DNA from: a virus | Taxonomy: Duplodnaviria > Caudoviricetes | Virus record (IMG/VR): IMGVR_UViG_3300025366_000006 | Span: 1-55,371 of that record | Length of the DNA stretch: 55,371 nucleotides | Reading direction: 5' to 3' (one strand) | Part shown: positions 1-55,371 of the stretch, one piece after another | Layout of the letters: the number at the start of each line of letters is the position of its first letter | Numbering within the stretch: the stretch's first letter is position 1 | Translations under genes and position numbers: made by a program | The notes under the pieces: generated by a model | The model's database searches: none | Told to the model about the DNA's origin: nothing | Seen by the model: the letters and a program-made list of their open reading frames with translations, nothing else

Positions 1-877
1 TAGGTTGAGGCTTTTCTTCTGTTGCTCCAAGTTTTTGAGCCGCAACATCTACTCCATAACGAATTGGCTCTCCAGCAACCGCACCAATTCCAGCTTGAGT
101 TGCCGCTTGACCAAGAGCAGGGCCAAGGCCTTCTGCTAAATACTTTGTTCCATACCCAAGGGCAGATTCAGCGGCTAATGGAAGTTGAGGAACATTTTGA
201 CCTATGAAAGCAGTCTTTGGGTATGCTTGCTGTGATGCTTGAACTTCTGGTTCAAATCCAAACTTCTTTTCAATTTCTTTTGCTCCAAGTTGACCCGCCT
301 TCATTCCAGCAAAGAATGCAGGAACACCAGCAACAAGTCCTATTGGCCCCGTAGTTGGTACTCCAATAGCTTCAGTTATTGCTCCAGCACCAAGACCGCC
401 AAGCAATCCCATTGTTCCTTCAAATGTTCCAGATAATGCAGAAGTAAGCTGGCTAGGTTTTGATTGTTGCTCTGGCGGCAATGATTCTAAATTAATCGTC
501 TTTCCAGTTTGCTCTGATGGAGATGCACCCAAGAAAGCCAATGCATCTTCCTTGCTTATTCCTTGTGATCGTTGAGGCGTAGCTTGAGGAACTGATTGCG
601 TGTAATTAGAAGTTAAATTATTTGGATCAGATGATGGCAATTCTGGCTCTGGAATAGGAGCATTCAAATAAGCCGAATCTGGAATAGGTGCTTTTTGTTG
701 TTGTTGATTTACCCCAAGAAATGCCAAAGCATCCTCTTGACTCATGCCTGTAGCCTTTTGTTGAGGAGCTAACTGTATCCCTTTTTCATCTGGGGACATC
801 GACTCTGGTTGGGCTGGTGTACCCAACTGATTCCCTTGAGATGGATTTAGAAAAGCAAGTGCTTCATTTTGGTTCAT
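1..877 (-). CDS. Giant internal virion/polyvalent protein, N-terminal part, allele A (runs off window; absent from ORF track)
   Basis: Hand translation from ATG 877 (ATGA overlap with upstream stop): [56 protein letters not shown]. It continues in frame and nearly identical to the 2263-aa protein. Confidence 0.9.
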   Translation of the reverse strand, partial: MNQNEALAFLNPSQGNQLGTPAQPESMSPDEKGIQLAPQQKATGMSQEDALAFLGVNQQQQKAPIPDSAYLNAPIPEPELPSSDPNNLTSNYTQSVPQATPQRSQGISKEDALAFLGASPSEQTGKTINLESLPPEQQSKPSQLTSALSGTFEGTMGLLGGLGAGAITEAIGVPTTGPIGLVAGVPAFFAGMKAGQLGAKEIEKKFGFEPEVQASQQAYPKTAFIGQNVPQLPLAAESALGYGTKYLAEGLGPALGQAATQAGIGAVAGEPIRYGVDVAAQKLGATEEKPQP

Positions 878-1917
878 TTACTTGGAAAGGCTTGTAGCAA
901 TTGAACCGCTTGATCTTGACTGATTTTTCCAGCTTGGAAAGCAGATTTCACATCATCTGGTGACTTAAATGTAGCATTTCCTTGTTGCATTCCAGAATCT
1001 TGATCCTGCTGTTGGGAAGGTGCTGATTGAGATTTAGAAGAAGGTATCCCGCCAATTCCTTGAAGTTGTTGAATACCAGTTTGCATTTCTGCAACCGTCT
1101 TTGGATTAGTGCCTCCAAACATTCCCAAAAATGGTTTTCCTTTTGCTTGTTCTTTTTGAATCAAACTATTTAGGTTAGGAATCTGACTTTGGACTTGTTG
1201 ATATGCGGCTTCAATTTGTGGGCTTGGAACCGCTTGATTTGCATAAGCACCTTGAGCTTGCTTATAAGCAGATACTTTAGATGCGAAAGACCTTATATCA
1301 GCGGCATCTGGAGTAGATCCGCTTGCAACTGCATCTTGGATTTTTTGAGCAAGCGAGCCAATACCTTCGTTTTTATCAGTACCACTATAAAGAGCATTAT
1401 AACTATTAATCTGATTAACATTTGCATCTCTATTCATCTTATCAAGTCTAGCTTGATCAAGAGGCGAAAGTGTTTTCCCTTGAGGTTTATAATCTGGATT
1501 AACTTGTCCAGTAGAAGGATCAATAAAGCCAGGATATTTAGCGGCTAATGCTAGATTTTTACCCTGCAAGAATGCTTGCGTCCTAGCCATATGCTGTGCG
1601 TTGATATTGGCAGATTGGGCAGTAGTAATAGCGTGTTGAGCAAAGGGCTGAAGCAAAGGAATCTGTGATGCTGTAGCGGCGGCTCCATAGATGTCTGCCA
1701 TGCCGTTAGGATCACCACTAGCAATCTTCTGCATACCTTGCTGATAGCTTTGCTGAAGAGCAGGGAGCATAGCTTGAGCCGCTTGAGTCTGTGCATGAGT
1801 CTCAATAGCTCCAGCAATCTGCTGACCAAGGCCAGCCATAGAGTTGATAACTTGTTGATTACCCTGCTGGATCGTAGAAAAATTGGCGTATCCGATTGGC
1901 ATAGTTTTATTGTCCAA
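874..1917 (-). CDS. Putative DNA ejection/internal virion protein, allele A
   Basis: Q/A-rich helical protein between pilot-like gene and giant protein. The first 42 aa are identical to 53818..54891. Confidence 0.7.
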   Translation of the reverse strand: MDNKTMPIGYANFSTIQQGNQQVINSMAGLGQQIAGAIETHAQTQAAQAMLPALQQSYQQGMQKIASGDPNGMADIYGAAATASQIPLLQPFAQHAITTAQSANINAQHMARTQAFLQGKNLALAAKYPGFIDPSTGQVNPDYKPQGKTLSPLDQARLDKMNRDANVNQINSYNALYSGTDKNEGIGSLAQKIQDAVASGSTPDAADIRSFASKVSAYKQAQGAYANQAVPSPQIEAAYQQVQSQIPNLNSLIQKEQAKGKPFLGMFGGTNPKTVAEMQTGIQQLQGIGGIPSSKSQSAPSQQQDQDSGMQQGNATFKSPDDVKSAFQAGKISQDQAVQLLQAFPSK

Positions 1918-2911
1918 ATGCAGGAACCATTACATTTGTCCCTTGTTGATAAAATCCACCCCCAGGTTGGTTATATGCTCCATATCCTGTTGCGGCAGGA
2001 AGCCCTCCCATAGTGTTTTGATAGCCTTGTGCAGAAGGAGAAAGGCTTTGTAAATAACTAGCCTTGTTCAAAGCATTTGCTCCCTCCAATCCCAATTGCC
2101 CCAACTGCAATCCAAGTTGTGCCTGTTGCTGATTTTGCAATTGATTGGCTTGGTATTGGTTAAAGCCACCTTGGTACTGGCTCTCTGCCAACTGATTGCC
2201 CAATCCAGCGGCAGATGCCGCAAGTTGTGATCCTAGTCCAGTAGCTTGCAATGTCCCCTGCATTCCAGCTTGGAATCCAACAGTAGGAGAAACTACCATT
2301 TGATTGGCTAGTTGTTGCCATGTAGGAGCGGCACTCAATCCGTATTGAGAAAGACCAAGGCTTGTCTGTCCAAGGTTACGAGCAAAGTTCTGTGGAGCCT
2401 GTCCACCGCCAGTAAAGAGATTAAATCCACCACCAAGATTCTGTGCTACTTCACGATTGATTTGTTGCTGAACATCTAGGGGGATTTGTCCTTGGATGTA
2501 AGAATTAAGCTGTCTATTGGCTAATTCTCGTTGGGCAGAAGAGCCAGGTGTAACCAAATTCTGAAGGGCAATCTGTTGTTTGGTTCCTTGTTGTGCAAAT
2601 TGCTGTCCAAGATTTAGGGCATTCTGTTGTGCTTGGTTATAAACATTTGTCCCAAACTGTTGAGCTTGGGGGGCCATTTGATTGTATTGCTGTTGCTCTA
2701 ACTGCAATGCCTGTTGTGGACTAAATTGCGGAAGTCCAGATCCAGTACTAGATCCTCCTCCAAATAATCCAGATCCTCCAAGCCCTCCAATCAATCCTCC
2801 TACTCCTGCTCCAACGGCAGTTCCAATACCAGGAACAACAGACCCAATCATCGCTCCCGATGCGGCTCCACCTAATGCTCCCGTTGCTGTTCCAGATCCA
2901 GAAAATGCCAT
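1907..2911 (-). CDS. Putative DNA pilot/ejection protein
   Basis: Gly-rich hydrophobic N-terminus (GALGGAASGAMIGSVVPGIGTAVGAGVGG) then Q-rich helices. It sits after the adaptor, as in podovirus ejectosome operons. Confidence 0.7.
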   Translation of the reverse strand: MAFSGSGTATGALGGAASGAMIGSVVPGIGTAVGAGVGGLIGGLGGSGLFGGGSSTGSGLPQFSPQQALQLEQQQYNQMAPQAQQFGTNVYNQAQQNALNLGQQFAQQGTKQQIALQNLVTPGSSAQRELANRQLNSYIQGQIPLDVQQQINREVAQNLGGGFNLFTGGGQAPQNFARNLGQTSLGLSQYGLSAAPTWQQLANQMVVSPTVGFQAGMQGTLQATGLGSQLAASAAGLGNQLAESQYQGGFNQYQANQLQNQQQAQLGLQLGQLGLEGANALNKASYLQSLSPSAQGYQNTMGGLPAATGYGAYNQPGGGFYQQGTNVMVPAFGQ

Positions 2912-2942
2912 ATGCGTGTTATATTAGATATTTATAATTAAA

Positions 2943-3959
2943 TCAATAAGGCCATGTAGCTCCATCATCCCACACATAAGTAGGAATCAAGGCGTTAAGC
3001 ATCATGTTATTTGAGAATTGTCTAATCACGCTACCAGTAGGCTCCTCTTGATCAGCAGTTTCCCGATTAACTTCAAAGATGGCATTCTGGAGAGACACAT
3101 TGTAAAGCTCATCACTACCCTTGTTCTCACGATAGACAACTGCCATCACAGCAGAGATCATTGCCTCTGGCGTAAACTCGACTTGATCATTAAGGCTAAA
3201 CAAGTCTTGGTAATTCTTCTTGCAGTAAAGAATCACCGAATCCTTTACACGGCCTTGGATAGAGTACCTACGGAAATTGGGGTTGATGTCATAAGGCTGA
3301 TAGATAGCCAGTAGCATTTGTGCTTTTGCATCGGGATCATAAGCATACAAACGCACCCTTCCTTGAGTCTGTCCCTTCGTACATTGGAAAACAGTCTTGA
3401 AGAAATTAACTGAATAAGAATAAGCAGGAGCTAAACCAAGAGTAATAGTTTCACTAATCCTTGTTCCATAAGCATTTTCACCAAAGAATGTAATCTCTTT
3501 GCCAGCGTCTAGAGGAGATTCACTTTCAATGCAAAGCTGGTAAGGGGCGGCATCATAGTTCTGATAGGTGATGTGCTTTCCACCAATCTCAATAAACTTC
3601 TTATTGCCACCATTCCAAGCATATCCCTGCCCCCATCCGTTTCCATATCCTCCACTTGCGGCATCTCCCCAAGAATCTTGAGGGATTGATTGATACCATT
3701 CATTTCCAAGGCTTACAGGAACGCCATCAATCCATGCCAGACGAACCTGTTTGTAAAGGCTAGGAAGGGTAAGGATTCCGTTTACACAAGCGATACAGAC
3801 ATACTCACAGGTCGATTCAATGTCGGTCTTATTCCACAGAAGACGACGAGCCTTATTCATGTAGCTCAACAACAATGCAGGATTACAAGTTCCGCTATTA
3901 CCAGCATATGGCTTAATAGCTTCTGTAATATATGCTACATCGTAGAGTTGAGATGCCAT
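2943..3959 (-). CDS. Putative head-tail adaptor (tail tubular A-like)
   Basis: N-terminal helices (LLSYMNKARRLLW), LTLP motif, C-terminal helical bundle, position between nozzle and ejection genes. Confidence 0.55.
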   Translation of the reverse strand: MASQLYDVAYITEAIKPYAGNSGTCNPALLLSYMNKARRLLWNKTDIESTCEYVCIACVNGILTLPSLYKQVRLAWIDGVPVSLGNEWYQSIPQDSWGDAASGGYGNGWGQGYAWNGGNKKFIEIGGKHITYQNYDAAPYQLCIESESPLDAGKEITFFGENAYGTRISETITLGLAPAYSYSVNFFKTVFQCTKGQTQGRVRLYAYDPDAKAQMLLAIYQPYDINPNFRRYSIQGRVKDSVILYCKKNYQDLFSLNDQVEFTPEAMISAVMAVVYRENKGSDELYNVSLQNAIFEVNRETADQEEPTGSVIRQFSNNMMLNALIPTYVWDDGATWPY

Positions 3960-3963
3960 AAGA

Positions 3964-4131
3964 TTAGATCATTTCTCCATGCGAGATCGGCTTGCCAACA
4001 AGAGAGCGTGTCATTGGGCGTTTAGGCCCAACTACGCTTGGCAAGGAAGATAGCTTGATGGAAGGTGCTTGTTTCACCCTTAGCATCTTGCTCCTCATTG
4101 CTCCTTGTGTATGGAGCTTTGGGAGTTTCAT
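3964..4131 (-). CDS. Small basic hypothetical protein
   Basis: ATG 4131 just after the previous stop: MKLPKLHTQG. Confidence 0.5.
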   Translation of the reverse strand: MKLPKLHTQGAMRSKMLRVKQAPSIKLSSLPSVVGPKRPMTRSLVGKPISHGEMI

Positions 4132-4133
4132 GC

Positions 4134-4388
4134 TTACAGCCAATCGCAATTAAAAGGATTAGCGTTCTTTCCCATACCGCTCTCATTAGCGGGGCCACCA
4201 ACAGAGAATGCACTCTGCGAGGACTCGCCAATGGCTTTGATACGGGCAGTACGAGCATCCTTGTAGGCACGAATAGTGGGAATATCGTTCCGAATTTGCA
4301 CCCTCTGCATAGGTTGAGGAGTGGCATGATCGGAAACAACACCACGCTCGGTCTTATCAACCGTGTATTGTACGCCGTGAGATGCCAT
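4134..4388 (-). CDS. Small hypothetical protein
   Basis: ATG 4388 (MASHGVQY) abuts the stop of 4390..4572; tight operon packing. Confidence 0.6.
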   Translation of the reverse strand: MASHGVQYTVDKTERGVVSDHATPQPMQRVQIRNDIPTIRAYKDARTARIKAIGESSQSAFSVGGPANESGMGKNANPFNCDWL

Positions 4389-4389
4389 A

Positions 4390-4572
4390 TTATTTCTTGG
4401 AGCTTCCGCGACCAGGAGAAGTAGGCTCTGGCTGTTTAGCACCCGAATAGAAGATGCCGCTGAACTCCGTACCCTTGGGGTGGTTGGACATTCCTTCCTT
4501 GATGGTTCCACGAGTGGAGAATCCCTCGCTCTGTAGTTTAGGCTCGGTGGCCCTATTTGTGTTCTTTGCCAT
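4390..4572 (-). CDS. Small hypothetical protein
   Basis: 60-aa ORF with A/C-rich leader, in operon. Confidence 0.6.
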   Translation of the reverse strand: MAKNTNRATEPKLQSEGFSTRGTIKEGMSNHPKGTEFSGIFYSGAKQPEPTSPGRGSSKK

Positions 4573-4595
4573 TTTAGTTTGGGGTTATGTTTAGG

Positions 4596-5084
4596 TTAGT
4601 TTGATGCGATAGAAGATACTGACCAGTAAAGTTTTGTTATATCTGTATTGTTATTTGCAACCCAAAATGTAACTCCTGTAGTAGAAATAGTAGAAGAAAC
4701 GACTCCCCATGCTGACATTGGAGTAATTGTCCCTGTACCATTCACACAACCAAACCATGCATTAATGGTATAATTAGTGTTAGGCATTGCAGTTGCAAAA
4801 CTAGCTACAAATGTTTGAGGGGTATTTTGACTTACAACATTAAATACTCCGCTATTTTGATTTACTGCTAAAGCATTATATTCATTTTGAAGATTTTGAA
4901 TATTTTGATTTATTGTTTGAATCTGTGAGGGAGTTACTTGTCCAAGACCAGGGATATTTACAGTACCATTATTCAAATACAACTGAATAAAGCTGTTAAA
5001 AATATCACTCCAACTTCCTTCTGGACAGTAGTTCGCTGGTACTGTTGGGAAAAGAAGTTGTGCTGGAGAACTCTGATTCTGCAT
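4596..5084 (-). CDS. Short tail-associated protein with C-terminal beta-sandwich
   Basis: Short coiled coil then FATAMPNTNYTI..GVTFWV..LYWSV, a pattern typical of fibre-tip domains. Confidence 0.55.
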   Translation of the reverse strand: MQNQSSPAQLLFPTVPANYCPEGSWSDIFNSFIQLYLNNGTVNIPGLGQVTPSQIQTINQNIQNLQNEYNALAVNQNSGVFNVVSQNTPQTFVASFATAMPNTNYTINAWFGCVNGTGTITPMSAWGVVSSTISTTGVTFWVANNNTDITKLYWSVSSIASN

Positions 5085-5094
5085 AATTGATCAA

Positions 5095-5123
5095 CTTATA
5101 GAGTGATTTTATATTTCTTGCAA
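5095..5123 (-). promoter_or_regulatory. Candidate sigma70-like promoter
   Basis: TTGCAA-17-TATAAG in the intergenic gap before ATG 5084. Confidence 0.45.
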
Positions 5124-5128
5124 TACTT

Positions 5129-7330
5129 TTAACCAGCAACGGAAGAAACGGCAGTCGTTAATGGAACAATTCGATAGTAATCCAAGTCTGGTTGGCAACT
5201 GCATTGAATTGGAGTCGGGTCATTATAAAAGGTATCTGCACAATTTCCTTGGGGAAGATCAATCTTGTCATTGAAGATAATCGCAAGCCTCACCCTATCT
5301 ACAATGCATGATCCAGAAATGTTTACCTTTACTTGGAACTCCGCACCTTCTTGGACGGGAATTTCATTAAATGTTTCACATTGATCAATGTCTGGAGAAG
5401 GGAATCTCAACTGGCGATAACGAGGTTGTGATATAGCAGGAACACATCCATCAGTTACAGGCGTACATTCATCAAGACCAATTGTAATTGGTTGAGAAAG
5501 CGTATTAAAACACGGGTATGAATCTGGACGAAATTCGCAATCTACAGTTACGGCTTCTTTTAGATTGGATACCCAGATTTCTCCTCCTACCAATTGTTTG
5601 CGAACGAAACGGCTGGCCCCAGGGTTAGGAACAAAATCAAATCTCTTGGTAATGAAATATGATTTAATAGGTACACTTCCATACACTTGCGAGTAATCAT
5701 CAACTCCTGTAGCCAAAACGCTACTATTCTGAAGCTCATATAGACGATTTACGCCATCAGCATCAAACGAGAAAGCAAACCCACGCTGAACGCCATTGAT
5801 TTGTGCTGTCAGTAATTGCGTAGGTTGTGGCCCTTCCCACAATCCATTCCAGCGAGAAGGCATAGATGCACTTGGATCAATACGGCTTTCTTGCTCCACA
5901 TCCAACACAATCATTGCCCTGCTAGGACGATGAAGACCATAATTGGGATTAGCATTAGCAACTGTAAATGGGGAAACAGTAGCGATAATGCGATTGTCAA
6001 AAAACATTGCACTCTCAAATTGCCTTAACCAAGGAGTATCGTAATTGACCCAAGGCTGAACTTCTCGACTGATCTTTCGGAAAGATAATGCAGAATAGAA
6101 ATCTACTTGTGCGTTGTTGTAGAACGCCCATCCATCATCAGAGCGAAAATACACATCGTTGTTGACACCACAAATGCTCCAAGGAGAACGGCATCCACGC
6201 CCGATAAGTGAAACTTTCTGAATGTTGCTCGCTTGCCAAGTGGCTCTGTCTTGGGACAGATCCAATGTAAAAGATCCATTCTCACAAAATACCACAAGTT
6301 CACCTTGACCACGAACATTAATATTGAGGGAAGGCATCACCCTCATGCCAGTAATCAAACCAAGATTTGCAGGAGGAGTAAATGATCCTCCCTCATTCCA
6401 ATAAGTCTGTTCAGTAAAGTTTTGCGTATTCGCCGTATTAGTAAAACCATTTCCATAAATGATGTCAGAAACATAGATGTTGTTATTCGCATCACTTACT
6501 GCAACTCGCCCATAGGCATATGCCATGATCGTACCAATAGGCATCTGTTGCTTTACTGGATTTAATCTAAATATCGTATTTGGTTGAGCCTTTGTGATGG
6601 TTGTATTTGAAACAGTAGTAGTAGCAATATTTGACCAAGGAGTTGATGAACCATCTGGATATACACTTCTTAATTGGAAAGAATAAGAGGTAGATGCAGA
6701 TGAAGTAGTAAATGTATATGATGTATTTGTATATGGAATCGTTGTAATTGTCTCAAAAACACTACCATTATATTGAATCTGGATTTCGTTATTAACAGCA
6801 CCAGGAGCATTATCAGTCCATGTTAATACAATACTATTAGTTCCATTTCCTTTAGCTTGCAGATTTGTAGGTGATCCAGAAATGTCGCCATTCCATGCAA
6901 TTGGATCTTGATAGCCATTTTGAATGTATATCCAATCTTCTGCTTGAACAAACCATGTATGCATCATGGTGGGATCATTTCCGCTAATTAATTTGTACAA
7001 AGTTCCTATATTATTAACAATCGAAAGAAAATAAATAGTTCCAGCAATTGATATTACAAAACCATCTGATGAACCTGTTTTGATTGCTTTATAAGGCCAA
7101 GCACCTTGAAAGTTTCCAGTTTGGAAATCATTCAAAATGGATGGATCTTGTCCAAATGCTGGCGATATTGCAATTTCTGTAAATGGTGGTCTTGTGCCAT
7201 TTATTGATTGGCGAAAAGAACGATTTACGCAAGATGCAACATATGTTGCTGGAAGATTACTTGGATGCGTCTCTGCATCCATAGCAATCGTTTCAGTAGA
7301 TCCATCGTAAACACGCCCGTCCTGTGACAT
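5129..7330 (-). CDS. Tail nozzle (tubular B / P22 gp10-like) with inserted fibronectin type III domain
   Basis: Beta-propeller-like motifs (YAYGRVAV, ITGMRV, GCRSPWSI, VYFRSDDG, KISREVQP). FN3-like SPTNLQA..IVLTW..YSFQLRSV at about aa 153-240. Confidence 0.7.
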   Translation of the reverse strand: MSQDGRVYDGSTETIAMDAETHPSNLPATYVASCVNRSFRQSINGTRPPFTEIAISPAFGQDPSILNDFQTGNFQGAWPYKAIKTGSSDGFVISIAGTIYFLSIVNNIGTLYKLISGNDPTMMHTWFVQAEDWIYIQNGYQDPIAWNGDISGSPTNLQAKGNGTNSIVLTWTDNAPGAVNNEIQIQYNGSVFETITTIPYTNTSYTFTTSSASTSYSFQLRSVYPDGSSTPWSNIATTTVSNTTITKAQPNTIFRLNPVKQQMPIGTIMAYAYGRVAVSDANNNIYVSDIIYGNGFTNTANTQNFTEQTYWNEGGSFTPPANLGLITGMRVMPSLNINVRGQGELVVFCENGSFTLDLSQDRATWQASNIQKVSLIGRGCRSPWSICGVNNDVYFRSDDGWAFYNNAQVDFYSALSFRKISREVQPWVNYDTPWLRQFESAMFFDNRIIATVSPFTVANANPNYGLHRPSRAMIVLDVEQESRIDPSASMPSRWNGLWEGPQPTQLLTAQINGVQRGFAFSFDADGVNRLYELQNSSVLATGVDDYSQVYGSVPIKSYFITKRFDFVPNPGASRFVRKQLVGGEIWVSNLKEAVTVDCEFRPDSYPCFNTLSQPITIGLDECTPVTDGCVPAISQPRYRQLRFPSPDIDQCETFNEIPVQEGAEFQVKVNISGSCIVDRVRLAIIFNDKIDLPQGNCADTFYNDPTPIQCSCQPDLDYYRIVPLTTAVSSVAG

Positions 7331-7331
7331 A

Positions 7332-8690
7332 TTACAGGAAGCTCAACTCGTAACCAGAGATTTGAAGTGCAAACGAATCACCAGTTCCAAGAACAGACGT
7401 AGTATAAATGTTAAAATAGCTATTTGAGCCATTGGGAACCACGCAAGTTGTGGAGCCATAAACTGCATTTGTTGTTGTGCCATAAGCGGGGGCAACAATG
7501 AATGCTCCGTATATCTCTGACGTAGTTGCCAATGGAGGTTGTGTTCCTCCAGTTGTTCCAGCAGTTGTATTAGAAATAATTACATTTGCTGTTTGTGTTG
7601 TAGATGTTCCAACAAGGCTAAACCTAAAGAAAGCCTTATCAACATACTGATATGGAGCATATGAAACAGATCCAGACCAATACTTATTTGTAGCTTGCGT
7701 TGATTGTGTTGAGACAACAACATTGGCAGTCTGACCAAGATTTACAGCCCTTCCATTTTGGTTGTAATAAGGATCAATTTGGGAAGACGCATTACTGCGG
7801 AGCAATCCAATCAACCTGTAATAAGTATATCCAGCACCAGTAGGAAGAGTTGGAGAAGTTGGACTTGCAGAGGCAAGTGTAGCTACTGTTGATGTAGTTG
7901 GATTGTAAATTGCAAAAATATAATAATATGTCGATGCACTCAAACCGCCAGAAACATCAAGGCTATTTGCAATTCCACTTACTGCTGTATTAAGAGTATA
8001 TGTAGAAGAATTATTAACAGCAATATAAGATCCAGATTGATTTTGGACTACCAAATTTCCAAAAGCAACATTGAGAGTTGATGGGCTTGCGTAAGAAATA
8101 TTTACTGAACGAGCATCAATAAATGCTGGATTCGTTGTAGTAAGCGTAGTAAATGCAGGAACACCACTTGAGTTAATTGTTAGAACTTGACCAGAAGTTC
8201 CAAGAGGAGCTTGAGCAACTACATTGGATGAGTTTTTATAAACAATTCCTTGGTTTGGAATAAGATTTTCAATGGTTCCCCAAGTCGTAGTTGTTCCACT
8301 TGGGGAAACAATAGGAAATTGGGTTTCAGCAGATGTGCCAGGAGTTAATGCTACAAGTTGACCAGTAGGAGTAGTAGCTTGGAGCTTTCCAGAATTTGCG
8401 GTCGCTTGAGTAGAACCATTGCCAAGGAAGATAGGATTAGAAACAGAAGCATCAGCCCAATTTACCAAGGCAGTAGATGCGTTGTAAAAAAGGATGCTAT
8501 TGGAAGCAAGAGGAGGGACAGTATATTTGCAGTAAGATGAATCCTCGCCAACTACACGTTGGATTACACCCGTTCCAAGAGGATAACAAGCTGTAGGAAA
8601 GTTAGGATTGCAAGCAGGGGGAGCGTACTGAACAGTATTGTAGTTTCCGCACCCGCACCCGCCATAATTATTGTTACATCCGCAAGACAT
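7332..8690 (-). CDS. Tail fibre protein
   Basis: T/S/G-rich, GTSGQVLT repeat, YYYIFAIY..PTLPTG..YYRLIG domain common in fibres; Cys-rich N-terminus. Confidence 0.75.
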   Translation of the reverse strand: MSCGCNNNYGGCGCGNYNTVQYAPPACNPNFPTACYPLGTGVIQRVVGEDSSYCKYTVPPLASNSILFYNASTALVNWADASVSNPIFLGNGSTQATANSGKLQATTPTGQLVALTPGTSAETQFPIVSPSGTTTTWGTIENLIPNQGIVYKNSSNVVAQAPLGTSGQVLTINSSGVPAFTTLTTTNPAFIDARSVNISYASPSTLNVAFGNLVVQNQSGSYIAVNNSSTYTLNTAVSGIANSLDVSGGLSASTYYYIFAIYNPTTSTVATLASASPTSPTLPTGAGYTYYRLIGLLRSNASSQIDPYYNQNGRAVNLGQTANVVVSTQSTQATNKYWSGSVSYAPYQYVDKAFFRFSLVGTSTTQTANVIISNTTAGTTGGTQPPLATTSEIYGAFIVAPAYGTTTNAVYGSTTCVVPNGSNSYFNIYTTSVLGTGDSFALQISGYELSFL

Positions 8691-8747
8691 AGATTAGTTT
8701 GTTGTAGTTGAATTTGAATCTGAAGTCAATTAGGAACGATTAATTAC

Positions 8748-10976
8748 TTAAGCATTTACTGAAGTAGCAATTCTATACCAGTTTCCATATGCTCCACAAA
8801 GAGCAAGGGTAGTACGATTATTTGCTGTAACATTTGCTACAAGATAAATATTGCCACCATTTTGGATGGCACAAGTTGATTGGAAAAGAATATTCAAGAT
8901 TCTACCTTCAGAATTGTTTACTCCAACGATTGCTGTTCCAGCGGCCCCCACTCCAGATCCAGAAGAAAAATCAACAGAAGGAGGAGAAGTATATCCAGAT
9001 CCATAATTAGTCATCGTAACTCCAATTATTTGTCCTTGGTTATCTACAGCGGCGGTAGCGGCGGCTCCTGCACCTCCACCTCCAGAGAAGATAACAGGCA
9101 CACTAGAGTTAGGAGTATATCCAGATCCACCATTAGTTACTTGGACATCACTAACTTTTTGATAAAAAACATCTTGGCTATATGTTCTTATGTTATTTAT
9201 TGTCGTTGTTCCAGTAATGTAAAATGTTTCAACATAGTCTGGAATCACTAGCGTACTTGCGGCAGTAAATGTTGGAATAAATGCATTATATGTATCAGCC
9301 GCTAAAACATAATTTCCTTTAATTTGAGAACTTGCATAAGAAATAATCCCGTTATTTACAGCAGAAGCACCTTGAATATAATTATCGGAAATTAATGCAT
9401 TAATAGGAACTCTTGAAATAAGTATTCCAACACTATTTGCATTACTATTTAGATAAATGCTATTATTAGAAATTGTTGCATATGATCCAATGGTTGGAAA
9501 TGGAGATGTTGAGCTTGCTCCATCAACGCCAGCAAATCCGATTCCATAACATTGTGTAGATCCAGCCATTTGGATGTTATTTCCAATGCATGAACATGAA
9601 ACAGATGCACCAATATTTATAAAAGTTGCCGATGCATTTGCTGTAGCTCCTTCCCATTGGCATTGGTTATTAGAAATAACGCTATTAAAACATCCACCAG
9701 CATCAATTCCGTATACTTGGTTATCTCTTGTAGAATTACCACTACAAACAGAATTTGCACAATTAAACAAAATTCCTCCAGCATATGATGTTGAATAACC
9801 ATTTTTATAACATACATTTCCATTAACTGAACCATTAGATCCTTGGAACATTAAGCCATAAGACCCGTTGTTTCCACAAAGGTTGTTTGCTATTACAACA
9901 TCATCTGATTGAGGAACGGTTGGGCCATAATAAGGATTTGATGGTGTTCCTCCTGTATAATAACCATAAACTCCAATTCCAATACCAGAATTGTAAATTG
10001 CTTTATTATTGGTAATAATTAAAGAATTTGAAACATTTGCAATCGGAGGGAATACATAATTAGCTACGGATACGCCATTTACACCATTAGAAATAAAAGA
10101 GTTTCCATCTAATGTTATATACCAATCTTCATTAAGATAAAATCCAGAACCATCATTATTTTGGCATATGTTATTATTAAATATTGATGGGGTCTTTGTT
10201 GTTTTGCCAAGACCCATACTATCAACAAAACCAGCACCGTATCCACTAACAGATTTTGCATTAATAAATGAGCATTCCTCTACGATCCATTGGTAGCATT
10301 GATAAACAGTAAAGTTATTAGATCCGTATGTTTGATTTGCTTTATTCCCATCAAAGGTAATGCCTTTAACAATAAAGTTATTGTTAGATGTAAATTGTAA
10401 AATGCTATTGTTGTTTGTTTGAGATGAAATTCTTTTTAGGATGGTTTTATTAATCCCATCTCCATATATGTTAATATTGCTTATACCACTTAAATAAGTA
10501 ACAGAGTATGTTCCAGCAGGAATATACAGACTCTTGTTTGTGGCGGCGTTAATTGCCGCTTGTAATGCTGTAGTAGAATCATTTGTTCCAGTAGGATCTG
10601 CACCATAATCAAGTGCATTAATTGTGTCTGCAAATCTATTTGCCAATGTCCTTGGTGTATTTGATCCAGTAGCAGTTACCAATGCTTGGTTTGGATCTGA
10701 AGTTACACTAGCAAATGCACCCAATTGACCAGTAGTTGTCAAACCAACATAAAAGTTAATATCTTGGGCGGCTACCTGTTGAAGATTAGGCAATAGAATT
10801 GGAGCCTGTATGCTTCCATCTCCAAATCTTGTTACGCTTCCATCGTAAATAACAAATGCTGGATTCAATGGAGGGTTTAACCTTGCCACTTGATTCCCAT
10901 TTGCCCATACCAATGGCCCTACGCCTTGGCTTACAGGAGGAATAACACTAATAGGTACTTGAGGAGGACAGGGCAT
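8748..10976 (-). CDS. Tailspike with pectate-lyase-like right-handed beta-helix
   Basis: DYGADPTGTNDSTTALQAAINA, LYIPAGTY, Asn-ladder repeats, C-terminal VTNGGSGYT/TNYGSGYT repeats. Confidence 0.85.
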   Translation of the reverse strand: MPCPPQVPISVIPPVSQGVGPLVWANGNQVARLNPPLNPAFVIYDGSVTRFGDGSIQAPILLPNLQQVAAQDINFYVGLTTTGQLGAFASVTSDPNQALVTATGSNTPRTLANRFADTINALDYGADPTGTNDSTTALQAAINAATNKSLYIPAGTYSVTYLSGISNINIYGDGINKTILKRISSQTNNNSILQFTSNNNFIVKGITFDGNKANQTYGSNNFTVYQCYQWIVEECSFINAKSVSGYGAGFVDSMGLGKTTKTPSIFNNNICQNNDGSGFYLNEDWYITLDGNSFISNGVNGVSVANYVFPPIANVSNSLIITNNKAIYNSGIGIGVYGYYTGGTPSNPYYGPTVPQSDDVVIANNLCGNNGSYGLMFQGSNGSVNGNVCYKNGYSTSYAGGILFNCANSVCSGNSTRDNQVYGIDAGGCFNSVISNNQCQWEGATANASATFINIGASVSCSCIGNNIQMAGSTQCYGIGFAGVDGASSTSPFPTIGSYATISNNSIYLNSNANSVGILISRVPINALISDNYIQGASAVNNGIISYASSQIKGNYVLAADTYNAFIPTFTAASTLVIPDYVETFYITGTTTINNIRTYSQDVFYQKVSDVQVTNGGSGYTPNSSVPVIFSGGGGAGAAATAAVDNQGQIIGVTMTNYGSGYTSPPSVDFSSGSGVGAAGTAIVGVNNSEGRILNILFQSTCAIQNGGNIYLVANVTANNRTTLALCGAYGNWYRIATSVNA

Positions 10977-10977
10977 G

Positions 10978-11121
10978 TTAAGATGTAGCTGAAGTCAAAG
11001 TTGGTTCAGTATCATTTGGGTTTTGAGGAATATTCAATGGCATTTTAGCCAATATGCTATATCTCTGTATTGTTGGTACAGGAGGTGGATTGTTCTCGGG
11101 AGTAATTATTTCGTCTTCCAT
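10978..11121 (-). CDS. 47-aa Pro-rich hypothetical protein (not in ORF track)
   Basis: MEDEIITPENNPPPVPTIQRYSILAKMPLNIPQNPNDTEPTLTSATS exactly fills the gap between two tailspike genes. Confidence 0.5.
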   Translation of the reverse strand: MEDEIITPENNPPPVPTIQRYSILAKMPLNIPQNPNDTEPTLTSATS

Positions 11122-11124
11122 AAA

Positions 11125-12777
11125 TTATGTTCCTGTGCTTCCGCTCAAAACCCAAACATTAGATATAAGTTGCAATGTAACAACAGCATAACCACCACCA
11201 GTAGAATATTGGCTATTAACATTTCTCAAAACTGATGGTGATGCGGCTTGGAAGGTTGTTTTATTTCCTCCAAATTGGATAACCTTAAAAGAAAACCCAG
11301 ACACCAATGGTGTAATGCCATCAGTATCATAATATGGCAATGTTACTGTACAAGTAGATGATGGATTTATTGCAATTGTTTGATCCAAGTAATTACTATT
11401 AATAGTTAATGAATTAGAAGTGTAATAGATATATCTAGATTGAGGTATAACTGCAAAAATAGAATTAGTAGAAGTATTTCCATTTGATAATTTCAAATTT
11501 CCAGTTGAATTATCATGGATAAAAGAAATTTGAGATAATTGTTTTTGGCTAGTTATAAAATTAGCCCATGTTCCTGTTGTTCCATTATCGTAAACAAGAA
11601 CACCATTATCTAAAGAACCTTTAACTGCATTAATTGTAATTCCATCAGCATATTTTGATAAAGTTTGTGAATCAATATATTCGTTAATTGGTGCTATTGT
11701 AACATCAATAAACTTTTGATATTGAAAAGTAGTTGGATCTACTACTCCATTTTGAATTTCACAAAAGGCACTAAATCCTGTTCCTGCCAATTGTGTAACA
11801 TTTGAGAGTATTGCAGTGGCATCCGATCTTGATGTTGCTTGATTTGTTCCTTGATAAACAGAAAGATACATTGCATCAATTTCTCCAACATTTGCTTGTG
11901 TTGCAGAAGTCCAATTATCTTTGTATATCTGTATAAATTTTCCAAATTTAGCACTTGATGGGCCATTTAACCCACTTCCAGATGTTCCAATTATATCAGA
12001 GGTGCAAAAATATTGTTGATTTTGATGGTTGGCTGGAGCCTGATAAACAAAAGGATCTACACAAAAACTTGTAGAATTAAGTTGAGGAGAGATTTTATTT
12101 CCAGCAACAGTTGAACTTTCAAACTTAAATCCTATCCCATCTGGTAATTGGAAATAAGTATAATTGTAATTACCGTTAGGGAAATAAACCGTAGTAGCAC
12201 CAATCGAAACTGCATAAGCAACGGCGGCTTGAATAGCGGCAGTATCGTCTGTAGTTCCATCACCAGTAGCCCCAAAGTCTTTTACGTTAACAACATCAGC
12301 AAAACGATTTGCAAGCGTTCTTGGTGTATTTGAACCAGTAGCAGTAACAAAAAGATTAGAAGGAGCAAGCCAACTTGGAGAACTTGTTCCATTACTTTGC
12401 AACAATTGACCCGTTGCTCCAGCGGCAGTAAATCCTGTTGTGTTTAATCCTGTTTGATAAACAATCTGGCCAGCCGCACCACCATTGATATTCGTTGCAT
12501 TAGCAATCTGTTGGGTAGATGGAGGGTAATAGCTCCATAATCCAGTTGCATTTGTTCCAAGCAAGTAGCTTGGAGTTCCTTGGTTTACTTGGAGAAAAGG
12601 AAGATTAATGGGATTCTGTGCAGATCCATCAGCAACCACAAAAGTTTGCCCATTCCATGTTTGGAGAGCGGGGTTGGTTCCAGGTACTACGGGGTATTGA
12701 TTTCCGCACCCACAATAGCTCCAGCCATTCACAACTGGATTAGAACCACAGCAAGATTGATTTTGTGGATATTGCAT
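11125..12777 (-). CDS. Second tailspike/fibre with pectate-lyase-3-like entry motif
   Basis: VNVKDFGATGDGTTDDTAAIQAA, VYFPNGNY; shares VTATGSNTPRTLANRFAD with 8748..10976. Confidence 0.85.
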   Translation of the reverse strand: MQYPQNQSCCGSNPVVNGWSYCGCGNQYPVVPGTNPALQTWNGQTFVVADGSAQNPINLPFLQVNQGTPSYLLGTNATGLWSYYPPSTQQIANATNINGGAAGQIVYQTGLNTTGFTAAGATGQLLQSNGTSSPSWLAPSNLFVTATGSNTPRTLANRFADVVNVKDFGATGDGTTDDTAAIQAAVAYAVSIGATTVYFPNGNYNYTYFQLPDGIGFKFESSTVAGNKISPQLNSTSFCVDPFVYQAPANHQNQQYFCTSDIIGTSGSGLNGPSSAKFGKFIQIYKDNWTSATQANVGEIDAMYLSVYQGTNQATSRSDATAILSNVTQLAGTGFSAFCEIQNGVVDPTTFQYQKFIDVTIAPINEYIDSQTLSKYADGITINAVKGSLDNGVLVYDNGTTGTWANFITSQKQLSQISFIHDNSTGNLKLSNGNTSTNSIFAVIPQSRYIYYTSNSLTINSNYLDQTIAINPSSTCTVTLPYYDTDGITPLVSGFSFKVIQFGGNKTTFQAASPSVLRNVNSQYSTGGGYAVVTLQLISNVWVLSGSTGT

Positions 12778-12787
12778 CGGCGTAAGA

Positions 12788-13219
12788 CTATACTACTCCA
12801 GCAACTTTAGACAAGTCGATAACCCTAGAAATCCAACCTTTTCTAAACTTGGCTAGTCTTGGCTTTTGATCAGCTAATCTATTGTAGAAATCAATGCGTT
12901 CTTGTTGGAACTTTTTGGGATTTCTAGCTGATGCATTAAGGAATTGTTGCGCTCTTCCAATACCACAATTTACACACGCATCGAAAAATAACCAATCTAA
13001 AGGTACAGGAAGATGTTCACATCCATCCTTGACCCATTCATTCCAATATATATCCGTGGCTTCTTCAGTAGTAAGATTCTTAATATCAACGCTAGGATGT
13101 GATCTTTGATCAATTCCGTATTTAGTAGCTCCTCCACTATCGTCAGGATCATTTTCATAGGTCGTTCCTTCCCAACGAAATAACCAAGGTATGATTACGT
13201 TCTTAAATCGAGCCGTCAT
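12788..13219 (-). CDS. Endolysin, glycoside hydrolase family 108
   Basis: EG..ENDPDDSGGATKYGI, IYWNEW, FDACVNCG, KFRKGWISRV. Confidence 0.9.
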   Translation of the reverse strand: MTARFKNVIIPWLFRWEGTTYENDPDDSGGATKYGIDQRSHPSVDIKNLTTEEATDIYWNEWVKDGCEHLPVPLDWLFFDACVNCGIGRAQQFLNASARNPKKFQQERIDFYNRLADQKPRLAKFRKGWISRVIDLSKVAGVV

Positions 13220-13574
13220 CGTAATATCTAGCTTTTGGCGTTCTAAAGTTATTTACCTCTTCTTCTGGAGCTTCAGCATTGGAATCAATGTGTTCGTCCT
13301 CAGATATGTTCTGCAATGCTGATACAGCTTTCCAATCAAAACACGCTTGTCCTGTGATAAGAGTCATCGCTAATGCCATGAATGCCATGATTGCAGTATT
13401 GGAAACCTCAACTATTTCTTTGGATGCTTCGGCATGATCATGAATAAGGAAAACAGTAGATGCAAAAACAATGACTACACCTACTCCAGCAATTCCAGCA
13501 TATAGAGCTTTTTTGCTTTTGGATGCTGGCTGTGCCAGTTTTTCCTTAATTAAAGATGAGCGAGAAACTGCCAT
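13203..13574 (-). CDS. Holin-like membrane protein (2 TM)
   Basis: SKKAL then two hydrophobic helices and an acidic tail; directly upstream of the endolysin. Confidence 0.55.
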   Translation of the reverse strand: MAVSRSSLIKEKLAQPASKSKKALYAGIAGVGVVIVFASTVFLIHDHAEASKEIVEVSNTAIMAFMALAMTLITGQACFDWKAVSALQNISEDEHIDSNAEAPEEEVNNFRTPKARYYDDGSI

Positions 13575-13987
13575 GCTACAATTCCAGCTACAGCACCAGA
13601 ACCAATCGAAATAAACCAATCAGCGGCTAATGCAGGAGGATAAAATGAGAGCAGAACAGAAGAAAACCTTTGGATTCCAGCAAAGACAATAAGCCCAACG
13701 AGAGAAGAGCATAGCAAAAGCAATTTATTAAAATGGTTTTTTTCATCAGAAAGTTCTTTTTTGGTTACAGAAAGTTGCGTTTCTGTTTCATGCAGTTTTG
13801 CCGTTTGCTCATTAATTGCTTCTTGAACAACCCCTAGCTCTGCTTTTGCTGTAGCCGCATCTGCTTGTGCCTCGTGAACAAGTCTACGCTGATGTTCAAC
13901 TGTAGCAATAATGTCAACTTTAGTTATAGTTGATGCATAAATTGAAGGTATGCCACAAAGTATAATTGCCAATGCTAGTTTTTTCAT
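13550..13987 (-). CDS. Signal peptide + coiled coil + C-terminal TM protein (spanin-like?)
   Basis: MKKLALAIILCG signal, long coiled coil, two C-terminal hydrophobic helices; ATGA-coupled start at 13987. Confidence 0.5.
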   Translation of the reverse strand: MKKLALAIILCGIPSIYASTITKVDIIATVEHQRRLVHEAQADAATAKAELGVVQEAINEQTAKLHETETQLSVTKKELSDEKNHFNKLLLLCSSLVGLIVFAGIQRFSSVLLSFYPPALAADWFISIGSGAVAGIVAWQFLAHL

Positions 13988-14157
13988 TTGTGAGTTTTTA
14001 ACCATTGTTCAACTATTACTGCTTTCCCATCCACGGCAGAAAGATTGCCTTGGATAGCAGAAATGTTATCTTCAGCAGACGAAACTGATATATTTGAAGC
14101 GGGATGACTACATCCAATAAGAATAATAGATGCACATCCAATAAGAAGTTTCTTCAT
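13984..14157 (-). CDS. 57-aa lipoprotein, o-spanin candidate (not in ORF track)
   Basis: MKKLLIGCASIILIGCSHPASNISVSSAEDNISAIQGNLSAVDGKAVIVEQWLKTHK; lipobox LIGC; ATGA overlaps at both ends. Confidence 0.7.
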   Translation of the reverse strand: MKKLLIGCASIILIGCSHPASNISVSSAEDNISAIQGNLSAVDGKAVIVEQWLKTHK

Positions 14158-14351
14158 TTTTTCCTGTTCTTGTGATCAGCGTAAAGGTCGTAAGCAAGTT
14201 TCGCAAATGAAGCAAGACCAACAAAGATACCGATTGCCATGCTGATAATCCGAAGCTCAAGATCAAGAGTCGGATCAAAACTAATAGCGGCGGCGGCAAT
14301 AGGAGCCGTCATTCCAATTGCACCTGTTGCGGCAGTATCAATGTGGTGCAT
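14154..14351 (-). CDS. Small membrane protein, holin candidate
   Basis: Hydrophobic segments with basic C-terminus (HKNRKK) at the head of the lysis cassette. Confidence 0.5.
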   Translation of the reverse strand: MHHIDTAATGAIGMTAPIAAAAISFDPTLDLELRIISMAIGIFVGLASFAKLAYDLYADHKNRKK

Positions 14352-14353
14352 GG

Positions 14354-14674
14354 CTATTTTTGTTTATAAGGTTGTGGGAACAAAGCGAGAATTGCGGCTT
14401 GAATTGAATCATTACCACTTTTCACATTAAGTAATTCACTCAAGCGAGCGTCCGTATCAGCATCAGTAAATTGACCGATGGAAGAATAAGGAGGAGTTGT
14501 ATGCTGGCTCCAAAGCGTAATGCCAACATTTACTCCCTTGAGTTGAGCAACTGCCTGTTGCTGTGAATTGTCATAACTTACGCTGTAATCAATTGAAGTT
14601 AGCGTAGTAGGCTTCAGCGGCTTTCCATGCACAGGTGCAGGAGAGATAGTAATTGGAGAAGTTAGAGTAATCAT
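14354..14674 (-). CDS. Hypothetical protein (possible fibre assembly factor)
   Basis: 106-aa ORF following the lectin protein; YSSIGQFTDAD motif. Confidence 0.5.
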   Translation of the reverse strand: MITLTSPITISPAPVHGKPLKPTTLTSIDYSVSYDNSQQQAVAQLKGVNVGITLWSQHTTPPYSSIGQFTDADTDARLSELLNVKSGNDSIQAAILALFPQPYKQK

Positions 14675-14676
14675 AA

Positions 14677-16374
14677 TTAGACATTAATAAACCAAGGGAG
14701 ATGAAGCAATCGGGAAATCCAGTTAGTTCCAAGGGCGGTTCCACCACCGCCCCCTCCACCAGAGATATTTACAACAAATCCAGTAGAACCATATGATGCA
14801 CCTTCATTAAGGTTTCCCAAAGAGTTAGCTGATCCCTGCCATGAATATTGCAAAGATGCCGCTGATTTATATGTGGCAGTTCCATTGATAACTGATTCAA
14901 AAACAAATGCTCCAGTATCAAAAGTTACATTTCCATAAAGTGTTACTCTTGCCATAGTAGAGTAATTAGATAAAAATACTCCGTTCGTTACTGTTAATGT
15001 TAAATTGCCAGTATTATATCCAAGCCCAGAACTACTTCCAGTAATTGTATTAACAGTAATGCTTGTGCCTGTATTAAAGTTGAGATTTATATTATCACCT
15101 ATAAATACATCCGTAGATGCATCTGGAAGCTGTTGAGTTCCTACAGCATTAATTGGACGAGTTGTATAGGCATTGCTAGTCCACCAATTTAATGGATTAT
15201 TCCACTCGCCATCACCAGCACCGCCAAGAGAAATAGTATCATTATACCATTGAGGCGTTACAGCAGGCCAATCAAGATAAGTTACGCTCCCAGCAACAGT
15301 TCCACCAATTGGGAATTGTCCGTTTCCTTGGTCGTAATACACATAGGCATTACCAAGAATAGATCCAAATGCCCTAGAGCTATCCCGCAAAGTAGCATTG
15401 CCGTCAACAACCGAAGTTGAAGTAAGCTGTGAAGAATCGTGCATTGAAACACTATCGGTAGTAGATCCTGCCATTGCCGAAGAACCCTGCATATTTACTA
15501 TACCAGTTGATTGAAGTGTTAGTCCTGCACCAAAGTCAGCAGACCAAAAATTAGCATCAGCACAGAAGCATTGATTAGCTCCTTGTGTGTTTTGAGTAAC
15601 TTGATTGTAAAGATTAACTGGAGTTGAACCAGTAGGAACTGAAGTTGCTTGGACAGTAAATCCAGAATCTTGCCACCAATTTAGAAGATTTCCCCAATCT
15701 CCATCACTTTGAGCATTGTTGTAATAAAGAGATGCAGGAGGATATGGGTTTAATGCCGAAGGATTGGTGTATAGCGTAGTTACTTCAGCTTGTGTTAAAG
15801 CACGATTCCAAATTCCAATCTCATCCAATTGACCAACTAAAGTATAACCATCCCATCTTCCTCCCATTACAAAACCACCAGCAGGATCAGTTCCTATTCC
15901 AGCGGCATTTTTTGAATCTACAGGAGTTCCATTTTGATACCAAACTCCATTACCAGAAGAATCATAAGTAAAGGCATAATGTGTCCAAGTATTTGCAATA
16001 GTTGATGCATTAAATTGAGCAATCAATGAACCATTGTTTTGAACTTGGACATAAGTCAATGATCCATAATTTTGGATCAAAAGACTATTTGCACCAGATG
16101 TTGCAGAAGAAACTAATGTTCCAGAATTAGCATCACTATTTGTCCAAAGTGATACTGAAAAAGCTCCAGATGGAGGTGGAATTAAAGTGTTAGCAGTTCC
16201 AAGAGATTGACCGCCAGAAAAAACGGCATCACCTCCTACAATTCCAGTACCTAAAGTTACTCCCCCACTATTTGTAAGAGTATTTGCTCCGTAAGTAGAA
16301 TCAAGAAGACTTACTCCACCAGAACCATTATCATCAAGATTCCAGTAGGCTATATTGCCGTCTGTAAGAGCCAT
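14677..16374 (-). CDS. LamG/concanavalin A-like lectin virion protein
   Basis: IAYWNLDD, FSVSLW, WTHYAFTYD, GQLDEIGIWNRALTQAEV; two DGxWxNxLNWW repeats. Confidence 0.85.
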   Translation of the reverse strand: MALTDGNIAYWNLDDNGSGGVSLLDSTYGANTLTNSGGVTLGTGIVGGDAVFSGGQSLGTANTLIPPPSGAFSVSLWTNSDANSGTLVSSATSGANSLLIQNYGSLTYVQVQNNGSLIAQFNASTIANTWTHYAFTYDSSGNGVWYQNGTPVDSKNAAGIGTDPAGGFVMGGRWDGYTLVGQLDEIGIWNRALTQAEVTTLYTNPSALNPYPPASLYYNNAQSDGDWGNLLNWWQDSGFTVQATSVPTGSTPVNLYNQVTQNTQGANQCFCADANFWSADFGAGLTLQSTGIVNMQGSSAMAGSTTDSVSMHDSSQLTSTSVVDGNATLRDSSRAFGSILGNAYVYYDQGNGQFPIGGTVAGSVTYLDWPAVTPQWYNDTISLGGAGDGEWNNPLNWWTSNAYTTRPINAVGTQQLPDASTDVFIGDNINLNFNTGTSITVNTITGSSSGLGYNTGNLTLTVTNGVFLSNYSTMARVTLYGNVTFDTGAFVFESVINGTATYKSAASLQYSWQGSANSLGNLNEGASYGSTGFVVNISGGGGGGGTALGTNWISRLLHLPWFINV

Positions 16375-16380
16375 AGCAGA

Positions 16381-16641
16381 TTAGCTAGTACGCCTAATGT
16401 CTGTAATGTTGTTGCTACCATCAAATGTGATAGTAATCGTCGCCACAACAACACCTTGATTTAGGCAAGTGATTAGCCCAGGTTGCGGTGGTGTACCACC
16501 ATTATAGTTAGAAAATTGGACTTCCGTATAGGTAGGAAGATTGAAGCCAGCGGTAGCATTCCAAATGTTCCAAAGTTGTTCGGATTCATTTGTCGTGTTC
16601 CATCCACCCAAACCAGCAGTAGAGTTATCGTAAATACTCAT
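16381..16641 (-). CDS. Small structural hypothetical protein
   Basis: VVATITITFDGSNNITDIRRT ending is seen in small phage virion proteins. Confidence 0.55.
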   Translation of the reverse strand: MSIYDNSTAGLGGWNTTNESEQLWNIWNATAGFNLPTYTEVQFSNYNGGTPPQPGLITCLNQGVVVATITITFDGSNNITDIRRTS

Positions 16642-16668
16642 TGTTATAAATTGTAGAAGCCCAATAGA

Positions 16669-16701
16669 TATGGGGCAAGGGGATTGAACCCTCGCCCCAT
16701 A
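16669..16701 (-). terminator. Hairpin after capsid/decoration module
   Basis: Minus strand TATGGGGCGAGGG-TTCAATC-CCCTTGCCCCATA, 13-bp stem with one G.U; weak U tract. Confidence 0.55.
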
Positions 16702-16707
16702 ATTTAA

Positions 16708-17388
16708 TTACTGAAGAAGACCAACAACATACACATCGCCATAAATCGCACCAATGCGTCCAGCGGTATCAGCCGTGGAAGCCTCTGTAGTGAGAGATGG
16801 GTTAGCATACGAGAAGGTCGTAGCGGTCGTGGAAAGAACTGTAACAAGTCCGTTATAAGCGGCATTGCCAACAGAAAGAACCTTAACCTTTGCACCAGCA
16901 ACCAACCAAGAAGGAACGCTCGACACAGTAAGAGTGCTGATGTTGTTCGTGGTAGCACGATTAGTGGTAGCAAGTGCAGGGACTGCGGCAGTCGTAACAT
17001 TTACACGAAGTGCTTGTGTTGATGCGGCTCCATTAGAACCATTGGTTCCAACTGGAATCCCACCAAGAACATAACCATTCGTTGTAGGAGTGAAGATGGT
17101 CTGGGAAAGATTGCCAGCCGCAGTCGTCTGCACAGGTGTAAGGGGCAGAGTTGCAGTAGCAATGTTTTCACCAGTAGTTCCATCATCAATCGCCACAACA
17201 GCGGCAGTTCCATTAGTTCCAAGGGCGTTCTTGTAAACCACGAAAGAGGAAGTCGGAATAAAGACATTCTCATCGTATTCAAGTTGACCAATGGTAGTAG
17301 CTCCAGCAACAGTAAAGTCAACAGGAACAGGGCCGAAACGAACCTGTGTAAGATTGTTAGGGACAGGAGGTGTAGTAGTAGCAGACAT
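16708..17388 (-). CDS. Putative capsid decoration protein
   Basis: T/A/G-rich beta protein after the capsid gene; small beta-barrel LVAGAKVKV..YNGLVTV..TTFSY. Confidence 0.55.
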   Translation of the reverse strand: MSATTTPPVPNNLTQVRFGPVPVDFTVAGATTIGQLEYDENVFIPTSSFVVYKNALGTNGTAAVVAIDDGTTGENIATATLPLTPVQTTAAGNLSQTIFTPTTNGYVLGGIPVGTNGSNGAASTQALRVNVTTAAVPALATTNRATTNNISTLTVSSVPSWLVAGAKVKVLSVGNAAYNGLVTVLSTTATTFSYANPSLTTEASTADTAGRIGAIYGDVYVVGLLQ

Positions 17389-17410
17389 ATTTAGTTTGAT
17401 TAGTTAAAGA

Positions 17411-17752
17411 TTAATAATAGCCAGGGGTGTTGTAAACAACATTGTCAAGAGTGTAGGCAACCACAACGGTATCCGAAGAAGCCGTAACCGTGATTGGATA
17501 ATAAAGTGTTCCGCTACCAGAAAGAGACATACCAGCAAGAATTGTGGTATTTGCTCCATTCACAGTAACAGTAGCACTTCCAGATGCACTCGTACTAATC
17601 GACCAAGTGATTGCACTTGTAGGAATAGTTACGCTTGCTCCGCTAGTGACTGTTGCAAAAACAGGAGTCAAGGGTTGCCCTTGCCCCGCATAAAGCAGGG
17701 CAGGGGCGTTCAAGACATCCGATGGTGCGTAGATCGAAGGATTAAGTGACAT
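17411..17752 (-). CDS. Putative capsid decoration/cement protein
   Basis: 113-aa beta-rich ORF immediately after the capsid gene. Confidence 0.5.
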   Translation of the reverse strand: MSLNPSIYAPSDVLNAPALLYAGQGQPLTPVFATVTSGASVTIPTSAITWSISTSASGSATVTVNGANTTILAGMSLSGSGTLYYPITVTASSDTVVVAYTLDNVVYNTPGYY

Positions 17753-17770
17753 AGGATGTTTCCCTTAATT

Positions 17771-19180
17771 TTAGATAGGCTCCGTAATCACATCCGAGCA
17801 GACATAGCAGTCGGGGGTGTATTGCGGGGTGTAATTTGGGGTGAGATTGCAAGCCGCAGGGATCACAAGCTGTGCATTGTTCAACCTGTGAAGGATCGAA
17901 TGCATGAGCGTAGGATCTTGGAACTGCATACCCATACGGAACTGGTTCCAGAAGAAACCTTGATCTCGCTTGATGTTGCACTCCCAATCTGGATTCTTCC
18001 ACTCCCAATCACCAGCGTAGTTCTGGGTCATGCCTTGAGCCTCACCGATACCACTCTGGGAAGGGCTGATCCACTTGATCATAGCCTTGTTGACCCAAGG
18101 GTTGGTGATGCCGAAGTCGGCGTAGTTGAAGGCAGGGTTCTGAACGTACTTGCAACCAAGCTCAGTGGTCACAGGAACATAAGGAAGAACACGCACCAGA
18201 CGAGGCCAAGTCGTAGGATCGTTGACATTGAAAGTAGGAAGGGATGCATTGTAAACCCAATCCACATTCAGACGAACGCCATTGATGTCGTTGCAGAAAG
18301 CATAGTTTCCGATAACACGATCAATACCAAGAGAGTACTGAAGCTGTTTGTCATCAAAATCACTAACGCTCTCCCACCATCCACCAGACTGCTTGGCATA
18401 CTGCCAGAGCTGACGAAGTACACGGGCATCGGGAACGATAATCTCAAGAAGAGGGCGACCAGCGGCCTCACTCACGTCGAGACGATAAGCATCATCTTCA
18501 CGCTGAAGGTTGATGAGGATGTCATCAAGGGTATCCAGAGAAAGAAGACCGATGTTGTTAAGCTGGCTTGCAGGGAGCTTCACATAGACATAGCCCATGT
18601 TGAAGGAACCCTCGTTCGTACCCTCGAAAGGCTGAACGATGAACATCTGATCATCTGGAGTAACGCAAGAAACAAGCGACTGACCATTGCTGATCGGAAC
18701 CCACTTGTGTCCAGCACCACCGATCCAGTTGGAACGGGCGAACTCCTCATGGACGTTCTTGGTGATGTTGACGTTGGTAGCCATGATGTGATCCATCTCC
18801 TCTTGAGGGAAGAGACGATACATGAAATCAGTAAGCTGATACCAATCGGTACGCATTGCCTTGGTGAAAAGGCTGAAGCTGTAAGATTCCGTACCAGGAT
18901 GAGCAATGAACTCAAACTGAACGTCATCTGCATTCTGGATGCAACGTCCACTCTGAACTTCCTGCCAAGGCTGATCTGGATTGTACCATCCACGACCGAA
19001 GCGGAATGCTTTCTGGGTCGGAAGGGTATTCAGAGGCCAAGTCTCGGTTTCAAGACGACCATAGTAAATACTGTTGATCGCCATCTTTTTGATAAAAAAC
19101 GGGTTGTAGTAGGTGCGGGCTTCCCTAAACAGGGTATCCACATCCTGACAGCTAGAGAAGGTTACTCCATTCTGTGCCAT
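17771..19180 (-). CDS. Major capsid protein (predicted)
   Basis: 469 aa after the scaffold; strong C-ending codon bias of a highly expressed gene; LSLDTLDDIL..LEIIVPD..LRQL pattern consistent with HK97 fold. Confidence 0.75.
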   Translation of the reverse strand: MAQNGVTFSSCQDVDTLFREARTYYNPFFIKKMAINSIYYGRLETETWPLNTLPTQKAFRFGRGWYNPDQPWQEVQSGRCIQNADDVQFEFIAHPGTESYSFSLFTKAMRTDWYQLTDFMYRLFPQEEMDHIMATNVNITKNVHEEFARSNWIGGAGHKWVPISNGQSLVSCVTPDDQMFIVQPFEGTNEGSFNMGYVYVKLPASQLNNIGLLSLDTLDDILINLQREDDAYRLDVSEAAGRPLLEIIVPDARVLRQLWQYAKQSGGWWESVSDFDDKQLQYSLGIDRVIGNYAFCNDINGVRLNVDWVYNASLPTFNVNDPTTWPRLVRVLPYVPVTTELGCKYVQNPAFNYADFGITNPWVNKAMIKWISPSQSGIGEAQGMTQNYAGDWEWKNPDWECNIKRDQGFFWNQFRMGMQFQDPTLMHSILHRLNNAQLVIPAACNLTPNYTPQYTPDCYVCSDVITEPI

Positions 19181-19418
19181 AATATTTTAAGTTTTGGGTT
19201 TGATTGTGTATCCCAAAAGGATCGCTCCCCTTGGAACACGGTTATTGTGTTTTAGGTTTGCGATCTGGCAACCATCGCGGGTCTGTTTGATCACCCCACT
19301 ATTCTCCAGCTTGGCAACCCGCTTATTATTTAATGTGGGTCGCTATCCCACTCGTTGCTTCCACCGAGAACAGTTGGCTAATCAAAGCAAACCAATCCAG
19401 TTTTATAATGTCAAAACA

Positions 19419-19443
19419 AGCTATTAGTGGTTTTCTAATAGCT
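19419..19443 (-). terminator. Intrinsic terminator after scaffold gene
   Basis: AGCTATTAG-7-CTAATAGCT perfect stem, followed on the minus strand by TGTTTTG. Confidence 0.6.
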
Positions 19444-19457
19444 CGTCAATATAAATG

Positions 19458-20777
19458 TTATCTATTGCGAAATTTAGCAAATAATGCCGCAGGAGTTTTT
19501 TCCTCTGCATCATTTGCTTTTCCAGCACTAGAAGATCCAATAGTTCCATCACCTGTAGAAGAACCACGCATTTTCTTAATGGTTTCTTTAAGTTCTGCAT
19601 TCTCTTTTTCAAGAGCAAAACTATAGGCTTTGGCTTTCTTAAACTTTGCTCCCTGTTGGAGAACACGGGTAATTTGTTCTGGAGCATAGTTGCTGTTCTC
19701 CCGCAATGCGGCTTCAGCAATCAACTCATCTTCAGTTGTGTCATCATCGTACTGATGTGAGGCAAGGATTTTGGCAATCTCTTCTGGATAAGAAATCTCT
19801 ACTTGCTGTTTAGCTTGTGCCAATGCCTCTTGCCAACGCTTTCCAACTTGAGATTTGGTCATTGATACACGCCGATTGTTTTCTTCATCAATCTGTGCTT
19901 TGGTAACTTGCCAATTGATCAATGCTTCATTCCTAGCTTCAATTTTAGCAAGAACATCATAAGCTGTACTCTGGAATTTAGCCTGTTCCATAGGAGAAAG
20001 ATTCTCATAGATGGCATTAAGAGTCTGTTTGGAAATCTCGCTTTGACGCATTCTCTCATTTTGATCTTGTGAAGTAAGCGATTGCTCATAAGCGGAGACT
20101 GCTTTGGCAAACTCTGTGAGACTTGTCTGATCTCCCCCAACAATCATTTTAACTTGATTGTATCCAGAAAGAATAGGAGCATCATAATCACGCTTAAAGT
20201 TTGGATCAGCGGGAAGATTAAGCAGGGCATTAGCTTGGCGAAGGTTTTCCAGATCAGAAGTCAATGTTTCTTCACGCTCTTGGCGTTCTTTTATTGCTTG
20301 CTCAAGTTCCTTGCGGAGCTTTTCGACTTCTTTCTTGCTTTCGCTATCATTGATTTTGGAGCGAAGTTCTTCAATTTCTTGTTTTGCTTGGTCGTATTCA
20401 GCAACCTTGGCTTTAAGTTCAGCGGCCTCTTTAGCAAGCTGTTCATTGGTTTGCTTGAGGGATTTGATAAACCCAGGCTTCTTTTCATCATCTACAGATG
20501 AGGCTTTAACTTCTGGCTCCGTTCTATTCTCTTCTGAATCACGCTTGATTTGCTTTTCTTCATCAACCTTTTCTTGAAATTGCGTAGAATCTTGATTCAA
20601 CTTCTCTGCCATCTTCTTAAAAAGATCGGAAGGATTGCCCTTGGGAGCATCTTTGATGTTTTCCCTAAAGAAAGTATCTGCCTGTTTAACGGCGGCATCT
20701 CTTGCGGCTTTATCAGCAGATGCATCAAATTGGGGTGCTGGTTTTGCTACGGGTTCGGCAACGGCGGTTTCAGACAT
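19458..20777 (-). CDS. Capsid scaffolding protein (predicted)
   Basis: E/K-rich coiled coil between portal and capsid; C-terminal amphipathic helix (AALFAKFRNR). Confidence 0.65.
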   Translation of the reverse strand: MSETAVAEPVAKPAPQFDASADKAARDAAVKQADTFFRENIKDAPKGNPSDLFKKMAEKLNQDSTQFQEKVDEEKQIKRDSEENRTEPEVKASSVDDEKKPGFIKSLKQTNEQLAKEAAELKAKVAEYDQAKQEIEELRSKINDSESKKEVEKLRKELEQAIKERQEREETLTSDLENLRQANALLNLPADPNFKRDYDAPILSGYNQVKMIVGGDQTSLTEFAKAVSAYEQSLTSQDQNERMRQSEISKQTLNAIYENLSPMEQAKFQSTAYDVLAKIEARNEALINWQVTKAQIDEENNRRVSMTKSQVGKRWQEALAQAKQQVEISYPEEIAKILASHQYDDDTTEDELIAEAALRENSNYAPEQITRVLQQGAKFKKAKAYSFALEKENAELKETIKKMRGSSTGDGTIGSSSAGKANDAEEKTPAALFAKFRNR

Positions 20778-20802
20778 GGTTGTTTTTGGTTTGTGTGGTT
20801 AC

Positions 20803-21084
20803 TTATTTACGGAGAGAAAGCTCTTCATCAGTCAAAGATTCGTCAAGATCGGGATCAAAATCCAGATCATGTGTGCTTACTTTAACTGTAGTTAGTTTTG
20901 GTTTATCAAATGCAGAGAAAGTATTGTCTTCAGCATCAGTTGCCCATTCTTGCAATGCTCGGAATACTGCAACAACAGTTGCGTGATCTTTGTTTACTAG
21001 CTCCTCATACAATCCATTCTTTAGTTCGCTATAACGACGATCATTGATAATGGCGGCGGCTAGGTTTACTACATTTTTATCCAT
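20803..21084 (-). CDS. Small portal-adjacent hypothetical protein
   Basis: 93 aa with acidic tail, in the usual portal-scaffold slot. Confidence 0.6.
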   Translation of the reverse strand: MDKNVVNLAAAIINDRRYSELKNGLYEELVNKDHATVVAVFRALQEWATDAEDNTFSAFDKPKLTTVKVSTHDLDFDPDLDESLTDEELSLRK

Positions 21085-21087
21085 AAA

Positions 21088-21594
21088 TTATGTGGTTGCT
21101 TGTAATTTAGCGTGTTTTCTTTGGTTTATTATTGCTGGAAGTATTTGCAAATTGCAAGGTTCATGTTTTCCACCCCTTGAAAGCGGAACAATATGATCAA
21201 CATGAAATTTTATACCAGTACATTTAGAAATCCTTTTTCTACAATTTATAATTGTTTTAACAATAAGGATTTCAATTTCACTCAATGTTTTAGAGTTTTC
21301 CCTTTGCCGTCTTATTGATTTATAATTAAATATCTTTTCTGGATTTTTGTTTGCCCAATTTTTCCAGATATTTTTAGCTTTTTCTAAATTATTACTTTTC
21401 CAATTTTTAACAGCAATTCGACATGCTTCTGGATTTTTATTTCTTCTTTGTGCATTATCAATTTTGCTTTTAATTCTATACTCTTCAAACTTTTCTGGAG
21501 AAAGCCACCATTCTCCATTTAATGAAGGTTTATGATATTTCCAAAATCTTTTTGTTTTTGATTGGTTCCAATCGCCTGGCTTAAACTCACCCAT
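21088..21594 (-). CDS. HNH homing endonuclease
   Basis: FHVDHIVPLSRGGKHEPCNLQIL..NQRK; AT-rich insert after the portal. Confidence 0.9.
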   Translation of the reverse strand: MGEFKPGDWNQSKTKRFWKYHKPSLNGEWWLSPEKFEEYRIKSKIDNAQRRNKNPEACRIAVKNWKSNNLEKAKNIWKNWANKNPEKIFNYKSIRRQRENSKTLSEIEILIVKTIINCRKRISKCTGIKFHVDHIVPLSRGGKHEPCNLQILPAIINQRKHAKLQATT

Positions 21595-24202
21595 TTTCTT
21601 GTCCAAGTTGCGGGTTGCTTTGCGTTACTGCCTCTTGACCTTGGATAGCTTGTTGTTGAGCCATCATGTCTTGAGCGTTCATTTGTTGGGTTTGATCCAA
21701 CTCTTGTTCATGTTGATCCTGCATAGCTTGCAAGTTATGGGCGGCTTTTGCACGATGAATTTGAATGTCATTTGAGGCCTTTGCTCTCTTGGTCGCAAGA
21801 TCGGTTGCAACCCTTTCCATTGCATTGGCATTGTGAAGCTGTGCTTTCTGTGCCATTGCCGCAAGTTTGATGTCTTCCTTCTTCTTGAGGCTATCAGTCT
21901 CAATGGCTTCCTTGGCAACCAAGGCTTGTAGCTTGATGGTATGAGGATCTTGATTTCCTCCCTGTCCTTGCTGTTGCTGTTTCGCTTTCTCAAGCTGTGC
22001 AAGCTGGCTACCAAGCTCATCGGTTCCACGCTGAAGCTGTTGCATCTGTTGACCAAACTGCTTTGCGAGTTCTTTCTTGGTTGGATCTTTTTGGATAAAT
22101 CCAAGATGTGCAGTAAGGTGTGGCCCCTTGAAGCGAATCAAACAGGCATAGATGTCTTTGATAAGCTCCACGGCTTCTTCAGAGACTTGCTGTGCTTCTT
22201 GTCCACGGGTGGGTGCTTGAGGATTAACTCCAGCAGATTGAAGAGCCTGTTGAGCTTCCTGCATGGATGCGGCGGCATCTTGAATATGACCCTTGAAATG
22301 CTCAACATGGTTCTGATCGGGATACACACGGAAGTTTGCAACATTGCCCTTTGGATCAGTCATTCCAATATTCTCCATCGCAATAATTCCCTGTTCATCT
22401 GGGATTTCAACCTTGGACTGACGAATATAACGATTGACATTCTGGCGACCATTAAGGGCGGCAATAGCATCAGAGATTGCATTGGCTTGACCCTCGTTCA
22501 TAGGAGTCATGCCTGTAAGAGAAACAGTCTGTTGAGCCGCCATCAGTTTGTAGCTTGGGCTTCCAGATCCAGAAAGCATATTGCTCTCAAGGTTTTCAAT
22601 GTTTTCCCATTTATATGCTTCTTTGGGAACACCATTTTCTTCCATGAAATCAACAAACTTCTCTTTGAGTTTGTATCCGTAGCCACCTTTTGTGGTTCGG
22701 CTCATGCGTTTGAATAGCATTTTAAGCCAGCGGGTTTGATTATCGTTAAACCTACGGATTTGAGTTCCCTGGAGCTTTGCCGATTCAGCGGCATCCATCT
22801 GGCTCTCTGCTTTGGTGCGAGCTTTTCCGCTCTTTTGGTAATTGCCAATATTGTATGCACCGATTCCACGATACATATCAGCTTGATAAAACTGGATTCC
22901 AGCAAGGACTTCTTGGAAGGGAATATTGACCGATACTTGATGAGGCTCAACATCTTGAGGGAGAACCATCCAAGGCATCCACTCCATTTGTTTCAGCTTC
23001 TTGGTAGATTCAGCAGAACCACCCTTAAACATAAGGCGTGTATTCCAATCTACAGCATCCATGAACCTATTCATATGAATGTCATAGGCTCGACATTGGA
23101 TGAAAACAGATTCAGCAAGTCCTTGGATCTCATGCCAGATGCCAGATCCAGTAGAGTCTGTCATAGGGGCAATGATGTCTTCCCAACCATCCTCATCCTT
23201 TTCTACCCAATCTTTTTTGTAATAAAGGAATCCTGTCTGGTCACGATACTCTTCTTCAGTAAGATCCTTGCGACCATTTTCTTTGTAACCAAGAACAAGT
23301 CCTCCATAGTTTTGGAGCAAGAGCATCTTGGATATGCTTCCATTGAACTCCATGATATAAAGCTCATACAACTCAATGCGTAGCGTGTAGAGACGAGAAA
23401 GATTCATATTGCCAGAGGCAACGTCACGCAACCATTCCGTATTGGTATATGTATTGCGATAATTTGTGGTAAACATTCGCAGGGCATCCACGCAAGCCCA
23501 GAAGTTCCAACCCATATCAGTAGCGTGTTTCTCTGCCTTTACTGGATCTTCTTCCCCGCCAGTAATCTTGAGCCAGAACTCAAGGGGTGTGTAGCTACGC
23601 TTGATGCACATCTCACCCAAGTTCGTGAGATCGGCATATGTTTTATCTGGAATCAGAACATTGGAGTTGTGAAAGCTCTTGGTAGGCCATCCATCTCTAT
23701 CCTCTGCAATTTCAAAGCCCTTTCCATACAGGGTCATTTCTTCAACATCCAACTCAACATTGTAATTGTATGATGCCCAAGAGCGAAGCATACGATCAAA
23801 TCCAACACTAATAATATCGCTCCATTCTTTCTTTTCAGTTGGATTCCCTAGCTTTGTCGTGATGGTTGCGGCAGTATTACGCTCCATAACCATGTCCACA
23901 AAACTAGACTTTTGGTTATCAACGATAAACTTCATCTGACGGAATGGCACATTGCTCATTCCAGAAAGTTGACGAGAAGCTACTTGGCTATAATCAGTTG
24001 GAGGGAAGCCTTTATAACATTTAAAAATTCTTCCCCATTTTCTTTCTCTTCCTGCGTTGTCCAATCGAAGGTTCCAACAAATTGTAAAAGCATCGTTAGC
24101 CGTTTGAACACGACTTGTGGGAGCTACACCATTAGAATTGATAGTGTTGAATCCCCAAGAGGAAACTCCTTCACGATTTACGATCTTTTTTGTTTTAGCC
24201 AT
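21587..24202 (-). CDS. Portal protein with long C-terminal helical extension
   Basis: 871 aa; MTLYGKGF and GIWHEIQGLAE motifs; Q-rich C-terminal coiled coil; upstream of the scaffold. Confidence 0.75.
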   Translation of the reverse strand: MAKTKKIVNREGVSSWGFNTINSNGVAPTSRVQTANDAFTICWNLRLDNAGRERKWGRIFKCYKGFPPTDYSQVASRQLSGMSNVPFRQMKFIVDNQKSSFVDMVMERNTAATITTKLGNPTEKKEWSDIISVGFDRMLRSWASYNYNVELDVEEMTLYGKGFEIAEDRDGWPTKSFHNSNVLIPDKTYADLTNLGEMCIKRSYTPLEFWLKITGGEEDPVKAEKHATDMGWNFWACVDALRMFTTNYRNTYTNTEWLRDVASGNMNLSRLYTLRIELYELYIMEFNGSISKMLLLQNYGGLVLGYKENGRKDLTEEEYRDQTGFLYYKKDWVEKDEDGWEDIIAPMTDSTGSGIWHEIQGLAESVFIQCRAYDIHMNRFMDAVDWNTRLMFKGGSAESTKKLKQMEWMPWMVLPQDVEPHQVSVNIPFQEVLAGIQFYQADMYRGIGAYNIGNYQKSGKARTKAESQMDAAESAKLQGTQIRRFNDNQTRWLKMLFKRMSRTTKGGYGYKLKEKFVDFMEENGVPKEAYKWENIENLESNMLSGSGSPSYKLMAAQQTVSLTGMTPMNEGQANAISDAIAALNGRQNVNRYIRQSKVEIPDEQGIIAMENIGMTDPKGNVANFRVYPDQNHVEHFKGHIQDAAASMQEAQQALQSAGVNPQAPTRGQEAQQVSEEAVELIKDIYACLIRFKGPHLTAHLGFIQKDPTKKELAKQFGQQMQQLQRGTDELGSQLAQLEKAKQQQQGQGGNQDPHTIKLQALVAKEAIETDSLKKKEDIKLAAMAQKAQLHNANAMERVATDLATKRAKASNDIQIHRAKAAHNLQAMQDQHEQELDQTQQMNAQDMMAQQQAIQGQEAVTQSNPQLGQENG

Positions 24203-24591
24203 TACCCGATTGCTTTGTTTAATGCCTCACGGCGGCGTTGACAAGATGGACAATTCTTTGCCCTTGTTTCCAATTGGGCATTGATGCCGAATGTAGAAGC
24301 AACCTTATCACCGAGATGAGCAAATTTGTGAATTACGTTTGCTACAGCATCGCCAGCTTCTTGCCAACAATACTGACCAGCAATACGCTGACAAATTTGT
24401 TGTTCAACTAGATATTCTAAATTTTCTGGAATAGCAACATTCTTATTAGTCATGTCTGACTTAACCTTTTGAATGAATTGCCTTCCAAATGTGAGATCCA
24501 TTCCGTTTACACGATAGGTATTTCCTTTATCGTCGCTATATTGATACCAAAGGCCACCAGGGATTGCGTCATTAGGATTCTTGAGCTTCAT
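24202..24591 (-). CDS. Hypothetical protein with CxxC
   Basis: IPGGLWY, CPSCQRRREALN; coupled to the portal start. Confidence 0.65.
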   Translation of the reverse strand: MKLKNPNDAIPGGLWYQYSDDKGNTYRVNGMDLTFGRQFIQKVKSDMTNKNVAIPENLEYLVEQQICQRIAGQYCWQEAGDAVANVIHKFAHLGDKVASTFGINAQLETRAKNCPSCQRRREALNKAIG

Positions 24592-24642
24592 GTGATTGAA
24601 ATGCTTGTGTTATTTTCTAAAATAAGTCAACACTAAAGGTTC

Positions 24643-26571
24643 ATGGAATACAACGGATTGAGTCTGCAACCACCACAGGATACAACATATGGACTTTCGT
24701 TCCTTGAGACTGTTCCACAATTCATTCGTGAGTTGACAGCATATCGTTTGACCCGTGGTGAGTTTGGAAGGCGTGAAAGAATCAAGATGGGAATCAAATT
24801 GGATCAATGTGGGTTGCTAAACCCTGCACAGCACATGGTCAACTGCTTTCAATTGATCTACGGCAATGATGTTTTGCTCCATTCGCAGGGAATACCCAAT
24901 AATTATGCCCTAGACATCATTGATTTGTTCTGCAATGAGAACGATTGGGGTATTGCAGGGTGTGCAAGTAGCGGAAAAACCTTTTCTGTTGCGGCTTGTA
25001 TTGTCATTGATTGGCTTTGTGCTCCAGATTGTACCTCAACTTACGTTGCAAGTACTTCTTTGGACGCTTCAGAAGACCGACTTTGGGGTAAAGTTTGTAC
25101 GCTTTATCGCATTGCAATGAGGAATTTACAGGCCAAATACGGTAAAGATACAAGCATTGGAAACCTTGTTGAGTACCGAAGGATGATTGTTTTTGAATCA
25201 ATTGACACCAAAGATACGGAACGAGATTATACAAATGCCATTAAAGCTCTTGCTTTCCCCCGTGGAGGAGAAGGAAAGCGGTCTGTGGAGAATACAAGAG
25301 GACGTAAGAACGCAAGGATGCGTCTATTTCTTGATGAGTTGGCTGAAATGGATCTCTATGCCCTTGATACCCGTGTCAACCTTGGAGCTAATCCAGACTT
25401 CATCTTTGGCGGTATGGCAAACCCATCAAATACTGCCAATAATCCCCATACAGAGTTGTGCCAGCCAGACGATCCCTTGGAATGGGATGCAGTAAACCGC
25501 TATACCCATAAATGGACTACTAGAACAGGGGTTGCTTTGCACCTTTCGGGAGAAGATAGTCCTAATTTCAAACTACCAAACGCTGAAGTTCCCCCATTTG
25601 ATAGGTTTTTGACCATCCAAGGCGAAGCAAATACCCTAAAACGATGCTATGGCAATAAAAATGCCCTAGAATATTGGCGAAATGTCTATGGTTGGTGGCC
25701 CGATTCCTCTGTAGAACTAACCATCTTCTCAAAACAGTTCATCCAAGCCTGTGATATAGCTTGGGAACCTACTTGGAGTGACAGAACAAAGGTAGTTTGT
25801 GGATTTGACCCTGCATTTACGGCTGGAGGAGATAGATGTGCGGCTACTTTTTGCCGATATGGGCCAAATGATACTGGTCGTAGGGTTGGATTCTACCTTG
25901 GCACAAGAGAATATAACTCCTCTGTGGGTGATGTCTTTGAAGAATCCATTGCAATGCAATTGGTAAAGGATTGCGTAGAGTATGGAGTCCACCCAAGGGA
26001 CTTTGGATTGGATATTTCTGGTGATGGCGGCAAGATGCTACGGGCAATAATCATTGAATGGGGCAAATTCCATCCAGAAGCTATGTTTATTCACCCTATT
26101 TCCTCTATGGGTATGCCTACGGAGAGGAAAATCAGTAGCTTGGATAAGCGTACTGCCAAGGAAGCGTATGATCGGCGTGTTACGGAGTCTTGGTTCCAGG
26201 TGCATACGGCTATGTCAACGCAAAGTTTGCTTGGCATTAATGTGGAAAAACATACCGCATTGGTAAACGAACTTTGCAGTAGGCTTTATTTCCACAAGGG
26301 CAGAAAAGTTGCTGTGGAGAAAAAACTGGATATGAAGCAACGCATCAAGAAATCACCCGATTTGGCTGATTCTTTGACCTATGCCGTTGAAATGCTACGC
26401 AAGGCAGGATTGGAATTTACTTTTGAAGAAGAGCAAGAATCCTTGGACATCCTAGAGATTAGGGATTGGGAAGAAAAACTTGTGTATTCTAAAAATGGAG
26501 TTGGAAAAGAAGTAGAGGATCAAGATGATTGGGGATATGGTGGAAGCAGTTGTGATGAAGATGGATTTTAG
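24643..26571 (+). CDS. terL: Terminase large subunit
   Basis: Walker A GCASSGKT, Walker B LFLDE, MANP coupling motif, RNase H-like GFDPA..D and SPDLADSL. Confidence 0.9.
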   Translation: MEYNGLSLQPPQDTTYGLSFLETVPQFIRELTAYRLTRGEFGRRERIKMGIKLDQCGLLNPAQHMVNCFQLIYGNDVLLHSQGIPNNYALDIIDLFCNENDWGIAGCASSGKTFSVAACIVIDWLCAPDCTSTYVASTSLDASEDRLWGKVCTLYRIAMRNLQAKYGKDTSIGNLVEYRRMIVFESIDTKDTERDYTNAIKALAFPRGGEGKRSVENTRGRKNARMRLFLDELAEMDLYALDTRVNLGANPDFIFGGMANPSNTANNPHTELCQPDDPLEWDAVNRYTHKWTTRTGVALHLSGEDSPNFKLPNAEVPPFDRFLTIQGEANTLKRCYGNKNALEYWRNVYGWWPDSSVELTIFSKQFIQACDIAWEPTWSDRTKVVCGFDPAFTAGGDRCAATFCRYGPNDTGRRVGFYLGTREYNSSVGDVFEESIAMQLVKDCVEYGVHPRDFGLDISGDGGKMLRAIIIEWGKFHPEAMFIHPISSMGMPTERKISSLDKRTAKEAYDRRVTESWFQVHTAMSTQSLLGINVEKHTALVNELCSRLYFHKGRKVAVEKKLDMKQRIKKSPDLADSLTYAVEMLRKAGLEFTFEEEQESLDILEIRDWEEKLVYSKNGVGKEVEDQDDWGYGGSSCDEDGF

Positions 26572-26611
26572 GTTCATATATACAATCAAGTACTAATTCA
26601 TTTACAATTAG

Positions 26612-26769
26612 TAGATGACCTCGCCCCCTATCTCGCAGGAAATCCCCATTGGAGATTTTTCAGGGGCGAGGAACCTTTGAAGAAACCCAAGTGCCGATCC
26701 TCCTTGTTTCTGCGACTCAAGGGGAGAAGGCGGTCGAGGGTATAGGAGCTGCGGTATCCCTTAAGCTCC
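26612..26769 (-). ncRNA. Candidate structured small RNA
   Basis: ORF-free; begins about 7 nt after a TTGACT-17-TAAATT promoter; multiple stems whose G.U pairs favour the minus strand. Confidence 0.55.
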
Positions 26770-26775
26770 AAAGAA

Positions 26776-26813
26776 AATTTATTGTTGACGCATGGATTAG
26801 TCAATAACATATT
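26776..26813. promoter_or_regulatory. Overlapping divergent sigma70-like promoters
   Basis: Plus TTGACG(26785)-17-CATATT(26808); minus TTGACT(26804)-17-TAAATT(26781). Confidence 0.6.
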
Positions 26814-26819
26814 CACCGC

Positions 26820-27043
26820 ATCTGAATGGTGAAGCATTCTGGTAACACTTTCCTAAAACAAAAAGAAAAGCCCCGCTGTAGTGCTTCACCACTCGGCGGG
26901 GCTTGTCCGTTACAGCAAGTGAGGGTGGGTGTGAATTCGTACCACATGACCCAACAACAACGGCTTTGGAGAATCAAAACTCCTTACCCGATGGTTGGGT
27001 AAAAATGTACTGCCTTCAGCAAAAGCAGAGGGTAGTGATTTTT
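26820..27043 (+). ncRNA. Candidate small RNA or leader, with an 18-codon ORF at 26946-27002
   Basis: Promoter upstream; 11-bp stem 26868-26904; terminator-like hairpin 27008-27037 followed by ATTTTT. Confidence 0.45.
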
Positions 27044-27539
27044 ATCTAGCAAATCTTTTCTGGGGGGTAGGGGGGTTTGTTAGAGTTTTTAGCCATGGAT
27101 GTATTTCGGCATGGCATCCGTTACAAAGGCTGACGACATTTTTCTTCTGGTTCAATCCCCCGTTTTGGAGTTGTATTATGTGATGTCGGCAATGTGCTGG
27201 TTCAAGGCAAACAAAACATTTGATGTTTATTTTTAACTCTACTCTGTGAAGTGTTTTTTTAATCTGATTAAATTGTGTTCGTTTTTTCGATGGATCAGTT
27301 TTCCATCCAATAACGATTTTTGCATAGTCAATTAAAACATTTAGTCTTTCCTCTTTGCTTTTTAGACCACCATTGAAATTGCCCCTCAATGCTTCCCTTT
27401 TGATTTTGTTTGGCCCTTTGACAGATTTATCTTCAAGGAAATATTTCCAAAACTTGATCAACAATTTTTTGTGCAAGCATTGAGCTTGCGATCCATTGTC
27501 ACAATGGAATACATTTACATCAGCTTCATTCATAGACAC
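27042..27539 (-). CDS. HNH endonuclease
   Basis: CFVC..HHIIQLQNGGLN..NVVSLCNGCHAEIH. Confidence 0.85.
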   Translation of the reverse strand: MSMNEADVNVFHCDNGSQAQCLHKKLLIKFWKYFLEDKSVKGPNKIKREALRGNFNGGLKSKEERLNVLIDYAKIVIGWKTDPSKKRTQFNQIKKTLHRVELKINIKCFVCLEPAHCRHHIIQLQNGGLNQKKNVVSLCNGCHAEIHPWLKTLTNPPTPQKRFAR

Positions 27540-27555
27540 ATTATGGTTGAGGTTA

Positions 27556-27596
27556 AAAGCTGGTTGAGAACGCCATTCTCACCAGCTTTGTTTTTT
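27556..27596. terminator. Hairpin between HNH and amidinotransferase genes
   Basis: AAAGCTGGT-T-GAGAA-CGCCA-TTCTC-ACCAGCTTT followed by GTTTTTT. Confidence 0.5.
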
Positions 27597-27613
27597 ATAA
27601 CAGCAAGTTAGAA

Positions 27614-27642
27614 TTGACGCAACTCTTAAACAGCGTCATACT
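27614..27642 (+). promoter_or_regulatory. Sigma70-like promoter
   Basis: TTGACG-17-CATACT, 10 nt before ATG 27653. Confidence 0.65.
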
Positions 27643-27652
27643 TTTAACACTT

Positions 27653-28612
27653 ATGGCTAGGTTTTCTCCCCAAGACTTCAAAGGTGGTTCTATAATTCCC
27701 TCTGTGATACATGGAAAAGTAGACTCTTCTGTTTCTAAACTCTTAGGAAGTTCTGATTCTACTCCATATGGAGGCGGTCAGTATAAACGGAAACCTAGCT
27801 TTTTGATGTGTCCTCCTAAATACTTGTCGACGGCTATCCCAAACAACAAGTTTATGAAGGGACAGAAGATTGATACTGAAAGGGCCATGCGTCAGTACAC
27901 AAGAATCAAGAGACTAATTACTGCTCTTGGAGTTAAGGTAATTGAGCTTCCTCCTACACCTGGAGCACAGGATCAGCATTTTGTCGCCAACCTTGGATTG
28001 TCTGTAGATCCTTTTATCTTCATCGCCAAGATGAGTGCTGATGGAAGGCAGATTGAGGAGGAGCCAGGTCGTAGGTTCTTTGAGAAGATGGGATATACTG
28101 TTCTCCAACCTCCACATTCATGGGAGGGAGAAGCAGAGACAAAGCATTGGAAAGACAATATCTACTTTGGCGGTCACGGAAAATTCTCTGATTGGAAGGC
28201 ACAGGAATGGATCTCAAAGAAAGCTGGTGTAGAGATTATCCCCATGAAGATGGTGAGTGATGATTTGTATCATCTGGATTGTGTAATCCATGTCATTGAT
28301 AAAGATAACTTCTTGGTTTGCCGCTCTGGTATTGATTCAGAATCCTTCAAGCGGCTTGAGAAATTAGCCAATATAATTGTTGTTCCTAAAGAGATGGAAG
28401 CAACAGGAGCTACCAATTTGATAAGAATACCTGACAAAAACATCGTTATTTCTGGAATGTTCCAACCAGAGTTTGAAAACTATCGCAAGAGTATGGAGTG
28501 GATACTCACGACGATGGACAAGTTTAACAACTCTGTAATCTTTGCCGATATTGATGAAGCAGATAAGAATGGTGCAGATTGTTCATGCCAAGTGATGCAT
28601 ATCACTTTCTGA
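27653..28612 (+). CDS. Amidinotransferase / dimethylargininase (pentein) family enzyme
   Basis: FLMCPPKY, AMRQY, DQHFVAN, RQIE, WEGEAE, YHLDC and C-terminal GADCSC catalytic Cys motif. Confidence 0.85.
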   Translation: MARFSPQDFKGGSIIPSVIHGKVDSSVSKLLGSSDSTPYGGGQYKRKPSFLMCPPKYLSTAIPNNKFMKGQKIDTERAMRQYTRIKRLITALGVKVIELPPTPGAQDQHFVANLGLSVDPFIFIAKMSADGRQIEEEPGRRFFEKMGYTVLQPPHSWEGEAETKHWKDNIYFGGHGKFSDWKAQEWISKKAGVEIIPMKMVSDDLYHLDCVIHVIDKDNFLVCRSGIDSESFKRLEKLANIIVVPKEMEATGATNLIRIPDKNIVISGMFQPEFENYRKSMEWILTTMDKFNNSVIFADIDEADKNGADCSCQVMHITF

Positions 28613-28782
28613 TGAAAAGGTATTGGAGAATATTCGTTGGATTTATCTGTTGGTTGAATAGGTTATGCCCAGAATGTGGTAGAGAATTAAGTGCTTGCCA
28701 TGTACATCCTTGCCACATATGCAATGTAGCGGGCTGTATCAAACCCATAAGATTATGGCAACGATTTCTCAACAGCCTATGA
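28612..28782 (+). CDS. Small Cys-rich (zinc-finger-like) protein
   Basis: CPECG..CHIC; start coupled to the previous stop. Confidence 0.5.
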   Translation: MKRYWRIFVGFICWLNRLCPECGRELSACHVHPCHICNVAGCIKPIRLWQRFLNSL

Positions 28783-28901
28783 ACAAAATAGCAACCACAA
28801 CATCAGCAAAACCATATGCGAATCTACGACCTGCTAGAGTTAGTTATGGGTCTATTCAAAAACCCAGAGCAAAAACAAAACGAAAGCCTAGAGCTAAATG
28901 A
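28779..28901 (+). CDS. Small basic protein
   Basis: MNKIATTTS..KPRAKTKRKPRAK; ATGA-coupled. Confidence 0.45.
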   Translation: MNKIATTTSAKPYANLRPARVSYGSIQKPRAKTKRKPRAK

Positions 28902-28902
28902 T

Positions 28903-29220
28903 ATGACTCCAGAACAAGATGCTTTTGATATTTGGTCTAAAGCAACTTCTGCTGGATTTGATAAATATATCAAGGGAAGTGAAGAGCATAAGACTCAATT
29001 CTGGACTGCTGGTGCAGGGTGGTATGCACAGAATCTTAAAGATGAACAGCTTGATCTAATCAGCTATCTCCATCATTTGACCGAGCGAGTAAAGCTATGT
29101 CATCTTCTTGCAAAAATGATGAGAGATGAAGAAGTCTCTTTACGAGATGCTTCAACTCTATTAGAGAACTTGGTTTCGGATCGACCTCCTCAAAGTCTCC
29201 CAAACCAATCCAATGACTAA
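28903..29220 (+). CDS. MazG-like / all-alpha NTP pyrophosphatase-like protein
   Basis: GFDKY..W...LKDEQLDLISYL resembles the EExxD..Y helix of this fold. Confidence 0.5.
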   Translation: MTPEQDAFDIWSKATSAGFDKYIKGSEEHKTQFWTAGAGWYAQNLKDEQLDLISYLHHLTERVKLCHLLAKMMRDEEVSLRDASTLLENLVSDRPPQSLPNQSND

Positions 29221-30016
29221 TAAACCTATTGTCGGAGCAATTGTTGTTTCCGATTTGCATTGCGGATCATCAGTTGGTTTGTGGCCCGATGGATTTGAAA
29301 CAAAGACAGGAAACAAAATTGGGTTAGGAAAAAATCTCCATCAGCAATGGCTTTGGCAATGTTGGCAAGATGCAGTTGAGAAAGGCATAAAACATTTTGG
29401 AAAAGATCCATTTGCTCTGTTCCTCAATGGTGATTTGATAGAGGGCATTCATCATGGAACAAAAGAAGTTGTTGCACAAGACTGCCTAGATCATTCAAAT
29501 GCCGCTATAGAGGCTATTAAGCCCCTTTCTAGTGCCTCTGCTGTAACTTACTTAACGGCTGGCACAGAGTGCCATGTTAAGAATTGGGAAGAATATATTG
29601 CTACCAAGATTAACGGAAAATGGTGTGGCGACAAAGCCCTCATTGAAATCAATGGTACGCTTATAGATATGGCTCACCATATGCCTACCAGTTCTAGAGC
29701 ATATCTTGAAGCTGGAGCAATGAGCATTACTATGGGCAATGCCCGACAGAATTACTCCCGTGTTGGTCATAGGGTTCCACGGATTTATCTACGAGGCCAT
29801 CGACACACGGGAGGAATCTTTAATGATGGTGCTGGCATATTTATGGTTACTCCTGCTTGGCAGTTGCTAACCAGATATGCACATAAAGTTGTAGGAGATG
29901 CCATTTGTCGCCCTGGCATCGGCATCCTCGATTGGCGTGGATGTGAAGAAGGCGAACTACCAGCAACCAAACTAATCCAGTATGAGCCAAAAGAAACTCG
30001 ACCCATCCGAAGCTGA
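29213..30016 (+). CDS. Calcineurin-like metallophosphoesterase
   Basis: VSDLHCG, NGDLIEG, GTECH, AHH, RGHRH. Confidence 0.85.
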   Translation: MTNKPIVGAIVVSDLHCGSSVGLWPDGFETKTGNKIGLGKNLHQQWLWQCWQDAVEKGIKHFGKDPFALFLNGDLIEGIHHGTKEVVAQDCLDHSNAAIEAIKPLSSASAVTYLTAGTECHVKNWEEYIATKINGKWCGDKALIEINGTLIDMAHHMPTSSRAYLEAGAMSITMGNARQNYSRVGHRVPRIYLRGHRHTGGIFNDGAGIFMVTPAWQLLTRYAHKVVGDAICRPGIGILDWRGCEEGELPATKLIQYEPKETRPIRS

Positions 30017-30254
30017 TCTTATTGCTTCTGTAGATGAAGCAATGCGTTGGAAAAACGCACTTATAGATAATCAAATGGAAATCCCAGAAGGATGGAAAAC
30101 TAGGGAAGATATAGAAAAGATGCTTGAGCTTGGTAAAAGCCAAACACTTTCTTGGTTAAGAAAGGCAATTGCCAACAACATTTGTGAGAAACAAGATTTC
30201 ATAATTTATGAAAATGGCAGAAGGATAGAAAAACCTCATTACTTCTTACTGTGA
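29982..30254 (+). CDS. Putative winged-helix DNA-binding protein
   Basis: PEGWKTREDIEKMLELGKSQTLSWLRK HTH-like segment then a beta hairpin. Confidence 0.5.
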   Translation: MSQKKLDPSEADLIASVDEAMRWKNALIDNQMEIPEGWKTREDIEKMLELGKSQTLSWLRKAIANNICEKQDFIIYENGRRIEKPHYFLL

Positions 30255-30622
30255 AGATCAACGAGTTTTATCTTGAGGCTAAAGTCTGGAGATCGGGCTG
30301 TTGGATTGTTTGGCCTGTAAATAGAGAACAGGCAGAGAAATGGCTTGAGACAAAATTTCCTACAGGATCTACAAAACTTGTTGAGCCATTAGATACAGCA
30401 GATGGTTGTACAGTATGCTCATGCCCTCCGATTATATTTCTTTCCAAATGGAGTCTAACACCAGAGTGGATCGCAAACCTAACTCACGAATGTGTCCATG
30501 TGGCTACCCATATCCTAGAAAGATGTGGTGTAAAAGAAAAAGAATCCTGTGACGAGGCGTTGGCTTACCTCATCGGGTATCTAGTTGAAGGCTTTTTAAT
30601 AGCCCTCAAAAAGAAGCGTTAA
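30251..30622 (+). CDS. Zincin-like metallopeptidase
   Basis: THECVH (HExxH) and EALAYL. Confidence 0.65.
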   Translation: MKINEFYLEAKVWRSGCWIVWPVNREQAEKWLETKFPTGSTKLVEPLDTADGCTVCSCPPIIFLSKWSLTPEWIANLTHECVHVATHILERCGVKEKESCDEALAYLIGYLVEGFLIALKKKR

Positions 30623-30819
30623 GCAAATTGCAACAGGCTACCTTGATTATGGGCAATAAGCTGAAGGATAGCTTTCCCTTCATTAGTGGCAATGTGACCC
30701 GTTCCCTGGCATTTCCAGCATGGTTCACCCATGCCGTCATCATACCAATCACGGCCCGTTCCACCGCACTCATTGCACTCTTTCTCAAGAGTAGTAGTTG
30801 TATTGAATAGGTTATTCAT
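30619..30819 (-). CDS. Anti-TRAP (RtpA)-like zinc-finger protein
   Basis: LEKECNECGGTG..GEPCWKCQGTGHIATNEGKAILQLI: two CxxCxGxG motifs plus a TxxGxxLL-type helix. Confidence 0.65.
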   Translation of the reverse strand: MNNLFNTTTTLEKECNECGGTGRDWYDDGMGEPCWKCQGTGHIATNEGKAILQLIAHNQGSLLQFA

Positions 30820-30874
30820 ACATCACCCCTTCTAGCGATTTTTTTCAGCCAGTCAACACTTTTTTGTAAAATAA

Positions 30875-31096
30875 ATGAATCAACAAGAAATTCTAAAAGA
30901 AGCCTTGCACAAAGCATGGCAGGGAGAAGAGTATGGAGTCTTGGTTGGTAAACTAGATCAAGAACACCAGAAACGCCTTAAATCCCAGATCCTTGATATG
31001 CCAGAGGAGATAGCAATCAAAACGATTTACGGGCGTGTAGCATGGCGGGAAAGGGTCAATGTCCCAAGGGACAGGGGCCGTCCTCGCAAACATTAA
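30875..31096 (+). CDS. Small protein with C-terminal AT-hook
   Basis: Ends RGRPRKH. Confidence 0.55.
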   Translation: MNQQEILKEALHKAWQGEEYGVLVGKLDQEHQKRLKSQILDMPEEIAIKTIYGRVAWRERVNVPRDRGRPRKH

Positions 31097-31170
31097 TACG
31101 GGATGGTGTAAAGGTAGCACAGGAGACTTTGACTCTCCTAGTCATGGTTCGATCCCATGTCCCGTAGCCA
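31097..31170 (+). tRNA. tRNA-Gln (TTG)
   Basis: Acceptor TACGGGA/TCCCGTA, anticodon arm GGAGA-CTTTGAC-TCTCC, T arm CATGG-TTCGATC-CCATG, G discriminator and encoded CCA. Confidence 0.95.
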
Positions 31171-31590
31171 ATCAAAGGCTTTATAAAAGGACGCTTTTTC
31201 AATAACTTATCCTTCTGAAAAGGACAGATGTAGCAGTTTACAGACATATCTTCGTTCTACTACACTCGTCTTGTTTATCGTGCAGTCTGGAAGTGTAGCA
31301 TAGTTTGATTAGCGGATGCTGGGATAATCCCCCATGAGGTTAATCCAACTACTAATTGTAAACGTTTTAGTAGTTCTTTATAAATAAGAACCCCTCTGGT
31401 GCGCTTGCTCACAGGCAGAGGCGTGAGGGGTATAATTATGTAAATTTACCCGTTCTGATGCGTCCATCAGTTATGGCCTACGGGATTGCCTTGCCTTGAC
31501 CTTCACGCAACCTTTCAATCACGGAGAGGGAGTGGGGCAAATAATGACCAATTTGTTTGAGCATCTTTGAGAGGCTTAATTGGTTCTATT
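31171..31590 (+). ncRNA. Candidate multi-hairpin ncRNA downstream of tRNA
   Basis: About 420 nt without a credible ORF and with consecutive stems; G.U pairs favour the plus strand. Confidence 0.5.
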
Positions 31591-31599
31591 AAGAAAATC

Positions 31600-31962
31600 T
31601 TACTTGAGGAACGTCAGCTTGTAAATAGTAGAATCAATCAATGCCGCAACATTATCCACCAAGTTTTGAATCTCACTCTCCTCTCCCAACACATAACGAT
31701 CCTCCTCAACAAGTATCTTCAAGAACATCAAATACTCCAAAGAATCCTTATGCTCACTCACCTCAACCATCTGATCTGGATACTGCACCAACTCCTGATG
31801 CCTTCCCTGCCATGCCTCAATCACACTATCAACCAAGTCTGGCAACTCTTTATAGAAAGTATTCAATGCCTTATGCTCTGCATAAATCCTACTCTGCAAA
31901 TGCAACACATGACCAATCGTAGCCGCATTCAACAATGTAATCAAAAATTCTCCTTCACTCAT
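31600..31962 (-). CDS. Ferritin/Dps-like protein (DUF5856-like)
   Basis: HVLHLQS..AEHKALNTFY..LVDSVIEAWQG..TIYKLTFLK. Confidence 0.8.
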   Translation of the reverse strand: MSEGEFLITLLNAATIGHVLHLQSRIYAEHKALNTFYKELPDLVDSVIEAWQGRHQELVQYPDQMVEVSEHKDSLEYLMFLKILVEEDRYVLGEESEIQNLVDNVAALIDSTIYKLTFLK

Positions 31963-32171
31963 AGTCCCTTAATCATATCCCTATCCCAATCAGAAAGTCT
32001 AGGATCATCTATATGTTCTTTCAAAATATCTCCCAACCTCTTCCTCTCCATCTTCAACCCTCCATACCCACCAGGCTCCTTACTCACCCCCTCCCCCAAC
32101 TCATGCACAAGCGACCTCAACAACATAATACTCGGCCTAGTAAAGTCACTCTCTGGGTATCTCATCGTCAT
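31959..32171 (-). CDS. Hypothetical protein
   Basis: 70 aa, overlaps the start of the Dps-like gene. Confidence 0.5.
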   Translation of the reverse strand: MTMRYPESDFTRPSIMLLRSLVHELGEGVSKEPGGYGGLKMERKRLGDILKEHIDDPRLSDWDRDMIKGL

Positions 32172-32388
32172 TAATACATTCCTATCCCATCAACCATCAT
32201 ACAGTCAAGGCTAAAATGATCTTTTAATAGGGAAAGTTCCCATACTGGATTTTTTTTGGTTGGCCCATGTCGCATATACGCATCGCCATAAAATGTGATG
32301 GTGGGAGGGTGGCCACCCGTAAGAGATTCCTTGTGGGAGATCCTACCATGAAGGGACTAGCCTTTCCCTGGAGCTTGGCAAGGCTGGC

Positions 32389-32940
32389 TTACTCGACCAG
32401 CTCGGCATCTATGCTGATCGTCGATGGTGCTGGTGCTGGCAACGCTACTCGCTCGACCTGCTGTAAGGCATCGACTTGCTCCTTGAAAGCCGTCACAAGG
32501 AACAAGAAAGGATTACTCGCTTGCGGTTGCCTATCCGAGAACCGATCACCTGACATGGCATTATCCTCTCGTAAAGCGTCCAACTTATTAACCAACTTAA
32601 CTACACGCTTAACATTCCCCATCTGATCGACTTCCTCTCTCACTTCCTGCACTAAATCAGGATCAGCTTTGCTCGCATCAGCTCGGACGGCTCGCGCCAG
32701 GAAAGCCCGCTTTTCAGCGAATGAGAGAGCATCTTCTTTGAACTGCTTCTCCTTTAACTTGGCAAGATAGGCTTTAACCCTGTCCTGTCTCAGAAGTTTG
32801 CATCCATAAGAGCTTGCATCTTCTATTTTACCCGAAGCGATGCTGTATCCTGCTCTTCTAACAGATTCGGCGATGGATAAACCTTTTAGTGCGTAGAACT
32901 CAACGAACTTGCGTTGTCTGGTATTTAATGGCTTGCTCAT
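32389..32940 (-). CDS. terS: Terminase small subunit
   Basis: LNTRQRKFVEFY..AESVRRAGYS..GCKLLRQDRVKAYL HTH signature; likely start MSKPL at 32940. Confidence 0.8.
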   Translation of the reverse strand: MSKPLNTRQRKFVEFYALKGLSIAESVRRAGYSIASGKIEDASSYGCKLLRQDRVKAYLAKLKEKQFKEDALSFAEKRAFLARAVRADASKADPDLVQEVREEVDQMGNVKRVVKLVNKLDALREDNAMSGDRFSDRQPQASNPFLFLVTAFKEQVDALQQVERVALPAPAPSTISIDAELVE

Positions 32941-33223
32941 GGGAAGATGGTTTTTACCTAGGGAGATCCACCTTGTCAACTGGTCGGATAAATTACTGGA
33001 TGGCCTAGGGAAAGAAGTAGAGGGATCGAGATCCTTGTCGGATAAGTAATTTTAAGCAGGTGAAGGGTGATTCTGTCAATTCTATTCTGATCATTCTTGG
33101 ATGTTTTCTTTCTCTTGCTATGTCTTGCAAGTGATAGAAGATTGATGATGTCTTGCAGTCTGTTACGCTCGGAGGTGCATGGATACTGGATGAAAGAATC
33201 TTTCACTTTCTTGTAAAAAGATG

Positions 33224-33252
33224 TTGCAAAGGTTGAAAGAATTGCATAGAGT
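33224..33252 (+). promoter_or_regulatory. Early-region sigma70-like promoter
   Basis: TTGCAA-17-TAGAGT at the strand switch, upstream of the first plus-strand early ORF. Confidence 0.55.
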
Positions 33253-33302
33253 CTCCCTTGTCATAACGACACCAACCAACCAACACCAACACCACGCACG
33301 CC

Positions 33303-35930
33303 ATGAACAACACCGAAAAAGCAGAACTCTTAGCCCGTGAATACTTCAAAATGACGGAAAGACATCTCCGAGTATGGAAGGGAAATCCTGCGACCTTTAT
33401 GGGAGTCGGACAATGGGCGAAGCATATTAAGAACTGTTCCCCACAACTCACCAAAAAAATCGCTGGCAACTTCTGGACAATTAAAGCCCACGAGTTACTT
33501 GCAAAATCCATGTAAACCCCAACCCAACCCAAAAAAGGAGCACACAGAATGAAAACATATACCGCACACAACTACGAATATCAGCCCGAGACTTGCGAAG
33601 CATTCGCAAAGGTTCCAGAGCGCACAAATGCACACAAGACACATTCTTTGGGAATGAATGGCACAGAGCCGTTGATCGTCATATTGGATTCTCTCATTCG
33701 CTACGCCAAAGCACATGAAGCAATCATGGGAAGCAAACTCTCCGAAGATTACTTCCTTGGCCCTTGTTTCCTTTCTACACTCACCAATACAAGAGAACTG
33801 CTTAATGGCAACGGAGCCGTTGCTAATGAGATTAGCGCAAAGACTGGAAAACCTTGTAGTGATTCCAAAGATAACGGAGCTTGTGAAGCTATGTTCTGGG
33901 ATGCAATGAGCATTGCAGGATTTACAGAAGAAGACATTTAATCAAAAAGGAGAAAAAAATATGAGCACATATAAAATCATCAGAGGATTCTTTGACGGAG
34001 ATCGTGAAGTGATTGCCACGGGGCTGACGCTTGCAGAAGCAAAAGAGCATTGCCAAAATCCCGAGACATCTTCTCGCACTTGTTCAGATGAAACGGCCCA
34101 AGAGGTAGGAATCGGGCGTGTATGGTTCGACGGATTTGAGGAGCAATAACTATGGAAAACTTCACCTCACCATCACCAGCCCTTGTCGAGTATCGCCAAG
34201 AGAAGCACGAACGCCAGGTCACGCAGTTTCTTGGCCTTTGCCTAGTGCTTGCTTTCCTTGTCCTAATCTTAACAGCCTTAATCTTCAACTCATAAAAATA
34301 TGACCCTAAAAACAGCACAGAAAGCCGCCAGCATCTACAATAGAGTGACCAACCCTCGCTTGCTCTTGAGCGATCATCAGCACCGATGCAGGAACAAGGT
34401 AGCCCAAAAAATGCGGCACTTCCTAGCCTATCACCCTTGCCAGGTAATCGAATGGAGCAACGGAACACTTCACCCCATGCCAAACTGCTGAAACTATGAA
34501 CAACCAAAACAACCACAACAACCATTTAAACAACATGGACACGCTCTGCAAAAATTGCGGATATGAAAAGAAATTCCACATTATCCCAAAAGATAATTGC
34601 CCAGGAGATGACACCCACACCTACCATGAAGACTCATTTTTTGAACCCATGGAGCCGCAGGAAACGCTAGACGACATCATCACAAGGATTCTCTGCCAAC
34701 TCGACACGATCAACGGACAGATTGAAAAAATAAACTCACAACTGAAAACCATACAATAAAGGAGAAATAAATGAATATATATAACATCACATTAGAAGCC
34801 GCCTTTTTAGGCTATTACATAACCGAAAGACAAGCCCAAGAGATTGCCGCACTCTTCACGGGTAACAATCTCCCCGACTTCTTACGGAACTACCTTGCCG
34901 CTTACGAATCTTAACCGCCAACGCCGAACCATGAAAAGAAAACCACGCCCCCAGGATCAGTTCCAACTCATTTCCGAGACAGATATGCCCTTCAACCTAG
35001 CAGGGGAAAAGCTACCAGCAGAACCGCCGCCGCCGACCAATAACACAGGCTTCTCTTGGCTCCAAGATGCCCTAATGAAACCAACACCAACACCTAAAAA
35101 ACCTTAACCATTAACACCGCCGCCGCCGACTTGATTACTGATACGCACCGACTCATTACCAGCATAGAACCGCTCTTCTATACTCTGATAAAAGGCTCGG
35201 AACGCTTCAACAATCCAACCATAGAGATCAGCACCGCCAGGGCCAGAGAAATCGCCGCCGAACTACTTGTGATAAAAAAGAAGCTGAAATCTCTTGCAAA
35301 CGATACCGCCGCCGCTCAATCTAAAACACACACCCGACTAGATTCCATATTCAACATTAACCAATAACAACGCCGACGACATGGAAAACGATGATTTAGA
35401 ACACATAGCAGACCTTTGTCTGAATTACAGACCAGGAAATGAAACAAACCGCCGCCTTGACTCAATCGCCGATCAGATCCGTATCCTAGAACTAGAGGTT
35501 AAAATCCTTAATGCCAATCTTGACTTGCAGGAATTGAAACGCAAAGAAAACAGCCAGCAAACAGCAACCAATAACTAAACCAATGCAACACGACTATACC
35601 TGTAAAAACGAAGAATGCGAATGCGAGTTTGAGGTTGACTACACACCGCCGACTCCAGACAGAAACATGAACGGAAGGATGGAAGATGCTATCCAGGGTG
35701 ATCCCGCCGAAGTAGAACCCTACGAATGTCCCGAATGTGGAACGGAAGTGGATATTGAATACTGCATTGAATACTTTTCATGAAACCTATCTCTCTCCAC
35801 CGATACCTAGCTCACGACTCTATAGGCCACAAGGAAATGCTATGCTGGTATAGCTTCCTAAAGCACCTAGACAAGCAGGGCCATCTATTATCCGTACCGA
35901 AACTCAAGCACAAACTTTTTAGAAAATAAC
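33303..35930 (+). other. Cluster of small early hypothetical ORFs (33303-33515, 33549-33941, 33961-34149, 34152-34295, 34300-34491, 34496-34759, 35131-35367, 35381-35578, 35583-35783 and others)
   Basis: Tandem short ORFs, mostly with A/C-rich leaders. 34152-34295 has a TM helix; 35583-35783 has a CxxxxC/CPECG zinc ribbon. Confidence 0.6.
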
Positions 35931-35981
35931 CTTGTATCCGCTTTCAGCAGATGCAATCATCACTTCCCAACTTTAACAACC

Positions 35982-36167
35982 ATGACAACACCAACCGAAC
36001 CAACCACAACAGACATCGCCGCCGCCGAGAAAACCCATGCTTTCCTTGGACTCTACTTCCCACTTGAACTAAAGCAGAAAGTGAAAGAAGCCGCTTCTAT
36101 GGAACGCCGATCCATGTCACAATACATGGTAATGATCGTCGAACGCCACTTTGCCGCCGCCGCATAA
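35982..36167 (+). CDS. Arc/CopG-like ribbon-helix-helix regulator
   Basis: FLGLYFPLELKQKVKEAASMERRSMSQYMVMIVE. Confidence 0.75.
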   Translation: MTTPTEPTTTDIAAAEKTHAFLGLYFPLELKQKVKEAASMERRSMSQYMVMIVERHFAAAA

Positions 36168-36313
36168 TGAAACAAGGACTATACGCCAATATCGCAAAGA
36201 AGAGAGCTAGAATCGCCGCTGGCTCTGGAGAACACATGAGAAAGCCAGGTAGCAAGGGAGCACCTACCGCCGCCGCTTTCCGTAAATCAGCCAAAACCGC
36301 AAAGAAAAAATAA
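36167..36313 (+). CDS. 48-aa basic phage protein (not in ORF track)
   Basis: MKQGLYANIAKKRARIAAGSGEHMRKPGSKGAPTAAAFRKSAKTAKKK; resembles a small basic family I recall from aquatic phages. Confidence 0.75.
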   Translation: MKQGLYANIAKKRARIAAGSGEHMRKPGSKGAPTAAAFRKSAKTAKKK

Positions 36314-36314
36314 T

Positions 36315-36575
36315 ATGTCTGAAGCATGGACACGGAAGGAGGGTAAAAACCCCAAGGGAGGACTCAACGCCAAGGGAAGAGCATCCTATAACAAGGCAAC
36401 TGGAGGTCATCTAAAGCCGCCAGCACCTCACCCTAAAACCGAAAAGGATGCCGCCAGAAAGAAGTCATTCTGTTCCAGGATGAAAGGGATGCGTTCAAAG
36501 CTAACCAGTTCCAAAACCGCTAAAGATCCAAATTCTCGCATCAACAAGTCATTAAGGGCTTGGGGATGCAAGTAA
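36315..36575 (+). CDS. Basic phage protein (DUF6321-like)
   Basis: AWTRKEGKNPKGGLNAKGRAS..RKKSFCSRM..DPNSRINKSLRAWGC. Confidence 0.75.
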   Translation: MSEAWTRKEGKNPKGGLNAKGRASYNKATGGHLKPPAPHPKTEKDAARKKSFCSRMKGMRSKLTSSKTAKDPNSRINKSLRAWGCK

Positions 36576-36756
36576 CAAAACAACAACCAACAAACACCAT
36601 GTCAACGAACCTAGTCACATTGAACCAAACAGCCCAAGAGATCGCTTCCGCACTCGGAACCATTGACCTTGAGCTTCTTCAGCAAGTACACGCACTCGTC
36701 ACGGGAGGCAACAAGCAGGATGCCGCCGCCGCCGAGACTGAAACATCCGCTTCCTA

Positions 36757-36957
36757 ATGCTCGACGCAATCAAAAATCTGATCCGCACAAAGTTGCAGAC
36801 CAAGCCACAAAAAAATCACACCCTAATTGAAACAACGCAAATGAAAAAGACCACCGCAAAGAAAGTCATGGCAGAGGCCAAAGGCAAGCCCATGAAGGGC
36901 AAGAAGATGGAAACCAAGAAATCCATGCCTAAAAAGGGCATGAAGAAAGGATACTAA
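36757..36957 (+). CDS. Lys/Met-rich small basic protein
   Basis: KGKPMKGKKMETKKSMPKKGMKKGY. Confidence 0.55.
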   Translation: MLDAIKNLIRTKLQTKPQKNHTLIETTQMKKTTAKKVMAEAKGKPMKGKKMETKKSMPKKGMKKGY

Positions 36958-37031
36958 AACAAATGTGGCGTAGGAGCCATGAACAAACTCCTACGCCACT
37001 TTTTAGTTCAGCAACCACGCTAGGAACCAAC

Positions 37032-37676
37032 ATGAACATAAACGAAAACAACACCGCTAGTCAACTCAACGCCTCATTTGTTAAAGCACTTGGGGAACTC
37101 CGCAACGTAGCCAAGAATGCAGTCAATCCGCATTTTAAGAACCGCTACGCATCACTAGACGCTATTCTGGACGATGTTCGTCCTATCATGGCATCTAACG
37201 GCCTTGGAATCTCACAGGAACCCCTCTTTGAAGATGGGAAGGCTGGAGTTGTCACAAGGATCATTCACAAGTCTGGCGAGACAAGGGAAAGCACCCTTCT
37301 ATTGCCGCTTAAAGATCAATCAGCACAGGGAGTAGGATCAGCTTTGACCTATGCCAAACGCTATGCCATTAGTTCCATTCTAGGAATCACCGCCGACGAT
37401 GACGACGATGGGGAGATTGCTTCCAAGCCGCCAGTTAAAGTTGAGAAGCCAGTAGTTAAAAAGCAGGAGGTGAAGGAGCTTCCCCAATCTGTAATGGATA
37501 TGCTCCAAAGCATGATGGATACCGACAAGATTTCTCCAGAGCATATCATGGAGTTTCTTATCGCAAAGAAGGCAGTCAAGGATCGTAGCGTAAGGATTTG
37601 GGAGCTATCCGAACCAGTAATGAACCGACTCATTGAGAAATGGGACGATGTAAAGGCATTCAAGCCAATTCTTTAA
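37032..37676 (+). CDS. erf: ERF-family single-strand annealing recombinase
   Basis: KNAVNPHFKNRYASLD and QGVGSALTYAKRYAISSILGI..DDDG. Confidence 0.9.
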   Translation: MNINENNTASQLNASFVKALGELRNVAKNAVNPHFKNRYASLDAILDDVRPIMASNGLGISQEPLFEDGKAGVVTRIIHKSGETRESTLLLPLKDQSAQGVGSALTYAKRYAISSILGITADDDDDGEIASKPPVKVEKPVVKKQEVKELPQSVMDMLQSMMDTDKISPEHIMEFLIAKKAVKDRSVRIWELSEPVMNRLIEKWDDVKAFKPIL

Positions 37677-37677
37677 T

Positions 37678-37878
37678 ATGATTAAAATAGATAAAGGAAT
37701 ACCTATTCCAGAATTAAAAAGAACAAAATACCCTTTTGATTTAATGAATATAGGAGATTCTTTTTTTGCTCCAAAACCAAATTTAACCGCTTCAATTCAA
37801 TGTGCACATGCAAGAACAGGATTCAAATTTACTAGCAAATTCGAAAATGGAGGAACCCGTGTTTGGAGGGTTGAATAA
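37678..37878 (+). CDS. Small putative DNA-binding protein
   Basis: IDKGIPIP..KYPFDLMNIGDSFF..GTRVWRV. Confidence 0.65.
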   Translation: MIKIDKGIPIPELKRTKYPFDLMNIGDSFFAPKPNLTASIQCAHARTGFKFTSKFENGGTRVWRVE

Positions 37879-37879
37879 T

Positions 37880-38950
37880 ATGGACGAACGCAACGGAAAG
37901 CCATCGGCAAGCGGATTCAGCCGACTTGCACTATGCCCAGGTTCTTGGAACTTGGAGCAGACACTTCCCCAACAGGAAGAGAATCAATACATGAAGCTAG
38001 GTACGGATATTCATGCCGTCCTAGCCGATCAGAAACCTTTTGAGGAACTATCCGAAGAGGGCCAAGAGATCGCCACTAGATGCTTGAGCGAATACTCCGA
38101 CATGATCCGACAACTGGATCTAGGGTCAATAACCAAGAGCGTTGTAGAGGAGCGATTTTGGTACGATGATCTATTCTCTGGAGCTATCGACCGCATTGAC
38201 TTCTTTGGTGAAGAGACAGCAATCGTCAGCGACTACAAAACAGGAAGGACAGCACAGAGTAAAGCGAGTGAGAATACCCAACTGAAGGCTTATGCCGTCT
38301 TGGTAAAAAACGCATTCCCCGAACTCAAAACCATCCTTGTAAGCATTATCCAACCCCTTGCAGGAGGGACAACCATTGCTGAATACAACGAGGAGGAACT
38401 TGCCGCCGCAAAGAAGGAGATTGTTGGCATCGTTCATGCTTCATCATTCCCTAATGCTCCAAGAAACCCTTCTCCAGATGCTTGTAAATGGTGTCGTGCT
38501 AAAGGCATATGTCCAGACGCTTATGGAAATGCTCAAGCCGCTACAACCACCCTACAGGTAGCCTCTAGCGTAGCCGTATCTACTCTATCTAATGAGGAAT
38601 TAGCATCTCTGGATGCGAAGGCTCTCATTGTGGAGGATTTCATTGATGAGATCCGAAAGGAACTCAAGTCACGGCTCATGGCAGGATCTCAAATTGCTGG
38701 ATTATCACTCTCAAAAGGGCGTACAATTCGTAATGTCACAGATACCAATGCCGCTATATCTGCATTGTCTGGCGTACTTTCACATGATTCTATCATGGAT
38801 TGTGCAAAGATTAGCGTATCGTCATTGGAGAAAGCATACGCAAAAGCAAAGGGAATCAAGGGAAAGGATGCTAAAGCCGCACTTGACGAGATCCTCGGCT
38901 GGATCATTGAGACAAAAGAATCGGAACCCTCAATCTCCCGTGACCGCTAA
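37880..38950 (+). CDS. PD-(D/E)xK exonuclease, Cas4-like/DUF2800
   Basis: SAS..CPGS, GTDIH, GAIDRI, DYKTG, QLKAYA, CKWCRAKGIC. Confidence 0.85.
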   Translation: MDERNGKPSASGFSRLALCPGSWNLEQTLPQQEENQYMKLGTDIHAVLADQKPFEELSEEGQEIATRCLSEYSDMIRQLDLGSITKSVVEERFWYDDLFSGAIDRIDFFGEETAIVSDYKTGRTAQSKASENTQLKAYAVLVKNAFPELKTILVSIIQPLAGGTTIAEYNEEELAAAKKEIVGIVHASSFPNAPRNPSPDACKWCRAKGICPDAYGNAQAATTTLQVASSVAVSTLSNEELASLDAKALIVEDFIDEIRKELKSRLMAGSQIAGLSLSKGRTIRNVTDTNAAISALSGVLSHDSIMDCAKISVSSLEKAYAKAKGIKGKDAKAALDEILGWIIETKESEPSISRDR

Positions 38951-39176
38951 TGAATACCCCGAAGATGCAAGAGCATTATGGATTAAGTTTAAGGGGCGTG
39001 AGTTTGTTGTCATGTATTACCCTGGCAACTATTTCGCTTATCCCGTGGATAATGGCTCGCTCACGCCGCAAGAACTCCAAAACCTTTTCCGTTATCTAGT
39101 GGGAGAGGGATTCATTAACGAAGAAGATAAACATACACCATATCAACCGCAGTAAAACCACCAACCAAACAAAACC

Positions 39177-39539
39177 ATGTTCACATTAAGCATAGATGTA
39201 ACCAAAATTGACAAGTCACTCCTCAAGGAAGTAACAAAAAAGGATGGCAGTAAAGCCGTTTTCCTCAACCTAATCTGCTGGCCCAATCGTGATGGCAAAG
39301 ATCAATACGATAACGATGGATCAGTTAAGCATAGCTTGAGCAAGGAACAGCGTGACGCAGGAGTAAAATCCGAGATCATTGGCAACTACAAGGTCAAGGA
39401 TGAGGCAGGAAGCACTCAATCTGGATGGGGAGACAAGATCAAGCCAGCAAAGGCATTCCAGAACAGGGAGAAGCCAGCACCGAAGCCACAGGATACTTGG
39501 GGTGGAGACGATCTAGATGATGGGCCGATTCCTTTCTAA
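39177..39539 (+). CDS. Single-stranded DNA-binding protein
   Basis: SIDVTKIDK..DQYDND..IIGN with acidic tail DDLDDGPIPF; next to the recombinase. Confidence 0.7.
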   Translation: MFTLSIDVTKIDKSLLKEVTKKDGSKAVFLNLICWPNRDGKDQYDNDGSVKHSLSKEQRDAGVKSEIIGNYKVKDEAGSTQSGWGDKIKPAKAFQNREKPAPKPQDTWGGDDLDDGPIPF

Positions 39540-40034
39540 CCTTTAGCAACCACAGCAACCACCATGAAACCAGTTAAAGGCATCCTTGCCTATTGCTCTT
39601 GCCAAGAGATTAAAGACTCTAAAGGAAATGAGTATAGCCGCATTCCCGAATGGCATAATTGCGATTACATCCGCAAGCGTAACAAGCTAATCAAAGAAGC
39701 TGAAGCCTATGCAGAGCAGAACGCTAAAAATGAAAATGGAATAGTAGATGGGTATAAGTTCTCTTATATCTTCTCGTCACAGATGGATAAACTTGCTTAC
39801 GAAACAGGACTTGTAAAATGAAATACCCAGAAGAAGCATATAAATACCTTGAGACTGAACATATCCGTTTACTCATGGAAGGGAATCGAATCCCTTCTAT
39901 CGAGGATCGGGTCATGGAGGCATTCATGGCAGGAGTAAAATCTGTTAAGAAAACCAAGCCATTTTTAGAAGTTGTTTCTAATAAAAAGAGTCACAACATA
40001 ACAGAAGTAGGAACGATTAACTTTCCTAGATTTA

Positions 40035-40562
40035 ATGAGTGACATAAATCCAGTAGAGATTCATCTATCTCCAACTGAATTTCATGCCGCTGTTAATTCT
40101 GCCTTACTCCAAGTGACTTGCTCATCTTTGGATAAGAGGAATCACACCTATACCATGAAGCGTAATAAGTTAGGAATCCTTAATCATTCCATCATAGGAG
40201 CGATAGGAGAGATTGCCTTTGCCAAGTTTGCTGATCGGTTTTTCATTCCACAGGTCAATACCTTTCATGGCATACCCGATTGCTTTGAGGATATTGAAGT
40301 TAGGACATCTGATCAGAATCTAACCCTCATTACGAGAGATGATGATAGTCCAGATAGAAAGTATGTGAAGGTAATGACTAATGGAAACAAGGCTCTTATT
40401 GTTGGCTGGCTATATGGTCACGAAACAAGGAGAGACGAGTTCTTTAGGAGTAGTGAAGGCCAGCGAGATTGCTGGATGACACCACATAAGTATCTAAAAC
40501 ACCCAAGCACTATCTTTAATCGGGTAGAGGATTTGGAAAACATGGAGGACATATCATGGTAA
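40035..40562 (+). CDS. Restriction-endonuclease-fold protein
   Basis: GAIGEIAFAK..PD..IEVRT..IVGW. Confidence 0.5.
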   Translation: MSDINPVEIHLSPTEFHAAVNSALLQVTCSSLDKRNHTYTMKRNKLGILNHSIIGAIGEIAFAKFADRFFIPQVNTFHGIPDCFEDIEVRTSDQNLTLITRDDDSPDRKYVKVMTNGNKALIVGWLYGHETRRDEFFRSSEGQRDCWMTPHKYLKHPSTIFNRVEDLENMEDISW

Positions 40563-41452
40563 ATATGACAACGAGCAAAGAAACCAACAACGAGGTCGCA
40601 AGGCTCCGTGAGGAAATTGATCGCCTTAAACGAGGATGCCAAGGGTCATGCTATGCGTGTGAACCAGTTGGAGAGATGAATCTCAAATTAGAAGCCGAGG
40701 TCGCAAGGTTCTGTAGACTGCTAGAAAACATGACTGAATCAAGAGACACCATGATCGAGGATAGAAACGTACTAGACAACGAGGTCGCAAGGCTCAGGGA
40801 GCTTCTGAACCGAGCTATTGAGATTGCAAGAACCCTACGGAAGCTGGCTTTCATTAACAGCGAAGATTATTGCGACTGGCATTTTGAGGATCGTTTGAAA
40901 GCCGCTAACGACTTTGCTGATCTATGCAAGGAAGTGAACCAACTCGCCCCCGCGTCAGAGGAAACCCAAGACGGGGCAACGATGGACGAGTGGTACGGAG
41001 GCTTCGGAAAGATCGAAAGCACCGAACCAGTAACAAAGAGGGTGTGCAAGAATTGTGGACAACCCCATTCCAAGCACACGCTTCATCCTTACGAGACTAT
41101 ATGCCCTGAACCCGCTCCCGCTTGGCGAGAGTTGGGCTATGACGAGGTGATCGGGGCATACGATGAATACAACCCAACCTCATTAGGCGAGTGGATCAAA
41201 GTTCCTCACGGATGGATCGGAGAGAAATGCGACATAACAAAAATTCGCACCCGCCGCCCGTTATGCCCCAATAATGCCCCAAAGCAGGAGGAGATGCCGC
41301 TTAAAGATGATCATCAATGGTTCCGAATATCAATGTGCATAAATGAAATGTCTGTAGAAATTCAAGAAATCAGAGACGAGATCCAGAAGCTAAAAGCCGA
41401 AACTCATTACCACCACGAATCCTATTGCAGAAAATGCAAAGAACCTAAATGA
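40556..41452 (+). CDS. Mosaic hypothetical protein with EVAR repeats and Cys/His motifs
   Basis: Three EVAR units; CxxC motifs. Confidence 0.6.
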   Translation: MVNMTTSKETNNEVARLREEIDRLKRGCQGSCYACEPVGEMNLKLEAEVARFCRLLENMTESRDTMIEDRNVLDNEVARLRELLNRAIEIARTLRKLAFINSEDYCDWHFEDRLKAANDFADLCKEVNQLAPASEETQDGATMDEWYGGFGKIESTEPVTKRVCKNCGQPHSKHTLHPYETICPEPAPAWRELGYDEVIGAYDEYNPTSLGEWIKVPHGWIGEKCDITKIRTRRPLCPNNAPKQEEMPLKDDHQWFRISMCINEMSVEIQEIRDEIQKLKAETHYHHESYCRKCKEPK

Positions 41453-41648
41453 GATCACAATTTAGAATCATAAAAACAAGATGCAATCAGTATTTTATCC
41501 AAAAAAAGTGGTTATGCTTCTGGCTAACTCATCGCCCAATTAAAAGCCCTACTTATATGGATACATTCCATCATGCGGAGCTAGAGATTAAAAAGATCAA
41601 ACAATATCAAAAGTCAAAACAAGAAATAGTTTGGCAGGGATAAATAAT

Positions 41649-41990
41649 ATGAGAAAATTCAAAGCAAAGGCAAACACGACCAGGCGAGTTGTTGGTACGA
41701 TGAACAAGACAGAACAAGCTTATGCCGCTCTTCTCGAACAACGCAAACAAGCAGGAGAGATCCACCACTACGGATTTGAGGCTATCAATCTAAAACTAGC
41801 CAAGTTGACAAGCTACCTTCCCGACTTCTTTATCATTAATGCCGATGGAACAATAGAGTTCCATGAAGTTAAAGGATTTTGGCAATCAACTGGCAGAGTA
41901 AAGATTAAGGTAGCCGCCGAGAACCATCCTTGGTTTTCCTTTGTGGGAGTCCAATACAAAAAAAAGGAATGGTCATATGAGCAGTTCTGA
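41649..41990 (+). CDS. PD-(D/E)xK endonuclease (DUF1064/resolvase-like)
   Basis: MNKTEQAY..YLPDF..HEVKG..RVKIK. Confidence 0.75.
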   Translation: MRKFKAKANTTRRVVGTMNKTEQAYAALLEQRKQAGEIHHYGFEAINLKLAKLTSYLPDFFIINADGTIEFHEVKGFWQSTGRVKIKVAAENHPWFSFVGVQYKKKEWSYEQF

Positions 41991-42369
41991 ACCCGACATC
42001 TGTCCCTGTTGTGGTCGCCCATTTAAGGCAACCAAGACCAAGCCAACCGATCAAGAGTGGATGGAATCTCTCAAGGATCTTTATCCTTGGGTCGATCTAG
42101 CCACAGAGATGAAGCGTATTGACGCTTGGCTATCCATTAATCCTCGCCGTCAGAAGACCAAGAGATTCATAATTAACTGGCTAAACAAGGTTGAGAAACC
42201 CTTGGAGCCTGTAAAGCCCAAACCAAAGTTAATTACACCTACAAGAAAAGTTGACTACGATCACTACAAGGCATGGAAAGCCCAAGAAGGCTATCCTCCC
42301 TGTATCCTAGCCACGCAATTCAGAGAAGATCCAACCTACATCCAGCAAGCATACCTAAAATCACTATGA
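41977..42369 (+). CDS. Protein resembling a replication-initiator C-terminal domain
   Basis: YPWVDL..EM..AWLSINP..KRFIINWLNK; N-terminal CPCCG. Confidence 0.45.
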   Translation: MSSSEPDICPCCGRPFKATKTKPTDQEWMESLKDLYPWVDLATEMKRIDAWLSINPRRQKTKRFIINWLNKVEKPLEPVKPKPKLITPTRKVDYDHYKAWKAQEGYPPCILATQFREDPTYIQQAYLKSL

Positions 42370-43682
42370 ACGACATGAGCGAAGAAGACATTATCGAACG
42401 CCTAGAGAAGCGTATAGCCTATCTTGAATCGGTTCTATCAGAGATCCAGATTCTTAACTCTTTAGGCAAGACTCTAAAGATCAGCGAGGCAATAATAGCC
42501 GCACTAGATGAGTGAGGAAATCAAACAACTTGTAGGTGACTTCCTTGTGGAGACATCTAAATCAGATACTCCAAGATCAGATAAGTTTGGAGAGGCATTA
42601 CGCCATAATTGGATTGAAAACCCTCATTGGGAAGATACAGCGGCTTGCCATGATCTTTGTAAGAAGATTGAAGGTCAACTTACTAGGGCCATAGACATTG
42701 CTAATCGCATCATGGATTGGGATACACCAGCAGATGCAAGGAAGTCATGTAAAGATTTGAGCGATCTAAAGAAAGAAATCAACCAATGACAGACATATCT
42801 AAATGCCAAAACACAAATTGCCCATCGCATATGCAATGCTGGAGGTATCTAGCCCCTGCATCAGAGTACCAATACTATTCTGACTTCAAGCCAGAAGAAG
42901 GACAGGACAAGTGCGAATACTTTGAACAAGTAGATTGGCATTACAGCGACAAAGGATTCAAAAGAATATGAGATCAGCAATAGACAACATACTTAATGAA
43001 CTAGGCATGGATACTCCAGACCTACCTCCTATTAACAAGCAAGAAGCCCTAGAGATGGGGCTAATCAAAGGCCGTGATAAGCCCAAGACTTGTGCCTGTG
43101 GCAAATCAGCTTTCTCTTCTGAATCAAAATGTGATGCCGCTATCAAGCACAGGCTGAAACAGGGATTCGGAGGAACGGGATTCCTACGAGCCTATGAATG
43201 TGATATTGAGCGAGGCAATTGGCACATGAGTAGCGTAAACCACAAAAACAAACTATGAAAGAAATTCATCATAGTTGTGATTACTGCAATGCGGCTCCGC
43301 AATCATTCATTCAAGCAACTGGAAAGGCTTTTGTATGGTATTGCGGAACTGGCGAAGATATTCAAAAAGGAATAATTAGATCAAGTTTGTGCATTGAAAG
43401 GGAGGAACATGCAAAAACCAAAGCAGAAAGAGACAAACTTCTAAAAGCACTATCAGAACTATAATAAGCAACAACATGAACCCATTAATTCCACTTGTAA
43501 CAGCAGGATCTTTATTCGCTCCTATCCAGCCAATACCAATGCAGACGATCTATGTTGCCAACCTATCAGCAACAGATGGTCGAGATGCAGGAGCGTATTA
43601 TACGATCTATCCCCAACCACAAGTTCCAGAATATCGTATAACGCCATGCGTTATAGTTCCAGAGGATAAAGAAGGAGAGTAA
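42366..43682 (+). other. Run of small hypothetical ORFs (e.g. 42508-42789, 42786-42971, 42968-43258, 43255-43464, 43476-43682)
   Basis: Overlapping start/stop codons; several are Cys-rich. Confidence 0.55.
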
Positions 43683-43683
43683 G

Positions 43684-44274
43684 ATGAAGAGACTTTTAGT
43701 AGCTTGTGAATACTCTGGTCGTGTAAGAGATGCATTCAAGGATCAAGGATGGGACGCAACATCTTGTGATTTATTGCCAACAGATGTTCCAGGCAAACAT
43801 TACCAAGGCGACATAAAAGACATCATAAATGATGGATGGGATATGATGATTGCTTTTCCACCCTGCACATATCTTTGTGTATCTGGAATGCATTGGACAA
43901 AACGAGGATTAAGAGATCCACAACTTACAGAAAATGCTCTTCAATTTGTGAAAATGTTAATGGATGCTCCAATCCATAGAATAGCAATAGAAAATCCCGT
44001 GGGCGTAATCTCTACTAGAATAAGAAAACCAGATTGCATTATTCACCCTTGGGAGCATGGACATCCAGAAAGCAAGAAAACCTGTTTGTGGTTAAAGAAT
44101 ATGCCGCCCCTTCTTTCAACCGATATTATTGAATTGCCAAAATCTGGCAGATGGGAAAATCAGACAGCAAGCGGTCAAAACAAATTAGGGCCATCACCCA
44201 CAAGATGGAAAGAGCGATCAAAAACTTATCCAGGGATAGCCAAAGCAATGGCTAAACAATGGGGATGTTTTTAA
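43684..44274 (+). CDS. C5 DNA cytosine methyltransferase-like protein (short phage type)
   Basis: LVACEYSG (motif I-like), AFPPCT (catalytic PC), IENP, KKTCLW. Confidence 0.7.
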   Translation: MKRLLVACEYSGRVRDAFKDQGWDATSCDLLPTDVPGKHYQGDIKDIINDGWDMMIAFPPCTYLCVSGMHWTKRGLRDPQLTENALQFVKMLMDAPIHRIAIENPVGVISTRIRKPDCIIHPWEHGHPESKKTCLWLKNMPPLLSTDIIELPKSGRWENQTASGQNKLGPSPTRWKERSKTYPGIAKAMAKQWGCF

Positions 44275-45794
44275 CGCTTCTTTGTTATCTTCTTAAACTT
44301 TCCCTCGTAGTTCCTTGATTCCAACTCCTCTAGTGGCATATTCCGCTCTTGGAGCCATTTCCTAGCAAGCATTCTGTTCCTCAAATTAGAGGGATCACTA
44401 TTGATATTTACAGCACTCTCCCAAAAGGAATCATGTTTCTCATGGTAGATTGCACTATAAAGCTCTCTCCCTTGGGATAACTTAAACAACTCTCGCATGA
44501 TCCTATCCCATGATTCCCTCCCAAGAACCATGTCTGGAAATAGGTGATGGTTTCTACGCCAGTAACCAACTCTAAAAGCAAAGAGATCACACCCTGCATA
44601 CTTGGTTCCATAGATAATCTCATCATCTGGAATAGGCCCATCTATTTTATTGAAGTCATAGCGATATGCATACGCTGGCATATTGCCAACAAGCCGCTCA
44701 ACTATGTTAGATGCAACACAAGTATCCGTATTGGTTAGCACGATCACATCACGATCCTCTCTACCAATACAAGCCATTCGGATCATATCCTTAATCATAG
44801 GGATATTCTTCTTCTCATTAGGTATGACATTGGATGAGTTTCTTACAAAACAGGAGTCATCCAACCCTAGATCAACCCAACCGATCTTATCCCATGTCTT
44901 CTTTGCTACCGCATTCCTACGCTTCTCCTCGCCACTTTCCCAAGGAGTACGCTGATAAACATGGATGATATTGGGATACTTTGGCTTTACGGGAGGGTTA
45001 CGGATCAGATCCAAGATCCTAGTTATTTCTCTTGGGAAATTCTTGTAGCGTGTATAGGACGCATAGGATGGCCGCCATGCTGTGCCATGCCATAGGTTAG
45101 GAGAATCTGCCACTAGAGCATGAACAGGCTTTGTAGAGGCATATGAGAGGTGTAGGGGGCCACTATCAGTCAATATCATTGCCGCTGTATTAGAATGATC
45201 CATGATTCCAAGCAGATCATACATCCGTTCAGCCTTTATCTTGGCTAGGTCAACGATATGAAACTCTGGCAGGGAATGATTAAGGATTTCCCATAGCAGA
45301 TCGCTGTAAGGGAAAGGAGATGACACCCCTCCTGTGCTTACCACAAGCCAAGGCTTATCTTTACCAAGACCCTTGGTAAGAGTTTGTTCTCTTTTCTTAT
45401 CCCTCCTATCAAATACCAAGGGCGGCTGACTAGGCCAGAGATCTAGCTTATCTGCCAGCTTCCAAGCATCCTTGAGGAAAGAATCGCAGACAATCTTGGG
45501 GGCATGGCTATTGCCATAGACTTGGCTAACGATTACATCGGAGATGCCAACCACTTGAGAGGTTTTGACATCATCTGTGAATTGTTTCGCAAATTGGATT
45601 GATCCAGATACATCCTCAAACGCTCCATCCCATACAAGAGGATCAACATAGCTAACACCATCAAGAATGTCCGCATACTCTTTGGCAATTACCAGACGAG
45701 GATTTATGCCAGTTTCTTTATACTCATTTAGAAGAACAGGAAGGAAGGCTATGATGTCGCCATAGCGTCCTGTATTGACATGAACACTAGGCAT
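44271..45794 (-). CDS. Two-domain glycosyltransferase (GT9/heptosyltransferase-like plus DxD-type domain)
   Basis: GRYGDII, ILDGVSYVD, TDSGPLHLSYA..PVHAL; second domain LTNTD..GCDLFAF..WD..HEKH. Confidence 0.75.
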   Translation of the reverse strand: MPSVHVNTGRYGDIIAFLPVLLNEYKETGINPRLVIAKEYADILDGVSYVDPLVWDGAFEDVSGSIQFAKQFTDDVKTSQVVGISDVIVSQVYGNSHAPKIVCDSFLKDAWKLADKLDLWPSQPPLVFDRRDKKREQTLTKGLGKDKPWLVVSTGGVSSPFPYSDLLWEILNHSLPEFHIVDLAKIKAERMYDLLGIMDHSNTAAMILTDSGPLHLSYASTKPVHALVADSPNLWHGTAWRPSYASYTRYKNFPREITRILDLIRNPPVKPKYPNIIHVYQRTPWESGEEKRRNAVAKKTWDKIGWVDLGLDDSCFVRNSSNVIPNEKKNIPMIKDMIRMACIGREDRDVIVLTNTDTCVASNIVERLVGNMPAYAYRYDFNKIDGPIPDDEIIYGTKYAGCDLFAFRVGYWRRNHHLFPDMVLGRESWDRIMRELFKLSQGRELYSAIYHEKHDSFWESAVNINSDPSNLRNRMLARKWLQERNMPLEELESRNYEGKFKKITKKR

Positions 45795-45972
45795 TGGCTT
45801 TCACGAACTCGGCATGAAAGACTTTGGCTAGACCAGCGGCATGAGTAGCGAGAACCTTAACCCGATCAACTCCACCCTTTGTACCAAGCGTCTCTGGAGA
45901 TAGCTCGCCACTTGCCGCAAGCCCCGAAAGGATTGCAAGCCAAGCATCATTAGGATTGCTCTTCTTCTCCAT
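45787..45972 (-). CDS. Small hypothetical protein
   Basis: MEKKSNPNDAWLAILSGLAASG. Confidence 0.5.
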   Translation of the reverse strand: MEKKSNPNDAWLAILSGLAASGELSPETLGTKGGVDRVKVLATHAAGLAKVFHAEFVKANA

Positions 45973-46339
45973 ATGTCTTGGTGAATCGCTTGGTTGGCTC
46001 TTCCTCTGGCTTTGGGAGGACTTTGAGTTGCGGCGTTTCTGGTACTTCCGCTTCTGCTTTAATTCCCTCGGATTCGGGGGAATTAGATTCGTTAATTGCT
46101 GGTTCGTTTCCATCTTCTTGTGGTAGTTGTCCGTACTTCTTGGCATATCGTAGCGTCTCTACGACAAAGTAATTCCTCTGCTCTAGCAGGGCGATGACGA
46201 TAGCTTGGTAGAAGCTGACTTCTGGGAGTTTGTTCTTCTCTCCCTGCTCACGGATTTCACGGAGGTTGAGATCACCAGGGAACTCGGATTCCTCGAAAGG
46301 GTATTTAAGGGAAGGCGGTAGGATGTACTTTTTAGACAT
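45950..46339 (-). CDS. Hypothetical protein with acidic tail
   Basis: 129 aa, in operon. Confidence 0.6.
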   Translation of the reverse strand: MSKKYILPPSLKYPFEESEFPGDLNLREIREQGEKNKLPEVSFYQAIVIALLEQRNYFVVETLRYAKKYGQLPQEDGNEPAINESNSPESEGIKAEAEVPETPQLKVLPKPEEEPTKRFTKTYGEEEQS

Positions 46340-46964
46340 ATTGGTGGTTGCTGTAGTAATCTTTGATATTCAGTTTTCTGCAAAATGTCCACAACAATGC
46401 TTCAAAAGTTATATTGTCGTTTTTGGACAAGTTCTCTTTAGACCACAAGGGTCGCAAGTTGGTATGATGATTTAGACTTTTGATTTGGTTTTCTGTCTTG
46501 GCAACACGCAATGGAATTGCATGATCTATGTGCCATTCTCCATAATTATCCCATGTCATTCCCTTCTTGAAAAAGGATTCAATATGATTCTTGAATGTAT
46601 TCCAATCGCATCCAAGAACTTTGATGGATCTGGAGTTCTTTGGATAACCCATATTTTTAATAGACCTGTTTATTGATCTACTTAAATTGCATTTCAATCT
46701 ATAAATAACATCAGATTTTCTCCGTTCTGATTTTTGGGTAGAGTTATATGCAATAGCATATTCTCTGTTTTTATAATACCAATCCTTGGTAGTTTGTTTG
46801 GCTTTTTCTGAATGCTTTTCTCTGTATTTCATGGAATACATAGAAACTCTATCTTTTACTTCTTTGTACTTTTCTTCAGTAAGCCACCTTTCTTTATTTG
46901 GTGAATCATACTGCCAAAAGATCATGCCGTCTTCTCGCTTGTCTCCACGCTTATACTTTTTCAT
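46332..46964 (-). CDS. HNH homing endonuclease
   Basis: LGC..GMTWDNYGEWHIDHAIPL..NHHTNLRPLWSKENLSK. Confidence 0.9.
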   Translation of the reverse strand: MKKYKRGDKREDGMIFWQYDSPNKERWLTEEKYKEVKDRVSMYSMKYREKHSEKAKQTTKDWYYKNREYAIAYNSTQKSERRKSDVIYRLKCNLSRSINRSIKNMGYPKNSRSIKVLGCDWNTFKNHIESFFKKGMTWDNYGEWHIDHAIPLRVAKTENQIKSLNHHTNLRPLWSKENLSKNDNITFEALLWTFCRKLNIKDYYSNHQYV

Positions 46965-47022
46965 GTGGTTGCTGAAGTGAAACTACAGACTTTCCGATTT
47001 AGGGAAAGTTGGCAAGTGGAAT

Positions 47023-50000
47023 TTATAGTATGTCACCAGACTTTCTACGACCACCGACAGATCCTCCAAGTATATTTGAAGATGATGATCCTGCATGGCT
47101 ACCCCTTGGTTTTGACATTGGCAATTTTTGTCTTAATCCAGGTATTCCCTTCATGATTTCCTGTTCTAATGTTTTTGGAGAACGCTTGATTGGCTCTGCC
47201 TCAATCATGTCAATGAAATCCTTTGGTTGTGACTTTGTATCCATCTTTGCGGCTACATCTTGAACTGCTCCAGGTATAAGCATATCACGGAGAGTTTGAC
47301 CAACTTTCTGACCAGCAGTTGTGAATGGGGAGAAGAATCTTGTAGCGGCTTGTGCTGGAGGCATACTTCCTAGTCCAGATACAAACATACTAAAGAAAGC
47401 TGGCTCTGAAAGACTACTCCACTTGCTGTTTGGGTTATTGCGAACAGATTTATCATACATCCTTCGTGCATCAGCAACCATGTTCATATATGTGGCAACA
47501 GGGCCGTGACCTAAAGGACGAGCAATCTTTATTCCCCCAAGTTCCATTTCTCCCTTTTTGAGATCCTTGTTTTCTGGGGCATTAGGGCCAACATTGTTTA
47601 TGATGCCACCAAATTGATTTGAGTGAGTCCAAGCATAAGCACCAATTGCAATACCAAGAGTCCCATATTTGAATGCTCTCATTATTTGCTCTGCCTCTTG
47701 AGTAGTTAAAGCCTCTGCTCCGTTTGCCAGCTTGCCTTCTTTTGCGGCAATTGCTAATCGAGTAGGAAATTCACCAATTAATCCACCAGCTAATCGCATT
47801 TTCCTAATAGCGATATTTGTCGGAACATTCATAACTGGCATGGCAATATCCATTAACGCAGATACAAACTTTCCGAGGCGAGGCGATTGTTTGTTTGCTT
47901 CAAATCCTCGCATAAGACCTCTAATTCCACGGGTGATAAAATTATCTCCCATGAAAATATCCATGTTTGCATCATTAACAGCTTCAGATGCTAGGATTTG
48001 ATAAAGAACTTCATCATTAGTAGGATCTAGCCCCATTTTTTCAGCGGCATCTATGCGTAATTGTAGAGAACGAGAGAAGATACCTTGTCGAACAGGCTCT
48101 TTCATTGCTCCGTGAATATTCTCAACAGCCCTAACAAAAGAAGGAGCATAGTTATTTTTTCCTCCATATAGCCAATCAATATCTGTTTTGCCTTTTAGCA
48201 ACTTATTCCAAATATCTTTTGCTGATGTCGCTATTCCAAAAACTCCCTTGAGTTCTGACTTTGCACTTAATCCACCTTCGTAAACAGCTTTCCTTCTAAT
48301 GGCATCAAGTGTTTTGTTGAAACGGAAAAGTTGAGAAAGAGTAGAAGATACTGGTCGTGTAACAATATTCTCGACAGCGGCTCCAGCCAAATGCTCAAGA
48401 ACCGTAACATGACTCAAAATGTTAAAACGATTCAATGCAGATATTGCATCAAGAACTTTATTAACTGCTGGTCTATTTGCCTTTTCAAAATCAGCCCTAC
48501 GCTTGTCAATGCGATCTTTGATCTTTTGAGCTTCAATGCGGAGTCTTTTGGTTTCCTCTGATGGCTCAATAGGAGCTTTCTTTACAGGCTTGCTAAAATC
48601 ACCTTTCTTTTGGCGTTCTTCTTCCTGTTTTAATTGCTCAAGCCTATTTCTAGCCCTTGTTTCTTGACCTTTGCGAATCCTTTCTTCTGGAGATGCGGCT
48701 TTGGAAACACGCTTATTTACTGATTTAGAACCCTTGGATTCTTTATCAATCTGTTTCTCATTAAACTCTTTGGATTTCTTAAATATATCATCTAAATAAG
48801 GACGAATCTTTTCTCCAAATTCACCAATCATTTTTGAAGACCAATCAGCAAATCTTGTTGTTCCTTCAAGAAGATGATCAGCACCGATAATTGCATAATC
48901 AGCAATATCAGTTGGATCTACTCCAGTAAAAAGCCTTCCCTCTGCTCTCCTTTGTCTAATTCTCTCCCTTGCGGCATCAGCGGCACTAGAAACATTTTTT
49001 CTAACACGATCAACTATGCTTTGAATATAAGGATCAACTTGAGGAGCATTCTTAATTTCTTGTTCTGCTTTTTTCTGCTCTTGTTTGTTTGCCTCTTTTT
49101 CTTGTGTCTCTGCTATCTCTTTATCAATTTCAGTAAGACGCTTTGTTTCTTCAGCAAGTTTTGTTTTCTCATTTGAAGTAAGGGGCTTTCTCTTTGCGGC
49201 AGTAGCAAGCCTTTCTTGAGTAGCAAATGTGTAATCTTGGTGAAGCAATGCTTGCCTCCAGCGGCCTTCTCTTCCCCACTCACTTCCTCTGTCTTTGATT
49301 GCTTGAAGAAGATCATGGTAAGCCTTGCTTGCATTATCATAAGCAAGACCCTTTTCAAATCTCTGTTCTGGACTTCCTTCTGTAAGCCCTTCTGCCATTT
49401 TGTTAAGGCTATTAAATAAATCAGTCTTATGCTTCAAAAGCAAAGCCGATTCATCTCCTGTTAATGACCTTCTAGGATCTGCAATAAGAGATTCTGCCAA
49501 TCTTTGCCCTGCCATTGGATCTTCTGCACTTGTGGCTTTAGCACGATCCATTGCGGCATTCATCTCTTGCTCGTCTTGTTGAGTAAGTTCTGGAAGACCA
49601 AGAGCTTTTGTTTCTGCATCTGCATTTTCATTCTTCAGAGAAATTTTCTCTCCAGATGGTTCGGCGGCAATACCAGCATAAGGTGCAGGAGGCTTTGGCG
49701 TTCCTGTAGCACTAGCATAAAGATCAGATGCCTCACGGGAGGTAATGCCAGGGAACTTCCTAGACAGGATGTTCTGCATCTCCTCTTCTGTAATAGGAGT
49801 ACCACGACCCTTTAGGAGAGCATCAGCGGCTTTCTTTGCAAATGATTCTCTATCAGTAGGAGCTTTAGGGCCGTATTTAGCTTCAGCTTCACGCTGTGCC
49901 TGTTCACGGGAACGACCGCCTGTATCAGATCCACCGCCAATATCTTTGTTCCAGTTGTCCCGAACGCCAGCCCAGATGTCTTTGAGGAAGTCACGAACAC

Positions 50001-53000
50001 CTTCTCCAAGTCTGGAGATCATTTTGTTAGACCAATCCTTAAAAGAAGTTGCTCCTTTCCTTATGGAATCTCCAACCTTGATTGCGGCATCATAAATAAT
50101 GCGAGGAAGCTCGGTATATGCACCTTCTCCACGATTACGCCTACGCAAGTATTCAAAATGATCTCGCAATACTTGTGCTTCAATTTCGGCTAGTTTATCT
50201 GGATTGTCTTTAGCGGCCTCTATTTCTTTTTGAGCATCTTCTAGCTTTTTAAGTTCAGAATCTTGTTGAGCTTCTTCTTTTTCAGCCCGTAGCGTTGTGT
50301 CAGATTGGCTTTTAATGTAATCCCAAAGTTGATCGGGAGTTTGTATATCAAGAGCTTTCCCATCCATATGAAGCCCTAGAATGGCATCATTGGGGGTTTG
50401 ACCTTCTCCATATTTTCCATAGAGGCTATCAGAGTGTCTTTTGGGTAAAGTTGGTACTGATCCATATTCTCCTTCGCCTGGAGTTTCTCCCCTCCTTCTA
50501 AGTGCTTTCTGCCAATAGAATTTGCTCTGAAGTTTATTTGCTTGAAGGTATTCAATAATGTCATCTCCAGCACCAAATGGTCGAGCTTTCTCTTTTGGGC
50601 CTTTCTTTGGCTTTGGCTTGCCATAGGCATCAGCTTCACGATTTACCTCATTAATCAGCTTTTCAACTTCTGGATCAATATCAGCACCAACATCCATAGC
50701 CTCATGGAACCTATCTATGGCATCCTTTAAAGCTTGGTTGCGTTGCTTCCTAGCTACCTTAAAAAGCTCGGAAACAAGTTCCTGTGGAGTACTGATAGAA
50801 TCTTCTTCCCCGCTTTCATATCGACGCAATACTTCTGTATAGGGATTAGTTTTTGGAGCTTTAGGCTTTGGAGCTTTTGGCTTGCCAGCTTCAGCATCAA
50901 TCTTATCAAGCAGCACTTTCTCTGCTTGTTGTTCTTCAGTAAGAACTACTTCTGCTGGTTGTGTTGGTTCAACTTTCTTTTCAGAAACAGGAGATTCAAT
51001 TTTGGTTGATTCTTTCTCTTGCAACCAATCAAGAAATTCACGCACAGGAATACGTTCTGGCTTCATTGTTGATCTAGGATCAACAATGCCCAAAATGTAT
51101 TTACCATCTGGGCTTAATTCAGCCTCGTTCCACTCATTAAGAAGATCATTTACTGCATCTCTTCCCCTTGTTTTAACAAGATTCGGAAGGGTTTCTTTTG
51201 GTTTTGTTGCAGATGTCTTTGGCTTTTTAAGCCACGCCTCTGGCAATGAATCAGTTTTTCCATCAGGGAATCTTATGGTTACATCCCTAGATAAAGGATC
51301 TTTGCTTCTTGAGACAATCTCTACTTGAGTTCCTTTTGGGTAGCCTCTGTAATCACGATTTGTATTCCTAGTGTTTTCTGTAATAGGCGTTACTTCTTCT
51401 TGCGGCTTTTCCCCGCCTTTGACAGGGCGATTGCCACCGCCTGTTTCTGCGGTTTGCCGTGTTTCATCTCCGTTCGGATGTTCTGGCTGATTACCTTCTT
51501 CGACTTTCCTTGTTTTAGGGGCATTTGGTTGTGTAGGTTGTGCTGGTTCTTCAGCGGGTTTCTTTTCAATTATGTCAGAATGCTTTGCAGGAACATATAT
51601 TTGATCCTGCATTTTTGTCTCCATAACTAAATCATCATATGGAATACCATAAAGTTTTTTAGAAACTTTGTTTTGTGCATTTTCTAATTCATCTCCATTT
51701 AAGAATCTTCCACTAGTTTTACCCTCTGGGAACTCTGGATTCCATATTTTCCTAACCTCATCATCAACTTTTGATAAAACATCGGTAGGATATTTATCAA
51801 AAAATCCATGAATAACAATTGCATCATTATTGTTTTTATTAAGTTGATCCTTTAACCAAGAATCAAACATATGAGGTCTTGTTTCTCCAGTTTCTTGCTT
51901 CCATTTATTAACAAACTCTCCAACATTATCTGGAGTTATAATAAGTGGATTCTTTGGAGTAATATTTACTTCATTTCTATTTGCTCCAAGTTTAAGAAAA
52001 TCCATTGATTGCCATATGTTCTCATGGCTTGGTTGCATTGCATAAAAACCAGATCCATAGACATTATCTGCATATTCAGATCCCATGTAATCTTTTGAAA
52101 GATTCATTGGTTCTTTAGAAAAGTGAATTGCAGAAATAGTTTCTCCAGCTTTTGGAGTTGGTGCTTCAGCTACAGGAGCTTCAGCGGGTTTGGTTTCTTC
52201 TGATATTACAAGTTCTCTTTGCTTATTTAGATCAGCTTGTTGTAAACGAATTTGATCAATTCTGTTCTGAATTTGCCTCCTACCAATACTCCCTTCTGGG
52301 TATTTTGGAAGTTCTTCTATAACAAGCCTATTTTGCTCATTCGTAAGGTCTTGAAGTTTTTGGTTTAAATCAGAAACAGGCACAGGAGCTTCAGCGGGTT
52401 TATTTAATGCATCAATCTGTTTCTGGATAGCCGTATGTTCTGGCGATCCTTCCTCATGGAAAAGCTGTTCCGTAAGGAGGCTAGTCAAATCTTTGGCAGG
52501 GGCGGCAGTAGAAACAGGAGCAGTCTCTACAGGCTTTGGAGCTTCGGGAATAGGAGCTTGGGCATCAGCGGCGGCATTGATAGCCGCCTCACGCTGATTG
52601 ACTACAGGATTGGCAGAAGGAGCCAACTCTGGTGCTTTTGGCTCATACTTTCCTCCAAGGCCAGCAAAATATGCGGCAGTTTCAGCAACACTACCTGGCG
52701 TTATAGGTTGAGGCTTTTCTTCTGTTGCTCCAAGTTTTTGAGCCGCAACATCTACTCCATAACGAATTGGCTCTCCAGCAACCGCACCAATTCCAGCTTG
52801 AGTTGCCGCTTGACCAAGAGCAGGGCCAAGACCCTCTGCTAAATACTTTGTTCCATACCCAAGGGCAGATTCAGCGGCTAATGGAAGTTGAGGAACATTT
52901 TGACCTATGAAAGCAGTCTTTGGATATGCTTGCTGTGATGCTTGAACTTCTGGCTCAAAACCAAACTTCTTTTCAATTGCCTTTGCTCCAAGTTGACCCG

Positions 53001-53814
53001 CTTTCATTCCAGCAAAGAATGCAGGAACACCAGCAACAAGTCCTATTGGCCCTGTTGTTGGAACTCCAATAGCTTCAGTTATTGCTCCAGCACCAAGTCC
53101 TCCAAGCAATCCCATTGTTCCTTCAAATGCTCCAGATAGAGCAGAAGTAAGCTGGCTAGGTTGAGGAGGTTCTTCTGTGGGAATAGGAGAAGTCAAATAA
53201 GCCGAATCAGAAGCGTTTGTTATAGGAGCAATTGGTGTAGAAGAAGGCTTTGCTTGAGGTTGCTGTGCAGGAATCAGATCAGCAAATGGATCGGCAGATT
53301 GTTGTTGAGACGGAGCATTAGCCGCTTGCTGTTGTGGTATCAAATCAGCAAATGGATCTTGCTCTTGATTCTTGCCAAGGCTTGTATATGCACCCTCACC
53401 TTCTGGGACTTTACCAAAATTCTTTAGCAACTCTCCAACTCCTGTAGCGGTTTTAGGGATTTGATTAGCTGGAATTTGACCAATAGGAACAAGATTCCTA
53501 GTTCCAGATTGCCCCGTGTATTGAGAAGGAGGGGTATAAATATCAATTACATTAGGGTTTTTATTCCCATGCTTGTCTCCAGCAATATAAACTTCGTTTG
53601 TATCAGCGTCCCTAAAGATAGTTCCAATAGGATGAACGCTAGGATTTACGGCTACTATGCCAGGGCCAAGTTCATTTTCTGAAGATCCAACGCCCCTAGC
53701 TGTTCCTGCATCATACATTTCATCAGCACCCCCTGCTGATTTTGGAATGCTGTATGTAGTTACAGGCGTACCCGCCTCGCCTTGAGGAATAAGGTCGGCA
53801 AACGGATCAGCCAT
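47023..53814 (-). CDS. Giant internal virion/polyvalent protein, allele B (3D-like domain, hydrophobic segment, ART-like domain, SH3-like domain, long helical C-terminus)
   Basis: 2263 aa at the end of the ejection operon; DPFADLIP x3; VAVNP..PIGT..AGD..IDIY; H..YGSGFY..KNPL..DAIVI. Confidence 0.8.
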
Positions 53815-53817
53815 ACC

Positions 53818-54891
53818 TTAAACTGCTGAAGATTCCTCTTCTGTTTCTGATGTGGGTTCTTGCTCTTCTGGCTGTTGACCCATTCCGCTGGCGGCAGGAA
53901 TCATTGAGGTAGGTTGTCCAGCGGGAATAGCAGACCCTTGAGATGCTCCTTGAGGATTTAATGCACTTGCATCAATTCCATGATCTTTAAGCCTTTTCAT
54001 AACAGCGGCAGGGTCAGCACCTTTTTGAATCGCATTTCTTGCGGAGTTTAGAAGGGCATCTTGATTGCCAGCAGATGCTTTAGCCGCACCAATTGTGCTT
54101 GGAGCAATAGTTTGGAATCTACTTTGCATCGTTTTGAAATCTTCACCAAGAGGATGTTGGTTTATGTTGCCAATAAATGGCAATGACATTCCACCAGTTT
54201 TAGCATTTGGATCTTGCTGTACTTTTTGTTGCAAATCTTGAGTCTTAACTCCAAGTTGGGAAATAGTATTCTCAAAGTTTGGGTCACTAAATTGGATGCC
54301 TTGGCTCGCAAGATCACCTTTATAGGCATTGTATCGAGCAATTGCATTAGCAACTGAACTTGCTTTTTTCTCATCTCCAGATGGATCAAGAAAATCTTCC
54401 ACATTATCTTTAACGCCATCCCAAAGAGTATTGGCTCCAGCACGATATTTGGCTATTAGATTTGCCCTTTCATTTGCTGTAATTGGCTTTTGCTGTATTC
54501 CAGCACCATATCGCAGATTTGCTCTTTGCATTGCTCCCTGTTGAGCGGCAAGAGTTCTCAATCCATGTTGTGTTTGGATATTAGCGGCATTAGCAAGATT
54601 GATTGCATGGCTTGCCATAGGTGCAAGAAGAGGGTTTTGAGATGCAGTCAAAGCCGCTCCATAGACATCTCCAATCCCATTGGGATCTCCACTAGCGATT
54701 TTTTGCATACCTTGTTGGTATTGGCTCTGCAACATAGGCAACATCGCTTGTGCAGATTGAGTAGCGGCATGAGTCTCAATAGCTCCAGCAATCTGCTGAC
54801 CAAGGCCAGCCATAGAATTGATAACCTGTTGATTGCCCTGCTGGATCGTAGAAAAGTTGGCGTATCCGATTGGCATAGTTTTATTGTCCAA
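53818..54891 (-). CDS. Putative DNA ejection/internal virion protein, allele B
   Basis: Same N-terminus as 874..1917, different C-terminal half with ARNAIQKGADPAAVMKRLKDHGID. Confidence 0.7.
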   Translation of the reverse strand: MDNKTMPIGYANFSTIQQGNQQVINSMAGLGQQIAGAIETHAATQSAQAMLPMLQSQYQQGMQKIASGDPNGIGDVYGAALTASQNPLLAPMASHAINLANAANIQTQHGLRTLAAQQGAMQRANLRYGAGIQQKPITANERANLIAKYRAGANTLWDGVKDNVEDFLDPSGDEKKASSVANAIARYNAYKGDLASQGIQFSDPNFENTISQLGVKTQDLQQKVQQDPNAKTGGMSLPFIGNINQHPLGEDFKTMQSRFQTIAPSTIGAAKASAGNQDALLNSARNAIQKGADPAAVMKRLKDHGIDASALNPQGASQGSAIPAGQPTSMIPAASGMGQQPEEQEPTSETEEESSAV

Positions 54892-55371
54892 ATGCAGGAA
54901 CCATTACATTTGTTCCTTGTTGGTAAAATCCACCGCCAGGTTGGTTATATGCTCCATATCCTGTTGCGGCAGGAAGCCCTCCCATAGTATTTTGATAGCC
55001 TTGTGCAGAAGGAGAAAGGTTTTGTAAATAACTAGCCTTGTTCAAAGCACTTGCTCCCTGTAATCCCAATTGACCCAACTCTAATCCAAGCTGTTGCTGT
55101 TGCTGATTTTGCAATTGATTGGCTTGGTATTGGTTAAATCCACTTTGGTACTGGCTCTCTGCCAATTGATTGCCCAATCCAGCGGCAGATGCCGCAAGTT
55201 GATTTCCTAGTCCAGTAGCTTGCAATGTCCCTTGCATTCCAGCTTGGAATCCAACAGTAGGAGAAACTACCATTTGATTGGCTAGTTGTTGCCATGTAGG
55301 GGCGGCACTCAATCCGTATTGAGAAAGACCAAGGCTTGTCTGTCCAAGGTTACGAGCAAAGTTCTGTGGAG
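54881..55371 (-). CDS. Pilot/ejection protein, C-terminal part (second copy of 1907..2911, truncated by window)
   Basis: Near-identical to the last ~160 codons of 1907..2911. Confidence 0.85.
   Translation of the reverse strand, partial: PQNFARNLGQTSLGLSQYGLSAAPTWQQLANQMVVSPTVGFQAGMQGTLQATGLGNQLAASAAGLGNQLAESQYQSGFNQYQANQLQNQQQQQLGLELGQLGLQGASALNKASYLQNLSPSAQGYQNTMGGLPAATGYGAYNQPGGGFYQQGTNVMVPAFGQ

Follow-up and report, generated by a model that had tools for sequence, protein, structure and literature searches.

Of all virion components in short-tailed phages, the ejection proteins are understood least, including the way in which a giant protein of more than 2000 residues is kept inside the head and leaves it in an orderly thread. 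In T7, the N-terminal part of gp16 binds and stabilises the C-termini of gp15, the protein of the periplasmic tunnel; this gp16-N consists of a transglycosylase domain (residues 1-156) and a 'molecular tape' (residues 157-228) (PMC8954989). For N4, it is proposed that gp50, the giant virion RNA polymerase, follows gp51 by way of an interaction between gp51 and the gp50 N-terminal domain (PMC13434306). The ejection genes of P22-like phages are mosaic and foreign ones can be swapped in (PMC10461980, PMC8954989), and C-terminal regions of the proteins set the sensitivity to SieA exclusion (PMC10461980).

Here we analyse a stretch of phage DNA of 55371 bases (the window), in which an all-helical upstream protein of about 350 aa (U) and a giant protein of 2200-2500 aa (G) are encoded by the last two genes of the structural operon in an uncultured, podovirus-like freshwater phage. 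As in T7, consecutive genes close the structural module, and the layout of gp16, which starts with a cell-wall hydrolase and continues with an extended gp15-binding segment and then membrane-active stretches (PMC8954989), is one to which that of G may be likened. However, U has half the size of gp15 and G nearly twice that of gp16, and no similarity of sequence or fold was found. In the contact proposed here, a hairpin of 30 aa would meet a short peptide present in three copies, and the pair comes in several interchangeable families, a repertoire that does not appear in the accessible T7 account (PMC8954989). The likeness to N4 lies in a giant ejected protein being led by a smaller ejection protein through the N-terminal domain of the giant; that domain of gp50 is predicted to form two globular helical subdomains, in contrast to the repeat-bearing, putatively disordered leader of G, and allelic families are not described there (PMC13434306). 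No homology to the N4 proteins was detected. What the available parts of the P22 sources do not describe is a matched pair spanning a gene boundary, or a repeated peptide (PMC10461980, PMC8954989). The idea of a tether has its precedents in T7 and N4, to which a contact between U and G would be analogous.

In the branched tailspikes of Klebsiella phages, an N-terminal 'conserved peptide' of the secondary receptor-binding protein plugs into an anchor domain, and the modules recombine; the partners are proteins on the outside of the tail, joined through a single copy of the peptide in one conserved mode of docking, as opposed to the many co-varying types found here. N-terminal capsid-targeting signals direct internal proteins such as the T4 internal proteins and P1 DarB into the head, and DarB depends on Hdf/DarA in a hierarchy among internal proteins. 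Each of these proteins has one copy of its signal, and to our knowledge neither a partner hairpin from the adjacent gene nor a set of allelic families goes with it. The polyvalent proteins of phages and conjugative elements, treated by Iyer et al. in 2017, are reportedly giant, modular and probably injected; G differs from them in having no LPD or other Pfam domain.

One locus in two variants

A phage record of about 52.7 kb lies behind the window, whose ends overlap by about 2.4-2.7 kb; relatives measuring 51.5-53.8 kb have direct terminal repeats. A first, sequence-only reading of this DNA had described a swappable two-gene cassette at 460-1792 and 53163-54766. Since the ends of the record overlap, this is a single locus that was read twice, in two variants (alleles A and B), and not a pair of loci in one genome. 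The same reading had noted alternative sequences between near-identical flanks, each spanning a gene boundary, and this was confirmed by blastn of the window against itself and by the open reading frames: 460-1678 and 53163-54652 are unrelated save for a 29-base patch (651-679 / 53180-53208), and both variants cross the boundary between the U and G genes, all of which lie on the minus strand. In contigs aligned to the window the joint runs from 53208 to 54767, in agreement with the right edge given earlier (1792 / 54766). These contigs place alleles A and B together in the same 4 freshwater runs, a comparison that reads the forms present and bridged, the contig depths being single figures per contig and hence giving no allele ratio. 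Thus, two cassettes coexist within one phage population. The shared flanks and the parts of allele A are the following.

1-459, minus strand: allele A copy of the flank shared inside the G gene, identity of 96.5% with 52704-53162 (blastn)
460-877, minus strand: N-terminal leader of allele A G, aa 1-139
530-559, minus strand: peptide 3, ISKEDALAFL
716-745, minus strand: peptide 2, MSQEDALAFL
848-877, minus strand: peptide 1, MNQNEALAFL
877-1902, minus strand: allele A U, 342 aa from MPIGY, stop 874-876 (AlphaFold2 model)
883-972, minus strand: C-terminal helical hairpin of allele A U, family T2, TFKSPDDVKSAFQAGKISQDQAVQLLQAFP (AlphaFold2 model and sequence)
1679-2397, minus strand: allele A copy of the flank shared over the U N-terminal domain and the end of the gene before U, identity of 91.8% with 54653-55371 (blastn)

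Residues 1-119 of allele A U are conserved and the remainder is swapped. The exchanged part therefore includes the small domain, as had been claimed, but is larger than this and spans the last two thirds of the protein, from aa 120. AlphaFold2 places two helices (315-323 and 329-337, pLDDT about 80) behind a disordered linker. The start codon of G (from 877) overlaps the stop codon of U, and the leader that follows has no insert between its peptides. ALAFL occurs exactly three times in the first 140 aa, which was matched by 0/20000 shuffles. Allele B is composed as follows.

47023-53814, minus strand: allele B G, 2263 aa
53164-53814, minus strand: leader of allele B G, aa 1-217, swapped part
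53269-53292, minus strand: peptide 3, DPFADLIP
53335-53358, minus strand: peptide 2, DPFADLIP
53365-53757, minus strand: globular insert of about 130 aa between peptides 1 and 2
53785-53808, minus strand: peptide 1, DPFADLIP
53821-54876, minus strand: allele B U, 352 aa from MPIGY, stop 53818-53820 (AlphaFold2 model)
53821-53958, minus strand: disordered 46-aa tail past the hairpin, with MIPAASG and an acidic end (AlphaFold2 model)
53959-54063, minus strand: helical hairpin of allele B U, family T1, QDALLNSARNAIQKGADPAAVMKRLKDHGIDASAL (AlphaFold2 model and sequence)

Its predicted helices (about 272-284, 289-298 and 303-306, pLDDT 80-85) again follow a disordered linker; in the models of both alleles the linker has a pLDDT below 50. 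DPFADLIP is found exactly three times in the first 217 aa of G, likewise with 0/20000 shuffles matching. The small helical domain and the three-copy peptides of the sequence-only reading are hence upheld for both alleles, with hairpins at a pLDDT of about 80-85 and repeats above chance, and all protein strings that it quoted are present in the window. Of the common architecture that it had proposed, a hairpin followed by three peptides holds for both, but allele B adds the insert and the acidic tail. The insert resembles the 3D domain (PF06725) weakly, with an E-value of 0.049 and 14.3 bits, below the gathering cut-off of 23.8, and it recurs in modules of family T3d. Across the leaders of G the 7-10-aa peptides recur three times in low-complexity sequence, which, judged by its composition, is putatively disordered.

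The minus-strand gene order is tailspike-like genes, glycine-zipper protein, U and G; the genes preceding U are these.

1907-2911, minus strand: preceding 334-aa protein, glycine-zipper stretch at aa 8-53, gp14-like by position only
8748-10976 and 11125-12777, minus strand: upstream tailspike-like genes, pectate-lyase-like

The arrangement matches that of the T7-class gp14, gp15 and gp16 genes in position and size only. Neither U nor G matched a PHROG or Pfam family (0 Pfam families across the 2263-aa G) or any of 50,697 phage records (INPHARED, tblastn). Comparison of both with PDB sequences gave best E-values of 0.17-0.26 and a Foldseek search of the PDB with the U model one of 0.19, nothing usable in either case, and homology to the ejection proteins of T7, P22 or N4 was not detected by sequence and fold searches. 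In the ESM Atlas the nearest named clusters to G carry LPD38, LPD3 and ART-PolyVal, a lead only, as the scores of 0.77-0.82 lie below 0.9. In many relatives a peptidoglycan-hydrolase-type insert lies between peptides 1 and 2, and one relative (L094) has a Glucosaminidase domain (PF01832, 36.3 bits against a cut-off of 30.2) in its G leader. The name 'ejection proteins', used from the start for this pair, is in keeping with the gene order and the hydrolase inserts, though not with any family match; judged by the former two and not by homology, U and G are most likely ejection proteins. Hydropathy over 19-aa windows stays below 1.5 throughout U, G and the 334-aa protein, and we make no transmembrane claim for them; at a level of 1.0, Gly/Ala-rich stretches of moderate hydrophobicity appear in allele B G (aa 232-277, 1799-1818 and 1980-2003).

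Co-variation of hairpin and peptide families

Whether the type of the C-terminal domain predicts the peptide type of the next gene had been set beforehand as the test of the proposed pairing. A census of 144 related loci yielded 63 distinct full modules, or 73 with the shorter ones; since related lake samples contributed many near-duplicate loci, the number of independent events is far below 63. With families and types set by us after inspection of the data, and unsupervised clustering being coarser, the hairpin and peptide families corresponded in 16/16 T2, 13/13 T3 and 2/2 T4 modules, and T1 peptides were found in all of the remaining 32, which have T1-like hairpins. There was thus no cross-family pair among the 63 modules and four families, and the outcome agrees with the expectation, down to sub-types that track as well. 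Peptides of different families were mixed in 0/73 modules. Degenerate patterns scored 17/73 modules as mixed, a result that was rejected since the same T1 peptides fit both the T1 and the T3 pattern. A crude first clustering, in which T2 hairpin windows merged with those of T3 and T1 peptides with T3 peptides, was also dropped.

In the unsupervised clustering, 13 hairpin clusters and 15 peptide classes form 20 combinations with one cycle, which lies inside T1. Peptide class and G backbone form 40 combinations with at least 15 cycles, and hairpin and middle of U 24 combinations with at least three. The outer flanks of the cassette recombine freely.

Compared by eye, about eight T3 hairpin sub-types each seem to have a peptide sub-type of their own, the three peptides changing in concert. 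Two double changes exchange hydrophobic for charged residues on both sides: ELF to AKY in the hairpin goes with QFL to QFD in the peptide, and QAVQLL to QARELI with ALAFL to IDAFLD. From these substitutions we infer that the positions concerned may be contacts between hairpin and peptide. In T1, the DLIP and DLPN variants of the peptide have no one-to-one match to hairpin clusters, and T1 and T3 peptides overlap in form, so that any 'code' is not sharply discrete.

Cassette edges and interior exchange

In two modules of different family, L008 (T3) and L038 (T2), the differences are confined to the C-terminal 66/47 aa of U and the N-terminal 100/98 aa of G. The swapped stretch measures 529 versus 435 bases, and the flanks on its two sides are 97.3% and 88.8-96% identical. 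In a second pair, L020 (T3b) and L087 (T2), identity in G is back at aa 107/110, with 97.5% over 1120 bases, and alleles A and B of the window are another independent swap, of T2 versus T1. Pieces inside the cassette have been exchanged between families as well. A 3D-like insert is common to T1 (L063, L023, L080) and T3d (L081, L092) modules with 84-87% identical amino acids and, between T1 and T3d, 88% identical nucleotides over 404 bases; T2a shares its linker between peptides 2 and 3 with T3a/T3b, and T1b that between peptides 1 and 2 with T3a. An acidic tail between hairpin and peptide 1 is common to L057 (T1d) and L065 (T3a), the sole shared interior segment in that interval being a low-complexity acidic tail of 23 aa with 70% identity. 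Throughout, the peptides flanking the shared pieces stay those of their own family, and no hybrid module was seen. These data support that the cassette moves as a unit, with tight edges; the earlier proposal that its parts are exchanged together is borne out by the edges of the L008/L038 pair and by interior pieces shared between families without hybrids.

Such a pattern might also arise without any contact, if the C-terminus of U and the N-terminus of G were exposed surfaces hit by exclusion or defence functions of host or prophage and were replaced jointly under diversifying selection, owing to their adjacency and to near-absent homology for crossover between families. With a distance of only about 10-200 bases between hairpin and peptide 1, much of the concordance is predicted by linkage alone, and the clustering of breakpoints at conserved junctions (GGLPS ahead of the hairpin, PEQTGKxINLP past peptide 3) fits this view. 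So does P22, where SieA-escape mutations fall in the C-terminal regions of gp16 and gp20 and foreign ejection-protein genes confer partial resistance (PMC10461980). Nevertheless, homologous segments exist inside the cassette and were exchanged between families, yet none of the modules is mixed, and changes of the hairpin at the level of sub-types go together with concerted changes in three peptides that span as much as 200 aa. We therefore regard linkage with diversifying selection as an unlikely account of the whole pattern.

The interior exchange bears also on the notion that the peptides are not ligands but mark the joints at which inserts are swapped, or are protease sites that free the hydrolase insert. 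In T1 modules the insert is indeed flanked by peptides 1 and 2. The 88% identity of the insert shared by L063 and L081 is, however, confined to the stretch between the peptides (L063 bases 3220-3623), which puts the breakpoints beside the peptides and not in them. Three peptides are kept also in leaders that lack an insert, no protease gene was identified, and the co-variation with a hairpin in another protein would be left unexplained, all of which makes a role as joints or processing sites highly improbable.

Proposed docking of U and G

The best reading of the locus, which in our judgement has an even chance of being correct, is a co-evolving contact between a gp15-like U and a gp16-like G, with candidate plug-and-socket families. 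A predicted helical hairpin of about 30 aa closes U at the end of a flexible linker, and the 100-220-aa leader of G has three acidic-hydrophobic peptides of 7-10 aa, the first at or beside Met1. Each peptide may dock on one hairpin, which would imply a ratio of three U to one G, or else avidity towards an oligomer of U. Within the virion, docking could fasten the N-terminus of G to the C-terminus of U for capsid loading; alternatively, it may let G trail U out through the tail and be placed at the periplasmic tunnel. Hairpin and peptides would co-evolve and recombine only as a unit because the contact must match, and this matched exchange would have given rise to at least four families and about 15 sub-types. 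Complex prediction for one cognate pair, the 49-aa hairpin of allele A and the N-terminal 36 aa of G, both entered as alignments and run without controls, scored 0.22 against a mark of 0.32, which weighs neither for nor against docking.

If docking holds, the locus offers a candidate interface that is exactly delimited and very small, made of a hairpin of 30 aa and a peptide of 8 aa. Matched versions of it occur naturally in large number, and the crossed pairs would serve as natural negative controls. Phage mosaicism would then be constrained by protein-protein contacts across a gene boundary, and orthogonal tags for engineered cargo loading would become available. If it is wrong, the data are still a clean map of recombination tolerance in a very mosaic region. 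A doubtful extension is an orthogonal docking code, in which each hairpin takes its own peptide family alone and the cassette type sets the compatibility of U and G. Under such a code, co-infecting strains with alleles A and B would be assembly-incompatible at this joint, as in a 'mating type' of virion proteins, phenotypic mixing and hybrid formation would be limited, and the cassettes would supply natural orthogonal tags for loading giant cargo into capsids.

The sequence-only reading had further pointed to a resemblance between an allele A peptide and the last helix of U, as a hint of helix-swap complementation. When the peptides of each class were compared with their own upstream C-terminus, the mean best ungapped BLOSUM62 score was 10.84 over the 15 classes, which 1572/20000 permutations reached, and the hint was dropped as evidence. 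The same resemblance would be expected if hairpin helix and peptides were four copies of one signal for a common binder, and hence had to be of one type, the binder being either a factor of the host's envelope or cytoplasm or a further protein of the virion. The T3 peptide NVYEQFL does resemble the hairpin segment NQFDELF, a likeness akin to that noted for T2, and short acidic-hydrophobic peptides in disordered regions are typically bound by folded receptors. Apart from the lack of significance over the classes, two cassettes between near-identical flanks in the same runs speak against such a partner, and the tailspike genes do not track the cassette type, which argues against a host-specific factor. 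Overall, we consider a common third partner improbable, and the co-evolving contact between U and G remains our preferred reading.

Whole genomes were also searched for segments that follow the cassette. The T3 genome G001 and the T2 genome G002 are mosaic at about seven places, so that this pair taken alone leaves room for a third partner. A scan of 12 genomes, in which T2 is represented by about three lineages, T3 by two genomes and T1 by three, showed no segment other than the cassette that tracks T2, the best-sampled family. Among 1094 fragments of G002 (40 aa each), four had a similar counterpart in each of the 4 further T2 genomes but were dissimilar in every one of the 7 non-T2 genomes, and all four lie within the hairpin and the G leader; no third phage-encoded partner for T2 is apparent in this fragment scan. 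Additional T1-linked stretches were found at about 26.7-27.6 kb of the window and, in one case, in a nuclease-like gene at about 46.4-46.6 kb. The T1-linked fragments that survived the test on three genomes have stops in all frames and no Rfam match, and the stretch looks non-coding. The additional T3-linked segment is an HNH endonuclease insertion.

One locus in two variants

The window is an IMG/VR virus record of 55371 bases. In a self-comparison, its first 2397 bases recur as its last 2668. Positions 1-459 are 96.5% identical to 52704-53162 and 1679-2397 are 91.8% identical to 54653-55371, and the segments enclosed by them (460-1678 and 53163-54652) are unrelated except for a 29-base patch. 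Close relatives measure 51.5-53.8 kb, several of them with direct terminal repeats. Thus, this is a single locus read twice, in two versions, around a genome that is circular or terminally redundant. The sequence-only reading had described alternative sequences between near-identical flanks, which holds; the ends of the record overlap imperfectly and show one locus twice.

Contigs from four freshwater runs containing allele A, the variant near the window start, were aligned to the end carrying allele B. Each of the four has a long contig (1960 to 37555 bases) that follows the allele A path, joining 53208 to 54767 via 1113 other bases. The stretch specific to allele B is present in the same runs only as identical short contigs (4, 5, 1 and 3 pieces among the matches listed), with lower per-contig depth figures than the long allele A contigs. 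This shows that both alleles coexist in these runs. The record may itself derive from them, so they are not independent support. A single metagenome contig of 129,632 bases holds one cassette twice, 51 kb apart, presumably by concatemeric assembly of one phage genome (L068 and L069).

All genes of the locus lie on the minus strand. Those for the upstream protein U (gp15-like candidate) and the giant protein G encoded next (gp16-like candidate) are the following.

877-1902, minus: allele A U, 342 aa from MPIGY
Start at 877, minus: allele A G, overlapping the stop of U
53821-54876, minus: allele B U, 352 aa
47023-53814, minus: allele B G, 2263 aa

Between the alleles, U shows 80% identity across residues 1-119 and no relationship thereafter, and G shows 95% identity from residue 133 (A) or 211 (B) onward and no relationship upstream of there. 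Every string previously quoted was found, and its coordinates were checked. ALAFL occurs in three exact copies within 140 aa of allele A G and DPFADLIP in three within 217 aa of allele B G, numbers reached in 0 of 20000 shuffles in either case. It is very unlikely that such peptides are fence or processing motifs.

AlphaFold2 models of both U proteins, built with alignments of relatives, are helical and end, after a low-confidence linker, in a short hairpin. In allele A it comprises helices 315-323 and 329-337; in allele B, helices at about 272-284, 289-298 and 303-306 are followed by a low-confidence acidic tail of 46 aa. Near the hairpin, every family keeps a motif G(G/M)(I/L)P(A/S)(A/S), placed before it in families T2 and T3 and after it in T1 (MIPAASG in 53821-53958, GGIPSS at about 990-1010). 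It might serve as hinge, processing site or recombination joint.

Agreement between hairpins and peptides

Searches with the conserved N-domain of U returned 24, 79 and 42 loci, 144 in total with many duplicates. U was parsed in 128 of them; the other 16, four of which are cut by contig ends, were read by coordinates. Loci or alleles entered the main set if U was complete and G extended over 250 aa or more; 113 did so, representing 63 distinct modules, with the remaining 33 left out; a looser set (at least 60 aa of G) comprised 125 loci and 73 modules. By pattern count, 53 of these 73 modules have three peptide copies, 15 have two and five have one, some of the lower counts being due to truncated contigs or missed peptide variants. 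The cassette, i.e. the hairpin of U together with the peptide-bearing leader of G, falls into four families, with allele A in T2 and allele B in T1.

Cassette families among the relatives
T1: peptides of (D/N)PFADL type, variants GLFDDLL, NPFDSLPD, DLFANIPV and SDPxDAF; hairpin of the form AIxxGxDPxxVxxxLK, then a tail
T2: peptides EDALAFL and DIDAFLD; hairpin GNATFxSxxxVxxAFxxGxIxxxQAxQLL at the extreme end of U
T3: peptides NVYEQFL, DPYAQYF, NPFAKYV, NVFDQFD and NFFEQFL; hairpin AIxxLxxNPxTxxxFDxxFGxG, then an acidic tail
T4 (two modules, L059 and L046; same type in genome G007): two repeats of about 27 aa, FDxxGAxKAGYxxxxI, in the first 60 aa of G; short peptide PPLTSFYR, without a hairpin, at the end of U

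The proposal that hairpin family predicts peptide family was borne out in 63 of 63 modules (T2 16/16, T3 13/13, T4 2/2, the other 32 all T1, of which 18 matched the T1 hairpin pattern itself). Unsupervised clustering of the hairpin cores gave 13 clusters against 15 peptide classes in 20 combinations, with one cycle, which lies inside T1 between the DLIP and DLPN variants. In a table read by eye, about eight T3 hairpin sub-types seem each to go with a peptide sub-type of their own, the three peptides changing jointly. The suggested resemblance of a peptide to the helix of its own U, taken as a hint of helix swapping, was not significant. For T4, our guess is the same contact between U and G with reversed polarity or roles. 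Among the papers listed by full-text literature searches, none came up on exchangeable cassettes that pair a hairpin of one ejection protein with cognate peptides of another.

Recombination around and inside the cassette

Such agreement could stem from linkage of neighbouring segments under diversifying selection. Three sets of observations address whether adjacency alone suffices; we consider this explanation unlikely. Firstly, the flanks are shuffled relative to the cassette: peptide class and G backbone form 40 combinations with at least 15 cycles, and hairpin and middle of U at least three cycles. Secondly, independent swaps have tight edges. L008 (T3) and L038 (T2) share 97.3% identity up to a point 66 and 47 residues short of the U C-terminus and become similar again at G residue 100 and 98, respectively; L020 (T3b) and L087 (T2) rejoin at G residue 107 and 110, with 97.5% identity over 1120 bases. 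Conserved junction motifs mark these edges: GGLPS lies ahead of the hairpin, and PEQTGKxINLP follows peptide 3. PEQTGKxINLP occurs no more than once per giant protein (once in 6 of 10 scanned, absent from 4 including that of the window).

Thirdly, and most tellingly, homologous interior pieces have moved between families without hybrids. A 3D-like insert is shared by T1 (L063, L023, L080) and T3d modules (L081, L092) at 84-87% protein identity and 88% DNA identity over 404 bases, and in L081 it is flanked on both sides by T3d peptides, the hairpin also being T3d. T2a and T3a/T3b have in common a linker lying between peptides 2 and 3, T1b and T3a one lying between peptides 1 and 2, and L057 (T1d) and L065 (T3a) the low-complexity acidic tail that separates hairpin from peptide 1, at 70% over 23 aa. 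Direct cognate contact between the U hairpin and the G peptides is a candidate to which we give an even chance. The original observation is confirmed, and its interpretation as interchangeable receptor and tag pairs is supported in part.

Two further linker motifs recur across families in the G leaders (e.g. L008:5081-6100, L007:4859-5878, window 560-640): PIGPxGExLNLPPNTGAxNxYG, which lies between the first and second peptides, and LPxSDPNNLTSNYTQSVPQxTPQ, which lies between the second and third. In T2 leaders, QPESMSPDE(V/K)G is also retained downstream of peptide 1.

Gene context and a possible third partner

Neither U nor G matched protein families or solved structures. In the Atlas, G neighbours clusters of polyvalent proteins (0.77-0.82; a lead only). 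The leader of G in one relative contains a glucosaminidase domain above the cut-off, that of allele B a 3D domain below threshold, and behind the leader comes a Gly/Ala-rich stretch of moderate hydrophobicity. U is directly preceded by a protein of 334 aa whose N-terminus has a glycine zipper, and pectate-lyase-like tailspike genes lie upstream of U and G. This context fits an ejection-protein set. T7 gp16 opens with a transglycosylase domain, and the "molecular tape" behind it cements gp15, stabilising the gp15 C-termini (PMC8954989). For N4, gp50 is proposed to follow gp51 via gp51 interacting with the gp50 NTD (PMC13434306). The layout of G is hydrolase insert, extended peptides, membrane-like stretch. 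Given these precedents, a contact of the U tail with the G head is the most economical reading.

Alternatively, hairpin and peptides might share a common third partner. Reference genomes were cut in all frames into 40-aa fragments, each of which was scored against 12 genomes (the window and eleven related phage records). When five T2 genomes (about three lineages) were set against the seven others, linkage to T2 was confined to 4 of 1094 fragments, all in the hairpin and G leader, with 5 points as the next best margin. For T3, represented by two genomes, the linked segments were the cassette and an HNH endonuclease insertion. T1 was linked to the G leader, to stretches at about 26.7-27.6 kb common to the window and genome G003, and to nuclease-like gene fragments at about 46.4-46.6 kb. 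With genome G009 added, only two T1-linked fragments were left, at about 26.67-26.85 kb. This stretch looks non-coding, with stops in all frames (minus-strand frames, about 26670-26850), and had no match in Rfam. Its conservation is confined to the window, G003 and G009 (85-97% identity in one 40-aa frame fragment). An 871-aa protein, adjoining the terminase gene and a portal protein by position only, without a family match, is 84-95% identical to that of the window across cassette types, and the tailspike-like genes did not track cassette type in the genomes compared. Thus, a phage-encoded or host-range-linked third partner is weakened, within a small sample, and we regard a common third partner as improbable.

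The first gene before that of the 871-aa protein (24202-24591, minus) encodes a cysteine-bearing 129-aa protein with CxxC near its end, conserved in 12 of 12 genomes and without a family match. Some relatives carry HNH endonuclease genes (147-173 aa) between these two genes (G001, G005) or nearby (G003), the window having none between them. A tRNA-Gln gene with anticodon TTG lies at 31097-31170.
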